This document shows positions 1-64,000 of a stretch of 64,000 nt of DNA, in pieces. The stretch spans positions 14,887-78,886 of the forward strand of contig JBBIVV010000004.1 of the NCBI GenBank assembly GCA_037439545.1, written 5' to 3'. Each line of letters opens with the position of its first letter. The stretch's first letter is position 1. The notes under the pieces were generated by a model. That model saw nothing but the letters and a program-made list of their open reading frames with translations, was not told the origin of the DNA and made no database searches. The position numbers and the translations under genes were made by a program. This stretch comes from a bacterium. Lineage in GTDB: Bacteria > JAMCPX01.

Positions 1-1251
1 GGGACAACTGTGATAAATTCCGGGACCTGTTTCAGGACACCCGCACATGTCCTTGAAGATTGGGCGGAGACATTCGGTGTTGTCGGGGCATCTTCGAGAG
101 ATATGGAGCCATTCTTTGAGCGGGTTGAGAAGGCAATCAATGTTACCACCATAAGCCCCCAGGTACTCGGCAAGAACGGGCTTATCTTCAAGCGAGGGGC
201 TGATGCCCTCGGCTTGAGCAACGGCATGCTGAAACATAATATGATAAACTGCCATGGATGCGGCAGGTGCGCATTCGGCTGCCCGCATGATGCAAAACAG
301 GCAGTGCACCTGAATTTCATCCCCTCTGCCATAAAGCATGGCGCGAGGATATACGCGAATGCAAAAGCAGAAAAAATAATTATCGAATCCGGCAGGGTAA
401 GCTCTGTCGAGGGCAGTATCATCAATGAACAAACAGACAACAGACTGTATCGCATTAAGGTGTCCCCGAAACTGCTCGTCCTGTCGGCAGGCACAATATA
501 CACCCCTTTTATCCTTGAAAAGAACAATATAAAATTATCTTCGGAACTCGGGAAAAACCTCACCATTCACCCTGCGGCACGTATAACAGCCATCTATGAC
601 GAGCTGATAGAAGGCTATAAAGGCATTCCCCAGGGCAATTATGTCGATGCGTATTCAAATGAGGGCATTGTTCTGGAAGGCATTTTTGTTCCTCCTGAAG
701 TAGGTCTTCCCATTATTGGAGCATCCGGTGCTGCGGGGAAAGAGCTTGCCGGCAAGTATAACAATTTTGCGGCATTTGGAGTCATGATATCGGACAATAA
801 TTCATCCGGAAAAGTAAGGGTGGGCGTGGACAACGCACCGTTTATAACGTATAGGCTTCATCCTCTTGATCTAAAAAAACTTATAAAGGGCATTGCCGTT
901 GCGTCTGAGATTTTTTTTGCTGCAGGAGCAAAATCCGTAAATTCCGGTGTGTACGGAATAAAGGAGTTTCGATCGTCCGAAGACATAGCGCAATTATTTA
1001 CGAGACGCCTCAAAACGGCCTCTTTTGAGATGATGGCTTTTCACCCCCTCGGCACAGCGCGTATGGGAGAATTAGCCGGTCATACTGTCGTAGATTCTTT
1101 CGGTAAGGCGCACACTTTGGAGAATCTCTTCATTTCGGACGGAAGCATTTTTCCCACATCACTCGGGGTCAACCCTCAGCTCACGATCATGGCTTTCTCC
1201 ATGAGAAATGCAGAGTACATTATAGACAACAAAAAGAGGTTTTTAACATAG
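1..1251 (+). CDS. GMC-family FAD oxidoreductase, C-terminal part (gene begins upstream of window)
   Basis: Frame is open from base 1. Carries the GMC C-terminal signature (...AFHPLGTARMG...) and substrate-binding region. The N-terminal GxGxxG FAD motif is absent, so the gene is 5'-truncated by the window edge. Confidence 0.7.
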   Translation, partial: GTTVINSGTCFRTPAHVLEDWAETFGVVGASSRDMEPFFERVEKAINVTTISPQVLGKNGLIFKRGADALGLSNGMLKHNMINCHGCGRCAFGCPHDAKQAVHLNFIPSAIKHGARIYANAKAEKIIIESGRVSSVEGSIINEQTDNRLYRIKVSPKLLVLSAGTIYTPFILEKNNIKLSSELGKNLTIHPAARITAIYDELIEGYKGIPQGNYVDAYSNEGIVLEGIFVPPEVGLPIIGASGAAGKELAGKYNNFAAFGVMISDNNSSGKVRVGVDNAPFITYRLHPLDLKKLIKGIAVASEIFFAAGAKSVNSGVYGIKEFRSSEDIAQLFTRRLKTASFEMMAFHPLGTARMGELAGHTVVDSFGKAHTLENLFISDGSIFPTSLGVNPQLTIMAFSMRNAEYIIDNKKRFLT

Positions 1252-1271
1252 ATAACCTGCTCAACACACAA

Positions 1272-2225
1272 TTGTGTAAACTGCTCGGTATCCAATACCC
1301 TGTCCTGCTCGGAGGCATGGTTTATGTATCCTATGCGCCGCTGGTTGCTGCCGTATCGAATGCAGGAGGACTCGGTGTCATTGCGTGCGGCTCTTTTTTG
1401 TCAAAGGACGAACTCAATGAGGAGATAACAAAAACACGCACACTGACGGATAGGCCTTTTGGATTGAACATACCTCTCCTGTATCCGCTTGCACCCGACA
1501 TGATAGATGTCGCCATAAAGACCGGAGCGCATATTGTCATAACCTCTGCGGGCAGCCCGGCAAAATTCACACGGATATTGCATGATGCGGGCATAAAGGT
1601 CGGACACGTCGTACCGTCTGCAAAACATGCAAAAAAGGCGTACGATGCCGGTGTTGATTTTATAATAGCCGAGGGCATCGAAGCAGGGGGACACGACAGT
1701 CCGCTTGAGATTACGACCATGGTCCTTATACCTCAGGTTGCCGATGCAGTAGACGTCCCCGTTGTCGCAGCAGGGGGTATTGCGGATCACCGGGGATTTG
1801 TTGCAGCAAGGGCGCTCGGAGCGCAGGGTATACAGATGGGAACACGGTTTGTTTCAGCAACAGAGGCGCCTGTCCATACGGCTTTCAAACAGGCAATTAT
1901 CGATGCCCGGGATGACTCGACTGTGCTCACGGGCAGAACAATCGGTCAACCGGTAAGGGTGATACGGAACAACCTCGCGGATCAGATCCTGAAACTGGAG
2001 AAGGAAGGCATAAGTGAAATGGAGCTTTTGTCGTATATAGGTCCCGGCAGGAGCAGGGCGGCATCCATCGAAGGTGACATAACAAACGGCTCTATCATGA
2101 GTGGAGAGGTCGCAGGACTTATAAAAGAAATACTGCCGGTAAACGACATCATACAGGGGATCGTCAACGGATCGCAGGACCTCATAAAGGGCCTTTATTC
2201 CCCTGCTCTTCATCGAGGAAAATAG
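1272..2225 (+). CDS. Nitronate monooxygenase family protein / FabK-like enoyl-ACP reductase II
   Basis: 317 aa with a TTG start. Strong colinear similarity to FabK/NMO TIM-barrel proteins: LLGIQYPVLLGGM, AVSNAGGLGVI, AEGIEAGGH, VVAAGGIADHRG, GTRF. Confidence 0.75.
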   Translation: MCKLLGIQYPVLLGGMVYVSYAPLVAAVSNAGGLGVIACGSFLSKDELNEEITKTRTLTDRPFGLNIPLLYPLAPDMIDVAIKTGAHIVITSAGSPAKFTRILHDAGIKVGHVVPSAKHAKKAYDAGVDFIIAEGIEAGGHDSPLEITTMVLIPQVADAVDVPVVAAGGIADHRGFVAARALGAQGIQMGTRFVSATEAPVHTAFKQAIIDARDDSTVLTGRTIGQPVRVIRNNLADQILKLEKEGISEMELLSYIGPGRSRAASIEGDITNGSIMSGEVAGLIKEILPVNDIIQGIVNGSQDLIKGLYSPALHRGK

Positions 2226-2235
2226 GGTTCATTCT

Positions 2236-2439
2236 ATGCCGTATGGTGATAAAAAAAGCTGTCTAACCTGTGCATGGCGCGAAACCTGCCAGAAGCGGTT
2301 CTCTTCAATAGAAGATATGGGATCGCGGTGCCCTGACTATACCTATGATGTCCGGCTTGACAAGCAGATGAGCGGCAATCAGACGCAGGTCCGGCAGGGG
2401 CAGGGCAGCGATGTAAAAAAGAAACCCGATGCTCGATAA
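2236..2439 (+). CDS. Small Cys-containing hypothetical protein (67 aa), translationally coupled to argS
   Basis: ORF with CLTC...C...C pattern. Its last 11 nt overlap the argS start. No family recognised. Confidence 0.3.
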   Translation: MPYGDKKSCLTCAWRETCQKRFSSIEDMGSRCPDYTYDVRLDKQMSGNQTQVRQGQGSDVKKKPDAR

Positions 2440-4066
2440 ACTCATTCAAGTTATAGCTGCGGCTGTAAGGGATTCTACGAATGTTGAAACCTCACAGCCT
2501 TTTCATGTAACCATACCGGTCAATGAAAACCACGGCGATTTTTCAACAGGTATTGCATTCAACCTTGCCGGTGTTTTGAAAGAAGCGCCGCACAGTATTG
2601 CGGAAAAGATTGCAAAAAATATACAGCCGCACACTGACCTTATAAAAGAGATTACCGTCATAAAGCCGGGTTATATAAATTTTGTTATGAGTGATGCATT
2701 CTGGCACGAAGCCCTGAACACAATCATCGAAAGGCAGGCGTATTATGGGAAGAATGATGCGGGGAAGGGGATAAAAGTTTTGATCGAGTTCATCAGTGCC
2801 AATCCGACAGGGCCACTCCACGTAGGACACGGAAGAGGTGCTGTTATCGGCGATGTGCTCGCACGTATCATGACGGCATCCGGATACGAGGTATCAAGAG
2901 AATATTATATTAACGATGCCGGTAATCAGGTACTTTCTCTCGGCTATTCCGTGCTGAGTGAATACAACAAACTGAACAACATGAACCTTCAACTATCCAG
3001 ACAGGGTGAATATACGGGGGATTATATCAGGGCCATAAGCGGTTCACTCGATTCATCGCTACAAAAGGCCGATATTAACGAAGAGCATATCCGGATGATC
3101 ACGGACTCTGCGGTGAACAGCGTGCTCGCATCGATACAGCAGGTACTGGACGGCTTTGGCATCGCATTCGACAAATGGTTCAGCGAAAAAGAATTGTACA
3201 CCGACGGCAGCGTCCCTGCGGTCATTGCCGGACTGGAAAAGAAAAATGCAATTAAATTCGATGAAGGCGCAACATGGTTTTTATCGACACTGTATGGAGA
3301 TGAGAAAGACAGGGTCTTAAAAAAGCAGTCCGGGGAGTTTACCTATTTTGCCTCGGACATCGCCTACCACGTAAACAAGTTCCGGAGGGGCTATGACCTG
3401 TGTATAAACATCTGGGGCGCCGACCATCACGGCTACCTGCCAAGGGTAAAGGCTGCAATCAGGGCGCTCGGCTACGATCCGGACAAACTGATTGTTCTGT
3501 TTGTCCAGATGGTAAGGCTGATGCGGGGAGACAAGCCGGTCGCGATGTCAAAACGTGCCGGCGAGTACGTGACCCTGAAAGAACTGGTCGATGAGGCCGG
3601 TCCTGATGCCGTCAGGTTTTTCTTTTTACAGCGCAGTCACGAAAGCCAGCTTGTATTTGACATAGAGCTTGCAAAAAAGCAGTCCCAGGAAAATCCTGTT
3701 TACTATGTGCAATACGCTCATGCAAGGATTTCAAGTATATTCAATTTTGCCGCAACGAAGGGGTGGGACATAAACAAAATAACGTGCCGGAACGATTATG
3801 CCTTTAATAATCAGGAAAAAAGACTTATAGCCCAATGCCTGCTTTATCCTATGGTTCTCCGGGACAGTGCTGTTAAAATGGAGCCGCACAGGTTAACCTA
3901 TTATCTCGTCGAACTTGTCGGAACACTCCACAGGTATTACACCGATATACGGGTCGTGGGCGAGGATGAAGATACGGGCCAAAGACTTTTGTTGATGAAA
4001 ATGGTAAAAATTGTTTTAAAGAATGCACTGGACATGTTAGGAATAAATGCTCCGGATAAAATGTAG
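2429..4066 (+). CDS. argS: Arginine--tRNA ligase
   Basis: 545 aa with class I HIGH-like motif (PTGPLHVGHGRGAVIGD) and ArgRS anticodon-binding C-terminus. Confidence 0.95.
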   Translation: MLDKLIQVIAAAVRDSTNVETSQPFHVTIPVNENHGDFSTGIAFNLAGVLKEAPHSIAEKIAKNIQPHTDLIKEITVIKPGYINFVMSDAFWHEALNTIIERQAYYGKNDAGKGIKVLIEFISANPTGPLHVGHGRGAVIGDVLARIMTASGYEVSREYYINDAGNQVLSLGYSVLSEYNKLNNMNLQLSRQGEYTGDYIRAISGSLDSSLQKADINEEHIRMITDSAVNSVLASIQQVLDGFGIAFDKWFSEKELYTDGSVPAVIAGLEKKNAIKFDEGATWFLSTLYGDEKDRVLKKQSGEFTYFASDIAYHVNKFRRGYDLCINIWGADHHGYLPRVKAAIRALGYDPDKLIVLFVQMVRLMRGDKPVAMSKRAGEYVTLKELVDEAGPDAVRFFFLQRSHESQLVFDIELAKKQSQENPVYYVQYAHARISSIFNFAATKGWDINKITCRNDYAFNNQEKRLIAQCLLYPMVLRDSAVKMEPHRLTYYLVELVGTLHRYYTDIRVVGEDEDTGQRLLLMKMVKIVLKNALDMLGINAPDKM

Positions 4067-4077
4067 GAGGTAGTTAT

Positions 4078-4770
4078 ATGAGAGATATGGAAAGGATAAA
4101 ACCAAAGTACAATGTAACATTGGACAACAAGCAGATAGTCATGATCGTCGTTTCCTCTGTCGTGATACTCGTACTCGTGTTCGTGATAGGTTTTGTACTC
4201 GGAAAGAATGTTGGTCTGAAAGAGGTCCGGCAAGCCGTTCTTTCTCCGGAACAGATCAAGCCCCAGAATGCCGTTGTTTTTACCCAGCAGACAACAGGAG
4301 GCTCCGGGGAAATTACCGGACAATCGACCGGGCAGGTACCTGCGCAGGAGAATGCCCTGACAGCCACGACACAGGCGGAAGCCGCGGGCACATCCCCCAC
4401 GACCGCTGCCGGGAAGCATGCGGAACTGACATTCTATAAGTCCCTGACACAGGAAGGACAGCAGAAAAAAGAGGTACGAAAAACCCAGACAAAAAAACCC
4501 GTCGTAAAAAAAGCGGTGCACAGGCAAGCAGGCAAGTTCAGCATCCAGTGCGGCGCCTTTAAGGAAAAAAGCGGGGCTGAGAGATTAACATCCGAACTAA
4601 AAAAGAAATATAAACTCAGCGCCTGGATAGCCCCCATAGCAGCGCGGGGCGAAAAACTATACGAAGTAAGAATCGGACATTTTGAGACAAGAAAAAATGC
4701 GCAGATTTACGAGCAAAAACAGCTTGCACCGAAGGGCTTGAGAAACTGTGTTATAACAGTGGCACAGTGA
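4078..4770 (+). CDS. SPOR-domain membrane protein (DedD/FtsN-like)
   Basis: N-terminal TM helix, low-complexity linker, C-terminal SPOR-like domain (FSIQCGAFKEKSGAERL...YEVRIGHFETRKNAQ). Confidence 0.6.
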   Translation: MRDMERIKPKYNVTLDNKQIVMIVVSSVVILVLVFVIGFVLGKNVGLKEVRQAVLSPEQIKPQNAVVFTQQTTGGSGEITGQSTGQVPAQENALTATTQAEAAGTSPTTAAGKHAELTFYKSLTQEGQQKKEVRKTQTKKPVVKKAVHRQAGKFSIQCGAFKEKSGAERLTSELKKKYKLSAWIAPIAARGEKLYEVRIGHFETRKNAQIYEQKQLAPKGLRNCVITVAQ

Positions 4771-4800
4771 TTATTATAAACACCCATAAAAGGAGTTGAA

Positions 4801-6582
4801 ATGGATTTTCTTGGAAGCTTGAAAAGGACATGTTATTGCGGACAGATTGCGGATGAACATCTCGGTAAAGAGGTCGTTCTGATGGGGTGGGTCCACAGAA
4901 GAAGGGACCACGGAGGACTTATATTTGCAGATCTCAGGGACAGGGAAGGCATCGTCCAGATCGTGTTCAATCCCGAAATAGACAAACCGGCTTATGAAAA
5001 AGCAAAACTTATAAAACCCGAGTATGTACTGGCGGTCAAGGGAGTTATTACCAAAAGACCCGGCGGGACCGTGAACAAGGAGATTAAAACAGGGCTCTAT
5101 GAAGTTGAAATAAAAGAACTGCGCATATTAAATGAATCAAAAACCCCGCCATTCCCTGTTGCCCAGGAAAAAGTGGATGTCGATGAGACTGCAAGGCTTC
5201 AGTACCGGTACATCGACTTGAGAAGAGAAAGAATGAGATCAAATTTAATCGTCCGTCACAAAATCACCAATCTCGTGAGGGAATTCCTCAATGCAGAAGG
5301 TTTTATAGATGTAGAAACGCCGATACTTACAAAAAGTACACCCGAGGGCGCACGGGATTTTCTCGTGCCGAGCAGGCTGAATGCGGGTAAATTCTATGCC
5401 CTGCCCCAGTCACCTCAGTTGTTCAAACAATTGCTTATGGTGTCCGGCTTTGATCGGTATTATCAGATTGCACGGTGCTTCAGGGATGAGGACCTCCGGG
5501 CAGACCGGCAGCCGGAATTCACTCAGATAGACATAGAGATGTCTTTCATCCAGATGGAAGACTTGATGGGTATTATGGAGAGGCTGTTCGTTAAAATATT
5601 CAAGACATTCAAAGGCATCGATCCCCATGTGCCGTTTTACAGATTATCGTTCGATGAATCCATGAGGAGATTCGGCAATGATAAGCCGGACATGCGTTTT
5701 GGCATGGAACTCGAGGAATTGAATGATATTTTCAAAAATACCGGTTTCAACGTATTCAAGCAAGTAATTGAAAATAAGGGAATAATCAAGGGGGTAAAAG
5801 CACCCGAGGATTTCTCAAGAAAAGACATCGATGAACTTGAGCTGTTCGTTAAACAGTATCAGGCAAAAGGGCTCGTGTGGCTGAAGATCAAGGACAATTC
5901 CGTATCATCGCCGGTGGATAAATTCCTGTCAGACGAAGAAAAGAAAAACCTTATGAAACAATTTGACATGAAACAGGGTGACACGGCATTCATCGTTGCA
6001 GACACTTCTTCCAAGGTTGTGAACGATGCGATGTCGAACCTCAGACTCCACCTTGGCAGAAAGCTGGGCCTCATAAAGGACGATGACTATAAACTGTTGT
6101 GGGTAACGGACTTTCCTGCTTATGAGTATAATGCGGAAGAAAAACGCTATGAATCCGTCCACCATCCGTTCACCTCACCAAGGGACGAAGACATTACATT
6201 GCTTGAAAAAGAACCCCTCAAGGTCAAATCCAAGGCCTATGATCTCGTATTGAACGGGACAGAGGTCGGCGGAGGCAGTATCCGTATACACAACAGCGCG
6301 CTTCAATCCGGCGTATTCAAATTGCTCAACATATCCGAGGAATCCGCAAGAGCCAAGTTCGGGTTCCTGCTTGACGCACTTCAGTATGGTGCACCGCCGC
6401 ATGGAGGCATTGCATTCGGACTTGACAGGCTGGTCATGATCCTAACGGGATCTGAATCTATAAGGGATGTCATACCGTTTCCAAAAACACAGAAAGGCAC
6501 ATGCCCGCTTACCGACGCGCCATCCGATGTTGATGACCGGCAGTTAAGAGAATTATTCATTAAGAAAAATATTAAGGCATAG
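4801..6582 (+). CDS. aspS: Aspartate--tRNA ligase
   Basis: 593 aa bacterial-type AspRS with OB-fold N-terminus, class II motifs ([33 protein letters not shown]) and the bacterial GAD insertion. Confidence 0.95.
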
Positions 6583-6590
6583 GAGGACAA

Positions 6591-9104
6591 ATGCCGGCAA
6601 ACACTACATTTAAGCCTGTACCATTCAAGCCCAATCCGGACACGATTTATGACAAGATTGGTATCGTAACGATCGTACTCTCTTTTCTCATTATCCCGGT
6701 TTTAAAGTTCGGGAATGAGTTTATATGGATAAAAACCACCGCCCTTATAGCGGTTACCATGATACTGACATTCCTGTGGTTGATTAGAGCTGTCGACAGG
6801 AGAGAGCTGCTCTTGCCAAAAACTTCATTGTGGCTGCCCATGCTGATCCTCATCGGCGCTACGCTCGTACATGTCGTGCATGTTACCGACATCTGGCGGG
6901 CAGTGGATATGATGATAAGAATCGGATCAAACATATTTTTCTGGTTCTTTATCCTGCTGTTCGTAAGAAAAAAGAGCCATGTGAAGTGGATCATTGTCGC
7001 CATGGCTATCTCTGTATTCATAGTTTCGATGTACGGCATTATGCAGTTCTACGAGATCCTGCCCTGCCCTTATGATATCTACGGCGAGAAAGATCCGTCT
7101 TCGACAATCGGGCTTACCAATTTCTCCGCAGAATGGATGATAAGCTTTATGGGGCTTTTTATATTTGCATTCTTCCTGTCGGATTTTAACATTGAAACAA
7201 AAACAGTGCTTTTCTTCCTTTTTCTTCCCTCTTATTTTTACCTCGTACTCACCAAGGCAAGGGCCGCATGGATGGGCTTTATTATCTCGAACATCGTAAT
7301 ATTTGGATTTCTCTTTTATCAGTGGTTAAAGTCCCGTAATTATAAGATCGCATCATCCGATGCGTCCTCAAAACAGCCGGGCATGACCGAAGGCAAGCCT
7401 GTTTCCGCAGCACGGCGATTCGGCGTCATCGGAACACTCGGTGTGCTGGTAATAACCGGCGGCATCATTTTATCCGTGACGCATTTCGGCAAAAAGAAGC
7501 AGTTTGCATCAATATATTCTACGGTCAAGGACGTCTCAGAGCCTCATACGAATGCGGTAAAGGATATCTACGACATATTAACTTCAAAGCTCATGACAAA
7601 AGACCCCTCCATCAATTTCAGGTTTATGGCATGGCGCAGCACTTTTGATGCATGGGAGCATAATCCCCTATTAGGGGTGGGGATCGGACAGGTGGAGGTC
7701 GACATCCATAAATATCAGGTCCCGGCACTTCAGCAGATCATATCAAAGACCTATCAGGTTTTTTCGGAATCGCATAACGACTGGCTCCAGATACTTGCTG
7801 AGCTCGGCATTGCCGGGTTCATAGGCTTCTTATGGATTATACTGAACATAGCCTACAAGCTTCTTAAGACAGCAAAACGGTACCTCAACAATGAGGACAA
7901 GTTCCTGTTGGCCCTTGCATTTGGTGGAGGAATAATAGCCGTTCTCATAGCAGCGATTTTCAGTTTTCCGCTGCAGGAACCGGCATCGAGCATGTATTTC
8001 TGGGGACTTATTGCACTCACAGATGTCGTATACAGAGGATTTGACGATGACAATCGGGAACTTTCTGCAAAAAAGCAAAAGAGGATTTCATCGCCGGAAA
8101 TGCCCCCTTACCTGCTCGTTATCAATCCTGCTGAAAAAGGGAAGCTTCCTCCTGTATTAAAACAGCTTGTTCTCATACCTCTTCTTGTTTTAAGTGTAAT
8201 ATCGGTATTCTTGCTGCCCATCTATGCGGGGCGTACCGCGGTGGCCGAGAATCATATCAAGGACGGCGTTGCCTATAGAAACAGGAGGGATTTTACGGAT
8301 TCCATCCGTGAATTCAATGATGCTATAAGTTTAAATCCTTTTGAATATATCTACTACTTCCACAGGGCCATAGTCCTGTTTAACACCGGCGAACTGCAGC
8401 AGGCAATATCGGACCTTGATCAGTCTTTGAAACTCAGCCCCTATTTCGGTTTGGCATACAGGCTGCGGGGAGGCGCTTATATGGCATTGAACAACTGCGC
8501 AAAGGCTGCACCTGATTTTGACGAGGCGCTGCATTTCTTGCCGCCGCTTGTAGGGGAGATCGGTAATCAGGCCGTCACATGCGATATACGGTTAAACAGG
8601 CTCGACGATGTCATAAAGATTGCACAGCTCCAATTGAAATACACTCCGGGTGACAAGGACGCTTACTACAACCTTGGAAATGCGATGTTCCTGAAGAATG
8701 ATTATAAAGGTGCAATTGCCAATTATCAAAAGGCTGTGCAGATTGACCCTTCATTCCAGGCAGGCTGGCTCAACATAGCGATGACCTATTATTACCAGAA
8801 AGATTTTAAAACAGGAAACGCAGTTTTTGAAAAGGCAAGGCGTATAAATCCCAAGAACCCTGTGGTATGGTATGATCGTGCAGTGGGACTTGCCCTTCAG
8901 AATGCAAGAAATCAGGCGATGGAAAGCCTTAAAAAGGCCATTTCCATGAAACCGGAACTGAAAATGTCTGCAGTCGAGGAGCCCTCCTTTGCTTTTATGA
9001 GGGACATGCCGGAATTTAAAGAATTGGTCGGCAAAAAGAACATGGAAAAATTCGATGAGATAGAAAAGCTCAAAGATATGATAAAAGGAATGAAGAAGCA
9101 GTAA
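6591..9104 (+). CDS. O-antigen ligase (Wzy_C) family membrane protein with C-terminal TPR repeats
   Basis: About 10 TM helices with the Wzy_C motif region (SESHNDWLQILAELGIAGF), followed by roughly 300 aa of TPR-like repeats. Confidence 0.7.
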   Translation: MPANTTFKPVPFKPNPDTIYDKIGIVTIVLSFLIIPVLKFGNEFIWIKTTALIAVTMILTFLWLIRAVDRRELLLPKTSLWLPMLILIGATLVHVVHVTDIWRAVDMMIRIGSNIFFWFFILLFVRKKSHVKWIIVAMAISVFIVSMYGIMQFYEILPCPYDIYGEKDPSSTIGLTNFSAEWMISFMGLFIFAFFLSDFNIETKTVLFFLFLPSYFYLVLTKARAAWMGFIISNIVIFGFLFYQWLKSRNYKIASSDASSKQPGMTEGKPVSAARRFGVIGTLGVLVITGGIILSVTHFGKKKQFASIYSTVKDVSEPHTNAVKDIYDILTSKLMTKDPSINFRFMAWRSTFDAWEHNPLLGVGIGQVEVDIHKYQVPALQQIISKTYQVFSESHNDWLQILAELGIAGFIGFLWIILNIAYKLLKTAKRYLNNEDKFLLALAFGGGIIAVLIAAIFSFPLQEPASSMYFWGLIALTDVVYRGFDDDNRELSAKKQKRISSPEMPPYLLVINPAEKGKLPPVLKQLVLIPLLVLSVISVFLLPIYAGRTAVAENHIKDGVAYRNRRDFTDSIREFNDAISLNPFEYIYYFHRAIVLFNTGELQQAISDLDQSLKLSPYFGLAYRLRGGAYMALNNCAKAAPDFDEALHFLPPLVGEIGNQAVTCDIRLNRLDDVIKIAQLQLKYTPGDKDAYYNLGNAMFLKNDYKGAIANYQKAVQIDPSFQAGWLNIAMTYYYQKDFKTGNAVFEKARRINPKNPVVWYDRAVGLALQNARNQAMESLKKAISMKPELKMSAVEEPSFAFMRDMPEFKELVGKKNMEKFDEIEKLKDMIKGMKKQ

Positions 9105-9165
9105 CTTTAAAACAGCTTTCCGAACAAGCTTCTGTGTTATATCTCTTCTATGAGACGGGTCAGAC

Positions 9166-10755
9166 CTAAGGCATTTGCAGAAGCGTGAATACATGGTCGT
9201 CTACGGCAGCATGGACAGCCTCAACGCTTCTGCCTTCGACGGATACAATGCTTTGAGCCGCTCCGATCTTTTTTAATTCTACGTGTGACCAGGCGGCAGC
9301 GAGCGGCATATTGAGCGCTTTTGCTGCACACTCTTTTGCCGTCCAGACTCTGATGGACGCTTCCAGGCGTCCGAGAGATGATCGTTCGCACAGTGTCTGC
9401 TCGCTTGATTTCATGTAAATATGTGCGCCTTTCAATAGAGTGCCGGTCAGGCGTTCCACGTCTATGCCAACCGGACGATGTCCTCCAACGGCGATAGCGA
9501 AACGGTCATCGTGAGACGCACTGCAGTAAAAATCTTGTTCTCTTCCCGGCAGCATGCACGCCGGGCGTATGCCATCGGGTGCTATTGTTTCTATAAGCTT
9601 CGGATCTTCCGGAACTTCGTTCTTGTAGAGGATACGGGCAAGACGCTTGAGTGCTATCCTCGCTCCTATGTGCTGGTTCCTTTTACGGTGGTGTTGTCTG
9701 AGCCCTGCTTCCAGCTCGCGAGATGACAATATTTTTCCTACAAACGGCAGGATTCCTGCCAGCTCCACGACAGACATTCCTTCGTTTCTCTGTTTTATCG
9801 TCCGGAGATTGTCCTGTTCCGCAGCCTTCACCCACTCGGGCACAATCGTTTTATGTTTGAATATGTCCTTCATTCTCACGCCGAATGTTGCTTCACGGAG
9901 TTCCCCGGCTCTGTCATATATCCATATATCAAAGTCAAGCATGTCCGTCCCGGTCTCTCCTGGAATAACTTTGCAAAAATACGATTCTCCGGCTGCGGTA
10001 GGACGAATAATTGTTCTTTCTGCATATCCCACGGGAAAGGCGACGTAACCGTGATATCGCTGCCCCCATGCACAGGCAACATGAAACGCGGCATCAAGGA
10101 CAAACGGAGAGCCCAAAGGAGGATTGAGCGTGCCGAGATGTGGCGCATGCAGCGATGCCACAGCCCCCTGCCCGGACAGGAGCACTACGCCTGCGGTGTT
10201 GTGGAACGATGGACCAAAAGGTACGAGTTCTTCATAAAGCCTTTCTGCAGGCACAGGAAAACAAATTCCTTCGGCTGCACATGCAGTGTCGAGTGATAAA
10301 GGTATGCGATGGGGTATATCTGAGAATGTTACCCGCACGTGGTCACGCATCCGTGAAATGGTTCCACGTGATGTTCGTACCATGGTACCGAGCGCAGCAG
10401 TCACTGCATCATGCACTTTTGTCTCCATGTCCGTAACTGCTTCCAGAGGAGGCGTTCCGTCAGGCAGAGGAAGAAACCTGAGGAATTCCGCATCCCGGGA
10501 ACCGGACACGCTTTGCCCGGGATAGTGCGCAACGACAGCCTCGGCAAGCCTTTCAAGCGACTCAACCGCCGGATACACCGGCTGTTCCTCTACCCTGTGG
10601 TCTTGAAGATAGGGACGGTTTTCTATCCGGAGCGGCAGGCGTATGCGGGTATTGTTGGTTGGTCCTCTCTCATCATTGATCATAGGTAAGAAGTTTTCTC
10701 CTCTGCTCGTAAAACAAAGTTCCCTTCGATAAACGGGTTTGTCGACTAAAATCAC
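9166..10755 (-). CDS. Fusion protein: PKS-type dehydratase (double hot-dog) domain + Sfp-type 4'-phosphopantetheinyl transferase
   Basis: The N-terminal ~300 aa carry the PKS DH motifs LQDHRVEEQPVYPAVESLE (HxxxGxxxxP-like His motif) and LDAAFH (DxxxH). The C-terminal ~220 aa carry PPTase motifs: FYCSASHDDR, GIDVERL, WTAKECAAKA. GTG start. Confidence 0.65.
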   Translation of the reverse strand: MILVDKPVYRRELCFTSRGENFLPMINDERGPTNNTRIRLPLRIENRPYLQDHRVEEQPVYPAVESLERLAEAVVAHYPGQSVSGSRDAEFLRFLPLPDGTPPLEAVTDMETKVHDAVTAALGTMVRTSRGTISRMRDHVRVTFSDIPHRIPLSLDTACAAEGICFPVPAERLYEELVPFGPSFHNTAGVVLLSGQGAVASLHAPHLGTLNPPLGSPFVLDAAFHVACAWGQRYHGYVAFPVGYAERTIIRPTAAGESYFCKVIPGETGTDMLDFDIWIYDRAGELREATFGVRMKDIFKHKTIVPEWVKAAEQDNLRTIKQRNEGMSVVELAGILPFVGKILSSRELEAGLRQHHRKRNQHIGARIALKRLARILYKNEVPEDPKLIETIAPDGIRPACMLPGREQDFYCSASHDDRFAIAVGGHRPVGIDVERLTGTLLKGAHIYMKSSEQTLCERSSLGRLEASIRVWTAKECAAKALNMPLAAAWSHVELKKIGAAQSIVSVEGRSVEAVHAAVDDHVFTLLQMP

Positions 10756-10761
10756 CTTTAA

Positions 10762-10810
10762 TCCCCCTTAACAGGGGGAGAACCAAAGTGATCCCCCCGG
10801 ACAAGGGGGG
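10762..10810 (-). promoter_or_regulatory. Two tandem GC-rich hairpins; the distal one masks the SD-like AGGGGGA of the DH-PPTase gene
   Basis: Hairpin 1 is TCCCCCT-TAAC-AGGGGGA (10762-10779), a 7-bp perfect stem whose 3' arm sits 6 nt upstream of the GTG start. Hairpin 2 is CCCCCC-GGACAA-GGGGGG (10793-10810). Both lie between the thioesterase stop and the DH-PPTase start. Confidence 0.3.
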
Positions 10811-10939
10811 GCGGGGGGTTCTTTGACGCCGATAGAGTAGCAGTCCACGCAGAATACTATGAAAGCTTTGCAAGCAGTTCATAGGTGTTTTCCTTCGCAT
10901 CGTCAAGAACTTCTTCCCTGTTGTTGAATATCCACAAGA

Positions 10940-11440
10940 TCATTTTTTGAATAAAGGCATTTTTTGGGGGAACGTCTGCCACATATGGACGGTCTTCTTG
11001 TCCACGGCGACCGGCCATCCGGAGGGGCTCATCGCACAATGCTGCGTAAATCCCGAGCATATAAGTTTGCCTGTCTCGGCATGGGCAATGATATAACGGA
11101 ATGCAACCTTGACGCGGGTTATCTCCGCGGGACGGGTGTAGACCCACATGGGATCATCGTAATACAGGGGCGAATGGAACGTCATACCCAGATCTATAAT
11201 AGGATATACATACCCGCTGTCCTCTACTTCTTTGTACGGATACCCTACGTCTCTCATCAAACTTGCACGTCCCAGTTCAAAATACCTCAGGTAATTGGCA
11301 TGGTAAACGACCTCGGACCGGTCCGTATCTGCATAGAGTGTCCGGTTGAATACCTTGTGCCAGATCAATTTGCCCACAGCATCGCGGACAAACGGAGAAT
11401 CCTTGCTTACGGCTTCGGGTTTAAATGGAGCTGGTCTCAT
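10940..11440 (-). CDS. 4HBT-family hot-dog thioesterase (YbgC-like)
   Basis: 166 aa with 4HBT motif ...SEVVYHANYLRYFELGRASL.... Abuts the KS gene stop. Confidence 0.75.
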   Translation of the reverse strand: MRPAPFKPEAVSKDSPFVRDAVGKLIWHKVFNRTLYADTDRSEVVYHANYLRYFELGRASLMRDVGYPYKEVEDSGYVYPIIDLGMTFHSPLYYDDPMWVYTRPAEITRVKVAFRYIIAHAETGKLICSGFTQHCAMSPSGWPVAVDKKTVHMWQTFPQKMPLFKK

Positions 11441-12706
11441 CTATATTCCCCGGAACACGATACAGCAATTCGTGCCGCCGAAACCAAAAGCATTGGACAT
11501 GGCAATTTCAACTTTCTGCTTCCTCGCCTTATTGGGAACAACGTCAATATTATTAAATGCCGGATCCGGAATGTGGTTCATGGTGGGAAGGATGATCCCC
11601 TGCCGCATACCTTCTATAGTCAGGGCGCCTTCTATGGCAGCGGCTGCTCCCAGGGTATGGCCGATTTGAGATTTGTTTGACGAAATCGGAATGTGCTCAA
11701 GAGCACTGCCAAAAACTTCCCGCAGACAATTTATTTCGTTGAGATCGCCCTTTGGCGTAGAAGTGCCGTGGGTATTTACATACTGTATGTCTCCAGATTT
11801 CAGGCCGGCGTCATCAATGGCCTCCCGCATTGCCCGGGTAACCGTCGGTCCGTTCGGCCTGGTGAAATGGTAGGCATCGGATGTCCAGCCAACGCCGATA
11901 ACCTCGGCCATGGGTTTGAGTCCGTAGATCGGGATGGCTTCTTCGGATGCAAGCACCATGGCTCCCGCACCCTCTGACAGCACGAAGCCCTGGCGGTCTA
12001 CGCTGAACGGCCGGGATGCCTGTCCGGGATCATTCCACGCGCGGTCTTTCTCCGTCACTTTTATCGTTGCATTCATGTTGGCAAATCCATGGAGGATCTC
12101 CGGCATGATCGGGGTATCTACACCGCCGGCAAGGACGAAATCGCTGTCTCCGTCTCTTATCATCCTTGCGCCGATACCAATGGCATAGTTTCCTGAAGCA
12201 CATGCAGCCTGCGGGGAAAAGATGGGGCCGGTGAACCCAAGGAGCATACTTGCTTTGCCCGAGGGAAGATTGGCACAAAGGTTGGGGAGAAGGTAATTAC
12301 TGACACTGTTGGGTCCCCTTTCTTTCAAATTGTTCATGGCTGTCCTGTAGGCGTCATGACCGTTGATCGCAGAGCCCATCAGGCATGCAGTCCTTTCTTT
12401 TACGCCGTCAACCATCTCCAATCCGGCATGTGTCAAAGCATCTTTGCATACTGCCATGGTCAGGATTACATACATTGCATTCCATTCCTTGGCTTCTTTC
12501 TCACTGGAAAAGTCCAGTGCCGCAGGGTTCCAATCGGGGATTTCTCCGACCACATTTGCCAGCGTATCCGCCTTGCACCTGGTAGCGCGCCTGAACCCGG
12601 TCTCTCCCTTCACAGCCCTTTTCCATGTTTCTTTCAAAGTCTTTCCCAGCGGTGTTGCCATTGCATACCCTACGACAAAGACCCTTCTATTTTTAGGTGA
12701 TTTCAT
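11441..12706 (-). CDS. Beta-ketoacyl-ACP synthase (FabF/FabB-like KS)
   Basis: 421 aa with active-site Cys (ACASGNYAIG) and the His-His pair (THGTSTPKGD, GHTLGAAAAIEG). Confidence 0.9.
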   Translation of the reverse strand: MKSPKNRRVFVVGYAMATPLGKTLKETWKRAVKGETGFRRATRCKADTLANVVGEIPDWNPAALDFSSEKEAKEWNAMYVILTMAVCKDALTHAGLEMVDGVKERTACLMGSAINGHDAYRTAMNNLKERGPNSVSNYLLPNLCANLPSGKASMLLGFTGPIFSPQAACASGNYAIGIGARMIRDGDSDFVLAGGVDTPIMPEILHGFANMNATIKVTEKDRAWNDPGQASRPFSVDRQGFVLSEGAGAMVLASEEAIPIYGLKPMAEVIGVGWTSDAYHFTRPNGPTVTRAMREAIDDAGLKSGDIQYVNTHGTSTPKGDLNEINCLREVFGSALEHIPISSNKSQIGHTLGAAAAIEGALTIEGMRQGIILPTMNHIPDPAFNNIDVVPNKARKQKVEIAMSNAFGFGGTNCCIVFRGI

Positions 12707-12712
12707 GATTTT

Positions 12713-13963
12713 TTATCCCATTCTGTGAAAAACAACGCAAGCATTACATCCGCCGAACCCGAATGCGTTCTTTAAAACATACTCCTGCTTCAGTGTCCTT
12801 GCAGACCCGGGAACACAGTCCATGCTTATGGAAGGATCCGGGGTATAGTTGATGGTCGGAAGAATTGTGTCCGTCATCATTCCTTCCATGGCAAATATAC
12901 TCTCCAGGGCACTGGATGCGCCCATTGCGTGGCCGATCAGGGATTTGTTGGCACTCACGGGCGGGATTCTATCTCCGAAAATCTCCTTGAGTGCCCTATA
13001 CTCCACCTCATCTCCCACTTTTGTCGATGCTGCATGTGCATTGATGGCGCTGATATCCGGAGGAGCAATACCCGCATGTTTTATGGCACCATTTATGCAT
13101 TGAACAATGGTGTCCTGCCTGGGCGCGACATAGTGTTGGGCATCGGCAGTCATTGCCCATCCTGCGAGCTCCAGGGAATACCTTAATCCGTGAGCCCTCG
13201 CAAATTCAGGCGTCGATAATATGATACACCCGGCACCTTCCGATATTACGAACCCTCGCCTGTTCACGGAAAACGGCCTGCTTGCCGTGGCCGGTGCTTC
13301 AGGCGGTGCCTGCAGGGTGTTTTGATATGCCCCATTCATGGTCGCAAACCCTGCAACGATGCTTTCCACAAGCGGGAAATCCACTGCTCCGCAAATGGCC
13401 ACGTCAGCCATACCGCTCTGCAACATCATGGATCCTATGATCATGGATGTACTTCCGGTAGCACAGGCTGTGACGGTGGTCACTATAGGTCCTGTGGCAT
13501 TGGTCAGTATCGATACCTTGCCTCCCACCATGTTGACACAGGAATTAGGGTTTACATACGGTTTGGGCAATTGTCCGGATTCCACCATTATCCTGTCCGC
13601 ATCGAGAACCGCGTCAATACCGCCGATAGCAGTGCTGAATGTGGTTGCTATTCTGGGCGACAACTCCCCGGTAATTTCCAGATCGATCTTTTTCAACGCA
13701 CGATGGACTACGAGCATTCCGTATTTAAAAATCGGCGATTTCCATTGCACCATGTTTCTGGGGCTCAAAAACGGGTAAGGGGTAACGTCAACATCCGCAA
13801 CCTGTCCTGCAACCTGCACGGGAAATTTTTCTCTTAAGGGAAACCGTGTAAGGGGGCCGATACCACTGCGGCCGTGAGCAGCCTTGTTCCATTGGTCTTC
13901 AAAGTCCGTACCTAACGGAGAAACTGCATCATATCCCAGAACTACAGGCTTCACCGTATTCAT
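12713..13963 (-). CDS. Beta-ketoacyl-ACP synthase (second KS, catalytically intact)
   Basis: 416 aa with Cys motif TACATGSTS and His motifs AHAASTKVGD, GHAMGASSALES. Confidence 0.9.
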   Translation of the reverse strand: MNTVKPVVLGYDAVSPLGTDFEDQWNKAAHGRSGIGPLTRFPLREKFPVQVAGQVADVDVTPYPFLSPRNMVQWKSPIFKYGMLVVHRALKKIDLEITGELSPRIATTFSTAIGGIDAVLDADRIMVESGQLPKPYVNPNSCVNMVGGKVSILTNATGPIVTTVTACATGSTSMIIGSMMLQSGMADVAICGAVDFPLVESIVAGFATMNGAYQNTLQAPPEAPATASRPFSVNRRGFVISEGAGCIILSTPEFARAHGLRYSLELAGWAMTADAQHYVAPRQDTIVQCINGAIKHAGIAPPDISAINAHAASTKVGDEVEYRALKEIFGDRIPPVSANKSLIGHAMGASSALESIFAMEGMMTDTILPTINYTPDPSISMDCVPGSARTLKQEYVLKNAFGFGGCNACVVFHRMG

Positions 13964-14009
13964 AACTTACCCCTTTTATAAAAATTTGCGTTGAGCAAAG
14001 GTTTGCGGA

Positions 14010-15011
14010 TTACCACGGAATGAAACGGTATAATTTTGCAAACATCTCGTAAACTTCGATCCAATTCTGAAAATCCTCGGGGCTACGCATGTGCGCCCGC
14101 TTGTTGACCATAACCCAGCTCATGTGCGCGGCCCCATCTTTGCATGTGGAACAATCCCTGGTGGCAGACGTGCAGCACCGGTGCATTGTCTTGAGATCAG
14201 CCCCATACCGGATAAACCTGATAAGCCGTTTCGGCTGGGGATTGCGGGTATCCATGGGCTCGGTGACCGAAGGGCATTCGCCCCATCCCCATGCGCGGTC
14301 AAGCATTTTCCCTGTTGTGATTATTTTGTGGTAATACTTACTGGAGATTACGGTGTTATCGTATTTTTCCAGCATATAATCCATTTCCTCGCGCACGCTT
14401 TTAAGTATTTCCGGAGTCCATACGAACCCTTCCACGTCTTCATCGTTCGAAAATAACTGGAGGTGGACTTTGAGCCCGGCGTCCTTTATTTTTTTAACAA
14501 TACGTTCAATCGTGCCGGTCCCGACCTGTTTGGGTGTTATGGTGTACAGATAGTACGTGTAAGGGTCGCCCTCATAATTTTTCAGCGATATGCCGAACGT
14601 GTTCTTACCGCGCAGCACTTTCTCTTCGCTCTCGTCTCCCCACAGGGAGATTCCGACCATCATGTCCGGAAACCTGCTCCTTGGAATTTTGATCAGACCG
14701 TTTGTCGCACAATAGGTGGGAATACGCCGGTAAAACGCTTCAATCCTGTCAAGGAACAGCGTTGGTTCGCCTCCGATCAATATTGCCAGGTTCACGCCCC
14801 TTTCCTTCTCCTTATCGACAAACTCTTCCCATCTATGGATATCGGACTCTTCTTCCAGTTTGTGCTCGTCCGAAGAAAAGAAGAAACAGCCTTTACATCT
14901 CAGGTTACACTTGTTCGTCATGTCGTAGATGGAACTGCGTATGTTGAGATTGGAAATGGCGTTATACCGTTTTTTCCATTCTCCGTCTATAAGCGTACTT
15001 ACCGTGTGCAT
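14010..15011 (-). CDS. Radical SAM protein with C-terminal Cys cluster (SPASM/twitch-like)
   Basis: Cx3Cx2C motif (CNLRCKGC) near the N-terminus, glycine-rich SAM motif (ILIGGEPTL), C-terminal CCTSATRDCSTCKD cluster. Paralog of 15692-16780. Confidence 0.8.
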   Translation of the reverse strand: MHTVSTLIDGEWKKRYNAISNLNIRSSIYDMTNKCNLRCKGCFFFSSDEHKLEEESDIHRWEEFVDKEKERGVNLAILIGGEPTLFLDRIEAFYRRIPTYCATNGLIKIPRSRFPDMMVGISLWGDESEEKVLRGKNTFGISLKNYEGDPYTYYLYTITPKQVGTGTIERIVKKIKDAGLKVHLQLFSNDEDVEGFVWTPEILKSVREEMDYMLEKYDNTVISSKYYHKIITTGKMLDRAWGWGECPSVTEPMDTRNPQPKRLIRFIRYGADLKTMHRCCTSATRDCSTCKDGAAHMSWVMVNKRAHMRSPEDFQNWIEVYEMFAKLYRFIPW

Positions 15012-15027
15012 GTAATCTTTTTTTACC

Positions 15028-15618
15028 TCAGCGGGTACTTCTTATTGCATGATCAAACCCTCTGTCCTCCAATATTGCACGTACCATTTTATCGATCATC
15101 TTGTATGCCCGCTTCTCAAGAAGTCCGGAATCGGTCGTCACTGCCGGCTCCATGGTTACGGTAAAACGCTTCTGGAAGGATGCACCTTTGCCGTGCACGC
15201 TGACCATATACTGGAACTGCTGGTCCGTAATGGACTCCAGTGTGATGTCTACCTCCGGGGCATTTGACGCCTGATCCATGCTATGCACCTCAAGTCCTGC
15301 ACTCTGAAAGGCCTTTTGAATGCAATACCAGAAATACGATGTCAGACTCGGCCAGCTCTCATAGGTCATGGAGCCCTGAGGATTATAGTAATACCACATG
15401 GTCGTATTGTTCGCCTGGTTGTCTATGTTGGCGAGATATATCGACTTTCCGCGATAGCCCGGGAATGTCCTTCCGAGCTCCGGCATATAATTGTTCTGCG
15501 TGATCTCTACCTTTGCAGAGCCGCCATTGATTCCGCGCCTGCAACCTCCTGCAACTGCGATCATAAGAATGGTTATCGTACCTATCCATGCAACTACTCT
15601 GAACGTGTTATTCCGCAT
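15028..15618 (-). CDS. Lipoprotein, unknown function
   Basis: Signal peptide with lipobox (IAVAGGC); 196 aa, no recognisable domain. Confidence 0.5.
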   Translation of the reverse strand: MRNNTFRVVAWIGTITILMIAVAGGCRRGINGGSAKVEITQNNYMPELGRTFPGYRGKSIYLANIDNQANNTTMWYYYNPQGSMTYESWPSLTSYFWYCIQKAFQSAGLEVHSMDQASNAPEVDITLESITDQQFQYMVSVHGKGASFQKRFTVTMEPAVTTDSGLLEKRAYKMIDKMVRAILEDRGFDHAIRSTR

Positions 15619-15691
15619 TCTTTTCTCCTTTAGATTTAATCGATATTTTTGTTTTGAAAAAATTCCATTGTTTCACCGACGGCAGCTCGCA

Positions 15692-16780
15692 TCAAAAACC
15701 CGGGGGCTGCTGCATATGAGAACACAGGTTCTCTCCCTTCTCATATCCCTTGACCCAGACGGCAAGGTACGTATCTACATAATCAAGCCATGATTTAAAG
15801 ATGTCCGGGTCCCCTGTGTGTCTGTTGAGCTTCGAGGTAACTATAGAACTCCCTGCGGCATAATGCCTGCAATCATCGCACACCGTGTCCGGCACGCAGC
15901 ATGCAGCACTTCTGTCCCACGTAAGATCAGTCCTGTACTGCCGGAATGACCTGCCGAGTCCTAATGCAGTGGATGAATTCATGCGTGGATAGGGACATGA
16001 GAATAATCGATACAGACTGCTCCTGTGGGTATGCACCGTGGCACTATATTTTGAAAACAGTACGGCCCCCGGGTATTTTTCCAACAGATCTATCATTACA
16101 TGGCGGGCTTTATCCAGCGTTTCCGGCGTATGCAATAGATTTCCTGAGTAGTCCATCGGTGCTGAAAACATATTGAACGTAAATTTACAATCATTTGACG
16201 CCAGTATGTCTGCGACCTCATAGGCTTCATCGATTGTATTCCTGCAGAAAGTGTATACGAATACCGCACGCGGGTCACCGGCATAATTATCGATTTGTTT
16301 TTTGAGCAGGTTCCCGGCTTTTCTTACTCTGCGGCTGGTCTCATCATTACCCCATACCGAGATGTGTATCTTGTATCCGACTGATTCCGGTATACGTTTG
16401 AGTCCGTTTGTAGCTATGCACCCTAACGGGATTTCCCCATAGCACGCGTGCAGCAGATCCGGGACGAGGGACGGCTCGGCACCGGCGAGAACAACGAATG
16501 TTATGCCCCTTTCTTTTTCCTTCCGGAAGAGGTCGCGCCATGCCTGCGGGTCGAGATTTTCCCGTGCAAATTGTTTTTCTCCGTTATAGTAGTAGCATCC
16601 GTCGCACCGCATGTTGCACCTCGTGGCCATGTCATACGTGGATTCCCGTAAAAAAAAGTATTTCCTGACCTTTTCCCAACGTTCCCGCACACGTGTATCC
16701 TCAAGAAGGTCTGCGAATTTCCATTCTTTTGTCAATGGTAAAGGGTCATGAAGGCTTAATGCTGCATTATCCGATTTCAT
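15692..16780 (-). CDS. Radical SAM protein with C-terminal Cys cluster (paralog of 14010-15011)
   Basis: CNMRCDGC Cx3Cx2C motif, VLAGAEPSL, C-terminal CCVPDTVCDDCRHY cluster. Start chosen at the internal ATG (MKSDNAAL) preceded by GAGGGA; the ORF track extends to 16873. Confidence 0.8.
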   Translation of the reverse strand: MKSDNAALSLHDPLPLTKEWKFADLLEDTRVRERWEKVRKYFFLRESTYDMATRCNMRCDGCYYYNGEKQFARENLDPQAWRDLFRKEKERGITFVVLAGAEPSLVPDLLHACYGEIPLGCIATNGLKRIPESVGYKIHISVWGNDETSRRVRKAGNLLKKQIDNYAGDPRAVFVYTFCRNTIDEAYEVADILASNDCKFTFNMFSAPMDYSGNLLHTPETLDKARHVMIDLLEKYPGAVLFSKYSATVHTHRSSLYRLFSCPYPRMNSSTALGLGRSFRQYRTDLTWDRSAACCVPDTVCDDCRHYAAGSSIVTSKLNRHTGDPDIFKSWLDYVDTYLAVWVKGYEKGENLCSHMQQPPGF

Positions 16781-16935
16781 TATATTTGTGTCCCTCAAAA
16801 AAATTACACGTCTGCGGGTTATTGTCAAGACTTTGTAATTGTTGTTAATTGAACGGGTGAAACAGTTGCACACACGGTGATCGATCTGAAAATAGTGTAA
16901 AAGGATGAAGAGTTTTTCGGTTTAATACAGAGAAC

Positions 16936-17679
16936 CTATTTCAGGACGTCTATAACCGCGTGCCCTCTGAGTATCAGGTCATTATGCACCTCGATAAACC
17001 ACGGCATAGTGGGTGCGGTCATGCCGAAATCGGTGAATCGGGCATTGATTTTTGCCGAGACTGCAAACTCATTATTTCCCGTCTTATTGAAAGATACGGT
17101 AGTATCGAAATCTTTCGATCCCCCTGCTACCGAAAGCCTTCCGGTCACATGAATTTCACCCTTATCCCCGTGGAGAGCGTTGAGGATGTCCTCTTTTAGT
17201 TTTCCCCGTACCTGTATATCTCCCGCTTCTGCACGCAAGACCAGGGGAGAGTCTCCTTTGTCCGGGACAAGAATATCAACGGTCATATCCTGCAGGCTGG
17301 TCATCATGGCAGTGTTTTTCTCTGCCGGTCCCAGAATTTTTGACAGCGGCTCTCCGTCTATGTTCAAAACCTCAAAGGTTATTTCCGGATAGGTCCCTGA
17401 TTTCAAATACAATGTCTTCACCGACCAGTCCCTCATCGGCTTGTCGGTTTTGAATCCTGCAGCATCGATCATGAGCTTTGCCTGCACATGTTCAGGGGAA
17501 GCAAGCACGTTGATTGAAAGGCCGTCATTTTGTCCAATAACTGTTTTTAATGCAGACCCGAGATTCGTTTCGTGTGCTTCGTACGAAACAGACGCTTTTG
17601 TAACCCGGAATTCTATAATGGGTCTTTGCTGAGCTGCAATAAGCATTGAATGAAGTACTATACCTGCGAGTAAAACCAT
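16936..17679 (-). CDS. Secreted YceI-like lipid/polyisoprenoid-binding protein
   Basis: Signal peptide; KLMIDAAGFKTDKPMRDWSVKTLYLKSGTYPEITFEV resembles the YceI family core. Assignment by eye only. Confidence 0.45.
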   Translation of the reverse strand: MVLLAGIVLHSMLIAAQQRPIIEFRVTKASVSYEAHETNLGSALKTVIGQNDGLSINVLASPEHVQAKLMIDAAGFKTDKPMRDWSVKTLYLKSGTYPEITFEVLNIDGEPLSKILGPAEKNTAMMTSLQDMTVDILVPDKGDSPLVLRAEAGDIQVRGKLKEDILNALHGDKGEIHVTGRLSVAGGSKDFDTTVSFNKTGNNEFAVSAKINARFTDFGMTAPTMPWFIEVHNDLILRGHAVIDVLK

Positions 17680-17853
17680 ATACCTTTACCTCCCTTTTGC
17701 CCCGTCGGAAGTTTAACCATCCGCACCTGTCTGCCTTTGCGGAAGATGCCCTCCGGCTAAAACCTTTTCACGGGGTTTACAATCTTTTCCACTCATATTA
17801 AGTATAGTATGCATGATTGATAAATCAAGGGTAAAATAAGCACGCACTGCGGC

Positions 17854-18426
17854 TTAAGAATTGGATTTGTTTTCCCGAACGTATTTTTCAAGACTTCTGT
17901 ATAAGGTGTTCGTATTTTGTTCAACAAGTGAAAACAGAATCTTCGAGATTTCATCGTTTATCTTGCTTATGAGCGCCGCGGGAACAAGAGGATAATTTAA
18001 GAAATTAACAGTAATCTCGCCCTGTGCCGTTATTACCGTATATTCGCCGTCCGTCGAGTATATGTCTTTGCCGGAAACCTTGATGTATTCCTTAAAAACG
18101 AATGGTTCATACGTCCAGTTGCATACATAAGTATCATTGTACCACTCGGCAATGTCAAGCCATGCCATATCTGGCACCTTTATTACCTGGCCTATGATAT
18201 CGGGCAATATGTGCTTACCCTGCCATTTACTTGTAATATAGGTTATATCGCCCTTATTTTTTCTTTCGAGTATTATCATGTTTACAATGTTCGGCATATA
18301 GACCACCAACTTGTCGAGGTCATCCCGCACGGTCTCATAAGCAACGTGCATGGGTAAAGCAATTTTCACCGAATGTTCAAAATGCATATAATGAGACATG
18401 TAACAGGAATCGTATGCCGGCGTCAA
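17854..18426 (-). CDS. Hypothetical protein (190 aa); first gene of the minus-strand cluster block
   Basis: ORF in operon position immediately downstream of the divergent promoter region; no confident family. Confidence 0.4.
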   Translation of the reverse strand: MTPAYDSCYMSHYMHFEHSVKIALPMHVAYETVRDDLDKLVVYMPNIVNMIILERKNKGDITYITSKWQGKHILPDIIGQVIKVPDMAWLDIAEWYNDTYVCNWTYEPFVFKEYIKVSGKDIYSTDGEYTVITAQGEITVNFLNYPLVPAALISKINDEISKILFSLVEQNTNTLYRSLEKYVRENKSNS

Positions 18427-18577
18427 GTGCCTTTGGAAAGAAAAATATAATTTGCAAGATTCGGAATAATTTGTAATAATTCAAAAAATTATGTTATAGC
18501 ATCACCTGCTCAAAGCTCATAACAAAAAGGAGATTTATGTTTTTAAGAATAAAAAATAAAACCAGGAACTGCGCTCT

Positions 18578-19792
18578 ATGAAGTTTCATCTCATATTTCC
18601 AAAATGGCCGAAGTTGCCTTCGCAGACACCTTTCACCCTGCCGCCCTTAGGGATTATCACTGTGGCTGCAAGTATGCCCGATAGTGTTGAAACAAGCGTA
18701 TGCGATGAAAACGTACAACCCGTGGATTTTGACGGCAACTTTGATATTATCGGCATATCCATTATGCTGAGCTGCCAGGCACCGCGGGCTTACGAAATCG
18801 CCCATGAATTTAAAAAACGCGGCAAAACAGTCATCCTCGGGGGACTCCATGTATCGCTGCTCCCGGACGAGGCCGGCCAACACGCCGACAGTATCGTCAC
18901 CGGGGAAGTGGAGGGTCTTTTGGGGGAGATTGTCAAGGACTTCCAGGAAGGTAAGCTTAAAAAATCATACGCGGTAAAGGGTTTTCCGGATATCGCTCAG
19001 ATCCCGAACCCAAGACGGGATCTTTACGACAAAAAAAGACATTATGTGTATAAAGGATGGGAGTTGGTAGATCTTGTCCAGACGTCGCGGGGGTGCCGTT
19101 TTAATTGCTATCCATGCTGTGTGCCTTATCTGGGCGGACGCATGCACCGGATGCGTCCGATCGATCATGTCGTTTCGGACATGAAAACGTGCTCCGACCT
19201 TTTATTCATCGTCGATAATTCTCTGGAGCAGAATGTGGCATGGGAAAAGGAGGTCTTCAGGTCCATGATAGGTATGGGAAAACGCTGGGTATCGCACCCC
19301 ATCTCTCCTGTACCCGAGGTGCTGGACCTGGCACGGAAGGCAGGCTGCTGGTATATTTATCACGCCATATACACCATCTCGGACAAAATCAGAGACAGGA
19401 TAAAGATGTACCACGACTACGGCATCGGAGTGGAAGGCACCATCCTCCTCGGTATGGATGAACATACTGAAGACTTTATCAAGCGGTTCATCGATTTCCT
19501 CCTCACCATAGAGCTTGATCTCGCCGAGTTTACGGTCCTCACGCCGTTTCCAGGCACGCAGGTCTATGAACAAATGAATGCAGAAGGCAGAATATTCGAT
19601 AAAGACTGGAACCATTACAATGCCTCTACAGTGGTCATTCAGCCGCGCCGGATGAAACCGGAAACCCTCCAGAGACTGTACTATGAGGCGTGGGACAATT
19701 TTTATGCTGCCGAATCGCAGTCTGTAAAGATGAGCAGGCTCTTTTTGCAAATATACAAGGACAGGCGGAAGGGTACTCTTGAAAAGGCTTAG
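18578..19792 (+). CDS. B12-binding-domain radical SAM protein
   Basis: N-terminal cobalamin-binding-like region (IIGISIMLSCQ...KTVILGGLHVS) and radical SAM CRFNCYPC (Cx3Cx2C). Confidence 0.8.
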   Translation: MKFHLIFPKWPKLPSQTPFTLPPLGIITVAASMPDSVETSVCDENVQPVDFDGNFDIIGISIMLSCQAPRAYEIAHEFKKRGKTVILGGLHVSLLPDEAGQHADSIVTGEVEGLLGEIVKDFQEGKLKKSYAVKGFPDIAQIPNPRRDLYDKKRHYVYKGWELVDLVQTSRGCRFNCYPCCVPYLGGRMHRMRPIDHVVSDMKTCSDLLFIVDNSLEQNVAWEKEVFRSMIGMGKRWVSHPISPVPEVLDLARKAGCWYIYHAIYTISDKIRDRIKMYHDYGIGVEGTILLGMDEHTEDFIKRFIDFLLTIELDLAEFTVLTPFPGTQVYEQMNAEGRIFDKDWNHYNASTVVIQPRRMKPETLQRLYYEAWDNFYAAESQSVKMSRLFLQIYKDRRKGTLEKA

Positions 19793-19902
19793 GACGAGAC
19801 GTCCTCCCCCTGGCAAAGCTTTATTGTGCCGGCTGCTTGACAATGGAGTATATATTTTTTATAAAAATGCACAGAAGAAAACAGCAATAACGAGGAGATA
19901 GT

Positions 19903-20193
19903 ATGGTAACACAAACAAAAAAATTGACCGTCCAGGATATTCAGTTGAAGGTCTCGGAAATATTTATCAATGAACTTAAGCTTGAAGATGTGACCCCTGA
20001 GACATTGGATCCGGAACTGCACTTGATGGAGGAGCTGGGAATCGACAGCATGGATCTCATAACAGTAGTGTTAGTTCTGAAGGATGAATTCGCAGTCAAT
20101 ATTGATGAGGCTGATTATCCAAAACTTACCAATATCCGGCTTATCGCTGAGTATATTAAGGAGAAAATGGAAAATGCAAGAAGCGCCCGTTGA
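19903..20193 (+). CDS. Acyl carrier protein 1
   Basis: 96 aa with phosphopantetheine attachment motif LGIDSMDL. Confidence 0.8.
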   Translation: MVTQTKKLTVQDIQLKVSEIFINELKLEDVTPETLDPELHLMEELGIDSMDLITVVLVLKDEFAVNIDEADYPKLTNIRLIAEYIKEKMENARSAR

Positions 20194-20464
20194 CAAATTG
20201 CCCGTTGACAAATTGATAGATGAACTGAAAAGAAAGGTTCTCGATATCCTCAATATTCAGGATATCGGCCTGAGCGACATAGACACCAATTCTCCCCTGG
20301 TGGGGAGTAATTTAGGCATTGATTCTATCGATATCCTGGAACTTGTCACTGTCATCGAACATGATTACGGGGTAAAAATAGATAATAAAGAGTTGGGCGA
20401 GAAGGTATTCGCCTCATTTGCCTCTCTGGCACAATATATAGCAGACAATAGGACTCTCATTTGA
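20174..20464 (+). CDS. Acyl carrier protein 2 (overlaps ACP1 by 20 nt, different frame)
   Basis: Start at ATG 20174 (MQEAPVDK...) after AAGGAG. Motif LGIDSIDILE. The ORF track begins further upstream at 20084. Confidence 0.75.
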   Translation: MQEAPVDKLPVDKLIDELKRKVLDILNIQDIGLSDIDTNSPLVGSNLGIDSIDILELVTVIEHDYGVKIDNKELGEKVFASFASLAQYIADNRTLI

Positions 20465-20465
20465 T

Positions 20466-22637
20466 GTGTCCATGATGACACCTGAAGGCATTTTCATCAC
20501 AGGTCTCGGCATCATTAGTCCTCTGGGAAAAGGCCGGCTCTCAACAGTCAGTTCGTTAAAAAATTCATTCTGCGGCATTCACAACGTCAATGTGTTCACG
20601 GTAGCTCCGGACCAGCTCATGCCTGTTGCGGATGTTTCCATCCCTTTCGAAGTTGAGCCCGGAGTCCCGAGGACCCATGCACTTGCACTCGCAGCAGCAC
20701 GCGATGCAATGGAAGGCAAAAACTGTATACCGGACGCCGTGATTATGGGAGTTACAACCGGAGGAATGCCGAAAAGCGAGGTGTTGCTTAAATCAAAGGT
20801 CAGGATCCCTCAGGAGTATACCTATCATGGGGCAGGTACTATCGCCACTTATTTAGCAGAGCATTTCTCGTGTCAGGGACCGGCATTAACCATATCGACC
20901 GCGTGTTCCAGCGGCACGGCAGCCATTATAATAGCACGGGAACTGATCCGGCATGGAAAGGCAGAAAAGGTGCTCGTCGGTGGAGCAGATGCGCTCTGTC
21001 TGTTTACCTATTTCGGGTTTTTTTCGTTGCAGTTAATGGATGCCAGGGGTGCGCGTCCTCTGGACAAGGATCGGGCAGGCATGTCACTGGGTGAAGGTGC
21101 TGCCGTACTCTTTATCGAAAAGTCACAGAGTCCGCCGCCAGGCTCTATCGCACAGATTCTTGGCGGTGGTATTTCCTGCGATGCCTATCATCCGACCGCG
21201 CCGCATCCTGCGGGTGACGGTGCGGTGAAAGCCATGCGCGGGGCCATTGCAGACGCAGGCATCTCGGTCGGCGATATTGAATATGTAAACCTCCACGGGA
21301 CAGCGACACAGGATAACGATGCTTCGGAGGCTATTGCCATCCGGACATTGTTCGGTGACCGGTTCCCCGCACTATCTTCCACCAAAGGTATGACGGGTCA
21401 TTCTCTCGGCGCATCCGGTGCAGTCGAATGTGCCCTCTGTTCATTGTCCGTGTCAGAAGGAATAATCCCGGGGACAATAGGCTGCACGAACCTTGATACA
21501 AAACTCGGAATACCGGCTGTGCTGCACCCGGAAAATCATCCGGTAAGAATTGCCCTCTCCAATTCTTTCGGTTTCGGCGGCAATAATGCCTCTGTGGTAA
21601 TCGGTTCTGCGGACCTACGGCCGCCTGAGCGGCCGCTTATGCATGTCCGGAGCCTGAATGTTATCGGACTTGCTTGTTTAACCGGTGCCGGAGGTGCGGA
21701 TGCCTCTTTCCAAAAATTTTCACAGGGCGATTCTCTCTCCGGGACACTGAGCGATGAAGAGATATCCAGAGACCTTCCCCAGAGACAAATCAGGCGCCTC
21801 AAGAGACTTCCCCGTATGGCACTTGCCCTGGCAAACGCAGCCAGAAAGGATGCCGGTGATAAATTTCACCCTTCCTCGATTTTTTTCGGTACAGGATGGG
21901 GCCCCTTATCCGAGACCTATGACTTTCTTACAAAACTTTTCGGATCCGACATGAGATTTTTCAGCCCGACGGATTTTATCAATTCCGTGCACAATGCACC
22001 GGCGGGCCAGGTGGCCATGGAGTTTAAGGCAATGGGAACGAACCTTACGGCAACAGGCGGGGATTATTCCTTTGAGCAGGCACTTTTGATGGCAAGCCTT
22101 CTGGCCTCGGAAAAGGAAGAGCTCATGCTCTTCGGGGCAGACGAGATGCATCCGGAACTGTCCCCCCTCTTTGATCCCTCGGTCCCCGGTGAGAGAATTC
22201 CCTCTGACGGCGGCGGGGCACTTATGGCAGTGGCAACGACCTCTCCCTCGGGTCCTGCGATAACACCGGTTGTATATCGAATGGCTGCGAAGGATTCCGG
22301 GTGGGCGATAATGAATGACCTCAAGGTTACCGACTTCCATAAACATTATGCTGCTATTTTTGCAGGGATCCCTTCAGCGTATGAAAAAATGGCCGGAGAT
22401 CAGTTAACGGATTTTCTTTCCTCTTCAAAATTTAATGGGCCTGTTATTCACTACCGGAAGTACACAGGTCAATATGCAACATCATCTGCTGTTGCTGCTG
22501 CTCTGGCAGTCAAAATCATACAGCAGGGTTTTCTTCCTGCGGGTTTGACGCACGCCGACGAAGTTTCTCTGGGAGAGAAAGGGATTCTGGTCATGGGTTT
22601 TGGTCCTTATTGCACAGCCGTCGACATCCGTAACTGA
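20466..22637 (+). CDS. Fused ketosynthase - chain-length-factor-like didomain protein (KS-CLF)
   Basis: The N-terminal ~380 aa form an active KS (TACSSGTAAI, HGTATQDND, GHSLGASG). The C-terminal ~340 aa form a second KS fold (IRRLKRLPRMALALANAARKDAG...) in which the active Cys position reads TATGGDYS, with no Cys. Confidence 0.8.
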   Translation: MSMMTPEGIFITGLGIISPLGKGRLSTVSSLKNSFCGIHNVNVFTVAPDQLMPVADVSIPFEVEPGVPRTHALALAAARDAMEGKNCIPDAVIMGVTTGGMPKSEVLLKSKVRIPQEYTYHGAGTIATYLAEHFSCQGPALTISTACSSGTAAIIIARELIRHGKAEKVLVGGADALCLFTYFGFFSLQLMDARGARPLDKDRAGMSLGEGAAVLFIEKSQSPPPGSIAQILGGGISCDAYHPTAPHPAGDGAVKAMRGAIADAGISVGDIEYVNLHGTATQDNDASEAIAIRTLFGDRFPALSSTKGMTGHSLGASGAVECALCSLSVSEGIIPGTIGCTNLDTKLGIPAVLHPENHPVRIALSNSFGFGGNNASVVIGSADLRPPERPLMHVRSLNVIGLACLTGAGGADASFQKFSQGDSLSGTLSDEEISRDLPQRQIRRLKRLPRMALALANAARKDAGDKFHPSSIFFGTGWGPLSETYDFLTKLFGSDMRFFSPTDFINSVHNAPAGQVAMEFKAMGTNLTATGGDYSFEQALLMASLLASEKEELMLFGADEMHPELSPLFDPSVPGERIPSDGGGALMAVATTSPSGPAITPVVYRMAAKDSGWAIMNDLKVTDFHKHYAAIFAGIPSAYEKMAGDQLTDFLSSSKFNGPVIHYRKYTGQYATSSAVAAALAVKIIQQGFLPAGLTHADEVSLGEKGILVMGFGPYCTAVDIRN

Positions 22638-22644
22638 GGCAGTT

Positions 22645-24120
22645 ATGCGTTTAACAGATCATATAATTATTATAGGTTCGGGTATCGGAGGAATGACCGC
22701 TGCAATCGTTCTTGCAAAACTGGGATACCGTGTGACTGTCGTCGAAAAAAACAAACGCCCCGGCGGCCTGATGAGGAGTTATATTCGGGAAGGCGTCGAA
22801 TGCGAAGTCGGGCTCCACTATGTCGGCGCAATGGACACAGGCCAGCCTTTGCGGCAGATCTTCGATCTCCTCGGTATATCGGGGCGTATACCTGCCGTAC
22901 GCATGGGAGAAGACGGGATTGTCGATAAATATATTCTACCCGGGATGGTGTTCGACTTCCCCCCCGGCATTGATATGTTCGAAGAGAACCTTCATAAGGC
23001 TTTCCCTGAAGAAGGCCGCCGGATAGCGGAGATTGCCGCCCTAATCCGCAATGCAATTGTACGCTTTTCCGCTTTGTCAATTTTTTTCGGGGAAAAAGAA
23101 GAGTTTGATCTTTCATGGGAACTACAGCCTGTGGAGAATTACTTTAATAAACTCGGATGTTCCCTGAAATTGCGCAGTATCCTTTCTGTTCCGCTGGCTT
23201 GGCTTGGTGTGGGACCCGGGGAGTGCCCCATGTACCTATGGAGTTCTTCGATATCATCATACCTGATGTCCTCCTGGCGCCTGCCGCAGGGAGGTGCACA
23301 TTTGGCGGATACACTTGCAGAAAGGCTGCGGGGGCTTGGCGGGGAAATCATTTGTAATGACGGAGTCTCCAGGATAACCGTACGTGATCATGCAGTACAG
23401 GGAGTGGTCCTGAAATCCGGGAGAGAATTGGCTTCTTCAGTGATTATAGCGGCAATTCATCCAAAATTAATGCTCCGAATGCTTCCCGCTGATTCTTATA
23501 AACCTTCCTTTAAAAACAGGATCTCATCGCTTCAGGAGACTCCGGGAATATTTGCCGCGCACATCGCAATTCCCGAACAAGAGGTTTCTTACAAACCGTA
23601 TAATATCTTTGCCTTTGATGCGGACAATACCGTGCACGGCGGAGTGACATTTTTTACTATGAAGAAATCTTCCAAGCCCGGGTGGAACTGTATTTCCATC
23701 CTTGAAGAAAGTCCTTATGAAAAGTGGCAGTCCTGGGAAAACACCACAAGGAAACACCGCCCTCAGGATTACAGGGATGCCAAGGATCGGGAGACCGGTA
23801 TTCTTTTGAATAAAGCTTTGAAAATCTTCGGTCATATGCAGGGGGCGCAGGTCGTGGATTCTTTTACCCCGTTATCGTTCTGTGACTGGATGGATAGCCC
23901 GCAGGGGGGTGCCTATGGTGTGAGTCATTCTGTCAGACAGAAGTTTAAAACTGCGGCACTGCACAGGACGCCTCTGTCGGGATTGCACGTGGTGGGACAG
24001 AGCGTTTTTGCCCCGGGTATACTGGGCACTGCTTTGGGAACGCTCCGGGTCATTGCTTCTCTTGTCGGATACGATACTCTGCATCAAAAATTTATTGACT
24101 CACGGGAAGAGGGGATTTAA
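22645..24120 (+). CDS. FAD-dependent oxidoreductase, phytoene-desaturase (CrtI)/amine-oxidase-like
   Basis: Dinucleotide-binding IIIIGSGIGGMTAAIVLAKLGYRVTVVEKN plus the long CrtI-like body. Start at ATG 22645, 8 nt after the KS-CLF stop. Confidence 0.75.
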   Translation: MRLTDHIIIIGSGIGGMTAAIVLAKLGYRVTVVEKNKRPGGLMRSYIREGVECEVGLHYVGAMDTGQPLRQIFDLLGISGRIPAVRMGEDGIVDKYILPGMVFDFPPGIDMFEENLHKAFPEEGRRIAEIAALIRNAIVRFSALSIFFGEKEEFDLSWELQPVENYFNKLGCSLKLRSILSVPLAWLGVGPGECPMYLWSSSISSYLMSSWRLPQGGAHLADTLAERLRGLGGEIICNDGVSRITVRDHAVQGVVLKSGRELASSVIIAAIHPKLMLRMLPADSYKPSFKNRISSLQETPGIFAAHIAIPEQEVSYKPYNIFAFDADNTVHGGVTFFTMKKSSKPGWNCISILEESPYEKWQSWENTTRKHRPQDYRDAKDRETGILLNKALKIFGHMQGAQVVDSFTPLSFCDWMDSPQGGAYGVSHSVRQKFKTAALHRTPLSGLHVVGQSVFAPGILGTALGTLRVIASLVGYDTLHQKFIDSREEGI

Positions 24121-24137
24121 AGGATTGAAGAACTCTT

Positions 24138-25691
24138 ATGAAGAAAAAACATATACACAATAAATCCGTTCAGAAGCCTGTCGTCATCGGAGAAGGTGAT
24201 GTCACGCTCGTTCAGGTAGCAGATATCGCACGCGGCGTGTCCCGCGTTGCGATCAGTTCTCAAAAGAATTTTATCGACAAGATACGGCTGTCTCAAAAAA
24301 CTCTGCAGCGTGTTCTCGATGCCGACGAGCCGATATACGGCGTAACGACCGGATACGGTGCGGCATGCGGCAACAGGATTAAGAAGCACAATACGGAAGA
24401 ACTTGGCAGCAATCTCATAAAATATCACGGCTGCGGCACCGGTGCTCCTTTAGGCATAGAGGAGACGCGTGCGTCTATCGTGGCCAGACTGGTATGCTTT
24501 GCGCGAGGATACTCGGGTGTTTCCGTCAATCTGATGCAGGCCATGGCGGACTTGCTCAATAAAGGTATTACTCCTATCGTCCCGTCTATGGGATCTGTCG
24601 GCGCATCAGGGGACCTCACCCCGATGTCGTATATTGCAGCATGTCTGTCCGGAGACAGGGATGTCCTGTATAAAGGGCGCAGGATGAGCTCAAAAAAAGC
24701 CTTGTCTCAGGCCGGACTATCCCCCTACCGTTTTCTCCCGAAAGAACCTCTCGGTATGATCAACGGGACATCGGTAATGACAGGGATTGCCGTAATCGCT
24801 CTCAAGAAGAGCAGGGTTATCGTTGATATGGCAATGGCGGCAACCGCACTCGCACTCCATGCCCTCATGGGACATGAAAGGCATTTTCATCCGACCGTGG
24901 TCAATTCAAAGCCTCATCCGGGACAGCAACTGGCAGGGGAACGGCTGCGGAATATTTTATCTTCAATAGATCGGCCGCCGGAATCGGACAAGCAGGATCA
25001 TTTTCAGGACCCGTATTCCATTCGCTGCGCTCCCCAGATCATCGGCGTTGCGTACGACGCCCTTGATTGGGCCGAGGAATGGGTCCAGAGAGAGGTAAAC
25101 AGTTCCAACGACAATCCGCTTGCAGACGGCGACCATAAAGAGGTTTTCATGGGCGGTAATTTTTATGGCGGACATATAGCGTTTGCCATGGATGCACTGA
25201 AGAGTGCCCTTGCATCGGTTGCCGATATGATAGACCGTCAGATGGCGCTTTTGGTGGACCAGCGGTACAACCGCGGGCTTCCGGCAAACCTCGTGAAAGT
25301 GAAAGGGGGCAAACAACTGCTCAATCACGGGTTCAAAGGCATGCAGATAACTGCGTCAGCTTTAGCCGCAGAGGCTTTGAAAAACACCATGCCTGCTGCA
25401 TCCTTTTCAAGGTCAACCGAATCTCACAATCAGGACAAGGTGAGTATGGGTACCATTTCAGCGAGGGATGCTGCATGGCAATGCGAATTGGTGGGCCGTG
25501 TTGTCGCCATACATCTCATGGCTGCGGTCCAGGCATGCGAATTGAGAGGCGGCTTGAACGGAAGGCCTGTGCTTGCTTCGCTCGCAAAAGAAGTTCGGAA
25601 AAAAGTCAGGGCAACGGTTTTCGATCGTCCGATGGATAAGGACATTGAAGTTCTTGCAGATGCACTGCCGGAGCTGGTGCGTTCCCTATGA
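24138..25691 (+). CDS. MIO-dependent aromatic amino acid ammonia-lyase (HAL/PAL/TAL family)
   Basis: 517 aa with Ala-Ser-Gly MIO triad in GASGDLTPMSYIAA and conserved YGVTTGYG, NGTS, NDNPL motifs. Confidence 0.85.
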   Translation: MKKKHIHNKSVQKPVVIGEGDVTLVQVADIARGVSRVAISSQKNFIDKIRLSQKTLQRVLDADEPIYGVTTGYGAACGNRIKKHNTEELGSNLIKYHGCGTGAPLGIEETRASIVARLVCFARGYSGVSVNLMQAMADLLNKGITPIVPSMGSVGASGDLTPMSYIAACLSGDRDVLYKGRRMSSKKALSQAGLSPYRFLPKEPLGMINGTSVMTGIAVIALKKSRVIVDMAMAATALALHALMGHERHFHPTVVNSKPHPGQQLAGERLRNILSSIDRPPESDKQDHFQDPYSIRCAPQIIGVAYDALDWAEEWVQREVNSSNDNPLADGDHKEVFMGGNFYGGHIAFAMDALKSALASVADMIDRQMALLVDQRYNRGLPANLVKVKGGKQLLNHGFKGMQITASALAAEALKNTMPAASFSRSTESHNQDKVSMGTISARDAAWQCELVGRVVAIHLMAAVQACELRGGLNGRPVLASLAKEVRKKVRATVFDRPMDKDIEVLADALPELVRSL

Positions 25692-26113
25692 CAGAAGCTG
25701 CTCTGCGGACATACTCCGTCAGACTCCGTGTGCCGTTCCACCATGTCGATCCAATGCAGGTCGTGTGGCATGGACATTACTTCGAATATTTTGAGGCAGC
25801 AAGGGACGGGCTGTTTGAAAGCCTGAACATCAATCTCGAAAGTTTCTATCCGAGCGATGGATACATCTTTCCCGTGATCCGCGGTTCGATAAAATTTATC
25901 CGCCCCCTCCGCTATAAAGATGTGTTTGTATGTACCGCGCGGGCTGCAGATGCAAAACGGAAAATAGTAATCGAGTATGAAATCAAATTGGAGTCCACCG
26001 ATACCCTGTGCACCAGGGGCAGTACGGAACAGATTGTTTTAAAGATGCCGGAAGCACAAATCGAATATGAAATCCCGAAGCTAATCCGCGAGGCAATACG
26101 TCCACACTTATGA
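25688..26113 (+). CDS. 4HBT-family hot-dog thioesterase
   Basis: 141 aa with VPFHHVDPMQVVWHGHYFEYFE. ATGA overlap with the lyase stop. Confidence 0.75.
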   Translation: MTEAALRTYSVRLRVPFHHVDPMQVVWHGHYFEYFEAARDGLFESLNINLESFYPSDGYIFPVIRGSIKFIRPLRYKDVFVCTARAADAKRKIVIEYEIKLESTDTLCTRGSTEQIVLKMPEAQIEYEIPKLIREAIRPHL

Positions 26114-27825
26114 CCGGTGACTTTTTTGATGCACTGAGGGCCGGCATTGAAAGAATTGCTGCATGGTCGGATCTTTTGGATAGTATCAATGTGTTCCCCA
26201 TTGCAGACGGAGATACAGGACGCAACCTGCTCATCAGCCTCTTACCCTTAAAATCATCTCTACGCGATCGCTCTTGTCTCATTGAAAAGCTTTTTCTTTC
26301 TGCCAGAGGCAATTCCGGCAATATTGCCGCGCATTTTTTTTCCGGATTCCTGTCTTCCGGGGACATTGCACGGCTTCCGGAAGCCGTCAGGGCAGGCAGA
26401 AGGCTTGCGTGGCAGGCTGTTGCCGATCCGCAGCCGGGAACCATGCTCAGTGTGTTTGACGAGCTGGAGATCTCCCTCGGTGAATCTTCTCTGGACGATC
26501 GCGGAGCATGGGTTTCCGGTGTAGTGAAGAGATTGGAAAAATCCGTACTGGAAACGACACGGACACTGCCGGTATTAAAGAGCACGGATGTCGTTGATTC
26601 AGGGGCACTGGGCATGTTTATGTTCTTCGATGCCTTTCTGAATGCCCTGTACACAAGAGCTCCCCAATGTGCGCCGCTCACTGCTGTATTCAGGGATCAT
26701 CTTGCCCTCAAAGGACCCTGGACAGGCACCGGGGAATCCGGCGTCTGTATCGATGCGGTCGTGAAATTAAAAAACGGCAGAAAAGGACCGCTCGGGGATC
26801 TGTCGCGGCTCGGAGAAAGTGTGGTTGCCCATGAACTTGGAGGACAGGTTAAGATACATTTTCATACAAAAGACCAGTCTGCTGTCAGGGAGGAACTGTC
26901 CCGTATGGGCAGCATCGTCCAGTGGGTATCCGATGATCTGGGGGTCCAGACCAGGACATTTTCCCCGGAACCCGTCCATCAGGCGATCCATGTCGTAACG
27001 GACGCTGCAGGCAGTCTCACGCGCGACGATGCCAGACAGCTCCATATAACTCTTTTGGACAGCTATATTGCCGTGGGCACGACTGATGCTCCGGAGACCC
27101 ATGTCCGGGGTTCTGAAATGTACCGTGCCATGAACAAGGGTATTAAGGTGACCACGTCCCAGGCATCCGTACTCGAGCGTCATCAGCATTACGAAAAAAT
27201 ATTGAGCCTGTACAATACGGCTCTCTACATATGCGTGGGCTCTGTTTTTACAGGGAACTACCGCACGGTCATGGATTGGAAGAAAGGTCATGACCCGGAA
27301 GACCGTCTCAAAGTCATCGACACAGGGGCTGCTTCAGGAAAACTGGGCCTCATTGCTCTCGCAACGGCACGGTATGCCCGGAGTGCTCCAACCGGGAAAG
27401 ATGTCGTGGATTTTGCCGTGCGTTCCGTAGCCGCTTGTGAGGAGTACATCTTTTTAGACACGCTGCATTTCCTCGCTGCAGGCGGGCGGCTGTCAAAAAC
27501 CAGCGCACTATTCGGAGACATGCTGCGAATGAAACCCGTGGTCAGCCCCTTTGCAGAGGGCGCAAAAAAAGTGGCAGTGGTGCGGAATAAAAAAGAACAG
27601 GCCGCTTTTGCTTTGGAAAAACTCGAAAAGGCCTTTCATGCCGGGGACCGTCCGCTTATTATGCTGGAATATACGGACAACGAAGAATGGATAAAGAACG
27701 ACATCACTGCTTTGATAAGCAGCAGGTTCCCGCATGCAGAGATAATCATACAGGCTTTTTCCCTTACTTCGGGCGCACATATGGGCCCCGGAACATGGGG
27801 CATTGCCTTCCTCCCCGCTCTCTGA
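26110..27825 (+). CDS. DAK2-domain kinase, FakA/YloV-like (fatty-acid-kinase A family), with DegV/Dak1-like (EDD-fold) C-terminal domain
   Basis: N-terminal Dak2 motif FPIADGDTGRNL. C-terminal VVTDAAGSLTRDDARQLHITLLDSYIAVG resembles DegV/Dak1_2 EDD-fold domains. 571 aa matches YloV length. Confidence 0.7.
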   Translation: MTGDFFDALRAGIERIAAWSDLLDSINVFPIADGDTGRNLLISLLPLKSSLRDRSCLIEKLFLSARGNSGNIAAHFFSGFLSSGDIARLPEAVRAGRRLAWQAVADPQPGTMLSVFDELEISLGESSLDDRGAWVSGVVKRLEKSVLETTRTLPVLKSTDVVDSGALGMFMFFDAFLNALYTRAPQCAPLTAVFRDHLALKGPWTGTGESGVCIDAVVKLKNGRKGPLGDLSRLGESVVAHELGGQVKIHFHTKDQSAVREELSRMGSIVQWVSDDLGVQTRTFSPEPVHQAIHVVTDAAGSLTRDDARQLHITLLDSYIAVGTTDAPETHVRGSEMYRAMNKGIKVTTSQASVLERHQHYEKILSLYNTALYICVGSVFTGNYRTVMDWKKGHDPEDRLKVIDTGAASGKLGLIALATARYARSAPTGKDVVDFAVRSVAACEEYIFLDTLHFLAAGGRLSKTSALFGDMLRMKPVVSPFAEGAKKVAVVRNKKEQAAFALEKLEKAFHAGDRPLIMLEYTDNEEWIKNDITALISSRFPHAEIIIQAFSLTSGAHMGPGTWGIAFLPAL

Positions 27826-28212
27826 TAGAGAAATGAGTTGTCCCACAGCGTAGCCACGAGCCTGCGTATGGCATCAAAAACAATCCTGAACTGAAACATA
27901 AAATCGGAAGGAAACCTTTTTAGATTCCTTTTGACCGCCTGATTTAATATTCGGCACCTGTGCATTTGATTTCATGAAACCTCCGGTACATCAACCTAAC
28001 AACTCTATATCTATATATATCGTATTGTGTCAATAAAGCCTTGAGCTTCCGGTAATCGAGGTCGCATTACAGCAAATGTTGATTGTGTTTTTAAAGCACT
28101 AAAAGTTTATTATATGGGTCAGATTATCATGCGTGATAATCCGAAGCGAATTGAAAATGAAGTTTCAAAAAAGCTTTAAGTGAAATAACACTCATGATAT
28201 AATGTTGAATAT

Positions 28213-29019
28213 ATGAGCACAACAACCCCTTCCTGCAGAATACCGCTGTGGCACGTGGTCGTACGGGGCCTGAAAGGCCTGTACATGTTTCTCATGTTTA
28301 TCGTGTTCGGCGGTGCAATACTCTTCGGTCATTTGTTCACGCCGTTCCTGCTTTTTCGCGACAGGCTCGCCGGACATGACCGGCAGTATAACCAGAGGTT
28401 CTACAGGGGGTTTGTTGTGTTATGGCTCTGGTTCATGGAAAAGGGAAGACTGCTGAAGGCCCTCCCCTATAAAGGTGAAATCATGGACGGGCCATGTGTG
28501 GTGATAGCAAATCACCCGGGCCTCTTCGATATTCTCATTTTGATCCGCGATGTTCCGAAGATGTCACTCATTGCAAAACAGTCCCTCAGGACAGGCCTCG
28601 GAATGGGTCATCTGTTCAGACTTGCAGGGTGGGTCTTTGCCTCAGGCAAATCGGATACTTCTATGGTACTTGATACCTCGAACAAGGCGCTGGAACAATT
28701 GAGGGACGGCTATAAGTTTATGCTTTTCCCGGAAGGCACACGGTCTCCCAAGGGTGGACTACACCGCTTCAAGGCCGGTGCTTTCAAGCTCGCACGGGCC
28801 GGACACGTGCCTGTCCAGCCTGTATTGATCTGGAACACGCCGCCGTTCCTGCCGCATGAAGATCACTGGTACTATCCGCCCTATGAAACATCGATCGTCC
28901 GGCTCGAGTTTTTGAAACCACTTCCCCTGCCCGGGGAAAAGGAGGAACGAAGAATAGCTATAGAGACGGAAAACCTGTTCCGCACCGCACTGGGCATGAA
29001 TCGTACGGCTGAAGCGTAG
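28213..29019 (+). CDS. 1-acyl-sn-glycerol-3-phosphate acyltransferase family (PlsC/LPLAT)
   Basis: N-terminal TM, HX4D motif (ANHPGLFD), FPEGTRS motif. Preceded by a 387-bp AT-rich non-coding gap with a TATAAT ~10 nt upstream. Confidence 0.8.
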   Translation: MSTTTPSCRIPLWHVVVRGLKGLYMFLMFIVFGGAILFGHLFTPFLLFRDRLAGHDRQYNQRFYRGFVVLWLWFMEKGRLLKALPYKGEIMDGPCVVIANHPGLFDILILIRDVPKMSLIAKQSLRTGLGMGHLFRLAGWVFASGKSDTSMVLDTSNKALEQLRDGYKFMLFPEGTRSPKGGLHRFKAGAFKLARAGHVPVQPVLIWNTPPFLPHEDHWYYPPYETSIVRLEFLKPLPLPGEKEERRIAIETENLFRTALGMNRTAEA

Positions 29020-29115
29020 AGGAATAAGCGTTGCGGAAATTGCGTTATAAGCATTGACATAAAAACATTTATTATCTAAAAATCTAAGAAAGACTAATGC
29101 AAAAGGAAGAAGAAA

Positions 29116-30348
29116 ATGTCTGAAGGACGAAGGGTTGTAGTTACCGGCATCGGGTTCCGCTCTCCCATAGGAAACACGTTGAAAGCCATGAAGGAATCTC
29201 TGCAAAGCGGACGCGGCGGCATCAGAGTAATGCCGGAATGGAACAATGTCGATCATCTGCGCACCAGAGTTGCGGGTGTGTGCGGTGACGTTGACGATAA
29301 AGTGATCCCGCGCAACTACAGGCGGAGCATGGGCAGGGTTTCTGTCCTTGCCGCCATAGCAGCCTTGGAAGCGATTGCCGACTCGGGCATCAGCGAGCAA
29401 GAGATCGGTTCGCCTCTATGCGGGGTCTCATTCGGATCGACTGCCGGCAGTTCCGAATCCATGGAAGGCTTCGTTAAGGACGTTTTTACCAGTCGAAGCC
29501 TCAAGGGATTGCAATCATCCGTATACCTGCAGTTCATGAGTCATACCTGTGCTGCAAATCTCGCAATGATGTTTCATACCAAAGGGCCTGTCGTTGCCTC
29601 GTGCACGGCATGCGTGTCCGGGTCGCAGGGAGTGGGCTTCGGATACGAGGCGATAAAAGCAGGCCGTGCCGATATAATGCTTGCAGGCGGTGCAGAGGAA
29701 ATGCACTTTATGGATGCGGGGATTTTCGATATTATGAGAGCAACTTCGACGAAATATAATGATCGCCCTGACTCCACGCCCCGTCCCTTTGATGTCGACC
29801 GGGACGGACTGGTGGTCGGAGAGGGAGCAGGATGTCTTGTTCTCGAGGAATATGATCACGCGAGATTCAGGGGAGCACGCATCTACAGTGAAGTCGTCGG
29901 TTACGGGACGAACTGCGACGGCTCTCATCTGACAAATCCGAGCGCCGAGGGAATGGCGGGAGCCATGAAGATCGCATTGAAAGATGCGGGCATGTCTGCG
30001 TCTGACATTGGTCATGTCAACGCACACGCCACGGCAACATCTGCCGGAGATACGGCTGAGGCAGCCGCCACCCACGAGATATTCGGGACATCGGTGCAGG
30101 TTAGCGCGCTCAAAGGTTTCACCGGACATACGCTCGGGGCATGCGGGGCGATTGAATCCATAGAAACCATTTTGATGATCAATGAGCATTTTATAGCTGC
30201 GTCAAAAAATCTTGAAACCCCTGATCCTGCACTGCCTCCACTGAACCATGTGATAGGTGGTGCACGGGACTTTTCCTTCGATATAGGGATGAACAATAAT
30301 TTTGCATTCGGAGGGATTAACACATCCCTTATATTCCGCAGGGTATGA
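29116..30348 (+). CDS. Beta-ketoacyl-ACP synthase (FabF/FabB-like)
   Basis: 410 aa with CTACVSGSQG, HATATSAGD, GHTLGACG. Confidence 0.9.
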   Translation: MSEGRRVVVTGIGFRSPIGNTLKAMKESLQSGRGGIRVMPEWNNVDHLRTRVAGVCGDVDDKVIPRNYRRSMGRVSVLAAIAALEAIADSGISEQEIGSPLCGVSFGSTAGSSESMEGFVKDVFTSRSLKGLQSSVYLQFMSHTCAANLAMMFHTKGPVVASCTACVSGSQGVGFGYEAIKAGRADIMLAGGAEEMHFMDAGIFDIMRATSTKYNDRPDSTPRPFDVDRDGLVVGEGAGCLVLEEYDHARFRGARIYSEVVGYGTNCDGSHLTNPSAEGMAGAMKIALKDAGMSASDIGHVNAHATATSAGDTAEAAATHEIFGTSVQVSALKGFTGHTLGACGAIESIETILMINEHFIAASKNLETPDPALPPLNHVIGGARDFSFDIGMNNNFAFGGINTSLIFRRV

Positions 30349-30367
30349 TAGTGCCGCAGACGGAAAC

Positions 30368-30745
30368 ATGGCGATACTGCACACAATAGCTACCTATGTC
30401 AGTCATACGGCATACGGCCGTGCGGCAGTTGAATCGAAGGCTGATTTGAGTCTTTTCAAAAAGCCGCCTTCTTTCCCCTTTATCCTCGGTCTTATCCTCC
30501 TGGGTTTGAGCTACGTGATCGGATGGCCCGGTGTCGTGGTCAGCGGAATCGCTGCAGCGTATCTGAAAAATCCGTTGATTTTCGTCATTGGAGGACCTGC
30601 GATATATGCCGTCTCTTTTCTGGTATGGGCTGTTTCCATGCTGCTTATGGGGAAAGATAATATCAAGTATGCACGTGCATTTACAAAATACGGGGTGCGG
30701 ATCCTCATCGAAAGGTTTGCTCCGCCGCCCTCACCGGGTAAATAA
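30368..30745 (+). CDS. Small integral membrane protein (3 predicted TM)
   Basis: Hydrophobic ORF starting at the ATG right after the KS stop; the ORF track starts at 30302 within the KS. Confidence 0.4.
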   Translation: MAILHTIATYVSHTAYGRAAVESKADLSLFKKPPSFPFILGLILLGLSYVIGWPGVVVSGIAAAYLKNPLIFVIGGPAIYAVSFLVWAVSMLLMGKDNIKYARAFTKYGVRILIERFAPPPSPGK

Positions 30746-31396
30746 CCCGTCTGTGCGATTCAGTGGTTCTCCTTCGAGAAGTTCCAGAGACAGCGAATAT
30801 CCGGTCCCTGCATAAGACTCCAGGTGCATACGTTTATATAACCCTTCGACGAGCGGAGGAAATAGTGACACCTTGCGCAATATCTTATGATCCGGACCGT
30901 ATTCCCGGATGATTGTTATTCCTGAAGCCCCGGAGTTTTTTTCAAATACATTTCCACTGCTTGTCCATCTGCACATGAGGGAGCCGTCTTCGTGTACCTT
31001 TGCATCCGTGAGGTCCCCCTGGCCGGGAAAAAACATGAACTCAATATCGCTGAACAGTCCGCGGGTAAACTCTCCGGACAAAAATTGCTGCATGGTGCGA
31101 TAGATGGTTATAGACCCTTTATCGCTTACAGCGTCTAAGAGGACCAGTCCTTCGACACTGAGTAAGGTAGCGCGAATTCGGTCACCGGATGCATCGACTA
31201 TGGTCACGCCTATGAAGGAACTGCTCTTTCCCCGAACATCGACGTCGATAATATGGACAGCCCGGAAGATACCCGGAGAGATCGCGGCAAAGCATTTTTT
31301 CTGAAGATAAGGATTGATCACCACTGCGGGCTTCGGGGGCACCGGGATGCTGCATGATAATCCGGTCAAAGCGAAAATCAGAAGAAGAAGCTTCAT
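30731..31396 (-). CDS. Lipoprotein, unknown function
   Basis: Signal peptide plus lipobox (LTGLSCS). Start overlaps the LolA-like stop (ATGA coupling). Confidence 0.5.
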   Translation of the reverse strand: MKLLLLIFALTGLSCSIPVPPKPAVVINPYLQKKCFAAISPGIFRAVHIIDVDVRGKSSSFIGVTIVDASGDRIRATLLSVEGLVLLDAVSDKGSITIYRTMQQFLSGEFTRGLFSDIEFMFFPGQGDLTDAKVHEDGSLMCRWTSSGNVFEKNSGASGITIIREYGPDHKILRKVSLFPPLVEGLYKRMHLESYAGTGYSLSLELLEGEPLNRTDGLFTR

Positions 31397-32010
31397 TTTA
31401 CATCTTCGAACGTTGTGTCCGATATCTTCGCATTTAAAGCTATGTGCGAAAACTCAAGTACGGTGGATGAACCCTGGGGTTCGAGTATTTCAATAGTGGA
31501 AATGACCCCTGATGTGCCGGACAGCGTCAGGGTGATACGCCTGATGAAGTTTTTTAAATAATCCTTGTTCGGAATAAGTATTATCCGCCGTGGTTTCCCG
31601 GGTATCAGTTTCGGAACAAATGCGCTGTTGTCATGGAAATTCCCCCTGAGCCATGAAGCAATCTGCTCCATCACTATACGCGTTGCCTGCAATTGAGGGC
31701 CGGAATCCTTTATAAAATGATCCTTTGTCCAGACATACTGTGTAACCTTGTCCCCATGGACGAGAAGAACGTTTTTAACCGGATATATATACTCCCACCG
31801 GACATCTCCGGGGGCACGAAAGTAAAAACGGCCGTCACTGACCAGCGGTCTTGCGAGGATTTTAAGGTTTTTTTTCTGGGTAAAATGCGCTGAGATAGAG
31901 TGGACACCGGACATGTCCTGCCGGATGCTCTCCCAATTCTCTGTCCATCCCGCCCTTGCAAGGACCGGCATCATAAGTATCATCGCAAAGGTGAGAATGC
32001 TTCGTCTCAT
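31393..32010 (-). CDS. LolA-like outer-membrane lipoprotein carrier family protein
   Basis: Signal peptide MRRSILTFAMILMMPVLARA, then a LolA-like region (SISAHFTQKKNLKILARPLVSDGRFYF). Start chosen at the internal ATG; the ORF track extends to 32214. Confidence 0.55.
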   Translation of the reverse strand: MRRSILTFAMILMMPVLARAGWTENWESIRQDMSGVHSISAHFTQKKNLKILARPLVSDGRFYFRAPGDVRWEYIYPVKNVLLVHGDKVTQYVWTKDHFIKDSGPQLQATRIVMEQIASWLRGNFHDNSAFVPKLIPGKPRRIILIPNKDYLKNFIRRITLTLSGTSGVISTIEILEPQGSSTVLEFSHIALNAKISDTTFEDVK

Positions 32011-32220
32011 ATTTAATCGAAAAAGTTCCTCCATAGGGTTCACATGATCCTTCAAAACACCTTCGTTTTTAAATCCTAAATCCGAACATCCATATCCTAA
32101 ATAAACCAAAAATCTTAGAAGTAAATGACCAAAATAAATTAACAATTTATTTTGGATTTTTGTCGTTTGATATTGTTTAGTGATTAGGATTTTGAGTTTG
32201 GGGTTTGATTGCATAAACTG

Positions 32221-32952
32221 CTATACCATGCCGCCGTTTACCGAGATTACCTGTCCCGTGACATATGATGCATCATCCGAGCACAGGAACCGCACGACCT
32301 TTGCGACTTCCCCTGGGGTGCCGACCCGTTCCATGGGAATGAGCTTGAGTATAATGTCGCGCGGAGCATCTTTGATCATCTCTGTTTCTATCAGCCCCGG
32401 AGCCACAACATTCACCCTGATACCGAGGCGGGCAACTTCCTTGGAAAGGGCCTTGCTTGCACCGATCAATCCGGCCTTGGCTGCGGAATAGTTCGTCTGG
32501 CCGCGGTTCCCGGTTATCCCTGACACAGAGGATATGGTAATAATGGAACAGCCCTTCTTCACACGCAGCATGCTGGTAAGGACCGGCTTTGTCACATTAA
32601 AGAACCCGTCCAGGGATGTCTGGATCACGGATTGCCAGTCTTTCTGGGGCATCATCGCTAAAAGCCCGTCTGAGGAAATACCCGCATTATTGACCAGGAC
32701 ATGGATTGCCTTGTATTTGTTCAGGAGGCCGGCTATGGCAGTTTTGGCTGTCTCGGCATTTCCCACATCGAATTGTATAACCTCTCCCTCACCTCCGGCA
32801 TCGTTCACCAGACGAAGTGTCTCCTGTGCCGCTGCCCCGTTGCTCTTATAATTTATTATTATGGTATACCCTGCACGTGCAAGCTCCACGCACGTTGCAC
32901 GGCCAATTCCCCTGCTCCCGCCGGTAACCAATGCTATTTTTTTGTCTTCCAT
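32221..32952 (-). CDS. fabG: 3-oxoacyl-ACP reductase (SDR)
   Basis: 243 aa with TGGSRGIGRA cofactor motif, NNAG and YxxxK-type SDR catalytic region. Confidence 0.85.
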   Translation of the reverse strand: MEDKKIALVTGGSRGIGRATCVELARAGYTIIINYKSNGAAAQETLRLVNDAGGEGEVIQFDVGNAETAKTAIAGLLNKYKAIHVLVNNAGISSDGLLAMMPQKDWQSVIQTSLDGFFNVTKPVLTSMLRVKKGCSIITISSVSGITGNRGQTNYSAAKAGLIGASKALSKEVARLGIRVNVVAPGLIETEMIKDAPRDIILKLIPMERVGTPGEVAKVVRFLCSDDASYVTGQVISVNGGMV

Positions 32953-33124
32953 GATTCGTAAAAATGTATACTACCATGGGTATAAATGCAAGAGGATGCA
33001 GAGAGACTGGGTCTTTACCGGATGCATTTGGAAAAGAGGTGATTTTGCCCTATTACTTATCATCTCACACGTATTTGGCAGGGATTGCGTTAATCACCAT
33101 CGTGATGTATACTCTAAAACCGTG

Positions 33125-34174
33125 ATGAGATATTTATATCTTTTGGCAATTCCGGTATTTCTTTTGACCGGGTTATTCTCGGCGGGATGCTCGAACAGCA
33201 GTTCGATGTCCGGACGGACCCAGGGTGTTTATGCTGAATTTGGAAATTTCAATGATTTTTCTTCCGCAATCCCCCTCTTAAAGCAAACCGGTACGCAGCT
33301 CCTGCTTGCGGTTTATCCTTCTGATATCGGTTCTTCACAGCTTCTGAGCATTCTCAACGAGGCATCCGCAAACGGAGTTCAGGTACGTTTGTGGCCAATG
33401 CTTGATCAGAGCAACGGGGTTTGGCCTGATGAGGATAACGTAGACCTGTTTTCCCAGGAGATAAACAGTCTCGTTTCGTGGCTCGGCGACAACAGGGTAA
33501 CCCCGGGATGGCTCATCTTCGATATGGAACCTCCGTATGCCCTGACCATGAGTATGACAACTGCCGCACAGTCCGGCGGCGTATCATCCGTGATCAGCCT
33601 GCTGTTAAGTTATATAAGTCCTTCGGCATACAGCTATGCGTTTCAGCATTTCAGCGACGTAGTCCAGTCCGCGCATCAAAAGGGCTGGAAGGTTGAATGT
33701 GTCACCTACCCGCTGGTCCTCGACGACCTCGCTGCCGGTAAACAGAATATACAGATGCTGTTCCATATTCCTGTAACCGGCCTGCCGTGGGATCAGGTTT
33801 CCTTCATGGTATATCAGAGCTCTTTTAAAGCCCTCCTCGGTAAATATTATGGGCCGGCGATCGTTGCGAGTTATAGTAAGGATGCGTACAAGTTTTACGA
33901 AAACAATGCGGTTGTAGCATTGGGTGTAATAGGGACTGATCCCATCAGCGGCGCACAGGGCTATACTGATACCACAGGTCTCTTTAACGACATCGCAGCA
34001 GCACTCGGGAAAGGTATCGTGCATGTCGAGATTTATTCACTCGGAGAGATTCTTGCCCAACCGTCGCCCCGGACATGGCTTGAGACATCGGGCATAAAGC
34101 CTTCGGAACCCGCGCTCAGCTCCGATGTTCAGTCAATAAGAACTCTCATACAGAACCTTGATAGAGGCTTGTAG
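33125..34174 (+). CDS. Lipoprotein, unknown function (possibly TIM-barrel hydrolase-like)
   Basis: Start at internal ATG giving signal peptide plus lipobox (LFSAGCS). The ORF track (32861) would overlap fabG. Confidence 0.45.
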   Translation: MRYLYLLAIPVFLLTGLFSAGCSNSSSMSGRTQGVYAEFGNFNDFSSAIPLLKQTGTQLLLAVYPSDIGSSQLLSILNEASANGVQVRLWPMLDQSNGVWPDEDNVDLFSQEINSLVSWLGDNRVTPGWLIFDMEPPYALTMSMTTAAQSGGVSSVISLLLSYISPSAYSYAFQHFSDVVQSAHQKGWKVECVTYPLVLDDLAAGKQNIQMLFHIPVTGLPWDQVSFMVYQSSFKALLGKYYGPAIVASYSKDAYKFYENNAVVALGVIGTDPISGAQGYTDTTGLFNDIAAALGKGIVHVEIYSLGEILAQPSPRTWLETSGIKPSEPALSSDVQSIRTLIQNLDRGL

Positions 34175-34249
34175 AAAAAACCGGGCGTTGAAAAATTGCC
34201 GGGATTGCAGCGAGCATGTGTTCTCGGGCACTGCGGAAATTTTCTCCGG

Positions 34250-35110
34250 TCAGTCTTCTAAAGGAAGTACAGGACTTATTGATTGTCTGTAGGTTCGCAG
34301 GACTTGATGTGACGGCAGCTCTGTTTTTTTTACAGGCAGTTCTTCGGAGATACTCACGTTGCCCGGTTTATTTTTTGTCACCATCTCGATCAATCTTGCC
34401 AGAGACGCCCTGGCACTGTCATACGGTACAGGTCGATTTATAATGTTTTTGTTGAACTGCAGTATTATCTCGTTGAGCAATTGCTGCAAAACAGCAGGGG
34501 AATAATTTTCAGGCAAAGACGGAGACCGACCCGCTCTGACAGTACTCATCTTGCCTGTAGTTATCATGACCGGATTCAAAGCACCCTGCTTGATGTTTTG
34601 CAGATTGACACTGCCGTTTATGACATATACCGCTGTTTTCTGACCGTCGGATGCATCGATTACGAAATCAGTACCTCTGATTCCTATTATTGCCGTGACC
34701 GTGTGTATGTCATAGGTGTTCAGTATATTTGATATCTTTGATATAAGAAATCTTGCCTTGCCCCTGACCATAGACAGCAGAACACTCCGTTTGGAGGGAG
34801 TTGAAACATAGCGATCTATATTGATACGGGCATTCGGTCCTATACTTATGACCGAGTTATCTACAAAAAGTATCCTCATTTTCCCGGTGTTGCCGGTTGT
34901 GATTGCATCGTCTCCGTAGACCGGGGCGCCTGTTTCAGGCTCAACAGATGCGCCTTGTCTTACTATAGAGGCATTGCCGGCTATTGCCGCGATATTGCCT
35001 GCGGGTACAGGTTGTGCGAAAGCGCGTACAGGAATAACGACTGATAAGAATAACGTGCCGAGTATACTTGCCATAGATGATGTCATCTTCATACTCATGC
35101 CCGTAATCAT
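34250..35110 (-). CDS. Secreted FecR-domain protein
   Basis: Signal peptide and FecR-like beta-rich domain; called by eye. Confidence 0.45.
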   Translation of the reverse strand: MITGMSMKMTSSMASILGTLFLSVVIPVRAFAQPVPAGNIAAIAGNASIVRQGASVEPETGAPVYGDDAITTGNTGKMRILFVDNSVISIGPNARINIDRYVSTPSKRSVLLSMVRGKARFLISKISNILNTYDIHTVTAIIGIRGTDFVIDASDGQKTAVYVINGSVNLQNIKQGALNPVMITTGKMSTVRAGRSPSLPENYSPAVLQQLLNEIILQFNKNIINRPVPYDSARASLARLIEMVTKNKPGNVSISEELPVKKTELPSHQVLRTYRQSISPVLPLED

Positions 35111-35230
35111 ATCCTGCCGGTTTTATGCTGTCAACAGGACGGGAGTTTCTGCGTGACCCCTCTGTCCCTTTTTTCCAATAATAGTTCAGAAACATCTGGT
35201 ATTTTTATGGGTTAATGCTATTACTATTAC

Positions 35231-35641
35231 ATGACCGAACAGGAGCTGTGGAAAAATATTGTGCATGATCCTTCTGACGAGAAGCAACATCAGGCATATG
35301 CAAATGCCTGTGTGGATCACGACCTCGAGAAAGAGGCTTTACAGCGTTACAAACAGATGCAGAACGCCTATCCGGCAATATCGGCTAAATTCACAAAACA
35401 ATTGACTACAGCAGTCGAGTTTAAACTGATGCCCGCATCTCCTGAGGCAGACATAAGCCAGGGCAACAGTCTTTTGGGACGCTTGAAAGGGTTTGTACAT
35501 TCTATCTTGCTGACAGGCGTATCTTCTTTGGCATACGGAATAATTAAAAAATCGCTCTTAGAAATATTGATAGGCGTGGTTTTAATTGCGGCATATATGA
35601 GTTACATGGTAAACAAGCAAAACCGGATAAACAGAAATTAG
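35231..35641 (+). CDS. Hypothetical protein with C-terminal TM helix
   Basis: 136-aa ORF; no family recognised. Confidence 0.35.
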   Translation: MTEQELWKNIVHDPSDEKQHQAYANACVDHDLEKEALQRYKQMQNAYPAISAKFTKQLTTAVEFKLMPASPEADISQGNSLLGRLKGFVHSILLTGVSSLAYGIIKKSLLEILIGVVLIAAYMSYMVNKQNRINRN

Positions 35642-35645
35642 CATG

Positions 35646-36317
35646 TTACGCCGCCGTTCCTATCAGTATCCATGACACATGGTGATGAGGTTCACCGGTT
35701 GAGCGCGGTTCGGTGTATTTCTGTTCGAAAAGCTCTTTAATCGCGAGGAACCCGAAGTCCTTCCTTAGCTCCTCCTGTGTACAGAAATGAAGGTATTTTT
35801 CGTCCTTAAAAGAGTTTTCTTCTCCGTCAACCCGAACGCCTTTGCCGTAGTGCTCGGGGTCGTTCGTGGAGAGCGCGGCAAGAAACAGCAGTCCTCCCGG
35901 CGCTACTATTTTCTTAACCCTGTCTCTGAATACTTTCCTTTCATGCAGATCCAGGATCTGGTATACATTTGAAGCAAAAACAATATCATATTTGTCTCCG
36001 CCCAATGATTTAAAATCAATGGATTGGAATCCGATATTCTGCCTTCCGGTTTTTATGACCGTGTTCATTGCAATCTCTATTGCCTTTTCAGAGAGATCTA
36101 TTCCGAGAACAGTACATTTAAGATTGTCTGAAAGATAAAATGCGTCCCTGCCATACCCGCACCCGATGTCCAGTACGGTATGACTTACCCTGTGCAACTT
36201 GCTTTTTTTAAGATATCTTACAGCCGCTCCTGCAAGCTCCCCGGGGTTCTCTCCCCATATCCGGCCCGATTTTTCGTAAACCTTATTCCACGACATCACG
36301 CTCTCCTTCATGCTCAC
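35646..36317 (-). CDS. Class I SAM-dependent methyltransferase
   Basis: Motif I VLDIGCGYGRDA; 223 aa. Confidence 0.7.
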   Translation of the reverse strand: MSMKESVMSWNKVYEKSGRIWGENPGELAGAAVRYLKKSKLHRVSHTVLDIGCGYGRDAFYLSDNLKCTVLGIDLSEKAIEIAMNTVIKTGRQNIGFQSIDFKSLGGDKYDIVFASNVYQILDLHERKVFRDRVKKIVAPGGLLFLAALSTNDPEHYGKGVRVDGEENSFKDEKYLHFCTQEELRKDFGFLAIKELFEQKYTEPRSTGEPHHHVSWILIGTAA

Positions 36318-36502
36318 TGGTATATGTTATCCAATATAAATATTGATTTATTCCATTATTCCAGTGTACCATACCGACGAAAGGAGGACAATACATATCC
36401 GGTCAAAACCGGTATAGTTGCATCTCCAAATCCCGTAATCAGGGACCGGGGGATGTCTTTGTCGGTTTTCCTGCTTTCTCGATCTCTTTATAAACAGTCA
36501 CA

Positions 36503-37081
36503 TTGTATTATGGAAAAATAATGGAACTATTCAAGCAATTGTATTACTGGTTTGATCTTGCAATAGGGTTTGGAACACCGGCCGTACTTTTTGCTTTCTA
36601 CCGGAAAAGCAAAATTAGCCGCTACATCTGGGTACTTTTCTGGATCGGTGTGTGTCTGGGCATAACATGGGAAGTCCCGATCTTTCTCATGAGTACACTG
36701 TCCCGCACGCCTCTCATCACATGGATCCGCCCCTTCCCGGTACACTATCTTTGGTTCCTGATATCTCACCTCTTCTGGGACGGCGGTTTGTTCCTCCCGG
36801 GTGTCGTGTTCGTGTACGCTCTGCGCCATGCACATTATTTTTCAAAGTTCAATTTCGGCGAAATGATAGTGCTGCTGGTTTATGGACAGGTATCGGAACT
36901 GCTGGTTGAGATATCGAGCACCATGAACGACGGCTGGGTATATATTGACCGTTATTGGTGGAACCCTGTGCTGTTCAACTGCAACCATCATCCGATTACC
37001 CTGCTGCCGCAGCTTATATGGCTTATAGCGCCGGCGATATTTTACGTTATCGCCCTTCGTCTGAAGCAGGTGAGTGTCTGA
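36503..37081 (+). CDS. Integral membrane protein, unknown function
   Basis: 192 aa with multiple hydrophobic segments. Confidence 0.4.
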   Translation: MYYGKIMELFKQLYYWFDLAIGFGTPAVLFAFYRKSKISRYIWVLFWIGVCLGITWEVPIFLMSTLSRTPLITWIRPFPVHYLWFLISHLFWDGGLFLPGVVFVYALRHAHYFSKFNFGEMIVLLVYGQVSELLVEISSTMNDGWVYIDRYWWNPVLFNCNHHPITLLPQLIWLIAPAIFYVIALRLKQVSV

Positions 37082-37232
37082 GCATAATTCAGACGTGGAA
37101 TAGGCTCGGTATTTTAAATTAATACTTATCTGTAGACATAAAACACCGCGTACAGCTTTATACCAATTCCTCTGTTTTTACGAAACATAATCTGTATATT
37201 GAACTGGGGAGAATGAAATGCGGAATGAATTA

Positions 37233-37448
37233 TCAGGCACTTTCCCATTGCAATAACAGTTTTTTATGTGAAGCAGCACAATCACGCAAGTAGAAGTTAA
37301 TGAGCGTTTGGTACGGAATGCCTGAATTTTGAGCAAGTTCTTTGAAATATTTTATCGTCATATCATCCATACGAATGGTGACTTGGCGTTTGAGCCTGCT
37401 TGCATATGGGTTTTTTTGTGCCTTTGAAAAATTGTATTCTTTTCTCAT
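37233..37448 (-). CDS. brnA: BrnA-family type II antitoxin (RHH)
   Basis: MRKEYNFSKAQKNPYASRLKRQVTIRMDDMTIKYFKELAQNSGIPYQTLINFYLRD matches the BrnA family. ATG start preceded by GGAGGAGGTGGG. Confidence 0.7.
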   Translation of the reverse strand: MRKEYNFSKAQKNPYASRLKRQVTIRMDDMTIKYFKELAQNSGIPYQTLINFYLRDCAASHKKLLLQWESA

Positions 37449-37558
37449 TTTTCCCACCTCCTCCGGTATTGTTTCTGCTCTGAGCGGGTTGCTTTCCGAG
37501 CAGAGACAATTCTGATTATTTCATCATCTTTACGATAGCAGTGACAAACCAGAAGAAA
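37445..37558 (-). pseudogene. brnT: Truncated BrnT toxin (C-terminal ~37 codons only)
   Basis: The minus-strand frame reads ...RIFLLVCHCYRKDDEIIRIVSARKATRSEQKQYRRRWEK*, matching the BrnT C-terminus (…IRIISARKATKKERKQY…). An upstream in-frame stop and no Met mean the N-terminal ~55 aa are missing. It overlaps brnA by 4 nt (ATGA). Confidence 0.55.
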
Positions 37559-37581
37559 AATCCGGCAGTATTATAACGGGC

Positions 37582-38061
37582 TCAGGGGGCCGGGTGTGTC
37601 AGTTTTTCTATCAACTCACGGTGTTCCGGGAATTTTTCCGATAAAGCTTTGCGGTTACCAAGCTCAAAATACTTGTATTCGAAGGGCGGTTCGCAAGAGC
37701 AGGTTACCAGGGAAAAAGAGCCTTGGTTTGCTACCTCTGCAGCAAACCATTTCCCGGGCGGAACGGTAAAGCGGGGGTTTGCGGGATTTAATTCAATCTT
37801 TGTCAGTCCTCCTCTTTCATCATAGTCAAGGACGTAGAGATATACGGGACTGTTCCCGGTCTCTTCTGTTACAAATGTCCATGTTTCTTTGACCGCTACC
37901 CGGTGAAAAGCTGAAAAACCATGACCCTGTTCCATGAGGTAGTAAATGTTAGTTGTTTTATCGTCTCTGAAGTTTTCCCAAAAACAACCTCCTTCGTTCT
38001 GGAGAGGACGAAGATGATAACGATCTTTCAATATGTCTGTCTGTGCGGGTTGTTCTTTCAT
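37582..38061 (-). CDS. Cupin-fold protein (DUF985-like)
   Basis: ~160 aa from the internal ATG (MKEQPAQTD...) with cupin-like core (YLMEQGHGFSAFHRV...WTFVTEE). Start uncertain. Confidence 0.4.
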   Translation of the reverse strand: MKEQPAQTDILKDRYHLRPLQNEGGCFWENFRDDKTTNIYYLMEQGHGFSAFHRVAVKETWTFVTEETGNSPVYLYVLDYDERGGLTKIELNPANPRFTVPPGKWFAAEVANQGSFSLVTCSCEPPFEYKYFELGNRKALSEKFPEHRELIEKLTHPAP

Positions 38062-38313
38062 GAAAATTCTTTTACCAGACCCCATAAAAAAGGACAAGGG
38101 GAAAGAGTTATGATTATGGCGGCGGCATTGAATTTTATCGGTGCTTACTTGAGCACAAAAGTCGCACAGACAACCGGCAGTGACATAGCAGCACCCAAGC
38201 ACCTGAGCCAGCGTGCGATCTTTTCGGCCATGCGTGCTGCTTTTATGTGGTCTGTTATTGCGGTCCTGCGCTTATTGCACGAACTTCTCCATTTTACCTA
38301 TGCGTTCTTCGGG

Positions 38314-40554
38314 TTAGTGGAGCATGCGCCTGAACCAGTCTATGACACTGTTTATTGCACCCTGCTTCGGCTCTGTCCCCGCTATAAAAGCTCCTGTGAC
38401 ACAGTTCGTAACGCCTTTCCCCGCCAAACCCGTGTGCCGGTCAACGCACGCAAATTTTATACCCGGAGGTATGTCAAATTTTCTTCCTCCATGCATATCC
38501 GTATACATTTCGAGGAACCTGCCGATGACCGGGAGCGCTATCTGTGCAGCAGGGCTTCCTATTGCGTTTTCCTCGTCATACCCGAGCCAATCAACAGCAA
38601 CCACATCAGGCGTGTACCCTGCAAACCATACGTCCCTGAAATCGTTCGTCGTTCCTGTTTTACCCGCGTAATCGCCTGCTATATGAAACTCCCGTAAGCC
38701 GCGCGCAGTGCCCTCTGTCGTACTTCCGAGCAGTATATTGTTCACGACATAGCAGCCTTGTGCAGTTCCTTGCGATTTAAATTCCAGATCAGCTTTATAA
38801 ATAATCGTGTCCTGCATATCGGTAATCGTTTTTATGCTTACCGGTACCTGCGGCTCATTCCCGTTGTTTGAAAAGATGGTATACGCGAGAGCGAGGCTCA
38901 GGGGTGAGGTCGTTATGCTGCCCAGTGCAAGGGACGGGAATGAAGGTATATCCGCACCGAATCCAAGCTGTTCCAGCAGCTCCGAGTTTTTGTCAAGACC
39001 TGTTTGCATGGCTACCTTTACTGCCGGTATATTGATTGAATGCTGGAGCGCATAGCGTGCGGTAATCGATCCCCTGAATCGCTTGTCATAGTTCTGCGGC
39101 TCCCACTCTCCTGCCCCGGATTTTATCCTGAGCATCGCATCTTCAAGTGTAGAGACCTGGGAAAACCCCTGCTTCGCCCTGCTCTCCAATGCAAGCATGT
39201 AGATAAACGGCTTGACACACGAGCCTATTTGTCTCCTGGACATGACGGCCCTGTTAAACTGGCTCGTGTTGTAATCCCTTCCGCCTATCATCGCAAGAAC
39301 ATATCCTGTCTGCGGCTGCAGGATAACCATGGCACCCTGCAGTTCTGCAGGTGCTTTATCCATTGCCTGTTCTGCCATGAGCTGTGTATCCATATCAATG
39401 GTGGTAAAGATCCTCAGGCCGTCCCTTGTTAAAAGTTCTTTTGAAAACCGCTCCTTGAGCTGATCTGATACATAATCCACGAAATACGGTGCTGATTTCA
39501 CCGTTATGTGGGACAGCTTAATATCCAGCGGTTCTGTTGCAGCCCGGTCATAGGTGTCCTGCGTAATGACCTGATACTTCAGCATCTTCGAAAGTACCAT
39601 ATTCCTTCTCTTGAGTGCATCCCCGGGGTTGTATATCGGTGAATATCTCATCGGCGATGCGATCAGGCCTGCCAGCATGGCGCTCTGAGTAAGGCTGAGC
39701 TGTCCTAAAGATTCCGAGTAATAATACCGGGCGGCAGCACCCATGCCTACTATGCTTACGTGGCCGTCCTGGCCAAGATAAATATCGTTTAAGTATGCGT
39801 TCAGTATCTGTGCCTTTGTAAACTTCTGCGCTATCATGATTGCCATAACTGCTTCTGTTATTTTGCGCCTGAAGGTCCGCCTGTTACTGAGAAACAGTAT
39901 CTTTACCAGCTGCTGGGTTATCGTACTCCCGCCCTGTCTTATGCTCATGGAAAGAATGTCCGCAAGCATTGCCCTGAAAATGCCGTTTATATCTATGGGC
40001 CCGTGCTCGAAGAACCTCGCATCCTCGGTAACAATGACTGCATTGATAACGTCATCCGGTATGGATGAAAGGCTTGCCGGTACCCTCATCTTAAAATCAT
40101 CGCCGAAAAAGACCGCGAGCTGTTCCGGTTCGAGCTCAAGGCTGTCCAGAGGCTTGCCGCCGGAAGTGCTTATCTCCGTTATCTTATTGTCCGACAACTC
40201 AACCACAGCCTGCACGGATTGTAGTGTATAAAAAGGCAGGTTGAATGTTTTTGTGTCTATGGAAACCCTGTTATCAGACACTTCATACGTGCCCTGCGAT
40301 GAAGGTGCGTTTCCTGTTTCGGTGTAACCAAGCCTTCCCAGTTTATCGATGAGCATGTCCCTGCTCATCCCCATGCCCTTTTTCAGGTAAGCTACATCGG
40401 AATACACGATGGATGGAGACGGGAAGCCCCTTGACAGGAAAAGGCCTGTTATCTTTGTATAAAGTATTCCCAGGTAAATGATGAGAACGACAACCAGGAG
40501 GCCTGCTGTCAGAGAAGCGAAACGAAAAATTCTTTTTCTGGTCCTTTTCTTCAC
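38314..40554 (-). CDS. mrcA: Penicillin-binding protein 1A (bifunctional transglycosylase/transpeptidase)
   Basis: N-terminal TM, GT51 motif EDARFFEH, transpeptidase SCVKP (SxxK) and KTGTTND. Confidence 0.9.
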   Translation of the reverse strand: MKKRTRKRIFRFASLTAGLLVVVLIIYLGILYTKITGLFLSRGFPSPSIVYSDVAYLKKGMGMSRDMLIDKLGRLGYTETGNAPSSQGTYEVSDNRVSIDTKTFNLPFYTLQSVQAVVELSDNKITEISTSGGKPLDSLELEPEQLAVFFGDDFKMRVPASLSSIPDDVINAVIVTEDARFFEHGPIDINGIFRAMLADILSMSIRQGGSTITQQLVKILFLSNRRTFRRKITEAVMAIMIAQKFTKAQILNAYLNDIYLGQDGHVSIVGMGAAARYYYSESLGQLSLTQSAMLAGLIASPMRYSPIYNPGDALKRRNMVLSKMLKYQVITQDTYDRAATEPLDIKLSHITVKSAPYFVDYVSDQLKERFSKELLTRDGLRIFTTIDMDTQLMAEQAMDKAPAELQGAMVILQPQTGYVLAMIGGRDYNTSQFNRAVMSRRQIGSCVKPFIYMLALESRAKQGFSQVSTLEDAMLRIKSGAGEWEPQNYDKRFRGSITARYALQHSINIPAVKVAMQTGLDKNSELLEQLGFGADIPSFPSLALGSITTSPLSLALAYTIFSNNGNEPQVPVSIKTITDMQDTIIYKADLEFKSQGTAQGCYVVNNILLGSTTEGTARGLREFHIAGDYAGKTGTTNDFRDVWFAGYTPDVVAVDWLGYDEENAIGSPAAQIALPVIGRFLEMYTDMHGGRKFDIPPGIKFACVDRHTGLAGKGVTNCVTGAFIAGTEPKQGAINSVIDWFRRMLH

Positions 40555-41483
40555 TTTACGACTAACTGCCGGTACTGCTCAAAGCCTTGTTCCGGTCTGG
40601 TCTTAAACCTGTTGTGCACCCAGAACCACTGCGCGGGCATGCTTTTTATGTGACGTTCGATCACATCCGTAAAATACTGCGTCCATTTTATCAGCGCCTG
40701 TTCCCTGTTTTTTTCGTCCGTTGGTATGATGGGCTTTTCATACCTTATGATGTAGCCCTTACGCACGGGGTTCTTTATGACATATCCCGGTACCACGGCT
40801 GCCCCTGTTTTTATCGCCATAAGTGCCATTGCATACTGCGTTGCCGCAGGCCTTCCGAAAAAGTTTACAAACACGGCCTCGTGTTTCAGCGTGTTCTGAT
40901 CCAGCAGCATTGCAATGGTCTTACCCTGTTTCAGTGCACGCATCAGCCTGAACACCGCGTTTCTCGGCCTCACTACCTCTATGCCCGAACTCGTTCGTAA
41001 TGCCTTTATATACTTGTCTATGTACGGATTATGGATGTCCTTTGCAACTGCAACAAGCCCGTTGTTTTTTATGCTGTGCGCAGCAGCGGCGAATTCCCAG
41101 TTTCCCAGATGGCTTGTAAGCAAAAACACCCCCTTGCCTCTTGCCTTTGCCTGCTCATAGTATTCCGTACATTGGAATTCAAACAATTCCTGCGTATTTG
41201 ATATATTGAATTTCCCTATGCGGGGGAAGGTCATGAATGTGGTGATTATATTTTTATAGCTCTCTTTGACAATCCGCGTTCTTTCGTCAATGCTCATTTC
41301 CGGGAACGCATACCCGATGTTCGTATGGGCTATGCTTCTGTGCTTCCTGTCGATGGAATACCACAGGGAACCGACCCGTTCAGAAATTACGCTTATGGTA
41401 GTATCCGAAAGACTATTGAAAAAAAATATTATGCTGCGCAGGAACACATACTCGATCCTGTATCTAATCTTTTTTAGCATCAC
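40551..41483 (-). CDS. lpxL: Lipid A biosynthesis lauroyl/myristoyl acyltransferase family (LpxL/HtrB)
   Basis: 310 aa with SHLGNWE (HX4E) motif and overall HtrB architecture; in operon with lpxK. Confidence 0.8.
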   Translation of the reverse strand: MMLKKIRYRIEYVFLRSIIFFFNSLSDTTISVISERVGSLWYSIDRKHRSIAHTNIGYAFPEMSIDERTRIVKESYKNIITTFMTFPRIGKFNISNTQELFEFQCTEYYEQAKARGKGVFLLTSHLGNWEFAAAAHSIKNNGLVAVAKDIHNPYIDKYIKALRTSSGIEVVRPRNAVFRLMRALKQGKTIAMLLDQNTLKHEAVFVNFFGRPAATQYAMALMAIKTGAAVVPGYVIKNPVRKGYIIRYEKPIIPTDEKNREQALIKWTQYFTDVIERHIKSMPAQWFWVHNRFKTRPEQGFEQYRQLVVK

Positions 41484-42517
41484 ATCATACCTTTTTTACT
41501 TAATACTTCCTTTACTGTTTTCCCGTCCATACTGAGTGCTATGTCTGCGAAAAGCCACGCGGTGTGTGCGTCCCTGACAATACCTTTTATCTTTACCGCA
41601 TCCTTGGCAGTTACGATCACCGCGTCCGCTTTATACCTGTTCACCATGTCCCTGAGCACGTATTCGTCATAGGTATAATGGTCGGGTTTCGCTATGCATT
41701 GCACGGGTTTTATTCCGATCGCCGACAGCGCATCGAAAAATTGCTCCGGGAATACGATACCTGCCATTGCAATGCTTTTTTTATACTGTAAACCTTTTAT
41801 GTCCACCGGCTCGTTTCTATCAATAGATTTTATAGCATCCATTGTATAGTAAAATGAAAATGTTTTGTCCTGTAGGTGGAACCGGTCCAAAACAGGCAGG
41901 AGTCCGGAGGTGCCGCCCTTTACACCGATGACATCGGCATACAGTAGTGAACGAACATGCTCCCTGAGAGGACCAGCCGGAAGCACATGGCGATTCCCGA
42001 ATCCTTTGTTCCCGTCAATGAGTAAAATCTCCATGTCCCTTTGGACCTGCAGGTGGGAAAACCCGTCGTCCAGTATGATGATGTCCGGCCGGTAATGTTC
42101 ATCAATAAACCGCACTGCTTCTGTTTTGTGTGCAGAAACTGCAACAATTGCATGCCTGGCTGACAGTGCTATAAGATACGGCTCATCGCCGCAGGTTTCG
42201 GGAGTACATAAAAGGTTTGTTCCGTCTGAGACCAGCACCACGCCCCTTACTTTCGCTTTATATCCCCTTGCGACAACGCCGATCTTTTTTGATTTGAGCA
42301 GAGAGCACAGGTGTATGACCATAGGTGTTTTGCCTGTACCGCCCATCGTAAGGTTTCCAACGGATATAACCTGTGCCCGCGGCCTATAAGATTTTATGAA
42401 ACCCTTTTTATAAAGTATTCTCCTGAACAGGATGATATACTGAAAAAAAAACGATACTATGATGAGTGGAAACAGGAGAGCGTCAGGTAAAAGCCCCTTT
42501 TTATAAAAGAATTTCAT
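41480..42517 (-). CDS. lpxK: Tetraacyldisaccharide 4'-kinase
   Basis: P-loop VISVGNLTMGGTGKTP characteristic of LpxK. Confidence 0.85.
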   Translation of the reverse strand: MKFFYKKGLLPDALLFPLIIVSFFFQYIILFRRILYKKGFIKSYRPRAQVISVGNLTMGGTGKTPMVIHLCSLLKSKKIGVVARGYKAKVRGVVLVSDGTNLLCTPETCGDEPYLIALSARHAIVAVSAHKTEAVRFIDEHYRPDIIILDDGFSHLQVQRDMEILLIDGNKGFGNRHVLPAGPLREHVRSLLYADVIGVKGGTSGLLPVLDRFHLQDKTFSFYYTMDAIKSIDRNEPVDIKGLQYKKSIAMAGIVFPEQFFDALSAIGIKPVQCIAKPDHYTYDEYVLRDMVNRYKADAVIVTAKDAVKIKGIVRDAHTAWLFADIALSMDGKTVKEVLSKKGMM

Positions 42518-42533
42518 TTATAAAAGAATCTTG

Positions 42534-42971
42534 TCAGGGTGCATAGAATGTAACAAGCAGTATCTGTTTTCCATCCGCCGTATTTATATAAAAGGCCACC
42601 TGTTTGTCGTGCCTGAGCATCTCGGCGATATATCTCGTGAATTTAACCTCATACCCTCCGTACCTTCCGATAGAGCCGCCTTTGTTTATAACCTGTATTG
42701 TCCCTTTGTAGGCTGTTCCATCCTGCGTGTCGATTTCTACATTATAGGTTTTCCCGGGAACAACCATCTCGCTGAAAGGGTCCTCCAGCACTTTACCTTC
42801 CCAGAGGGACCTGCCCCCTTCCGGAGGTATCAGGTTTACGGAAAATGCATCCCGCTGTTCCCTGAGCACTGCATAGCGTTCGCTCATTATTTGGTTGTCG
42901 CCGATGTTGTTGCTTCCGGCTGCACACGAGGTTGCGAATATTATAAGGATTAAGAAGAGTAATTTTTTCAT
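42534..42971 (-). CDS. Lipoprotein, unknown function
   Basis: Internal start MKKLLFLILIIFATSCA (lipobox) overlapping the mtnP stop. Confidence 0.45.
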   Translation of the reverse strand: MKKLLFLILIIFATSCAAGSNNIGDNQIMSERYAVLREQRDAFSVNLIPPEGGRSLWEGKVLEDPFSEMVVPGKTYNVEIDTQDGTAYKGTIQVINKGGSIGRYGGYEVKFTRYIAEMLRHDKQVAFYINTADGKQILLVTFYAP

Positions 42972-43843
42972 TTTATATACCCCTTGATTATATGTTTTAA
43001 TGAGTTTTTCGTTTTTTGCGGTAGAGCGTCCGTCGAGGTTAAAAAACTGTTCTTCAGGGCATGCGCACATGCACAACCCCTTTCCTCTTCGATACCGGGC
43101 AAAGCAGTCATTATTATATCCTTTGCATTCAGTACATTCCTCTTCATTATTTCAACCACATCTCCCGCGTCGACATCCTTCATGCCTTCATACCAGCAAT
43201 CGTAATCCGTTGCCATGGCCAGGGTCGCATAACATATCTCCGCTTCCCGTGCGAGTTTTGCTTCAGGCATGTTCGTCATGCCGATGACATCCACTCCCCA
43301 CTGCCTGTATACTTTTGATTCAGCCCTCGATGAAAACTGCGGCCCTTCCATGCAGAGGTACGTGCCGCCTTTATGAATAACCTTATTTTTGTTCTTTCCC
43401 GCTGTGTACAGCATGTCCGATAAAACAGGACATACCGGGTCTGCCATTGATACATGTGCGACAATGCCTTTCCCGAAAAATGTTGAAGCCCTGTGTTTCG
43501 TCAGATCTATAAATTGATCCGGTACGACGATGTCACCCGGTTTTATCTGCTCTTTCATGCTGCCGACCGCGCTCACCGAAATGATCCTTTGCACTCCAAG
43601 CATCTTCATGCCGTAGATGTTTGCCCTAAAATTTATCTCGCCCGGCGGTATGCGGTGTCCTCTCCCGTGCCTGGATAAAAATATGACCGTCGTATCGTGT
43701 ATAGTGCCTGTCAGATAGGCGTCCGACGGCCTGCCAAAGGGTGTAACGAGCTTTTTCTCTTTTATCTTTGTTAAGCCTTCTATTGAGTATAATCCGCTGC
43801 CACCGATAATACCGATAATTTTCCGCCTGTTTTTTTCTTCCAT
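42968..43843 (-). CDS. mtnP: S-methyl-5'-thioadenosine phosphorylase (PNP family)
   Basis: IIGGSGLY, MTAP-type core. Start at MEEKNRR preceded by GGAGGAG. Confidence 0.8.
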   Translation of the reverse strand: MEEKNRRKIIGIIGGSGLYSIEGLTKIKEKKLVTPFGRPSDAYLTGTIHDTTVIFLSRHGRGHRIPPGEINFRANIYGMKMLGVQRIISVSAVGSMKEQIKPGDIVVPDQFIDLTKHRASTFFGKGIVAHVSMADPVCPVLSDMLYTAGKNKNKVIHKGGTYLCMEGPQFSSRAESKVYRQWGVDVIGMTNMPEAKLAREAEICYATLAMATDYDCWYEGMKDVDAGDVVEIMKRNVLNAKDIIMTALPGIEEERGCACAHALKNSFLTSTDALPQKTKNSLKHIIKGYIK

Positions 43844-43968
43844 GTCTCCTCCGCGTCTTTCAGAGATATTTATCCTATTTTTTTTACATTGCAACCATTT
43901 TAAATTTCTTTCCGCTGCATTGCTTGTTGTATTTTTTAATATATGCTATAAATTAAAGAGTAAAGGGG

Positions 43969-44196
43969 GTGTCTATGGAAAAGAATGTCGGTTCAACGGA
44001 TAAACTCATACGATGGATCGTCGGTCTGGGGTTACTATCTATGATTTTCTGGGTAAACGGGTCATGGCGATGGATAGGATTAATCGGTTTTGTTCCCATA
44101 CTTACCGGCAGTATAAATTTCTGTCCGCTGTACAGCATCATCGGTATTTCAACGGCAAAAAAGCAGGATCAGCCGAAACCGGAAGAGAAAAAGTAG
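43969..44196 (+). CDS. DUF2892 (YgaP-like) small membrane protein
   Basis: 75 aa with two TM segments and INFCPLYSIIG motif. Confidence 0.6.
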   Translation: MSMEKNVGSTDKLIRWIVGLGLLSMIFWVNGSWRWIGLIGFVPILTGSINFCPLYSIIGISTAKKQDQPKPEEKK

Positions 44197-44312
44197 GCGT
44201 AAGCCCCGTGAGAAGCGACTCAGGTCAGAGTCGGCACTTTCATTGAGATAAATAGTAACAGGAAGTTAAACTTCTCACGGGGCGGCGGAAGAATATAAAG
44301 TTGTACCTTTTT

Positions 44313-44816
44313 TTAAAACTTTATAAATCTATCCCTTTTTGCACCGCATATAGGGCACACGTCCGGAGAATCGCCTTCTACGGTGTACCCGCAGAGATCG
44401 CATATATATAAGTCTTTTATCTGTATGTCTTTTCCCTGTTCTGCGGACAGTTTTGCCTGCGTGTACATGTCTTCGTGTATTTTTTCCGCTTCAAGAGCAT
44501 AGTTGGTCGTTCTTACGGCTGATTGTTCATTCTGGAGCTGGGCAACTGCCTTGAATGCCGGATACATGTCTTCCACTTCGTACGTCTCGCCGTTAATGGC
44601 GACCTGTAAATTTTTTATGGAATCGTTGATCTCTCCCAGTACCCTGTAATGATTTGTCGCGTGTACCTGTTCTGCGAACGATATTGCCTTAAACAGTCTT
44701 GCAAGGTTGGGCTTTTTTTCTTTTTCCGCCCTTTCTGAAAATATAAGGTATCTCATATGTGCCTGGGATTCTCCGGCGAACGCTTCCCTTAAATTTTGCT
44801 CTGTCATTTTTTTCAT
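44313..44816 (-). CDS. rbr: Rubrerythrin
   Basis: Ferritin-like di-iron four-helix region (two EXXH-type pairs) and C-terminal rubredoxin-like CDLCGY...CPICG. Confidence 0.8.
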   Translation of the reverse strand: MKKMTEQNLREAFAGESQAHMRYLIFSERAEKEKKPNLARLFKAISFAEQVHATNHYRVLGEINDSIKNLQVAINGETYEVEDMYPAFKAVAQLQNEQSAVRTTNYALEAEKIHEDMYTQAKLSAEQGKDIQIKDLYICDLCGYTVEGDSPDVCPICGAKRDRFIKF

Positions 44817-44840
44817 GATTCTTCTCCGTTTCGAGTTTGA

Positions 44841-45935
44841 TTACATTCTCATCGGCATAATCAAATTAAGGTGTTTTCTATTGTCATCGCCAAAAAATGT
44901 ACTGGCGCTTTGTTCGTTATTGAGTCCTATCGATAAAAATTCTCCTTCTATTGCATTGAGACTGTCGATAAGGTATCTGCCGTTGAATCCTATCTTGAGC
45001 GGTTTTCCGCTGTATTCTATTTCCAGTTCTTCCTTTACCTCTCCTATGTCCGGCTCATTACTTTCTATGGTGAGTATGTTTTTATCAATATTAAAAATGA
45101 CCCTTGATATTTTTTCCTGGTATATTGACTGGGCTCTTTTTATTGCAGATACGAGAGTGTCTTTCTTTATTTTTATATTTATTTTTGTTTCGGCAGGTAT
45201 GACTGCTTTATAATCGGGAAAATCATAATCAAGCAGTCTTATCTGAATGGTCGTGTTCCCATTTTTCACTATAAAATTCTTGTTTTTTTCTATGGCTATT
45301 TTTACTTCACTTTCACCGCTTATTTTTTTTATTTCAAAGAGGCCTTTCCTCGGTATGATAATTCCTTTTGTCATACCTTCAATTGTATTTATTTCTCCAT
45401 AATCGTATAATGAAAGTCTATGGCTGTCTGTTGCGATACATCTCAAACAATCCGGCATTTTTTCTATATATACTCCGTTTAAACTATATTTTACTTCATC
45501 TGTTGATGTCGAGTATATTGTTTTATCAATCATTTTTATCAATTGCTCGTAGGATATTGTCGTATATCCGCTTTTATATTCTTCTACCTTTGGAAAATCT
45601 TCTGCCTGTAAGACTTTTAATTTTCCGGATATTTTTCCTACGTTTATTTGCAAAAATCCATCTTCTTTTTTTATACTTATATCACTCTCCGGAAGTTCCT
45701 TTATATAATCATAAAACTTTTTTGCAGGTACTGCTACCTGCCCTTCTTTTATTACCGTACACGAAAGGCTCGTTATTATCGTTACCTCTAAGTCTGTCGC
45801 AATAATAGTTAATGCACTGTTTTCTGCTTTTAAGAGTATATTGGAGAGTATAGGCATTGTTGCCTTTCTCTCTGTTGCACCTATAGCTTTACTTATCTCT
45901 AATAATAAATTTCTTTTATCTATACTGATTTCCAT
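44841..45935 (-). CDS. dnaN: DNA polymerase III subunit beta
   Basis: 364-aa sliding-clamp three-domain architecture, immediately downstream of dnaA. Confidence 0.9.
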   Translation of the reverse strand: MEISIDKRNLLLEISKAIGATERKATMPILSNILLKAENSALTIIATDLEVTIITSLSCTVIKEGQVAVPAKKFYDYIKELPESDISIKKEDGFLQINVGKISGKLKVLQAEDFPKVEEYKSGYTTISYEQLIKMIDKTIYSTSTDEVKYSLNGVYIEKMPDCLRCIATDSHRLSLYDYGEINTIEGMTKGIIIPRKGLFEIKKISGESEVKIAIEKNKNFIVKNGNTTIQIRLLDYDFPDYKAVIPAETKINIKIKKDTLVSAIKRAQSIYQEKISRVIFNIDKNILTIESNEPDIGEVKEELEIEYSGKPLKIGFNGRYLIDSLNAIEGEFLSIGLNNEQSASTFFGDDNRKHLNLIMPMRM

Positions 45936-46123
45936 TTCTTTCTCCTACTATTATATTAATATATTTTAGTCGTAGTATATATTGTTTATAATTAAATAAA
46001 AATAATAACCATTTAATATATATATATATAATACATTATTTATTATGTTTATTTTATTGTTTATTTTCTGTTGATAAGTAACATAGTAAAGAAATTAAAA
46101 CTTTTCAACAGTTTTTTAATCAG
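45936..46123. other. Putative oriC segment / DNA unwinding element (dnaA-dnaN intergenic)
   Basis: 188-bp extremely AT-rich spacer with a (TA)8-like tract (atatatatatatata) and a DnaA-box-like TGTTGATAA (46079-46087). Confidence 0.4.
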
Positions 46124-47464
46124 CTATCCCATCCCTTTTTTAATCTTTTCAATAACATCTTTTACACTATGATCGTTTTTTATCATTCCTGTAATTTTAT
46201 TGACGGAATGTATGACTGTCGAATGATCCTTATTTCCGAACTGTACCCCTATTTCAGGAAACGACGCATTCGTTAATGTTCTGGAAAGGAACATGGCTAT
46301 CTGTCGAGGATAAGAAATATATTTCATTCTTCTGTCCGACAATAAGTCGGAGACCTTAATCTTAAAATGTGAAGCAACTGCTTTTTGTATGTCTTCTATG
46401 GTAAGCCACTTGTCTTTTCTCCTGATCAGGCTTGACAGCACTTCTTTCGCCACAGGTAAGTTTAATTTGGTCTTTGTGAGGCATTCATATGCGGATAGCC
46501 GTGTAAGATAACCCTCCAATTCCCTGATGTTCGATTGGGTATTGTAAGCAAGATAAAATGCGATTTCATCATCTATGCCTATATTATCCGCCTCTGCCTT
46601 TTTTTTAATGATGGCAACCTTTGTTTCTATGTCAGGGACCTGAATATCTGCGATAAGACCCATTTCAAACCTGCTTCTCAGGCGTTCCTCAATGTTGGAG
46701 ATCTCCTTCGGCAGCCTGTCAGAGGTAAATACTATTTGTTTTTTCTCCTGATATAGGGTGTTAAAGGTATGGAACATTTCTTCCTGAGACCTTTCTTTAT
46801 TTGAGATGAACTGGATATCATCTATAAGCAGTACGTCACAGTTTCTATAAACCTCCCTGAATATGTCCATCTTTTTATCCCGCAAATGGTTTACAAGATC
46901 ATTGACAAAATGCTCGGTAGTTATATAAATGATGTTAAGCCCGTCTTTTACCCCCTCTATTTGATTACCTATAGCGTTCAGAATATGTGTTTTACCGAGT
47001 CCCACACCGCCATATATGAACAGAGGGTTATATGCATTCCCAGGATTCTGAGCTACTGCCAGCGCTGCTGCACTTGCAAATTTATTGGATTCGCCCACAA
47101 TATAATTATCAAAAACATAGTTTTTCAATAAGCCTTTTGTATTGTTCATCGGAACAAAAGGGATCTTGTTATTGTCGGTAGTTGCAGTATCGGTATCGAT
47201 ATCTTCTCTATGATCAATGATCAACTCTATCTCAATATCCTCGCCTAAAACGTCTTTTGCAGTCTTTGTTATATCAGGGTGATAGTGGTTTCTTATCCAC
47301 TCTAAAGAAAAATCATCCGGCACTCCAAGTACCATATGATTATCATTAAAACTTATAGGATTTAAAATGGTTAGCCACGGATCATTATTGTTGTCCGTAT
47401 AAATATTAATCAATTCTTTTCTTATTTTATCCCATGCTTCCATACAGTTCCCCATCATTAACAT
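46124..47464 (-). CDS. dnaA: Chromosomal replication initiator protein DnaA
   Basis: 446 aa with AAA+ Walker A GGVGLGKTHIL, Walker B LLIDDIQF, and the C-terminal DnaA-box-binding domain (TNASFPEIGVQFGNKDHSTVIHS). Confidence 0.95.
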   Translation of the reverse strand: MLMMGNCMEAWDKIRKELINIYTDNNNDPWLTILNPISFNDNHMVLGVPDDFSLEWIRNHYHPDITKTAKDVLGEDIEIELIIDHREDIDTDTATTDNNKIPFVPMNNTKGLLKNYVFDNYIVGESNKFASAAALAVAQNPGNAYNPLFIYGGVGLGKTHILNAIGNQIEGVKDGLNIIYITTEHFVNDLVNHLRDKKMDIFREVYRNCDVLLIDDIQFISNKERSQEEMFHTFNTLYQEKKQIVFTSDRLPKEISNIEERLRSRFEMGLIADIQVPDIETKVAIIKKKAEADNIGIDDEIAFYLAYNTQSNIRELEGYLTRLSAYECLTKTKLNLPVAKEVLSSLIRRKDKWLTIEDIQKAVASHFKIKVSDLLSDRRMKYISYPRQIAMFLSRTLTNASFPEIGVQFGNKDHSTVIHSVNKITGMIKNDHSVKDVIEKIKKGMG

Positions 47465-47911
47465 ATAACTTGTTTATGTAACTTGTTGAGATCACAAGCT
47501 AAACTAATTTGAGAAACACACAAGTTTTTCAACACCTGTGGAAAACAATATAACTTCATATAAAACAGCACGTTACACCATCGTTTTTATGGTCAATGAT
47601 AGCAATTTTGAAGAAAGAATTCATGCGATATTTACAACCAACAGGTAGTATACTCACAAAAAAGAACCACAACTTGTTGATATTGTCCAACATATTGAAA
47701 AATAAAGACATTTTTATGTTTTTCATGGGGTTATATTATGCTTTAATTAATCCTTGTCAAGTATTTATTTACCTGTTTAAAATTTTACTTTGGTAAAGGA
47801 CGAAATTCACTCACAGGGTTTACCGGCGACAAGAAACTTCTACGGAATGAATGTCCTGAAAAATCTTTTTTAAATTGAAATTTTCTGTTACAGTAAGATA
47901 ATGAGATATGC

Positions 47912-49297
47912 ATGAAAAAAGAGATAATTGCAAAACAAGACACGATTACAGCCATAGCTACACCGGCTGGTGAAGGTGCTATAGGTATAGTCAGAATAAG
48001 CGGCAGCCATGCAGAGCAGGTACTTAAAAAGATTTTTAAACCGATCCATTCCATAAAAAGATATATAAGCCATAGAATGTACTATGGCGCCATTTATGAA
48101 AGGCCGGATACAATTATCGATCAAGTCATGATCGTTCTTATGAGGGCGGATAAAACATACACAGGCGAGGACATGGTTGAGATATACACGCATGGCGGCT
48201 CAGCTGTTATCCATGCTGTTTTGCAGGTCACTCTTGATGCAGGGGCAAAGCTTGCTCAAAGAGGCGAATTCACGAGAAGGGCATTTTTAAACGGTAAGAT
48301 GGATCTGCTCCAGGCAGAAGCGGTTGTAGATCTTATCAAAGCAGACAACGATGCGGCAAGAAAACAGGCGATAAACCAGATAACAGGCGTACTTTCCCAA
48401 TTTATCCTGTCCATAAAAGAAAAACTCATGCAGGTCAAAACAAATATAGAAGTCATGATAGATTTTCCTGAAGAAGACAGTGTCCCCAAGCAAACAGAAG
48501 ACTTAAAGGTTATCCTGCAAGCAGCGTATGATGAAGTTGCACATGTATTGCGAAACTATGAGCAGGCAAAGATCATAAGACAGGGAATTAGCGTTCTATT
48601 CATAGGAAGACCAAATGCAGGCAAGTCCAGCCTTTTTAATGCCATGCTTGGGGAAAACAGGGCAATTGTCACACCAGACCCAGGAACGACAAGAGATTAC
48701 ATAGAAGAATCAATTAGTTACAATGGACTAAAGATTACGCTCACAGACACGGCAGGGTTGAGAACCAGTGAAGAACCTGTGGAAAAAATAGGAATTGGGA
48801 TGACAAAAAAGCTTATAAAAACAACAGATATTATAGCACTTCTTATTGATCCAAACCAGCACACCGATTATGAAGAGGAGCTTGCAACAGCAGAAGGACA
48901 AAAAGATAAGATCATTATTGTAATAAATAAAATAGATATCACGGAAAAGGCAAAGATTGAGAAAGTAGAGAAGATATTCAAAGGGTATAAGGTATTTTCA
49001 ATTTCGGCCCTGACAAAACAGGGTATAGAATCATTAAAGCAAGGCATTGCAGCACCGGACCAGCTGCCGTCCATAGAAAACACGCCGGTCATTAACAGGC
49101 AAAGGCATAAACAGGCGCTTGAGCATATGGAGCTTTCTATCAATGCAGCCATAAACTTAATAGAACAACAGGCGTTCACAGAAATTATTGCAGAAGAGGT
49201 TGACAGTGCACTGTTTGCTTTAAAGGATCTGACAGGGGAGGTAACGGCAGAGGATGTGCTTGAAAGGATCTTTTCAGAGTTCTGTATAGGGAAATAA
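47912..49297 (+). CDS. mnmE: tRNA modification GTPase MnmE
   Basis: 461 aa with G-domain GRPNAGKSS, DTAGLR, NKID and the C-terminal CIGK motif. Confidence 0.9.
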   Translation: MKKEIIAKQDTITAIATPAGEGAIGIVRISGSHAEQVLKKIFKPIHSIKRYISHRMYYGAIYERPDTIIDQVMIVLMRADKTYTGEDMVEIYTHGGSAVIHAVLQVTLDAGAKLAQRGEFTRRAFLNGKMDLLQAEAVVDLIKADNDAARKQAINQITGVLSQFILSIKEKLMQVKTNIEVMIDFPEEDSVPKQTEDLKVILQAAYDEVAHVLRNYEQAKIIRQGISVLFIGRPNAGKSSLFNAMLGENRAIVTPDPGTTRDYIEESISYNGLKITLTDTAGLRTSEEPVEKIGIGMTKKLIKTTDIIALLIDPNQHTDYEEELATAEGQKDKIIIVINKIDITEKAKIEKVEKIFKGYKVFSISALTKQGIESLKQGIAAPDQLPSIENTPVINRQRHKQALEHMELSINAAINLIEQQAFTEIIAEEVDSALFALKDLTGEVTAEDVLERIFSEFCIGK

Positions 49298-49370
49298 ACC
49301 TCGCAAATACTTTCCCCTCTTGTCAATTACCCGGGCATCACTGTTTTACTAATGCAATTTTTCGGGTACA

Positions 49371-50165
49371 TCAACGTCCTTTGAAAACAGCCTCACGCCT
49401 TTCAAGAAAGGATTGGACACCTTCTGTTGCATCGGCGCTTTTCATTATTGGCATAAGATCGACAAGAAGTCTCGATAAAGCCGCCTTATCTCCTTCAAGC
49501 CGTGCCGTTCTTGCAGAGAGTAAAGATGCCTGAACGCCAAGCGGCGCCTGTAGAGCGATATGCTTTGCCAATTCAAGTGCCCGGTCAAATTGTCGTCCGG
49601 GTTCTGTCAATTCCTGAACAAGCCCAAGACGGAATGCCTCCTGTGATCGGATCTCATCTCCTGTGAGCAGATACCGCATGGCATTGCCCCAGCCTATTTC
49701 CTGAAGCAACCGGACAGTTGCGCCGCCGACAGGGTAGATACCCCTGCAAACCTCCATTTGCCGAAAACTGGTATCCGTAGAGGCGATACGCACGTCACAG
49801 GCAAGCATCAGTTCAATCCCTATGGTATAGCATAGACCCTGGATGGCCATGACTACGGGCTTTGAAATTCTCCTGTCTTCATCAATGCCCAGAGGATCGA
49901 ATGCACCGGCAGGCAAGGGAGGAAAAGACCCTTTTGCAAAAACTCCTGCCCATTGTGCCAGGTCCAATCCGCTTGTAAAATGATCGCCGTGCGCAAAGAT
50001 CAGCCCGCACCGCAGTTCTTTGTCGATCTGCAGTTCGCCGTAAGCTTTCGCAAGATCGATATACATGTCTACGTCGAAGGCGTTACGTTTTTCAGGCCTG
50101 TTTAAGCCTATCAGCAGAACATGGTTCCGCGTTTCTACGGTAATCTTTTGTTGACCCATATTCAT
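49371..50165 (-). CDS. Enoyl-CoA hydratase/isomerase (crotonase) family
   Basis: 264 aa with LNRPEKRNAF and the crotonase fold. Confidence 0.8.
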   Translation of the reverse strand: MNMGQQKITVETRNHVLLIGLNRPEKRNAFDVDMYIDLAKAYGELQIDKELRCGLIFAHGDHFTSGLDLAQWAGVFAKGSFPPLPAGAFDPLGIDEDRRISKPVVMAIQGLCYTIGIELMLACDVRIASTDTSFRQMEVCRGIYPVGGATVRLLQEIGWGNAMRYLLTGDEIRSQEAFRLGLVQELTEPGRQFDRALELAKHIALQAPLGVQASLLSARTARLEGDKAALSRLLVDLMPIMKSADATEGVQSFLERREAVFKGR

Positions 50166-50262
50166 TCTCCTTCAAGAACACTTATTTTTTTATTATACAC
50201 CCATAAAACAATAAGTCCACTTACCTTGACAGAACCTGCACTATTATTGTAAACAAGTCTTT

Positions 50263-51729
50263 ATGAACAACATATATTATATAATAACGGGATTAGCGAT
50301 TGGCGGAATGATCCAGGGATGTGCAGCGGCGAACAGCGCGGGTAACTCAAAAACAGGACTGAATGTAACCGGAAAACAGACGGTTTCAGTATCAAAGCAG
50401 GCAGAAAGCGGCACAGCATGTGCGAATATGACCGGAACGGACATTACGTCTGCTGCTTCAGTCAGTACAACCACAGAAGAGGACATGTCCGATGTAATAG
50501 CACACAGCACGGCACCGGCAAGCCTTGAAAAAATAACCACGGAAACAGATATACCCATGGTCATGAATGAAAAGGTGCAATATTTTATAAATTATTTTTC
50601 GGATAATCAGCATGACATATTCGAGAAATGGCTCGAGCGATCGGAGCAGTATGTACCCAAGATGAAAAAGACCCTGAAGGCAAACGGACTGCCCGAGGAT
50701 CTAGTTTATATGGCTCTTATAGAAAGCGGGTTCAACACCCATGCCATGTCGAGACGCAGCGCATGCGGGCCGTGGCAGTTTATAAGAAGCACGGCGAAAC
50801 TTTATAATTTAAAGGTCAACTGGTGGGTAGACGAGAGGAGGAATCCCGAGAAGTCAACTCTTGCAGCAGCACGGTATCTGAAAAACCTGTATGATACGTT
50901 CGGCTCATGGTATCTTGCAGAGGCAGCTTATAACGCAGGACCGGTCAAGATTATGAGGGCGATGCAGAGACAGAAGACGGATAATTTCTGGAGTCTTGCA
51001 GAACACCGGTACTTGAAAAAGGAAACGAGGGATTATGTGCCGAAACTTATAGCAGCCGCCATGATAGCAAAAAATCCGGCAGCATACGGATTCTCAGACC
51101 TGACCTACGAGAAACCCATTCATGATGACAGGATAACGCTGAACCGTCAGATGGATCTCCATGTTGCAGCAAAGCTCGCAGGTGTAGATTATCAAACGAT
51201 AAAACAGCTTAACCCGGAACTTATGAGGTGGGCGACCCCTCCTGTCCCGGATTATATCTTAAATATACCTGCAGGGACAAAGGAGCAATTTATCACGGGG
51301 CTCGCGGATATGCCTGCAAGGGAATTGTTCAGCTATAAGAGATATACTGTGCGGCGAGGCGACTCACTCTATGTTATCGCACGAGAGTACGGTGTACCGC
51401 TTTACGAATTAAAGACTATGAACAACATACGGCAGGTAAAGAGATTAAGGCCAGGCCAGGCAATCATAATACCGGTGAGTCCGTATACGCGGAGACAGGA
51501 AATAACTTCTGCAAAACGGACAAAAACAGTGACCGTTGCTTATGCAGAGCCAAGAGCGAGTTCGAGATATATCTACTACAGAGTGAAGCAGGGAGATACG
51601 CTCTGGGACATAGCACAAAAATTTGATGTAACGATTTCAAAAATCAAATATAGCAACAGGCTCAGCGGCAGGCTTATAAAACCCAATATGATACTCAAGA
51701 TACCGAAGATCATTGCCAGAGAAGATTAG
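50263..51729 (+). CDS. Lytic transglycosylase (MltD-like) lipoprotein with two LysM domains
   Basis: Lipobox IQGC, SLT catalytic region (MALIESGFNTHAMSRRSACGPWQF), two C-terminal LysM repeats (YTVRRGDSLYVIAREYGV; YRVKQGDTLWDIAQKFDV). Confidence 0.75.
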   Translation: MNNIYYIITGLAIGGMIQGCAAANSAGNSKTGLNVTGKQTVSVSKQAESGTACANMTGTDITSAASVSTTTEEDMSDVIAHSTAPASLEKITTETDIPMVMNEKVQYFINYFSDNQHDIFEKWLERSEQYVPKMKKTLKANGLPEDLVYMALIESGFNTHAMSRRSACGPWQFIRSTAKLYNLKVNWWVDERRNPEKSTLAAARYLKNLYDTFGSWYLAEAAYNAGPVKIMRAMQRQKTDNFWSLAEHRYLKKETRDYVPKLIAAAMIAKNPAAYGFSDLTYEKPIHDDRITLNRQMDLHVAAKLAGVDYQTIKQLNPELMRWATPPVPDYILNIPAGTKEQFITGLADMPARELFSYKRYTVRRGDSLYVIAREYGVPLYELKTMNNIRQVKRLRPGQAIIIPVSPYTRRQEITSAKRTKTVTVAYAEPRASSRYIYYRVKQGDTLWDIAQKFDVTISKIKYSNRLSGRLIKPNMILKIPKIIARED

Positions 51730-51758
51730 AAGCGCAAAACTTACAAAGGAGCGGCGAA

Positions 51759-52838
51759 ATGGCTGATATCGAATTAGAAAGGCAGGTCCTCAATGCGCTG
51801 AGCAAAGTTGAGGATCCGGAACTCAAAAAAGATGTGGTCAGTCTCGGTATGATAAGAGACTTGAAAATAGAGAACGGGAAGGTGAGCTTCAGATTTGTTT
51901 TGACAACACCCGCGTGCCCGCTTGCAGACAGCCTCAACAGCGCAGTGCGGGATGCAGTGGGATCTTTAAGCTGGGTAAAATCCGTAGACATAAAGCAGGA
52001 TGCGCAGGTAAGCAAATCCCGCACAACAGGTCCGCAGAAACCGTTACCGATAGAGGGCATTAAAAATATCATAGCAGTCGGCAGCGGCAAGGGCGGGGTC
52101 GGCAAGTCGACGGTCAGCGTAAATCTTGCCGTAGCACTTGCACAAACCGGTGCAAAGGTAGGACTCATTGATGCGGATATTTATGGCCCGGATGTACCCA
52201 TGCTGCTCGGTATAACCCCTGAGCAAAGGCTTGCCATTGCACAAAAAGAGCAGCTTGAGCCAGTTGAGGCATACGGACTGAAAGCTATCTCCATAGGTTT
52301 AATCCTGCCGGATGATACGCCGGTTATTTGGAGAGGTCCGCTGATAAGCCAGATGATAGAACAGTTTCTGAGGCAGATTAAATGGGGAGAGATCGACTAT
52401 ATGATTGTAGATCTGCCCCCGGGCACAGGGGATATACAGTTGACCCTTGTACAGAAGGCTCCGATAACAGGGGCTGTAATCGTTTCAACCCCTCAGGATG
52501 TATCTATGCTGGATGCAACAAAGGCAATAAATATGTTTTTAAAAGTAGAGGTGCCGGTTCTCGGTATGGTCGAGAATATGAGTTACTTTATTTGCCCGCA
52601 CTGCGGCGAGCAGACCAATATCTTCGGTACCGGCGGAGTCGAGACAGCTGCACACAAGCTCTGCATAGACTTTATTGGAAGAATACCCCTGGAGTCGCGC
52701 GTAAGAGAGGGCGGGGATACCGGCAAACCAATCGCGGCAGCGGAGCAATCGTCAAAAACAGCGCAGGAATTCCGCACAATAGCATCAAAGGTTGCAGCAA
52801 AGCTGAGTATGCTGAACCTTTCCGGTGGAGAAAAATAG
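51759..52838 (+). CDS. apbC: Fe-S cluster carrier ATPase Mrp/ApbC (with N-terminal DUF59)
   Basis: Deviant Walker A GKGGVGKST and CPHCG Fe-S ligands. Confidence 0.85.
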   Translation: MADIELERQVLNALSKVEDPELKKDVVSLGMIRDLKIENGKVSFRFVLTTPACPLADSLNSAVRDAVGSLSWVKSVDIKQDAQVSKSRTTGPQKPLPIEGIKNIIAVGSGKGGVGKSTVSVNLAVALAQTGAKVGLIDADIYGPDVPMLLGITPEQRLAIAQKEQLEPVEAYGLKAISIGLILPDDTPVIWRGPLISQMIEQFLRQIKWGEIDYMIVDLPPGTGDIQLTLVQKAPITGAVIVSTPQDVSMLDATKAINMFLKVEVPVLGMVENMSYFICPHCGEQTNIFGTGGVETAAHKLCIDFIGRIPLESRVREGGDTGKPIAAAEQSSKTAQEFRTIASKVAAKLSMLNLSGGEK

Positions 52839-52841
52839 AAC

Positions 52842-54503
52842 TTGTCCGGAACAAACGGCAATAAACAGTACGATGTAGCCATTATCGGCGGAGGCATCAA
52901 CGGTACTGGAATTGCAAGAGACTGCGCCATGCGCGGTTTAACGGTGGCGCTTTTCGAAAAGAACGATCTTGCTTCAGGCGCAACCGGTGCATGTACAGGT
53001 ATGATCCACGGCGGTGCAAGGTATCTTTTGAATGATATAAACACGACGCGGTTATCAAGCCTTGATTCCGGCTATATACAGAAGATCGCGCCGCACCTGC
53101 TTTTCAGGATACCGTTTGTCACACCGGTATTGAAACAGGACCCGGTCCCGAAAATCTATATTGAACTCCTTGAAACATTTTTTGAAGCTTATGATAAATT
53201 TGCCCCCCTTAAAAACAGTAAACCGCACACAAGGCTGACCAGGGAGGAACTGAAGGCTCTGGAGCCCGGAATTACGGACGATGCGATGGGCGCCATTTCA
53301 TTCGACGAGTATGGCATAGATACCTTCAGATTGTGTGCAGAGAATGCCCTGTCGGCAGCAGAGTATGGAGCGGAAATACACAACCATGCGGAAGTGGTGC
53401 AACTGCTGATGGCGGATAAAGAAGTCAAGGGGGTAAGAGTAAAAGATGCATTTACCGGCGAAACAAAGGATGTGCATGCAAAACTGGTCATGAATGCAGC
53501 AGGGCCGTGGCTGTCCGGCATGGCAGGACTTGCAGGTGCACGCGTACAAATACGGCCCGGGAAAGGTATCCACCTCATCCTCGACAGACGTGCATCGAAC
53601 ATAGGCATTGTCATAAAGGCCATAGACGGCAGGCAGGTCTTTATGATGCCCCACGACAATACGTTTATCATCGGGACAACGGATGACGATTACTATGGCA
53701 GCCTTGACAACCTCTGGGCAACACGCGATGAGATCGAATATCTTTTACAGGCGGCAGAGCATTATTTTCCCCGCATAAGGGAATACAGGATCATGCGTGT
53801 AATGATCGGTATAAGACCCACACTATATGCATGGGGAAAGAATGAAGACGCCCTTTACCGGGAGCACAGAATATTCGACCATGAGACGGAGGACGGCATA
53901 AAGGGTTTTCTGACCATAGCGGGCGGAAAGCTTGCAAGTTACCGGCTTATGTCGGAAGAAACAGCAGACCTTCTCTGTAAAAAACTCAACTGTAATAATA
54001 CCTGTAAGACCCACACAGAGCCATTACCCGGCGGTCATTTTATTCCGGATGTCTACGAGCTTGCCGGGCGGTATAAGCTTGACCCCTACGCTGTCTCAAG
54101 GATGGCTTATAGGCACGGCTCAAAGACAGAAGAGATTTTAAAATTAACGGTCGAAGAACCATCGAACAGCAATTTAGTGTGCGAATGTGAACCCGTTATG
54201 GAAGCTGAGATCAGATATGCCATACGGAATGAATGGGCAAGGACCATCCCGGACATCAGAAGAAGGACAAGACTCGGTACAGGTTCGTGCCAGGGCAGAA
54301 GGTGCACTGTGCGGGCAGCGTACATTCTCGGAGAGGAACTCGGGCTCGGTTCCGCCGGGATTAAAAAATTAATACAAGGCTTTATGAAAGAACGATGGAA
54401 GGGCAAGGCTCCGATACTTACGGACAAGCAGCTTGCAGAAGAGGAGCTGAACCTGGCAACACATATACTTTCAGACAACTTAAACGTTATTATTGAAACG
54501 TGA
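52842..54503 (+). CDS. glpA: Anaerobic glycerol-3-phosphate dehydrogenase subunit A
   Basis: FAD motif YDVAIIGGGINGTGIARD and a C-terminal BFD-like Cys cluster (CECEP...CQGRRC). Confidence 0.8.
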   Translation: MSGTNGNKQYDVAIIGGGINGTGIARDCAMRGLTVALFEKNDLASGATGACTGMIHGGARYLLNDINTTRLSSLDSGYIQKIAPHLLFRIPFVTPVLKQDPVPKIYIELLETFFEAYDKFAPLKNSKPHTRLTREELKALEPGITDDAMGAISFDEYGIDTFRLCAENALSAAEYGAEIHNHAEVVQLLMADKEVKGVRVKDAFTGETKDVHAKLVMNAAGPWLSGMAGLAGARVQIRPGKGIHLILDRRASNIGIVIKAIDGRQVFMMPHDNTFIIGTTDDDYYGSLDNLWATRDEIEYLLQAAEHYFPRIREYRIMRVMIGIRPTLYAWGKNEDALYREHRIFDHETEDGIKGFLTIAGGKLASYRLMSEETADLLCKKLNCNNTCKTHTEPLPGGHFIPDVYELAGRYKLDPYAVSRMAYRHGSKTEEILKLTVEEPSNSNLVCECEPVMEAEIRYAIRNEWARTIPDIRRRTRLGTGSCQGRRCTVRAAYILGEELGLGSAGIKKLIQGFMKERWKGKAPILTDKQLAEEELNLATHILSDNLNVIIET

Positions 54504-54506
54504 TGT

Positions 54507-55841
54507 ATGGATTATGATGTAATTATTATAGGCAGCGGTATTGCAGGTACACTTGCGGCCATCAATGCGGCAAAAACAAAGAAGGTCGCTATAGTCAGAA
54601 AAGGGTACGCTGCTACGGCATTATCTTCCGGCGCATTTGATATCGCAGGCGGGACAGGGAAAAGAAACAGGCCTTTTAAAGGTTTCATAAATTTGACCGA
54701 AGCCATCGGCACTATTCTCGAGAACGAGCCGCTTCACCCTTACTCAATCCTTTCTGCGATCTTTTCAGGGGACCGGTTCCAGGAATTTTCAAGCATGGTC
54801 AAGACCATAGGCGATCAATTCTTCGGCGAGCTTGAAGCGGCCGGGATACGGTATGAAGGTTCATGGGAAAACAATATGATCATACCCAACCAGCATGGAA
54901 CCTTCAAGGTCACTTCTTTCTGCCAATCATCGATGACATCGGGGAACCTTGCAAGATTGATGGGCAGGACAATATTGTTCCTCGGTTTTGAGAAGACAGC
55001 CATACATAATAAAACAAGAGCATCGTTTCTCTCTGATATCCTTTCAAAGTACGGACTTGTGTCCTTTAAAAAAATTGGCTATACAAATGTGAATTTTCAG
55101 TCACAGGGCATACCATGCAATGCGCATGATTTCATATCCCTTGCCGGTATGATGGACAAAGACGAACAAGCGGGGAAAGTAGTAGCTGTATTGAAACGAT
55201 CTCTGGAAAAAACGGATTATGATCATGTGTTTATTCCCCCTATTATGGGTATTACAAGGCACCGTGATGTTTTAAAGATGTTCAGGGACAATTTCGGGGA
55301 TACTGTTTCGGAGTTTTTGTCACCCCCTTCTTCTGCGCCGGGTCTGAGACTTCAGTACGCACTGGACAAGCTCCTTGTCCAGCACGGGGTTACCGTCATA
55401 GACGGTGATGTTATGCGCAATGAATCCATTGATACGGTTAAAACGATTCACATAACATTCAAAGACGGCAGGACCGCATCTTTATCGGCAAACATTTTTG
55501 TGCTTGCAACAGGAAAATTCATAAGTAACGGAATTGTGAACAAGAAAGCATGGCAGGAGTCCGTGTTTGGCCTGCCTGTTTTTATAGATTCGCGCCGGGT
55601 CAGCGATCCGTTCCCGATGAACTATCTTACGGACGATCCTTTTGATGACCAGAAGCTCTTCTCGATAGGAGTTAAGGTAGACAGGAATTTAATGCCTCTT
55701 GATGAGGATGACAAGGTCGTATATAAAAATCTGTATGCAGCCGGCTCAATACTTTCGGGGTACAATTATATCTACGATAAAACCGGCATGGGGACAGCAA
55801 TGATAACAGGTGCAAAAGCCGGGATATTTTCAGCAGGGTAG
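54507..55841 (+). CDS. glpB: Anaerobic glycerol-3-phosphate dehydrogenase subunit B
   Basis: FAD motif YDVIIIGSGIAGTLAA; position and size fit GlpB. Confidence 0.65.
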   Translation: MDYDVIIIGSGIAGTLAAINAAKTKKVAIVRKGYAATALSSGAFDIAGGTGKRNRPFKGFINLTEAIGTILENEPLHPYSILSAIFSGDRFQEFSSMVKTIGDQFFGELEAAGIRYEGSWENNMIIPNQHGTFKVTSFCQSSMTSGNLARLMGRTILFLGFEKTAIHNKTRASFLSDILSKYGLVSFKKIGYTNVNFQSQGIPCNAHDFISLAGMMDKDEQAGKVVAVLKRSLEKTDYDHVFIPPIMGITRHRDVLKMFRDNFGDTVSEFLSPPSSAPGLRLQYALDKLLVQHGVTVIDGDVMRNESIDTVKTIHITFKDGRTASLSANIFVLATGKFISNGIVNKKAWQESVFGLPVFIDSRRVSDPFPMNYLTDDPFDDQKLFSIGVKVDRNLMPLDEDDKVVYKNLYAAGSILSGYNYIYDKTGMGTAMITGAKAGIFSAG

Positions 55842-55843
55842 GT

Positions 55844-56242
55844 ATGGGTAGAAAAGATATACTTGCATTACTGAATCTCGCATACAGGCTGGTCATCCAT
55901 ATAATGAAAAAGCCTTTAAAATGGACAAAGGGATACAACGGCTTTGATGCATTCGTAAGTCAGTATAAAGGGCTTCCCCCGGTCAGCAATGAAACAAGGG
56001 CCTCATATCCGTCCCTGTCAGGGTGCATAGATTGCGGCATCTGCATTGCTGAATGCAGGGAAATAAAGCACGAAGTGCCGCCCGTGTATCTGTATGTTAG
56101 TTATTCAAGGCTTCTGCCCGATCTTTTCTATTCCGATAAATTACTTAAGGCGTGCACGGATTGCGATACCTGCCTGGTTCATTGTCCGACAGGCCTGCAC
56201 ATGAAGGAACTTGTACTCCTGTACAGGGATATGGTTCATTGA
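55844..56242 (+). CDS. Ferredoxin-type 2x[4Fe-4S] protein; truncated GlpC-like subunit lacking CCG domains
   Basis: 132 aa with CIDCGICIAEC and CTDCDTCLVHCP. A canonical GlpC is ~400 aa with two CCG domains, which are absent here. Confidence 0.55.
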   Translation: MGRKDILALLNLAYRLVIHIMKKPLKWTKGYNGFDAFVSQYKGLPPVSNETRASYPSLSGCIDCGICIAECREIKHEVPPVYLYVSYSRLLPDLFYSDKLLKACTDCDTCLVHCPTGLHMKELVLLYRDMVH

Positions 56243-57381
56243 TAAAAAGAGAAAAATGGATCAAAACATTTCTCGAAAGATCTTACCAGAATAACAGAGT
56301 ACACATCCTTAAAAACGGCACGGAAGCGTTTCCTGCAATGCTTGAAGCTATAAAAAACGCCCAAGAGACGATCAATCTCGAATTTTACAAAATTGCCAGT
56401 GACAATACAGGCTGGAAATTTGCAAGGCTGCTCGCAGATAAAAGTAAGCAGGGGTGCAGTGTAAGCATAATCTATGATGCCATAGGCTCCATAGAAACAG
56501 GCGACGGCTTTTTTGATTATTTAAGAGAAAACCGTGTAAAGTTGCTGGAGTTTAACCCCTACGCTCCGTTCATCAGGAAACATTGGGGCTGGGTTCACAG
56601 AGATCACAGAAAGATAATGATCGTTGACGGAAGAATAGGTTTTATCGGAGGTATCAACCTCACAGATGAGTATACAGATTCCGATCGGGCGGCAGCATGG
56701 AGGGATACCGATTTATGTATTGAAGGACCGGCAGTAAGAGAATTGCAAAAACTTTTTCTCTCCACATGGCTCAGCAAGGAAGCAGGCAGGAAAGACACGA
56801 ATAGGTTCTTTCCTTTTATAGAGCCTAAAGGCGATGTTACGCTGAAGATACTCGGGAGCAAAGAAAGAAAAAACAGAAGGATCATCCGGCGGGATTATAT
56901 GGGCGCAATAAAGAACTCGGGAAAATATGTATGCATAGAAAGCGCTTATTTTATTCCGGACAGGGGTGTCCAGAGAGTGTTAAAGAATGCCATAAAACGA
57001 GGGGTAAGCGTTATCCTGATTCTACCTGCAAAATCAGACATAACGGCAGTGCAGTATGCGAGTAGAAGGATGTATCACAGGCTTTTAAAGTGGGGAGCTA
57101 AAATATTCCTGTGGCAAAGCACGGTCCTGCATGCCAAGACCGCTGTTATAGATGACCGCTGGAGCACAGTCGGATCCTTTAACATAGACAGGATTAGTCT
57201 GCTGCATAATCTCGAAGTGAATGTTGCCGTAATGAATGAAAAATTCAGCAAGGAGATGAAAGCCTTCATGGATTTGGACCTGAAGAATTGTAAGGAGCTT
57301 GATTTAAATGAGTGGAAAAAACGGCCGATTGTAGAAAAGCTGCTTGAAAGGATATTTCATCTTATGAAATATTGGCTGTAA
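56239..57381 (+). CDS. cls: Cardiolipin synthase, PLD-type (ClsB-like, no N-terminal TM)
   Basis: Two HKD motifs (HRKIMIVDG; HAKTAVIDD). Start ambiguous: TTG 56239 coupled to the upstream stop, or ATG 56152 with a 91-nt overlap. Confidence 0.75.
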   Translation: MIKREKWIKTFLERSYQNNRVHILKNGTEAFPAMLEAIKNAQETINLEFYKIASDNTGWKFARLLADKSKQGCSVSIIYDAIGSIETGDGFFDYLRENRVKLLEFNPYAPFIRKHWGWVHRDHRKIMIVDGRIGFIGGINLTDEYTDSDRAAAWRDTDLCIEGPAVRELQKLFLSTWLSKEAGRKDTNRFFPFIEPKGDVTLKILGSKERKNRRIIRRDYMGAIKNSGKYVCIESAYFIPDRGVQRVLKNAIKRGVSVILILPAKSDITAVQYASRRMYHRLLKWGAKIFLWQSTVLHAKTAVIDDRWSTVGSFNIDRISLLHNLEVNVAVMNEKFSKEMKAFMDLDLKNCKELDLNEWKKRPIVEKLLERIFHLMKYWL

Positions 57382-57434
57382 ACCTAAAAGCTGGGCAAAT
57401 TACAGATTCCGCCGGTGAGCCGGAAAAACGGGTT

Positions 57435-57460
57435 CACAGTGTTTCACGTGAAACACTGTG
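57435..57460. promoter_or_regulatory. 26-bp perfect palindrome CACAGTGTTTCACGTGAAACACTGTG (operator-like)
   Basis: Self-complementary. Its core TGTTTCACGTGAAACA recurs at 57595-57610. Confidence 0.3.
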
Positions 57461-57594
57461 AAGGTATGGTGCAAGGATTCGCACCTGCAACCGGTTATCC
57501 AGTATCATGCAATTGATTATTCATTAAATAGTGCTATAATACCCTAAAGGCTTAACCACGAGAGAAAGGACCCGCCTTTTCAGCGCGGGGAAAA

Positions 57595-57610
57595 TGTTTC
57601 ACGTGAAACA
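57595..57610. promoter_or_regulatory. Second copy of 16-bp palindrome TGTTTCACGTGAAACA, 2 nt upstream of the mnmG start codon
   Basis: Exact repeat of the core of the 57435-57460 palindrome. Confidence 0.3.
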
Positions 57611-57612
57611 CT

Positions 57613-59520
57613 ATGAAAAACATTATTTATGATACGACCTATGACATTATTGTCGTTGGTGCGGGACATGCAGGCATAGAGGCTGCCCTTGCCGGTGCGC
57701 GCATGGGCAGCAAGGTCCTGATGCTTACCGGCAACCTTGATACAATAGGATATATGTCCTGCAATCCGGCTATAGGCGGTCTTGCAAAAGGACAGCTGGT
57801 CAGGGAGATAGATGCCCTTGGCGGACAGATGGCAAAGACAACGGATTACGCAGGAATACACTTCAGAAGGTTGAATACGAACAAAGGCCCTGCGGTCCGG
57901 GGTAACCGCGCCCAGTGTGACAGAGTCATGTACAGAACTTACATGAAAAAAGTCATAGAACAGCAGGAAGGCATTCATTTAAAGCAGGCAATGGTAACAT
58001 CGCTGATTGCTGAAAACGGCAGGGTAAAAGGGGTTAAAACATCCATTGGCATTATATTTTATGGTAAGACAGTCATTTTGACCACAGGAACCTTTTTAAA
58101 CGGACTGATACATATAGGGCTTACAAACTTTCCCGCAGGCAGGGCAGGGGATCCACCGTCAATAGGTATATCGGACAGTTTAAAGCAGCTCGGGTTTACC
58201 ATAGGCAGGCTAAAGACAGGAACTACACCAAGACTCGATGCAAAAACCATTGATTTTTCAGTACTTGAACCGCAGTACAGCGATGATCCTGCACTGCCGT
58301 TTTCATTTTCAACTCAACGTATAGTGAACCCGTTCGTTGCATGCTATATGACCTATACCAATGAACAGGCACATACATTTATCATGTCCGGGCTGGACCG
58401 CTCTCCCCTGTATACGGGGGTTATAAAGGGCGTCGGTGCAAGATACTGTCCTTCGATTGAGGATAAGGTCGTAAAGTTCAAAGACAAGCCGAGACATCAA
58501 ATATTCCTTGAGCCGGAAGGGTATCAGACCAAAGAGATATATCCAAACGGTCTTGCGACAAGCCTGCCTTATGATGTTCAGCTTCAGATGCTCAGGGCAA
58601 TAAAAGGGCTTGAAAATGTTGAAATAATGAGGCCGGGCTATGCAATAGAGTATGATTTTGTGGATCCGACACAGCTTTATCCGACCCTTGAGACAAAGCC
58701 TGTGCAAGGGCTTTACCATGCAGGACAGATAAACGGAACATCAGGCTATGAAGAGGCAGCAGCACAAGGTATAGTTGCAGGAATCAATGCCGCGTTAAAA
58801 GTACAGCAGAAGGAGCCGCTTATCATAACAAGACAACAGGCATATATAGGAGTACTTATCGATGATCTTGTGACAAAAGGTACCCAGGAGCCTTACAGAA
58901 TGTTTACCTCGAGGGCAGAGCACAGACTTGTTCTGAGGGAAGATAATGCAGATATGCGCTTAAGCGATACCGGCAGGTCGATCGGGCTCTTAAGCAATGA
59001 AGATTACGAGCTATTTCTGCAGAAAAAGGAACAGTATAAAGAAATCATCGGCAGGCTGCAGACAAAAAGGATAAAAGGCGGGCAGGCAAATGATATACTT
59101 GGTGAAACAGGCTATGAGAACAGCGTTGATACGCTCACCCTGTATCAATTGTTAAAAAGGCCGAACATTACGATGAAACACCTTGAATCCATTGATCCGG
59201 AGTTAATCCATGTAAACAAAATGATAAAGGATGCGATAGAGGTCGAGATAAAATACGACGGATACATCAAAAGAGAGATTGAACTTATAGAAAGACTTGC
59301 AAGACTTGAAGATACAAAGATACCGGGAGATTTTAAGTATAATGCTATTCCGGGATTATCGACAGAGATAAAAGAAAAGCTGAACAAATTCAAACCCATA
59401 ACACTGGGACACGCATCCCGCATCTCGGGCATTACGCCTGCTGCAATAGCTGTGCTCGATGTATATATAAAAAAGCATAGATCAGATAGCCTGCAAATCT
59501 CATATAAAGATAAATGTTGA
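57613..59520 (+). CDS. mnmG: tRNA uridine 5-carboxymethylaminomethyl modification enzyme MnmG (GidA)
   Basis: 635 aa with FAD motif [18 protein letters not shown] and conserved GidA body. Confidence 0.95.
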
Positions 59521-59544
59521 CATTTATTATTAAGTCATTATACT
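59517..59544 (+). promoter_or_regulatory. Sigma70-like promoter for cspA (TTGACA-16-TATACT)
   Basis: TTGACA at 59517-59522, 16-nt spacer, TATACT at 59539-59544. It would give a ~115-nt 5'UTR, typical for cold-shock mRNAs. Confidence 0.4.
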
Positions 59545-59664
59545 AAAGTCATTACAGTCATTGATTGACCTCGTGAGAAAACGAAAGAGAATGAAGTTTG
59601 GACGGGGTCACAAGCTCCGTTAAATTTTTCTAACGGAGGGACTACAAAAGGAGGAAAGGTTTTA

Positions 59665-59865
59665 ATGGCAAGTGGAAAGGTAAAATGGTTCAGTGATGCA
59701 AAAGGCTACGGTTTCATTGAACAAGATAATGGGCAGGATATATTCGTCCATTATTCAGCGGTTGAGGGAGACGGATTTAAGTCTCTAAAGGCAGGAGATC
59801 AGGTTAGTTTTGAGGTAATATCAGGTCCAAAAGGACCACAGGCTTCAAAAGTTACAAAAGCTTAG
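59665..59865 (+). CDS. cspA: Cold-shock protein (CspA family)
   Basis: 66 aa with RNP motifs KWFSDAKGYGFI and VHYSA. Confidence 0.9.
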   Translation: MASGKVKWFSDAKGYGFIEQDNGQDIFVHYSAVEGDGFKSLKAGDQVSFEVISGPKGPQASKVTKA

Positions 59866-59906
59866 TTATTAAGTTTAGATTTCAAGGCCTTTTAAAACAA
59901 GGTTTC

Positions 59907-59937
59907 ACCCCAGTCTCACAAGACTGGGGTTTTTTTA
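59907..59937 (+). terminator. Rho-independent terminator after cspA
   Basis: ACCCCAGTCT-CACA-AGACTGGGGT, a 10-bp perfect stem, followed by TTTTTTT. Confidence 0.65.
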
Positions 59938-60002
59938 TAACAAATTTCGGTTCACTATGCTCTTGATATGAAGACGAAATCATGTTTTAATCTCTCCCGG
60001 TC

Positions 60003-60974
60003 ATGCTGATAAGATTTATTGTTAAAAGATTTCTCCTTATGATTCCGGTAATGCTCGGCATTACCTTTATTTCTTTTGTGATTATTTCACTTGCACCGGG
60101 TAATATCCTGACATCTCTAAGAATGAATCCTTATATATCTGAAAAAACGATACACATGATGGAACAGGCGTACGGCTTAAATAAGCCGATGATCGAGCGG
60201 TACGGGTTATGGCTCTGGCAGGTCCTGCACCTCGATCTCGGCGTCAGCATATACTATCATGCCTCGGTTACCGGGCTTATTCTTTCAAGAGCTGCAAACA
60301 CCCTTATCCTGTCTGTAGCCGTGATAGTTGTTTCATGGTTCGTTGCACTGCCCCTTGGTATTGCATCAGGCATAAGGGAAAACAGCTTTTTTGATCATAC
60401 CGTAAGTACGGCCAGCTCCATCGGCATATCCATACCTGGATTTTTTATTGCCTTCATAGTGCTGTTGATCGTTGCACGGACAGGTTTTCTTCCGAGTGGG
60501 GGAACGACCAGTCCATTGTATGATCTTTTAAGTCCTGCAGACAGGCTGTATGACAGGTTCATACATCTTCTTATGCCGGTTACAGCCCTTGCAGTTCCGC
60601 AGATTGCGTCGTACGCACGTTTGATAAGGGCGAACGTTATAGAAACAAAACGCGGTGATTTCGTAAATTCAGTAAAAGCACGAGGGTTAAGCAATAACAG
60701 GGTCATCTATGTTCACATAATGAAAAATGCTATCAATCCGTTCATAACCCTCGCGGGTTATGATTTTGCAAGCCTGCTCGGCGGTGCTGCACTCGTTGAA
60801 ACTATACTGAATCTTCAGGGACTCGGCACCTTGCTGCTCAAAGCGGTAATGTCCATGGATGTATTCCTTATTATGGGTGATATTCTGATTGGAGCAGGTA
60901 TGCTTCTGATAGGAAATTTAGCGGCTGACATCGCGCTTCTGTATATTGACCCAAGGATAAAAGCGCACGCATAA
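60003..60974 (+). CDS. ABC transporter permease, OppB/DppB family
   Basis: 6-TM permease with the EAA-like loop region; 323 aa. Confidence 0.8.
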   Translation: MLIRFIVKRFLLMIPVMLGITFISFVIISLAPGNILTSLRMNPYISEKTIHMMEQAYGLNKPMIERYGLWLWQVLHLDLGVSIYYHASVTGLILSRAANTLILSVAVIVVSWFVALPLGIASGIRENSFFDHTVSTASSIGISIPGFFIAFIVLLIVARTGFLPSGGTTSPLYDLLSPADRLYDRFIHLLMPVTALAVPQIASYARLIRANVIETKRGDFVNSVKARGLSNNRVIYVHIMKNAINPFITLAGYDFASLLGGAALVETILNLQGLGTLLLKAVMSMDVFLIMGDILIGAGMLLIGNLAADIALLYIDPRIKAHA

Positions 60975-60981
60975 AGACGCT

Positions 60982-61998
60982 ATGATAGACCGAATCCACA
61001 ACAACGCAAAACCGCTCATACTTACTGCAGGTATAGTGCTTTTCATACTTTATGTGAGCGCAATTTTTGCGGATTTTATAGCACCATATCCGTCCGCATC
61101 GCAAAACCGGTCATTCCCGGATGAGCCGCCGACGGCCATCCATATAACAGAACGGAAAAATGGGAAAACCGTATTCGTGCGACCCTATGTGTACAGGTAT
61201 GTTTTATCCGATATCCACAGTCAGACATATAAAGAGATAAAAGACACTACTTATCCGGTATGGTTTTTTAGCAAGGGCAAATTGTTCTCTGTAAAAGGAG
61301 CCGGCATACATCTTTTGGGAACAGATCCGCTCGGCAGGGATTATTTTTCAAGACTTATGTTCGGCGGAAGGATAAGTCTTTTTATAGGTTTGATTGGTGC
61401 AGGGATAAGTTTTGCCCTTGGCATTATCATAGGAACCATCTCGGGTTACCTCGGAGGTCTCGTTGATGCCTTTATCATGAGACTTACAGAGATTGTCATG
61501 TCATTGCCGACATTTTATTTTCTTCTTACATTGGCAGTCATCATACCCGCAGGTGTCAGTTCATCTACGACATTTATGCTTATAATAGCAATACTGAGCC
61601 TGATAGGATGGGCAGGCTTTGCAAGGGTTATAAGAGGCATGGTGCTGAGTCTTAAAGAACGGGATTTTGTCGTCGTGTCAAAAGCTTACGGCGATTCTCC
61701 CTGGGGCATCATACGGAAACAACTTGTCCCGAATCTCATGTACTACACGGTTGTTTCGATTACCCTTGCGATCCCGGGTTATATCATCAGTGAATCGGCA
61801 CTTAGCCTGCTCGGTCTCGGCATAAGGGATCCCGACGTGAGCTGGGGCAATATGCTGAGTGAGGCAACGAATATAGAAGCCCTTTCATCAAGGCCGTGGA
61901 TGCTGGCATCCGGAATTTTTATCATCATAACTATCTTTTGTTTGAATATTATTGGCGATTATCTCAGATCGAAGCTCGATCCAGGGATGCATCCATGA
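60982..61998 (+). CDS. ABC transporter permease, OppC/DppC family
   Basis: 338 aa with N-terminal anchor and OppC-type permease core. Confidence 0.8.
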   Translation: MIDRIHNNAKPLILTAGIVLFILYVSAIFADFIAPYPSASQNRSFPDEPPTAIHITERKNGKTVFVRPYVYRYVLSDIHSQTYKEIKDTTYPVWFFSKGKLFSVKGAGIHLLGTDPLGRDYFSRLMFGGRISLFIGLIGAGISFALGIIIGTISGYLGGLVDAFIMRLTEIVMSLPTFYFLLTLAVIIPAGVSSSTTFMLIIAILSLIGWAGFARVIRGMVLSLKERDFVVVSKAYGDSPWGIIRKQLVPNLMYYTVVSITLAIPGYIISESALSLLGLGIRDPDVSWGNMLSEATNIEALSSRPWMLASGIFIIITIFCLNIIGDYLRSKLDPGMHP

Positions 61999-62119
61999 AT
62001 GCGATAAAATATTTTTAAAAGATGATTTGCAATTAAGGATATTGTCATATAATAAACAACAAAAGAGAATTGTTTACTTTTTGCACAAAATCAGGTAAAA
62101 GGAATAAAAAATACAAATT

Positions 62120-63937
62120 ATGACGGTAAAAACAGAAGAAGATAAATATACCGAATTTATTAAACAGTTAGTCATTAAACTTCTTGAAATATCAGGGGCT
62201 GAACAGCTCTTCAATGCATTCCTTACGACGGTAATCCAGGTCACCGGCATGGAGATGGCAGCAATTCACCTGTACAATGCAGCAACGGGAAAATTAGAGG
62301 TTACGAAAAGCATTAATATACCGAATGATGTTCTCCATGTCATTGAAAGGCTTTCGCCGTACGATGGCGTAGTCGGGACATCGTTCTCTGAATCCAGGAT
62401 GTTATTTTATAACAGAACAGCACATGATAATCAGGCGATGTCTGTCGTATCGAATAAAATCGGAACGGTCATAGCAATCCCCATGAAACATAAGGATTTG
62501 CTGATAGGCGTCCTGGCTATTGCAAGTAAAAAGTCCGTATCAAACGAGAATTTTGATAAACCATTTTTAGAAAGCATGACCCGGCATATGGGAGATCTGA
62601 TTGAATCCCTCAGGCAGGATAAAGAGCAATCCAGCACTGTGCGGTTGATTTCTTACAATGAGAGGATCATTGAAAATATAATTCAAAACCTGCCCAGCGG
62701 TGTCATGTATATAAACGGAAAAGGCGAAATACTCCTGTTTAACCCTGTCATGGAGCAAATTACCGGAATAAAGGCAGATGATATTATAAACAGGACTGCG
62801 GATGAATTTATACAGCTCATAAAACTCTCGGGTTTTGATTATAGAGAAGTCATAAAAAATGCGGTTGTGAAAAAAAGGGTGGACAGCCTCTGCACCCTGC
62901 CTGACGGCAGAGAAGGGAATCTCGGGTTTACCATGGCACCGATAACAGATGCAAACGGCAAAGGTGAAGGCGTCATTGCCCTGTTTGCCGATTTGATAGA
63001 GATAAAACAAAAGGAAAAAGAACAGCATAAAATGATGCATTTGGCCCTGGTGGGTGAAATGGCGGCCCGGCTCGCGCATGAGATTAGAAATCCACTGGCG
63101 AGTATAATCATAGGCATTCAACTACAAAAAAAACGGACTTCAGATACAGCAGACAGCCGGGATCTCGATATGATTATCTCCGAGATACAGAGGATAGAAA
63201 AGCTCATCAAGACCATGCTCACCTATTCAAAAACAGCAGTGCCCCGCATGGAGCCTGTTCATGCCGGGACTCTTATACAAAATGCACTCACGGTCATGTT
63301 CCCGAGGCTGTCGCATTACAATATAAAAGTTGAGCAGCATATCCCGGAGAATGCAGACCTTACGGTCATCGTGGACCAGGCAGCTATCCACCAGGTGCTT
63401 ATAAATATCATAAATAATGCTATCGATGCCATGCCGAAGGGCGGCACTCTTACCATAGACGCAATCACTACAGGTGCGCAATCCCCGCATACCGCAGTAT
63501 CGGAAACCGGCAGTAACAAGTATCCTCAGCAGGAATTTGTGAAGCCGGAGATGGTGAAAATAGACATACAGGACACAGGCTCCGGCATTGAAAGCATTTA
63601 TCTTGGCAAGATATTTACGCCATTTTTCTCGACAAAGGCAAAGGGGGTGGGGCTCGGGCTCAGTATTGTCAAAAATGTAATCGATGAGAATATGGGAAGG
63701 ATAACCGTCAGCAGTATTAAAGACAAAGGTACGGTGTTCTCTCTTTACTTTTTAAAAGGTACGAGACAGCGGTGTTATGAGGTTATAAATTGTCCGGCCA
63801 ATGAAAAAGACAAGTGCGAAATATTTTTAAAGGGTGATGTGTACAGATGTTTTAAATACAAAGATGCTGACAAGGGATGCTGCAATATATTATGTGTAGA
63901 TTGTGCTGTATATAAAAATGGAGTCGTGCCGTTATGA
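62120..63937 (+). CDS. Sensor histidine kinase: GAF-PAS-HisKA-HATPase with Cys-rich C-terminal tail
   Basis: H-box HEIRNPLASI, N/G1/G2 ATPase boxes (NNAIDAM, DTGSGI, GLGLSI), and a 57-aa tail with 9 Cys (63764-63934). Confidence 0.85.
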   Translation: MTVKTEEDKYTEFIKQLVIKLLEISGAEQLFNAFLTTVIQVTGMEMAAIHLYNAATGKLEVTKSINIPNDVLHVIERLSPYDGVVGTSFSESRMLFYNRTAHDNQAMSVVSNKIGTVIAIPMKHKDLLIGVLAIASKKSVSNENFDKPFLESMTRHMGDLIESLRQDKEQSSTVRLISYNERIIENIIQNLPSGVMYINGKGEILLFNPVMEQITGIKADDIINRTADEFIQLIKLSGFDYREVIKNAVVKKRVDSLCTLPDGREGNLGFTMAPITDANGKGEGVIALFADLIEIKQKEKEQHKMMHLALVGEMAARLAHEIRNPLASIIIGIQLQKKRTSDTADSRDLDMIISEIQRIEKLIKTMLTYSKTAVPRMEPVHAGTLIQNALTVMFPRLSHYNIKVEQHIPENADLTVIVDQAAIHQVLINIINNAIDAMPKGGTLTIDAITTGAQSPHTAVSETGSNKYPQQEFVKPEMVKIDIQDTGSGIESIYLGKIFTPFFSTKAKGVGLGLSIVKNVIDENMGRITVSSIKDKGTVFSLYFLKGTRQRCYEVINCPANEKDKCEIFLKGDVYRCFKYKDADKGCCNILCVDCAVYKNGVVPL

Positions 63938-64000
63938 ACATCCTAATCATTGATGACGAAAAAGTGCTCGCCCTTTTTATAGCCGATGCATTGGGGCAGC
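63934..64000 (+). CDS. Response regulator receiver protein (5' end only; continues beyond window)
   Basis: MNILIIDDEKVLALFIADALGQ is a typical receiver N-terminus. ATGA overlap with the kinase stop. Confidence 0.5.
   Translation, partial: MNILIIDDEKVLALFIADALGQ

Follow-up and report, generated by a model that had tools for sequence, protein, structure and literature searches.

Aryl-polyene (APE) biosynthesis provides the closest described counterparts of the locus considered here. The biochemistry of ApeO-ApeC, ApeR and ApeE/ApeF has been described (PMC8358021; PMC12624758), and an adjacent pair of acyl carrier proteins (ACPs), ApeE/ApeF, is a known hallmark of APE clusters (PMC12624758). 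In ApeO-ApeC, for which Xenorhabdus doucetiae (6QSP) and Acinetobacter baumannii served as our reference, the ketosynthase (KS) and the CLF are two polypeptides, and the solved ApeC consists of a single lobe of 211 – 240 aa (PMC8358021; PMC12664062). The KS/CLF pairs of type II PKS systems are likewise separate polypeptides, and the same applies to ishigamide Iga11/Iga12 (6KXD) and cispentacin AmcF/AmcG (7F28), which are encoded in actinobacterial clusters and in which a KS is paired with an inactive KS-like partner for reduced or polyene chains. A further relative is the anammox heterodimer amxFabF2/amxFabFmut of the putative ladderane Cluster I, where separate genes encode the two proteins, the inactive subunit lies upstream, and this subunit is of full size (412 aa) and carries Val or Thr in place of the Cys (bioRxiv 10.64898/2026.05.19.726425). 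Judging from the lengths of the chains, the numbering of the residues and a Val where the Cys would be, the PDB entries 9S5H and 9S5I probably represent this anammox complex. A KS and a CLF on one chain have a precedent in the PUFA synthase PfaC of Moritella marina, whose KS-CLF didomain has been crystallised (6RIW; Santin et al., 2020, as cited in PMC9702510), so that the precedent exists only inside a megasynthase. Our search of the open-access literature retrieved only the PUFA-synthase didomain and unrelated papers, and no description of a KS-CLF fusion that stands alone within an APE-like type II system.

The window (i.e., the whole stretch of DNA that was analysed, 64,000 nucleotides in length) contains on its forward strand a single uninterrupted reading frame that starts with GTG at 20466 or ATG at 20472 and ends at 22637. 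The longer version comprises 723 aa, whereas the 721 aa of the database representative count from ATG 20472; all residue numbers given here follow this latter start. It is very likely, from our point of view, that 20472 – 22637 encodes a condensing enzyme in which KS and CLF are naturally joined in one free-standing protein, and that this enzyme belongs to a type II system of the aryl-polyene/flexirubin-like kind. The preliminary description had proposed that the KS-alpha/KS-beta pair of type II PKS/APE systems is encoded here as one chain, and the domain families, the catalytic triad, the loss of the Cys in the second half and the conservation of the fusion support this proposal.

The KS domain (20472..21605, forward strand; residues 1 – 378) matches PF00109 and PF02801 above their cutoffs, each with an E-value of about 1e-28. 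Its catalytic residues are Cys145 (20904 – 20906) in the motif STACSSG, His275 (21294 – 21296) in NLHGT, Lys305 (21384 – 21386) and His310 (21399 – 21401) in TGHSLG, and all four are invariant in 50 fused homologues; the N-terminal Cys-His-His triad that had been noted for the 723-aa frame behind the ACP genes is thus borne out. The best NCBIfam family is NF006618, the ApeO-type KS, albeit with 307.8 bits against a cutoff of 407, and the KS half is therefore no orthologue by NCBI's criterion. Among PDB sequences, 9s5h_B (4.4e-56) and ApeO (6qsp_A, 4.1e-55) match best. The fused protein matches the PUFA-synthase model TIGR02813 only weakly (46.6 bits; cutoff 1010), and the AmcF and AmcB family models were matched below their cutoffs as well.

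An inter-domain linker of about 16 residues (379 – 394; 21606..21653, forward strand) follows, which is variable and, by alignment column composition, rich in Pro and Arg, and the length of which is conserved among homologues. The CLF-like (KS-beta) domain (21654..22637, forward strand; residues 395 – 721 plus the stop codon) has PF13723, the ApeC family, as its sole KS-family Pfam match (E 2.7e-11; 43.9 bits against a cutoff of 25; residues 436 – 566), with no match to PF00109 or PF02801. Its PDB sequence matches are 9s5h_C (2.4e-5), ApeC (6qsp_B, 3.6e-4) and the AmcG-like 7f28_A with an E-value of 0.37, so that 9s5h is the best PDB sequence match of both halves and the kinship of the CLF half with the actinobacterial pairs is weak. 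The motif TATGGDYSF lies in register with the active-site Cys, which is replaced by Asp531 (22062 – 22064) and not by Val or Thr as in the anammox subunit. A profile-profile alignment of the two halves (hhalign) pairs Asp531 with Cys145 and a Tyr with His275, but is too weak at the C-terminal end to place the counterpart of His310; the alignments to ApeC and to 9s5h_C give the same register. In the part of the CLF half that is aligned with the catalytic region of the KS, no other Cys or His is invariant or near-invariant. As judged from these alignments, the catalytic Cys is absent from the CLF half and, of the two triad His residues, at least the first is absent as well, in keeping with the earlier reading of TATGGDYS as an active site without Cys.

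The sequence GGDYSFEQ is near-invariant in 50 fused homologues, and further residues of the CLF half are conserved in the family, namely SVHNAP with His507, E558, H560 and D579-G-G. His507, Asp531-Tyr532, Glu558, His560 and Asp579 are invariant or near-invariant even across homologues of 48 – 75% identity, and given such strongly conserved polar residues the CLF half might do more than shape the tunnel. One could imagine that it represents a second catalytic module, which might decarboxylate malonyl-ACP for priming or process acyl groups in some other way, and that the fusion couples two reactions. In this context, malonyl-ACP decarboxylation by the related anammox KS/CLF-like heterodimer requires both subunits (bioRxiv 10.64898/2026.05.19.726425). 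We nevertheless consider this unlikely, as the SVHN and GD motifs are also found in unfused ApeC-type proteins whose only described role is that of a CLF (PMC8358021), as the CLF half has lost the canonical Cys along with at least the first triad His, and as the ammonia-lyase of the operon suggests an aryl starter, which would make decarboxylative priming needless. That both halves are condensing ketosynthases arranged in tandem would agree with the thiolase/KS fold present in each of them, but is highly improbable with an Asp at the Cys position, a Tyr at the position of the first His, a match to PF13723 instead of PF00109/PF02801, and no near-invariant Cys or His in the relevant stretch; a second active KS is hence refuted.

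The interpretation as a fused KS-CLF is further consistent with the structural prediction. The AlphaFold2 (AF2) model of the full chain is a compact pseudo-heterodimer (pLDDT 93.4, pTM 0.95) with a local drop of the pLDDT to about 83 at the linker, and as such the two halves are predicted to fold back onto each other, forming an intramolecular KS-type pseudodimer. The top Foldseek match of the full model is the KS-CLF didomain of PfaC (6RIW), on which both halves are superposed (E 2.4e-42, TMq 0.82) with an identity of only 16% in the structural alignment. Like the PfaC didomain, the protein carries KS and CLF on one chain with the KS first. PfaC, however, is part of a multidomain megasynthase with DH domains, whereas the present protein of 721 aa ends after the CLF and is accompanied by discrete ACPs. 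For the KS half, Iga11 is the second-best structural match. The CLF half is modelled as a two-lobed thiolase fold of about 327 aa that aligns over both lobes along full-size KS/CLF chains, including AntE and Iga12. In the model it is thus no simple ApeC, since both thiolase lobes are kept.

The fusion is not a peculiarity of this contig. All 120 database clusters among the matches listed are fused proteins of about 720 aa with identical domain order and 48 – 100% identity; they derive from Desulfobacterota, Spirochaetota and other MAGs in NCBI, JGI, ENA and Logan assemblies. At 50% identity and E<=1e-30, 97 clusters were obtained, most of which are fused or fragments of fused proteins, and a distant fused variant (L011) comprises 805 aa. 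At least four of the related loci L017, L018 and L020 – L022 were re-read in their own contigs, where the genes are intact and translate to the query. The preliminary description had also suggested looking for the unfused pair in other genomes. KS and CLF genes that are adjacent but separate, in matching gene order, were indeed found in three loci (L003, L005 and L006), and unfused neighbours of this kind exist in Nitrospirota and Gammaproteobacteria. In other phyla, such neighbours may overlap by just 4 nt or lie 3 nt apart. Our single-sequence genome scan returned mainly distant unfused relatives and is no census of the fused clade. Although a single indel could fuse genes spaced so closely, the idea that the long ORF is an artefact, with a KS and an ApeC-like CLF brought into one frame in this genome alone through a frameshift, a faulty assembly or a pseudogenising mutation, can practically be dismissed, because all 120 listed independent clusters share length and domain order, the re-read loci are intact, the linker length is conserved and AF2 is confident over the whole chain. 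We conclude that the fusion of these normally separate parts is common in uncultured anaerobic bacteria.

The fused gene is preceded by two ACP genes on the same strand. ACP1 (19903..20193, forward strand; 96 aa; PF00550, E 3.6e-8) is a FAS-like acyl carrier protein with the phosphopantetheine Ser49 (20047 – 20049) in the motif GIDSM and a ribosome binding site (GAGGAG) on its 5' side; in NCBIfam and the PDB it matches generic or mitochondrial ACPs best. ACP2 (20174..20464, forward strand; 96 aa; PF00550, E 5.4e-8) is an APE-type, ApeE-like carrier protein with Ser51 (20324 – 20326) in the motif GIDSI. It reaches 67.6 bits against NF006617/PRK09184, slightly below the cutoff of 70, and its top PDB match is the ApeE starter ACP of A. 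baumannii (9LS6, 2.1e-13); the ApeE-like ACP directly upstream of the fused gene in L017 reaches 75.7 bits against the same cutoff. The two ACPs share only 27% identity. A program-made ORF list starts ACP2 at 20084 (126 aa). The 96-aa reading from the internal ATG at 20174, with AAGGAG 10 nt before it, is favoured because L018, a 74%-identical relative, has a matching pair of 95 and 96 aa with a 17-nt overlap. The claim of two 96-aa ACPs that overlap by 20 nt in different frames hence holds, with an overlap of exactly 20 nt (20174 – 20193) in the ORF coordinates and PF00550 matches for both proteins. The tandem ACPs are no novelty by themselves. The arrangement of ACP1, ACP2 and the KS-CLF gene in three different frames, with the 20-nt overlap followed by a 7-nt gap, suggests translational coupling.

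The surroundings of the fused gene resemble APE clusters only in part. The KS half is closest to the ApeO-type family and the CLF half to ApeC, the order is KS then CLF as in ApeO-ApeC, and besides the ApeE-like ACP and a second ACP an ApeR-like KS, a ketoreductase and a LolA-like protein are present. This ApeR-like, free-standing second ketosynthase (29116..30348, forward strand) scores 467.7 bits against NF006587/PRK09116, the cutoff being 470. The FabG/FlxB-like ketoreductase (32221..32952, reverse strand) matches NF004200 with 316.9 bits (cutoff 273) and FlxB_rubin_SDR with 314 bits (cutoff 340), and it adjoins a LolA2-like protein (31393 – 32214; LolA2_flexi, E 3.3e-26). The window also includes radical-SAM, B12-binding radical SAM, CrtD-like and Dak2-DegV genes, none of which is among the APE genes named in PMC8358021 and PMC12624758. 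Dehydratases of the ApeI/ApeP type (PF22817, PF22818) were not detected in any scanned ORF (9 – 36 kb of the window); both families adjoin the fused gene in the relatives L017, L020 and L021. No AMP-binding protein that could correspond to the ApeH ligase was found among the scanned cluster ORFs, which encode an ammonia-lyase and a Dak2-DegV fusion instead. With only a PKS-type DH fused to a PPTase (9166 – 10755) and neither ApeI/ApeP nor ApeH in the window, the classical polyene cycle is therefore not fully encoded nearby. A 147-aa ORF (30302 – 30745) was considered as a dehydratase and rejected, as it encodes a conserved small membrane protein. Two KS genes at 11441 – 13963 were considered as a further KS/CLF pair and likewise rejected, since the catalytic Cys and His residues are present in both and they therefore look like active FabF-type enzymes.

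Directly upstream of the ACPs lies a B12-binding radical SAM enzyme (18578..19792, forward strand; PF02310 and PF04055), which reaches only 59.7 bits against TIGR04072 ('rSAM_ladder_B12', cutoff 360); the corresponding enzyme adjoining the fused gene in L017 scores 394.3 bits, above the cutoff, and the position is also occupied in L022. Directly downstream, an FAD-dependent phytoene-desaturase/CrtD-like oxidoreductase is encoded (22645..24120, forward strand; PF01593 and PF13450; probable start ATG 22645), whose CrtD/CrtI family matches are below the cutoffs and which is kept downstream of the fusion in L018 and L022. It is followed by an aromatic amino-acid ammonia-lyase (24138..25691, forward strand; PF00221, E 5.5e-155) that remains below the cutoffs of HAL, TAL (BagA, FlxA) and related families. 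The cluster also encodes a Dak2-DegV fusion, a 4HBT thioesterase and a PlsC-type acyltransferase. As in the anammox Cluster I, an ACP, a B12 radical SAM enzyme and a phytoene-desaturase homologue adjoin the condensing enzyme, which is, however, fused with the KS first in our case. Overall, the mixture of APE/flexirubin parts with B12/radical-SAM and phytoene-desaturase-like genes recalls the anammox 'ladderane' Cluster I.

From these data, a mechanism can be proposed for the fused enzyme. It most likely originated when the stop codon between neighbouring apeO-like and apeC-like genes was lost. The starter in this subclade would probably be an aryl-acrylic acid, e.g. p-coumarate, supplied by the adjoining ammonia-lyase. 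The growing chain would be transferred from the ApeE-like ACP2 to Cys145 of the KS half, which, with His275 and His310, would decarboxylate a malonyl unit and condense it with the chain. ACP1 is the likely carrier of this malonyl extender unit, in a role like that of ApeF. The CLF half, with Asp531 in place of the Cys, would not condense but complete the dimer interface and the acyl tunnel, and as such set the chain length. The FabG/FlxB-like ketoreductase could then process the beta-carbon, and the 4HBT thioesterase, the kinase-like Dak2-DegV fusion and the PlsC-type acyltransferase may move the product into lipid. The fusion itself would enforce 1:1 pairing, so that the KS half could neither form homodimers nor pair wrongly with one of the three further KS proteins encoded in the vicinity; the fixed 1:1 stoichiometry and the usefulness for structural and chain-length studies, both put forward in the preliminary description, are in our view reasonable inferences.

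A single-chain KS-CLF is moderately interesting, but not unprecedented. Both the expression and the correct pairing of KS and CLF are difficult, and no more than three KS/CLF structures are counted in a JBC review of 2025 (PMC12664062). A natural free-standing fusion would provide obligatory 1:1 pairing in one soluble chain and could serve as a convenient scaffold in structural studies, in the engineering of chain length and in probing what the 'inactive' half contributes. The CLFs of the APE family range from one-lobed (ApeC) to two-lobed free-standing and fused forms. Lipid clusters marked by the fused gene form a large and so far unstudied family in anaerobes, which shares parts with the unexplained anammox ladderane cluster. 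One could speculate, though only tentatively and with the odds rather against it, that the fused KS-CLF is the signature of a lipid pathway which is widespread among Desulfobacterota, Spirochaetota and further anaerobes and forms an evolutionary link from the aryl-polyene/flexirubin pigments to the anammox 'ladderane' Cluster I. In such a pathway, an APE-type core would build an unsaturated chain, in some members on an aryl primer, B12/radical-SAM and phytoene-desaturase-like enzymes would remodel it by methylation, cyclisation or desaturation, and a kinase/acyltransferase route would insert it into membrane lipids. If this were true, these easily expressed single-chain enzymes could become a tractable model for the unsolved chemistry of the anammox bacteria.

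The fused gene forms one uninterrupted reading frame that runs from a GTG at 20466, or an ATG at 20472, to a stop at 22637, and its identical counterpart in the database (P0001, 721 aa) uses the ATG at 20472. In the encoded protein, Pfam places the N- and C-terminal ketoacyl-synthase domains at residues 68-340 and PF13723 (Ketoacyl-synt_2, the family that contains ApeC) at residues 436-566; the linker (residues 379-394) is variable and rich in Pro and Arg. No curated model names the fused protein and source annotations are generic, e.g. 'beta-ketoacyl-ACP synthase family protein'; the best curated NCBIfam model is that of the ketosynthase (KS) of aryl polyene (APE) clusters (NF006618/PRK09185), at 307.8 bits and hence under its cutoff of 407. 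Among solved structures, the N-half matched 9s5h_B (E 4.4e-56), ApeO (6qsp_A, E 4.1e-55) and 7f28_B, with FabF enzymes ranking behind, and the C-half alone matched 9s5h_C (E 2.4e-5), ApeC (6qsp_B, E 3.6e-4) and, weakly, 7f28_A.

[quoted passage not shown] Likewise, SVHNAP, GGDYSFEQ, E558, H560 and D579-G-G of the C-half are invariant or near-invariant. When the two halves were aligned profile to profile, in the register GPALTISTACSSG / GTNLTATGGDYSF, Asp531 came to lie opposite Cys145, at the catalytic-Cys position, and a Tyr at the position of His275; the counterpart of His310 could not be placed, as the alignment is too weak near the C-terminal end. The C-half has consequently lost the catalytic Cys, as first read from the sequence, together with at least the first His of the triad, and is therefore not an active KS. 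The same two replacements rule out a tandem of two active KS domains.

The fusion is real and not confined to the window. A word-indexed search returned at least 120 clusters of 48-100% identity, drawn from NCBI, JGI, ENA and Logan assemblies; all those listed are 695-743 aa long and share the same Pfam architecture, and among their source names are Desulfobacterales, Desulfobacteraceae, Thermodesulfobacteriota, 'Deltaproteobacteria' and Spirochaetes/Spirochaetota. When the C-half was used in an exhaustive HMMER scan, 97 clusters (50% identity) were found at E<=1e-30; of the listed proteins, 46 or more are full-length and fused (>=650 aa, the match beginning around residue 385-400), and most of the remaining matches at this threshold look like fragments from contig ends. 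When four relatives were re-read in their own contigs their fused genes were intact, and a Thermodesulfobacteriota MAG encodes a more distant fused variant (L011:9992-12409, 805 aa, 28% identical). That two genes were joined by a sequencing error, a possibility raised at the outset, is ruled out by the conserved fused length and architecture and by the intact genes of the re-read relatives.

The AlphaFold2 model computed from the family alignment is compact (pLDDT 93.4, pTM 0.95). In the PDB it matches best the KS-CLF didomain of PfaC, a PUFA synthase subunit (6RIW; E 2.4e-42, TMq 0.82), with which it superposes across both halves; Iga11, the KS of ishigamide synthesis, and a large number of FabF structures rank next and cover the N-half only. 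However alike the two look in predicted structure, the window protein is free-standing, only 16% identical to PfaC and far under the PfaC family cutoffs, and hence not a member of that family. Modelled alone (pLDDT 89), the C-half adopts a trimmed yet two-lobed thiolase fold that matches KS chains over their whole length, as well as the CLFs AntE and Iga12 (TMt ~0.65), whereas the solved ApeC proteins retain the first thiolase lobe only (PMC8358021; PMC12664062). ApeO and ApeC belong to the same Pfam families, but there the chains are separate and the CLF is half-size, neither of which applies here. We found no description of a free-standing fused APE-type KS-CLF in the searchable (open-access) literature; it is a widespread and uncharacterised, though conceptually anticipated, protein.

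A search of other genomes for the unfused pair, as proposed in the preliminary description, found it in Nitrospirota (L003, L006) and in a gammaproteobacterium (L005), where KS (395-416 aa) and CLF (264-275 aa) are encoded by neighbouring but separate genes in the same order, which overlap by 4 nt, lie 3 nt apart or overlap by 28 nt. Like the window's C-half, these CLFs carry the SPT.F.SVHN motif and an Asp in place of the Cys, and they align to it over the first ~170 residues only. Since the exhaustive scan also returned, at E ~1e-20, free-standing proteins of 312-392 aa that span both lobes (e.g. P0232, P0233, P0235), CLFs of this family come in three forms, namely one-lobed, two-lobed free-standing and fused. 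Two database proteins of 324 and 335 aa (P0138, P0141), 44-45% identical to the C-half, begin exactly at its start and could represent either genuine fission products or gene calls cut short. The fusion would most simply have arisen by the loss of a stop between adjacent genes.

Direct reading of the junctions, together with the ORF list, confirmed the two 96-aa carrier proteins 5' of the fused gene, whose genes overlap by 20 nt in different frames. ACP1 (19903-20193; PF00550, E 3.6e-8; GIDSM motif with Ser49) has a GAGGAG ribosome-binding site upstream, and ACP2 (ATG at 20174; PF00550, E 5.4e-8; GIDSI motif with Ser51) has AAGGAG 10 nt upstream. The mechanical ORF call for ACP2 starts earlier, at 20084; the short form is the conserved one, since the 74%-identical relative L018 carries an equivalent pair of 95 and 96 aa with an overlap of 17 nt. 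ACP1, ACP2 and the fused gene occupy three different frames, and just 7 nt separate the ACP2 stop from the ATG of the fused gene, a packing that would be typical of translational coupling. With only 27% identity, the two ACPs do not stem from a recent duplication. ACP2, which adjoins the KS-CLF directly upstream, scores 67.6 bits on the APE-cluster ACP subfamily NF006617 (cutoff 70), and its best PDB match is 9LS6 (E 2.1e-13), which is ApeE, the A. baumannii starter ACP; ACP1 looks like an ordinary ACP of the FAS or mitochondrial kind. In APE synthesis by A. baumannii the aryl starter is on ApeE and malonyl units are proposed to be on ApeF (PMC12624758), and by analogy ACP2 would be the chain carrier and ACP1 the extender carrier. 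An adjacent ACP pair is a recognised APE feature and an ordinary part of the finding. Not every member of the fused family has such a pair: two ACPs are present in L018, and L022 (62% identity), L017, L020 and L021 have one each directly upstream of the fused gene and more elsewhere in the cluster.

A B12-binding radical SAM enzyme is encoded at 18578-19792. Beyond the fused gene lie a CrtD/phytoene-desaturase-like flavoenzyme (22645-24120), an aromatic ammonia-lyase (24138-25691; PF00221, 5.5e-155), a 4HBT thioesterase (25688-26113), a Dak2-DegV (FakA/FakB-like) fusion as a single protein of 571 aa (26110-27825), a PlsC-type acyltransferase (28213-29019), an ApeR-like KS (29116-30348; 467.7 bits, cutoff 470), a conserved small membrane protein (30302-30745) and, on the opposite strand, a LolA2-like protein (31393-32214) and a FabG/FlxB-like reductase (32221-32952). 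The mechanical flavoenzyme ORF starts with TTG at 22600 and so shares 38 nt with the KS-CLF gene; the more likely start is the ATG at 22645 (MRLTDHIIIIGSG...), 8 nt past the KS-CLF stop, as in L018. The small protein, probably membrane-bound, is 55% identical to L022:18042-18515; it follows the ApeR-like KS in both loci and neither copy has a family match. Farther upstream, on the minus strand, a PKS-type dehydratase of 529 aa (9166-10755; PF21089 and PF14765) carries a C-terminal 4'-phosphopantetheinyl transferase (PF01648), a part that its 294-aa equivalent in L020 is without, and a block at 11441-16873 encodes two radical-SAM enzymes, an ORF of 196 aa without a family match, two FabF-like KS, each with its catalytic Cys and His residues retained, and a second 4HBT thioesterase. 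After the fused KS-CLF, L020 has an equivalent of this block, and L017 and L021 have part of one. At 44001-48000 the G+C content is 0.35-0.37, compared with 0.45-0.52 in the remaining window, and this stretch may be a foreign or island-like segment.

The gene order ACP-KS/CLF-flavoenzyme-(lyase)-4HBT-Dak2/DegV-PlsC is found again in L018 and L022; in L017, L020 and L021, ACP-KS/CLF is accompanied by ApeP- and ApeI-like dehydratases, a KR, LolA, a B12-dependent and further radical-SAM enzymes, and FabF-like KSs. The ammonia-lyase, for which every HAL, TAL and aminomutase model stays under its cutoff, is confined to the window and L018 and missing from the otherwise collinear L022, so that the aryl starter is probably restricted to one subclade. 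No ApeI or ApeP dehydratase was found in the ORFs scanned at 9-36 kb of the window, and no ApeH-type ligase among the scanned cluster ORFs, so that the pathway is APE-like and not a canonical APE cluster. The fused Dak2/FakA-like kinase and DegV/FakB-like fatty-acid-binding domains sit between the 4HBT thioesterase and the PlsC-type acyltransferase, and this block could serve release, phosphorylation and acyl transfer of the product into lipids, or starter activation in place of the missing ApeH ligase.

From our point of view, the fused protein would work like ApeO-ApeC or another type II KS/CLF pair, as a self-contained KS-CLF pseudo-heterodimer in which Cys145 takes the chain from ACP2, His275 and His310 drive the decarboxylative condensation with malonyl-ACP, and the inactive C-half forms the dimer interface and the tunnel wall, thereby limiting chain length. 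In a locus that encodes three more KS proteins, fusion would guarantee both stoichiometry and partner choice. The main rival explanation gives the conserved polar residues of the C-half a catalytic role, e.g. in decarboxylation as in an anammox heterodimer; in spite of the near-invariance of these residues we consider it rather improbable, and favour a C-half that shapes the tunnel. Chains B and C of 9S5H, the best PDB matches of the N-half and the C-half, respectively, are very probably this anammox heterodimer, amxFabF2/amxFabFmut of a 2026 preprint (bioRxiv 10.64898/2026.05.19.726425), on indirect evidence: the chains measure 413 and 412 aa, two entries exist, Cys and His lie at the preprint numbering +5, and chain C has Val at the Cys position. 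This heterodimer belongs to a putative ladderane 'Cluster I' with an ACP, a B12 radical-SAM enzyme and a phytoene-dehydrogenase homologue (bioRxiv 10.64898/2026.05.19.726425); B12 radical-SAM, ACP(s), KS/CLF and phytoene-desaturase-like flavoenzyme are likewise the gene kinds at 18578-24120 of the window. In L017 (10001-13519), the B12 radical-SAM enzyme beside the fused gene passes TIGR04072 'rSAM_ladder_B12' (394 bits, cutoff 360), and the window's own enzyme scores 59.7 bits, under that cutoff. We regard the link between the fused-gene cluster and the anammox ladderane cluster as a lead.

Overall, the observation of a fused KS-CLF is solid and could be useful. The surprise lies less in the fusion itself than in the unexplored cluster family that the fused gene marks.

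What the first reader, a model, noticed from the sequence alone, without database searches (positions are those of the whole stretch)
24138..27825. MIO ammonia-lyase + thioesterase + FakA-like kinase operon tail with no AMP-ligase: possible alternative starter or product activation route
- **The ammonia-lyase:** it has the ASG triad (GASGDLTPMSYIA), so it should make an aryl-acrylic acid (cinnamate, coumarate or urocanate), the classical aryl-polyene/flexirubin starter.
- **The missing ligase:** those systems need an acyl-AMP ligase (ApeH-like) to load the acid. None is present in the 24-kb cluster.
- **The kinase instead:** the operon ends with a 571-aa DAK2-domain kinase of the FakA/YloV type (DGDTG motif plus an EDD-fold C-terminal domain), directly upstream of a PlsC-like acyltransferase unit.
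- **Hypothesis:** a carboxylic acid, either the starter or the thioesterase-released product, is activated as an acyl-phosphate rather than an acyl-AMP or CoA.
Basis: inference. Interest (0 to 1): 0.7.

Follow-up and report, generated by a model that had tools for sequence, protein, structure and literature searches.

The report
One-chain fatty-acid kinase in lipid cluster
The three genes are real and sit at the end of an operon in a widespread, uncharacterised lipid-pigment gene cluster of sulfate-reducer-type bacteria, and the "kinase" is a fatty-acid kinase fused to its own fatty-acid-binding subunit that more likely re-activates a long-chain acid for lipid assembly than replaces the missing starter ligase.

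Summary
Window 24138-27825 encodes three overlapping genes: an MIO ammonia-lyase (ASG triad), a YbgC/4HBT hotdog thioesterase, and a 571-aa Dak2 protein. No AMP-ligase occurs anywhere in the 64 kb.

One correction: the C-terminal domain is a true DegV/FakB fatty-acid-binding domain, not FakA's own C domain. The protein is a one-chain FakA(N+M)-FakB fusion with every Mg/ATP, zinc-finger and carboxylate-binding residue conserved.

Comparative genomics (about 165 related loci) places the fusion in an aryl-polyene-like, radical-SAM ("Kuenenia/Desulfotalea-type") lipid cluster of Desulfobacterota, Spirochaetota and others.
- Lyases of this clade are almost always followed by the kinase (54/62).
- Only about 45% of kinase clusters have the lyase.
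- 64% of kinase clusters also carry an AMP-ligase.
- No kinase residue co-varies with lyase presence.
- The kinase's steadiest neighbours are the thioesterase upstream and lipid-assembly genes downstream.

The kinase is therefore not a general ligase substitute. The best reading is thioesterase-released (or free) long-chain acid → acyl-phosphate → glycerolipid assembly. Starter activation stays possible only for this ligase-less subclade. I rate it a new variant of a known kind, of moderate interest.

The parts
24138..25691 (+). MIO (4-methylideneimidazol-5-one) aromatic amino acid ammonia-lyase or aminomutase, 517 aa. It belongs to a distinct clade with switch residues Y96-H97.
   Evidence: - PF00221 E=5.5e-155.
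- Below the cut-offs of the HutH, BagA TAL, FlxA TAL, PAL and aminomutase NCBIfam models.
- ASG triad at 156-158; catalytic Tyr in YGVTTGYG (residue 67); DPYSIRC; NQD motif.
- The clade is conserved in 33 cluster lyases as [F/Y]-H-G-C-G.
25688..26113 (+). Hotdog-fold thioesterase (YbgC/4HBT class), 141 aa. It occupies the ApeK-like position and overlaps both neighbouring genes by 4 bp.
   Evidence: - PF03061 and PF13279.
- TIGR00051 scores 54 bits, below its cut-off of 68.7.
- PDB matches 1z54 and 6fdg (4-hydroxybenzoyl-CoA thioesterase), with the Asp of HHVDP aligned.
- It is the immediate upstream neighbour of the kinase in 49/83 related loci.
26110..27825 (+). One-chain fatty-acid kinase, 571 aa. 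FakA_N (Dak2, res ~5-181) + FakA_M zinc-finger domain (res ~210-282) + DegV/FakB fatty-acid-binding domain (res 293-569).
   Evidence: - Pfam Dak2, FakA-like_M and DegV; NCBIfam DegV above its cut-off.
- PDB sequence hits: DegV 1pzx, and FakA 7w7h/8vip over the N part only.
- AlphaFold2 model with pLDDT 88 and pTM 0.90; Foldseek matches.
- Conserved in 119 homologues: D33, D35, C213, H250, H252, T349, T381, R460, H557.
27826..28212 (.). AT-rich 388-bp intergenic gap separating the kinase from the PlsC/KS unit.
   Evidence: Sequence read. No consensus promoter or terminator was found. In relative L002 the same gap holds a PIN toxin pair.
28213..29019 (+). PlsC/AGPAT-family acyltransferase (ApeD-like) with an N-terminal membrane segment.
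   Evidence: PF01553 E=4.5e-22. HX4D (NHPGLFD) and FPEGTR motifs.
29116..30348 (+). Beta-ketoacyl-ACP synthase of the PRK09116 type.
   Evidence: NF006587 scores 467.7 bits against a cut-off of 470. It recurs downstream of the kinase in relatives.
30302..32952 (.). Conserved accessory block: a 147-aa unknown (+), a 221-aa unknown (-), a LolA-like carrier (31393-32214, -) and a FabG-type ketoreductase (32221-32952, -).
   Evidence: Pfam LolA and adh_short. Best NCBIfam match for the LolA-like protein is flexirubin LolA2, below cut-off. All four co-occur with the kinase in many loci.
18578..24120 (+). Proximal part of the same operon.
- B12-binding radical SAM (18578-19792)
- ACP (19903-20193)
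- ACP (about 20174-20464)
- fused KS-CLF, 723 aa (20466-22637)
- CrtD/phytoene-desaturase-like flavoprotein (22600-24120)
   Evidence: Pfam and NCBIfam. ACP DSxD motifs. The same gene order occurs in L002 and L003.
9166..18426 (-). Divergent operon of the cluster.
- DH-DH-PPTase fusion (9166-10755)
- second hotdog thioesterase (10940-11440)
- two KS (11441-12706, 12713-13963)
- radical SAM (14010-15011)
- 196-aa unknown
- radical SAM (15692-16873)
- YceI-like protein (16936-17679)
- 190-aa unknown
   Evidence: Pfam and NCBIfam. The same block occurs in L010, L026, L062 and L067.

Best explanation
The three genes form the distal end of the + strand operon of a roughly 25-kb lipid/pigment cluster at 9.2-33 kb. 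The cluster combines aryl-polyene-type genes with three radical-SAM enzymes and a phytoene-desaturase-like flavoprotein. The aryl-polyene-type genes are a fused KS-CLF, two ACPs, further KS, a KR, dehydratases, a hotdog thioesterase, a LolA-like carrier and a PlsC-like acyltransferase. This is the 'Kuenenia/Desulfotalea-type' unusual FASII cluster.

**The lyase** belongs to a cluster-specific MIO clade. It probably supplies an aryl-acrylic acid. This step is optional, because about half of the related clusters lack it.

**The 571-aa protein** is a self-contained fatty-acid kinase. Its DegV domain binds a carboxylic acid through the FakB-type T/T/R/H network. Its Dak2 domain transfers the gamma-phosphate of ATP to give an acyl-phosphate.

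**Most likely route:**
1. The adjacent thioesterase releases a cluster-made (or other long-chain) acid from its dedicated ACP.
2. The kinase converts the acid to acyl-phosphate.
3. Acyl-phosphate is the form required by the PlsX/PlsY route of glycerolipid assembly.
4. The cluster's PlsC-like acyltransferase (or GT2/LpxL-like enzymes in relatives) then completes the lipid.

**Shown:** domain identities, conserved residues, synteny statistics. **Inferred:** the substrate, acyl-phosphate formation, and the PlsX/PlsY hand-off.
For: **Domain architecture and fold**
-.

**Catalytic residues**
- The Mg/ATP aspartates D33 and D35 correspond to FakA D37/D39, whose mutation markedly reduces FakA activity (except D39A) (PMC10848957).
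- C213, H250 and H252 correspond to the FakA_M zinc finger.
- T349, T381, R460 and H557 correspond by alignment to FakB T61, S93, R170 and H264.
- The Arg is the residue that FakA's own C domain lacks.
- All of these are conserved in 119 homologues.

**Synteny from the kinase side (83 loci)**
- Thioesterase immediately upstream in 49 loci.
- GT2 immediately downstream in 45, PlsC in 9, KS in 6.
- The kinase always lies inside this cluster type.
- It is present with or without the lyase, and with or without ligases.
- No residue tracks lyase presence.

**Precedents**
- FakAB → acyl-phosphate → PlsY, or PlsX → acyl-ACP (PMC10848957; PMC10146087).
- In E. coli/Xenorhabdus aryl-polyene lipids, the thioesterase ApeK sits in the attachment module. 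The product is a glycerol-phosphate-based lipid built by a PlsC-like ApeD and by ApeJ.
Against: - No PlsX or PlsY gene lies in any cluster inspected.
- PF01553 acyltransferases are known to use thioesters, not acyl-phosphates.
- About a third of kinase clusters lack a recognisable adjacent thioesterase.
- For E. coli/Xenorhabdus ApeK, no hydrolysis of APE-ACP was seen in vitro, and a proofreading role was proposed instead.
- Nothing here measures ligand or activity.
- The confident AlphaFold2 model does not show whether catalysis occurs in cis or across a dimer.
- The tight lyase→kinase linkage (54/62) and the total absence of a ligase in this subclade remain compatible with starter activation.
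Confidence: 0.42

Rival explanations
1. The kinase activates the lyase product (cinnamate/coumarate-like acid) as an aryl-acryloyl phosphate. That intermediate is then passed to an ACP, for example by PlsX. The kinase thereby replaces the ApeH-like or 4CL-like ligase in this ligase-less subclade.
For: - No ligase of either type in the 64-kb window or in the flanks of its closest relatives L002, L003 and L006.
- Lyase-clade genes are followed by the kinase in 54/62 loci, and in 22/23 with long flanks.
- Rare kinase-less variants (L145/146, L152) have a 4-coumarate-CoA-ligase-like gene placed divergently next to the lyase.
- Fak+PlsX can load free acids onto ACP in vitro.
Against: - About 55% of kinase clusters have no lyase.
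- 30/47 well-covered loci have kinase plus ligase. In Desulfobulbales and Allochromatium the 4CL-like ligase lies directly upstream of the kinase.
- No kinase residue differs between lyase-plus and lyase-minus clusters.
- The best structural matches of the DegV domain are crystal structures of DegV/FakB proteins that bind long-chain fatty acids.
- The kinase is positioned next to assembly and export genes.
Confidence: 0.13
2. General primer activation. The kinase phosphorylates a free (fatty or other) acid that serves as primer for the cluster's KS/CLF system. The acid enters through PlsX and an ACP, whichever primer a given cluster uses.
For: - The kinase is a universal member of the cluster family, whereas the lyase and the ligases are facultative.
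- In the PlsX pathway, exogenous acids activated by Fak are converted to acyl-ACP.
Against: - It does not explain the adjacency to a thioesterase and to GT2/MMPL/LpxL-like genes.
- Two thirds of clusters already encode a ligase.
Confidence: 0.15
3. The Dak2-DegV protein is not a carboxylate kinase in this setting. It either phosphorylates a hydroxyl of a bound lipid (glycerol or diacylglycerol type) to build the phospho head group used by the GT2, or it is a lipid-binding, regulatory or chaperone protein.
For: - Dak2 domains phosphorylate hydroxyls in dihydroxyacetone kinases.
- Known aryl-polyene lipids contain a glycerol-phosphate-GalNAc backbone. The neighbouring GT2 resembles a polyprenyl-phospho-GalNAc synthase.
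Against: - The full FakB carboxylate-binding set, including the Arg that stabilises the carboxylate, is conserved.
- The window's own cluster has no GT2.
Confidence: 0.12
4. Housekeeping fatty-acid scavenging kinase that merely happens to lie beside the cluster.
For: FakAB systems serve exogenous fatty-acid uptake. The public annotation is only 'DegV family protein'.
Against: - The gene overlaps the thioesterase gene.
- It lies inside this cluster type in essentially all the loci kept from the kinase-anchored scan that have usable flanks. These come from Desulfobacterota, Spirochaetota, SAR324 and a gammaproteobacterium, despite extensive rearrangement.
Confidence: 0.06

Closest known systems
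FakA/FakB two-component fatty acid kinase of Firmicutes (S. aureus, S. suis; PDB 7w7h, 8vip, 5uto)
   Same: - The Dak2 ATP/Mg domain with the DxD motif.
- The FakA_M Cys/His zinc-finger residues.
- A DegV domain with the T/S/R/H carboxylate network.
- The same N-M-C domain order as FakA.
   Different: - It is a single polypeptide. FakA's ligand-less C domain, which lacks the Arg, is replaced by a complete FakB-type domain.
- The NCBIfam FakA and FakB1 equivalog models score far below their cut-offs (78 bits against 975; 55 against 350).
- The host is a Gram-negative lineage, whereas Fak is described as a Gram-positive strategy.
- It is encoded inside a specialised lipid cluster rather than as a scavenging system.
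Aryl-polyene (APE) lipid gene clusters of E. coli CFT073 and Xenorhabdus doucetiae, and flexirubin clusters
   Same: KS/CLF, two ACPs, KR, dehydratases, a hotdog thioesterase (ApeK position), a LolA-like carrier and a PlsC-like acyltransferase (ApeD). Relatives also carry GT2, LpxL-like (ApeJ-like) and MMPL (ApeM) genes. An ammonia-lyase supplying an aryl acid parallels flexirubin FlxA.
   Different: - No ApeH-type ligase, GT or MMPL gene in this window.
- Extra genes: three radical-SAM enzymes, a CrtD-like flavoprotein, YceI and the Dak2-DegV kinase. None of these is listed in the E. coli APE gene table as read.
- The lyase scores below the FlxA cut-off (325 bits against 700).
- The product is unknown.
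Unusual FASII/'ladderane' clusters of Kuenenia stuttgartiensis and Desulfotalea psychrophila (Rattray et al. 2009, PMC2649909)
   Same: Multiple divergent FabF paralogues, radical-SAM enzymes including a B12-binding one, a phytoene-desaturase-like enzyme and ACPs. Relatives also have a phenylacetate-CoA-ligase-like gene and a glycosyltransferase.
   Different: - Orthology to the Kuste/DP genes was not tested here.
- That paper mentions neither a lyase nor a kinase/DegV gene.
- TIGR04072 rSAM_ladder_B12 matches at only 60 bits against a cut-off of 360.
Bacterial TAL/PAL/HAL MIO enzymes (RsTAL 2o6y, AvPAL 2nyn, P. putida HAL 1gkm)
   Same: ASG triad, catalytic Tyr, the Tyr/Arg of DPYSxRC, and overall about 270 bits to PAL/TAL structures.
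   Different: - The selectivity pair is Y-H (F-H in most of the clade), against H-L in TAL, F-L in PAL and S-H in HAL.
- The residue at HAL's Glu414 position is Gln, as in PAL/TAL.

Membership tests
MIO aromatic amino acid lyase/aminomutase superfamily (PF00221) | Ala-Ser-Gly triad that forms the MIO prosthetic group, plus the full-length domain | tested here: met
   GASGDL at residues 155-160. PF00221 scores 517 bits over profile positions 2-465 of 466.
Histidine ammonia-lyase HutH (TIGR01225) | Score above the equivalog cut-off; S-H selectivity pair; Glu414; hut gene context | tested here: not met
   - 428.6 bits against a cut-off of 539.
- Y96-H97 instead of S82-H83.
- Gln at the Glu414 position (position mapping by inference).
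- No hutU or hutI in the window.
Tyrosine ammonia-lyase (RsTAL / flexirubin FlxA type) | His-Leu selectivity switch; score above the FlxA or BagA cut-offs | tested here: not met
   The switch is Y-H here and F-H in most clade members. FlxA scores 325 bits against 700; BagA scores 414 against 1000.
Phenylalanine ammonia-lyase (cyanobacterial/plant type) | Phe-Leu selectivity pair; score above the TIGR01226 cut-off | tested here: inconclusive
   The first position is aromatic: F in most of the clade, Y here. The second is His, not Leu. TIGR01226 scores 325 bits against 519. The best PDB hit is AvPAL at 3e-81.
FakA (fatty acid kinase catalytic subunit) | Dak2 domain with Mg-binding DxD and a nucleotide loop | tested here: met
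   D33-G-D35-T-G, ARGNSGN and VVDxGALG are invariant. Foldseek TM 0.76-0.77 to the S. aureus FakA_N domain.
FakA (fatty acid kinase catalytic subunit) | FakA_M domain with a Cys/His zinc finger | tested here: met
   PF21645 E=3.7e-7. C213, H250 and H252 are invariant. These correspond to C244/H289/H291 of S. suis FakA. The fourth ligand was not identified.
FakA (fatty acid kinase catalytic subunit) | FakA_C domain (DegV-like but lacking the carboxylate Arg) that docks a separate FakB; score above the FakA/YloV cut-offs | tested here: not met
   - The C domain matches DegV proper and keeps R460.
- NF038248 scores 78 bits against 975; TIGR03599 scores 141 against 396. Both cover residues 5-287 only.
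DegV / FakB fatty-acid-binding proteins | DegV domain above cut-off, and the carboxylate hydrogen-bond network (Thr, Ser/Thr, Arg, His) | tested here: met
   - TIGR00762 scores 147.7 bits against 99.7.
- T349, T381, R460 and H557 are conserved in 119 sequences.
- TM 0.77-0.86 to fatty-acid-loaded DegV/FakB structures.
DegV / FakB fatty-acid-binding proteins | Binds a fatty acid and presents it for phosphorylation to acyl-phosphate | not testable with these tools
   This needs ligand analysis and a kinase assay of the purified protein.
Aryl-polyene (APE) biosynthetic gene cluster | Type II KS/CLF pair, dedicated ACP(s), KR, DH, thioesterase, LolA-like carrier, PlsC-like acyltransferase | tested here: met
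   Domain assignments, compared with the E. coli APE gene table.
Aryl-polyene (APE) biosynthetic gene cluster | ApeH-type adenylating enzyme that loads the aryl starter; ApeJ glycosyl/acyltransferase; ApeM RND exporter | tested here: not met
   All three are absent from the window. They are present in many related clusters.
Aryl-polyene (APE) biosynthetic gene cluster | The product is an aryl-capped conjugated polyene acid attached to a lipid | not testable with these tools
   This requires chemical analysis of a producer.

The most novel reading that the evidence does not exclude
A self-sufficient, single-chain FakA-FakB fatty-acid kinase is a signature enzyme of a very widespread lipid cluster family. 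Carriers include Desulfobacterota, Spirochaetota, SAR324 and some Gammaproteobacteria. In this reading, acyl-phosphate rather than an acyl-AMP or thioester is an obligatory intermediate in building a specialised polyene/aryl-polyene-type membrane lipid. In ligase-less subclades such as this one, the same kinase may even prime the polyketide with the lyase-derived aryl-acrylic acid.
Probability: 0.35. Interest if true: 0.65.

Novelty: new variant of a known kind. Interest (0 to 1): 0.5.

Why it matters
- **Fak outside its textbook setting.** Fatty-acid kinase chemistry (acyl-phosphate formation) is treated as a Gram-positive scavenging device. Here a fused, apparently autonomous version is hard-wired into a specialised lipid cluster of Gram-negative anaerobes.
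- **An untouched cluster family.** The products of these aryl-polyene-like, 'ladderane-like' clusters remain unknown 17 years after they were first noticed.
- **A tractable entry point.** The protein is soluble and its AlphaFold2 model is confident. Its bound ligand would directly reveal the acyl chain the cluster makes.
- **A clue to Fak evolution.** The fusion looks like an evolutionary intermediate: a FakA whose C domain still binds the substrate.
- **A distinct lyase clade.** The lyase clade with an F/Y-H selectivity pair is a candidate for new substrate specificity among MIO enzymes.

Tried and rejected
- **Hidden AMP-ligase in the window.** I looked with Pfam on essentially all large ORFs and with tblastn using two ligase types from relatives. 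None was found.
- **Housekeeping histidase.** Rejected: the HutH score is sub-threshold, the residue at Glu414 is Gln, and there are no hut genes.
- **Kinase as a mutually exclusive substitute for a ligase.** Rejected as a general rule: 30/47 loci have both, and ligase presence is independent of lyase presence. Three kinase-less loci with an adjacent 4CL-like ligase are too few to revive it.
- **Kinase residues that track lyase presence.** None was found at an 80% within-class conservation threshold.
- **Literature.** Searches for 'aryl polyene' with DegV, for ladderane with ammonia-lyase, and for fused FakA/FakB found no description of this association. The only relevant mention is that Dak2-DegV fusions exist (Erni 2006, cited in bioRxiv 2021.02.16.431466).
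- **Terminator or promoter scan of the gap after the kinase.** Nothing found, so the 'operon tail' is plausible but unproven.
- **Active-site geometry.** Model coordinates are not exposed, so I could not measure the distance between the ATP site and the carboxylate site or the pocket size.

Full report
**1. What is at 24138-27825**

ORF listing and Pfam/NCBIfam scans confirm three co-directional genes that overlap by 4 bp each.
- A 517-aa MIO enzyme at 24138-25691 (PF00221, E=5.5e-155).
- A 141-aa hotdog thioesterase at 25688-26113 (4HBT/YbgC class).
- A 571-aa Dak2-domain protein at 26110-27825.

The lyase carries GASGDLTPMSYIA with the A156-S157-G158 triad, the catalytic Tyr (YGVTTGYG) and the DPYSIRC motif. 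The thioesterase keeps the catalytic Asp of YbgC-type enzymes (HHVDP). A 388-bp AT-rich gap follows, with no consensus terminator or promoter. After the gap comes a PlsC-family acyltransferase with HX4D and FPEGTR motifs.

**2. The kinase is a FakA-FakB fusion**

Residues 30-177 match Dak2, residues 229-282 match FakA-like_M, and residues 293-569 match DegV (E=1.4e-38; TIGR00762 scores 147.7 bits against a cut-off of 99.7). The YloV and FakA models match only residues 5-287 and fall far below their cut-offs. PDB sequence searches agree: DegV 1pzx matches the C part, and FakA 7w7h/8vip match the N part.

An AlphaFold2 model built from 54 homologues is confident (pLDDT 88.4, pTM 0.90). Foldseek superposes the C domain on fatty-acid-loaded DegV/FakB crystal structures (TM 0.77-0.86). 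It superposes the N domain on S. aureus FakA_N (TM 0.76-0.77).

I compared the residues with the S. suis FakA-FakB2 study (PMC10848957).
- D33 and D35 correspond to the Mg/ATP aspartates D37 and D39.
- C213, H250 and H252 correspond to the FakA_M zinc finger.
- T349, T381, R460 and H557 correspond by alignment to the FakB carboxylate network T61, S93, R170 and H264.
- FakA's own C domain is DegV-like but lacks that Arg. This protein keeps it.

All of these residues are conserved in 119 homologues. More precisely, the protein is a one-chain kinase that carries its own substrate-binding subunit. Dak2-DegV fusions have been noted before (Erni 2006, cited). I found no study of them. Public annotation reads only 'DegV family EDD domain-containing protein'.

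**3. The cluster**

The + strand operon from 18.6 to 27.8 kb encodes, in order:
- a B12-radical SAM enzyme;
- two ACPs;
- a fused KS-CLF;
- a CrtD-like flavoprotein;
- the lyase, the thioesterase and the kinase.

Downstream lie PlsC, a PRK09116-type KS and a conserved 147-aa unknown. On the - strand there are a 221-aa unknown, a LolA-like protein and a KR.

A divergent operon from 9.2 to 18.4 kb encodes a DH-DH-PPTase fusion, a second thioesterase, two KS, two radical-SAM enzymes, a YceI-like protein and two unknowns.

The flanks are housekeeping genes: argS, aspS and an O-antigen-ligase/TPR protein on one side; FecR, PBP1, LpxL, LpxK, dnaN and dnaA on the other.

The gene content combines the aryl-polyene (APE) set described for E. 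coli and Xenorhabdus with the radical-SAM and phytoene-desaturase set of the Kuenenia/Desulfotalea 'unusual FASII' clusters.

No AMP-binding ligase exists anywhere in the 64 kb. Pfam found none on the large ORFs, and tblastn with two ligase types gave nothing better than E=0.2. GT2, MMPL and cluster-type LpxL-like genes are also absent.

**4. Comparative genomics from the kinase side**

The fusion has thousands of homologues in metagenomes, 50-75% identical. The 80 best loci come from Syntrophales, Desulfobacterales, Desulfobulbales, Spirochaetota/Leptospirales, SAR324 and Allochromatium palmeri.

I mapped the window's proteins, plus genes from relative L004, onto all loci.
- The kinase lies inside this cluster type wherever the flanks are long enough to judge.
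- Its immediate upstream neighbour is the thioesterase in 49/83 loci.
- Its immediate downstream neighbour is a GT2 in 45, PlsC in 9 and a KS in 6.
- Among 50 loci with at least 6 kb on both sides, 23 have the lyase and 34 have the thioesterase.

**5. Comparative genomics from the lyase side**

The lyase's closest homologues are all uncharacterised MAG proteins. A metagenome scan anchored on the lyase clade gave 80 loci.
- Of 62 loci with at least 1.5 kb downstream, 54 carry the kinase.
- Of 23 loci with at least 5 kb on both sides, 22 carry it.
- Two long-contig examples show the lyase-(thioesterase)-kinase unit even when it is separated from the KS/ACP genes.

The lyase clade is therefore an optional accessory of kinase-containing clusters. 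The reverse does not hold.

**6. Ligases in relatives**

Two AMP-ligase types recur in the related clusters.
- A 522-aa PRK06187-like enzyme.
- A short 447-475-aa enzyme whose best specific match is bacterial 4-coumarate-CoA ligase TIGR02372, at 99 bits against a cut-off of 335.

With both types counted, 30 of 47 well-covered kinase loci have a ligase, independent of lyase presence: 13 of 21 lyase-plus loci and 17 of 26 lyase-minus loci.

In Desulfobulbales and Allochromatium the order is B12-rSAM, 4CL-like ligase, kinase, GT2, LpxL-like. The ligase there occupies the slot that lyase and thioesterase occupy elsewhere. L007 shares the window's cluster architecture and has the 4CL-like ligase 8.6 kb upstream.

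Only the window's own subclade (window, L002, L003, L006) shows no ligase in the available sequence. Three kinase-less loci (L145/146, L152) have the 4CL-like ligase placed divergently beside the lyase. This hints at substitution, but three loci are too few to weigh much.

No kinase alignment column distinguishes lyase-plus (86) from lyase-minus (33) clusters at 80% within-class conservation.

**7. Lyase specificity**

The alignments to RsTAL and AvPAL and to P. putida HAL let me read the selectivity pair. I recalled the HAL segment from memory, and one search confirmed it as identical to PDB 1eb4/1gkm.

| Enzyme | Selectivity pair |
|---|---|
| TAL | H89-L90 |
| PAL | F107-L108 |
| HAL | S82-H83 |
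| This window | Y96-H97 |
| 33 cluster lyases | [F/Y]-H-G-C-G, mostly F-H |

The position of HAL Glu414 is Gln here (SHNQDKVSMG), as in PAL/TAL. All specific NCBIfam models score below their cut-offs.

The enzyme is thus not a histidase and not a canonical TAL or PAL. A cinnamate- or coumarate-type product is plausible but unproven. Aminomutase activity is not excluded.

**8. Mechanism**

The data strongly support a carboxylate kinase that forms an acyl-phosphate and belongs functionally to the cluster. Its constant partners are the thioesterase and the lipid-assembly genes, not the lyase or the absence of a ligase.

Acyl-phosphate is the obligatory donor for PlsY, and PlsX interconverts it with acyl-ACP. 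From general knowledge, most bacteria outside the Gammaproteobacteria rely on PlsX/PlsY for the first acylation of glycerol-3-phosphate.

The route I consider most likely (confidence about 0.4) has four steps:
1. The thioesterase frees an acid from the cluster's dedicated ACP.
2. The fused kinase re-activates the acid as acyl-phosphate.
3. Housekeeping PlsY, or PlsX, passes it into a glycerolipid.
4. The cluster's PlsC-like enzyme completes the lipid. In relatives it is then glycosylated, acylated and exported, analogous to ApeD/ApeJ/ApeM.

A general primer-activation role (about 0.15) and a non-carboxylate role (about 0.12) are the other rivals.

**9. Novelty and verdict**

- The cluster family has been known since 2009, and fatty-acid kinase chemistry is well characterised.
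- The fusion architecture has been noted before but never studied.
- I found no report of its systematic association with this cluster family and with a dedicated MIO lyase clade.
- I rate this a new variant of a known kind, of moderate interest (0.5).
- The specific 'kinase instead of ligase' interpretation is only partly supported.

Noticed in passing
L072-L078, L083, L084 (about 8.6-10.0 kb in each locus): In Desulfobulbales and Allochromatium palmeri a short 4-coumarate-CoA-ligase-like gene lies between the B12-radical SAM gene and the kinase. This is exactly the slot where lyase and thioesterase sit in Syntrophales-type clusters, so the two look like alternative cassettes.
   Followed up: partly
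window 9166-10755 (-): A 529-aa protein that fuses two polyketide-type dehydratase (double hotdog) regions to a C-terminal 4'-phosphopantetheinyl transferase domain. This is an unusual tri-domain arrangement, and it recurs in related clusters (DH_PPT).
   Followed up: no
window 20466-22637 (+): Ketosynthase and chain-length-factor-like domains are fused in one 723-aa protein (PF00109/PF02801 plus PF13723). In E. coli aryl-polyene clusters these are separate ApeO and ApeC proteins.
   Followed up: no
window 14010-16873 (-): Two paralogous non-B12 radical-SAM genes (31% identical) flank a conserved 196-aa unknown. They match no NCBIfam equivalog. They may correspond to the Kuste3342/3343-DP1853/1855 pair discussed for ladderane/PUFA synthesis, but orthology was not tested.
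   Followed up: no
window 16936-17679 (-): A YceI-like (polyisoprenoid/lipid-binding) protein is encoded inside the cluster and is conserved in L003.
   Followed up: no
window 27826-28212; L002 12015-12535: The AT-rich gap after the kinase is empty here. In relative L002 it holds a small ORF plus a PIN-domain toxin gene, which suggests a toxin-antitoxin insertion at an operon boundary.
   Followed up: no
window 44000-48000: A low-GC stretch (0.35-0.37, against about 0.47 elsewhere) around dnaN (44841-45935, -) and a 446-aa ORF at 46124-47464 (-). I took that ORF for dnaA from its position and did not scan it. The window probably spans the chromosomal replication origin.
   Followed up: no
window 19903-20464 (+): The second ACP ORF as listed (20084-20464) overlaps the first by 110 nt. 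The Pfam match and the sequence suggest the real start is the internal Met near 20174 (MQEAPVDK...).
   Followed up: partly
L004 13325-14071 (+): The GT2 that usually follows the kinase in relatives best matches polyprenyl-phospho-N-acetylgalactosaminyl synthase PpgS, at 89 bits and below cut-off. This is notable because known aryl-polyene lipids carry a GalNAc-phosphate-glycerol backbone.
   Followed up: no
L086 (5.98-Mb contig), 10001-16289: A split version of the cluster: lyase, thioesterase and kinase, two conserved unknowns, LolA and KR. It stands alone between housekeeping genes with no KS or ACP nearby.
   Followed up: no
window 52842-57381 (+): GlpA/GlpB-like glycerol-3-phosphate dehydrogenase subunits and a PLD-type (cardiolipin-synthase-like) gene lie about 20 kb downstream of the cluster. 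They are probably unrelated housekeeping lipid metabolism.
   Followed up: no
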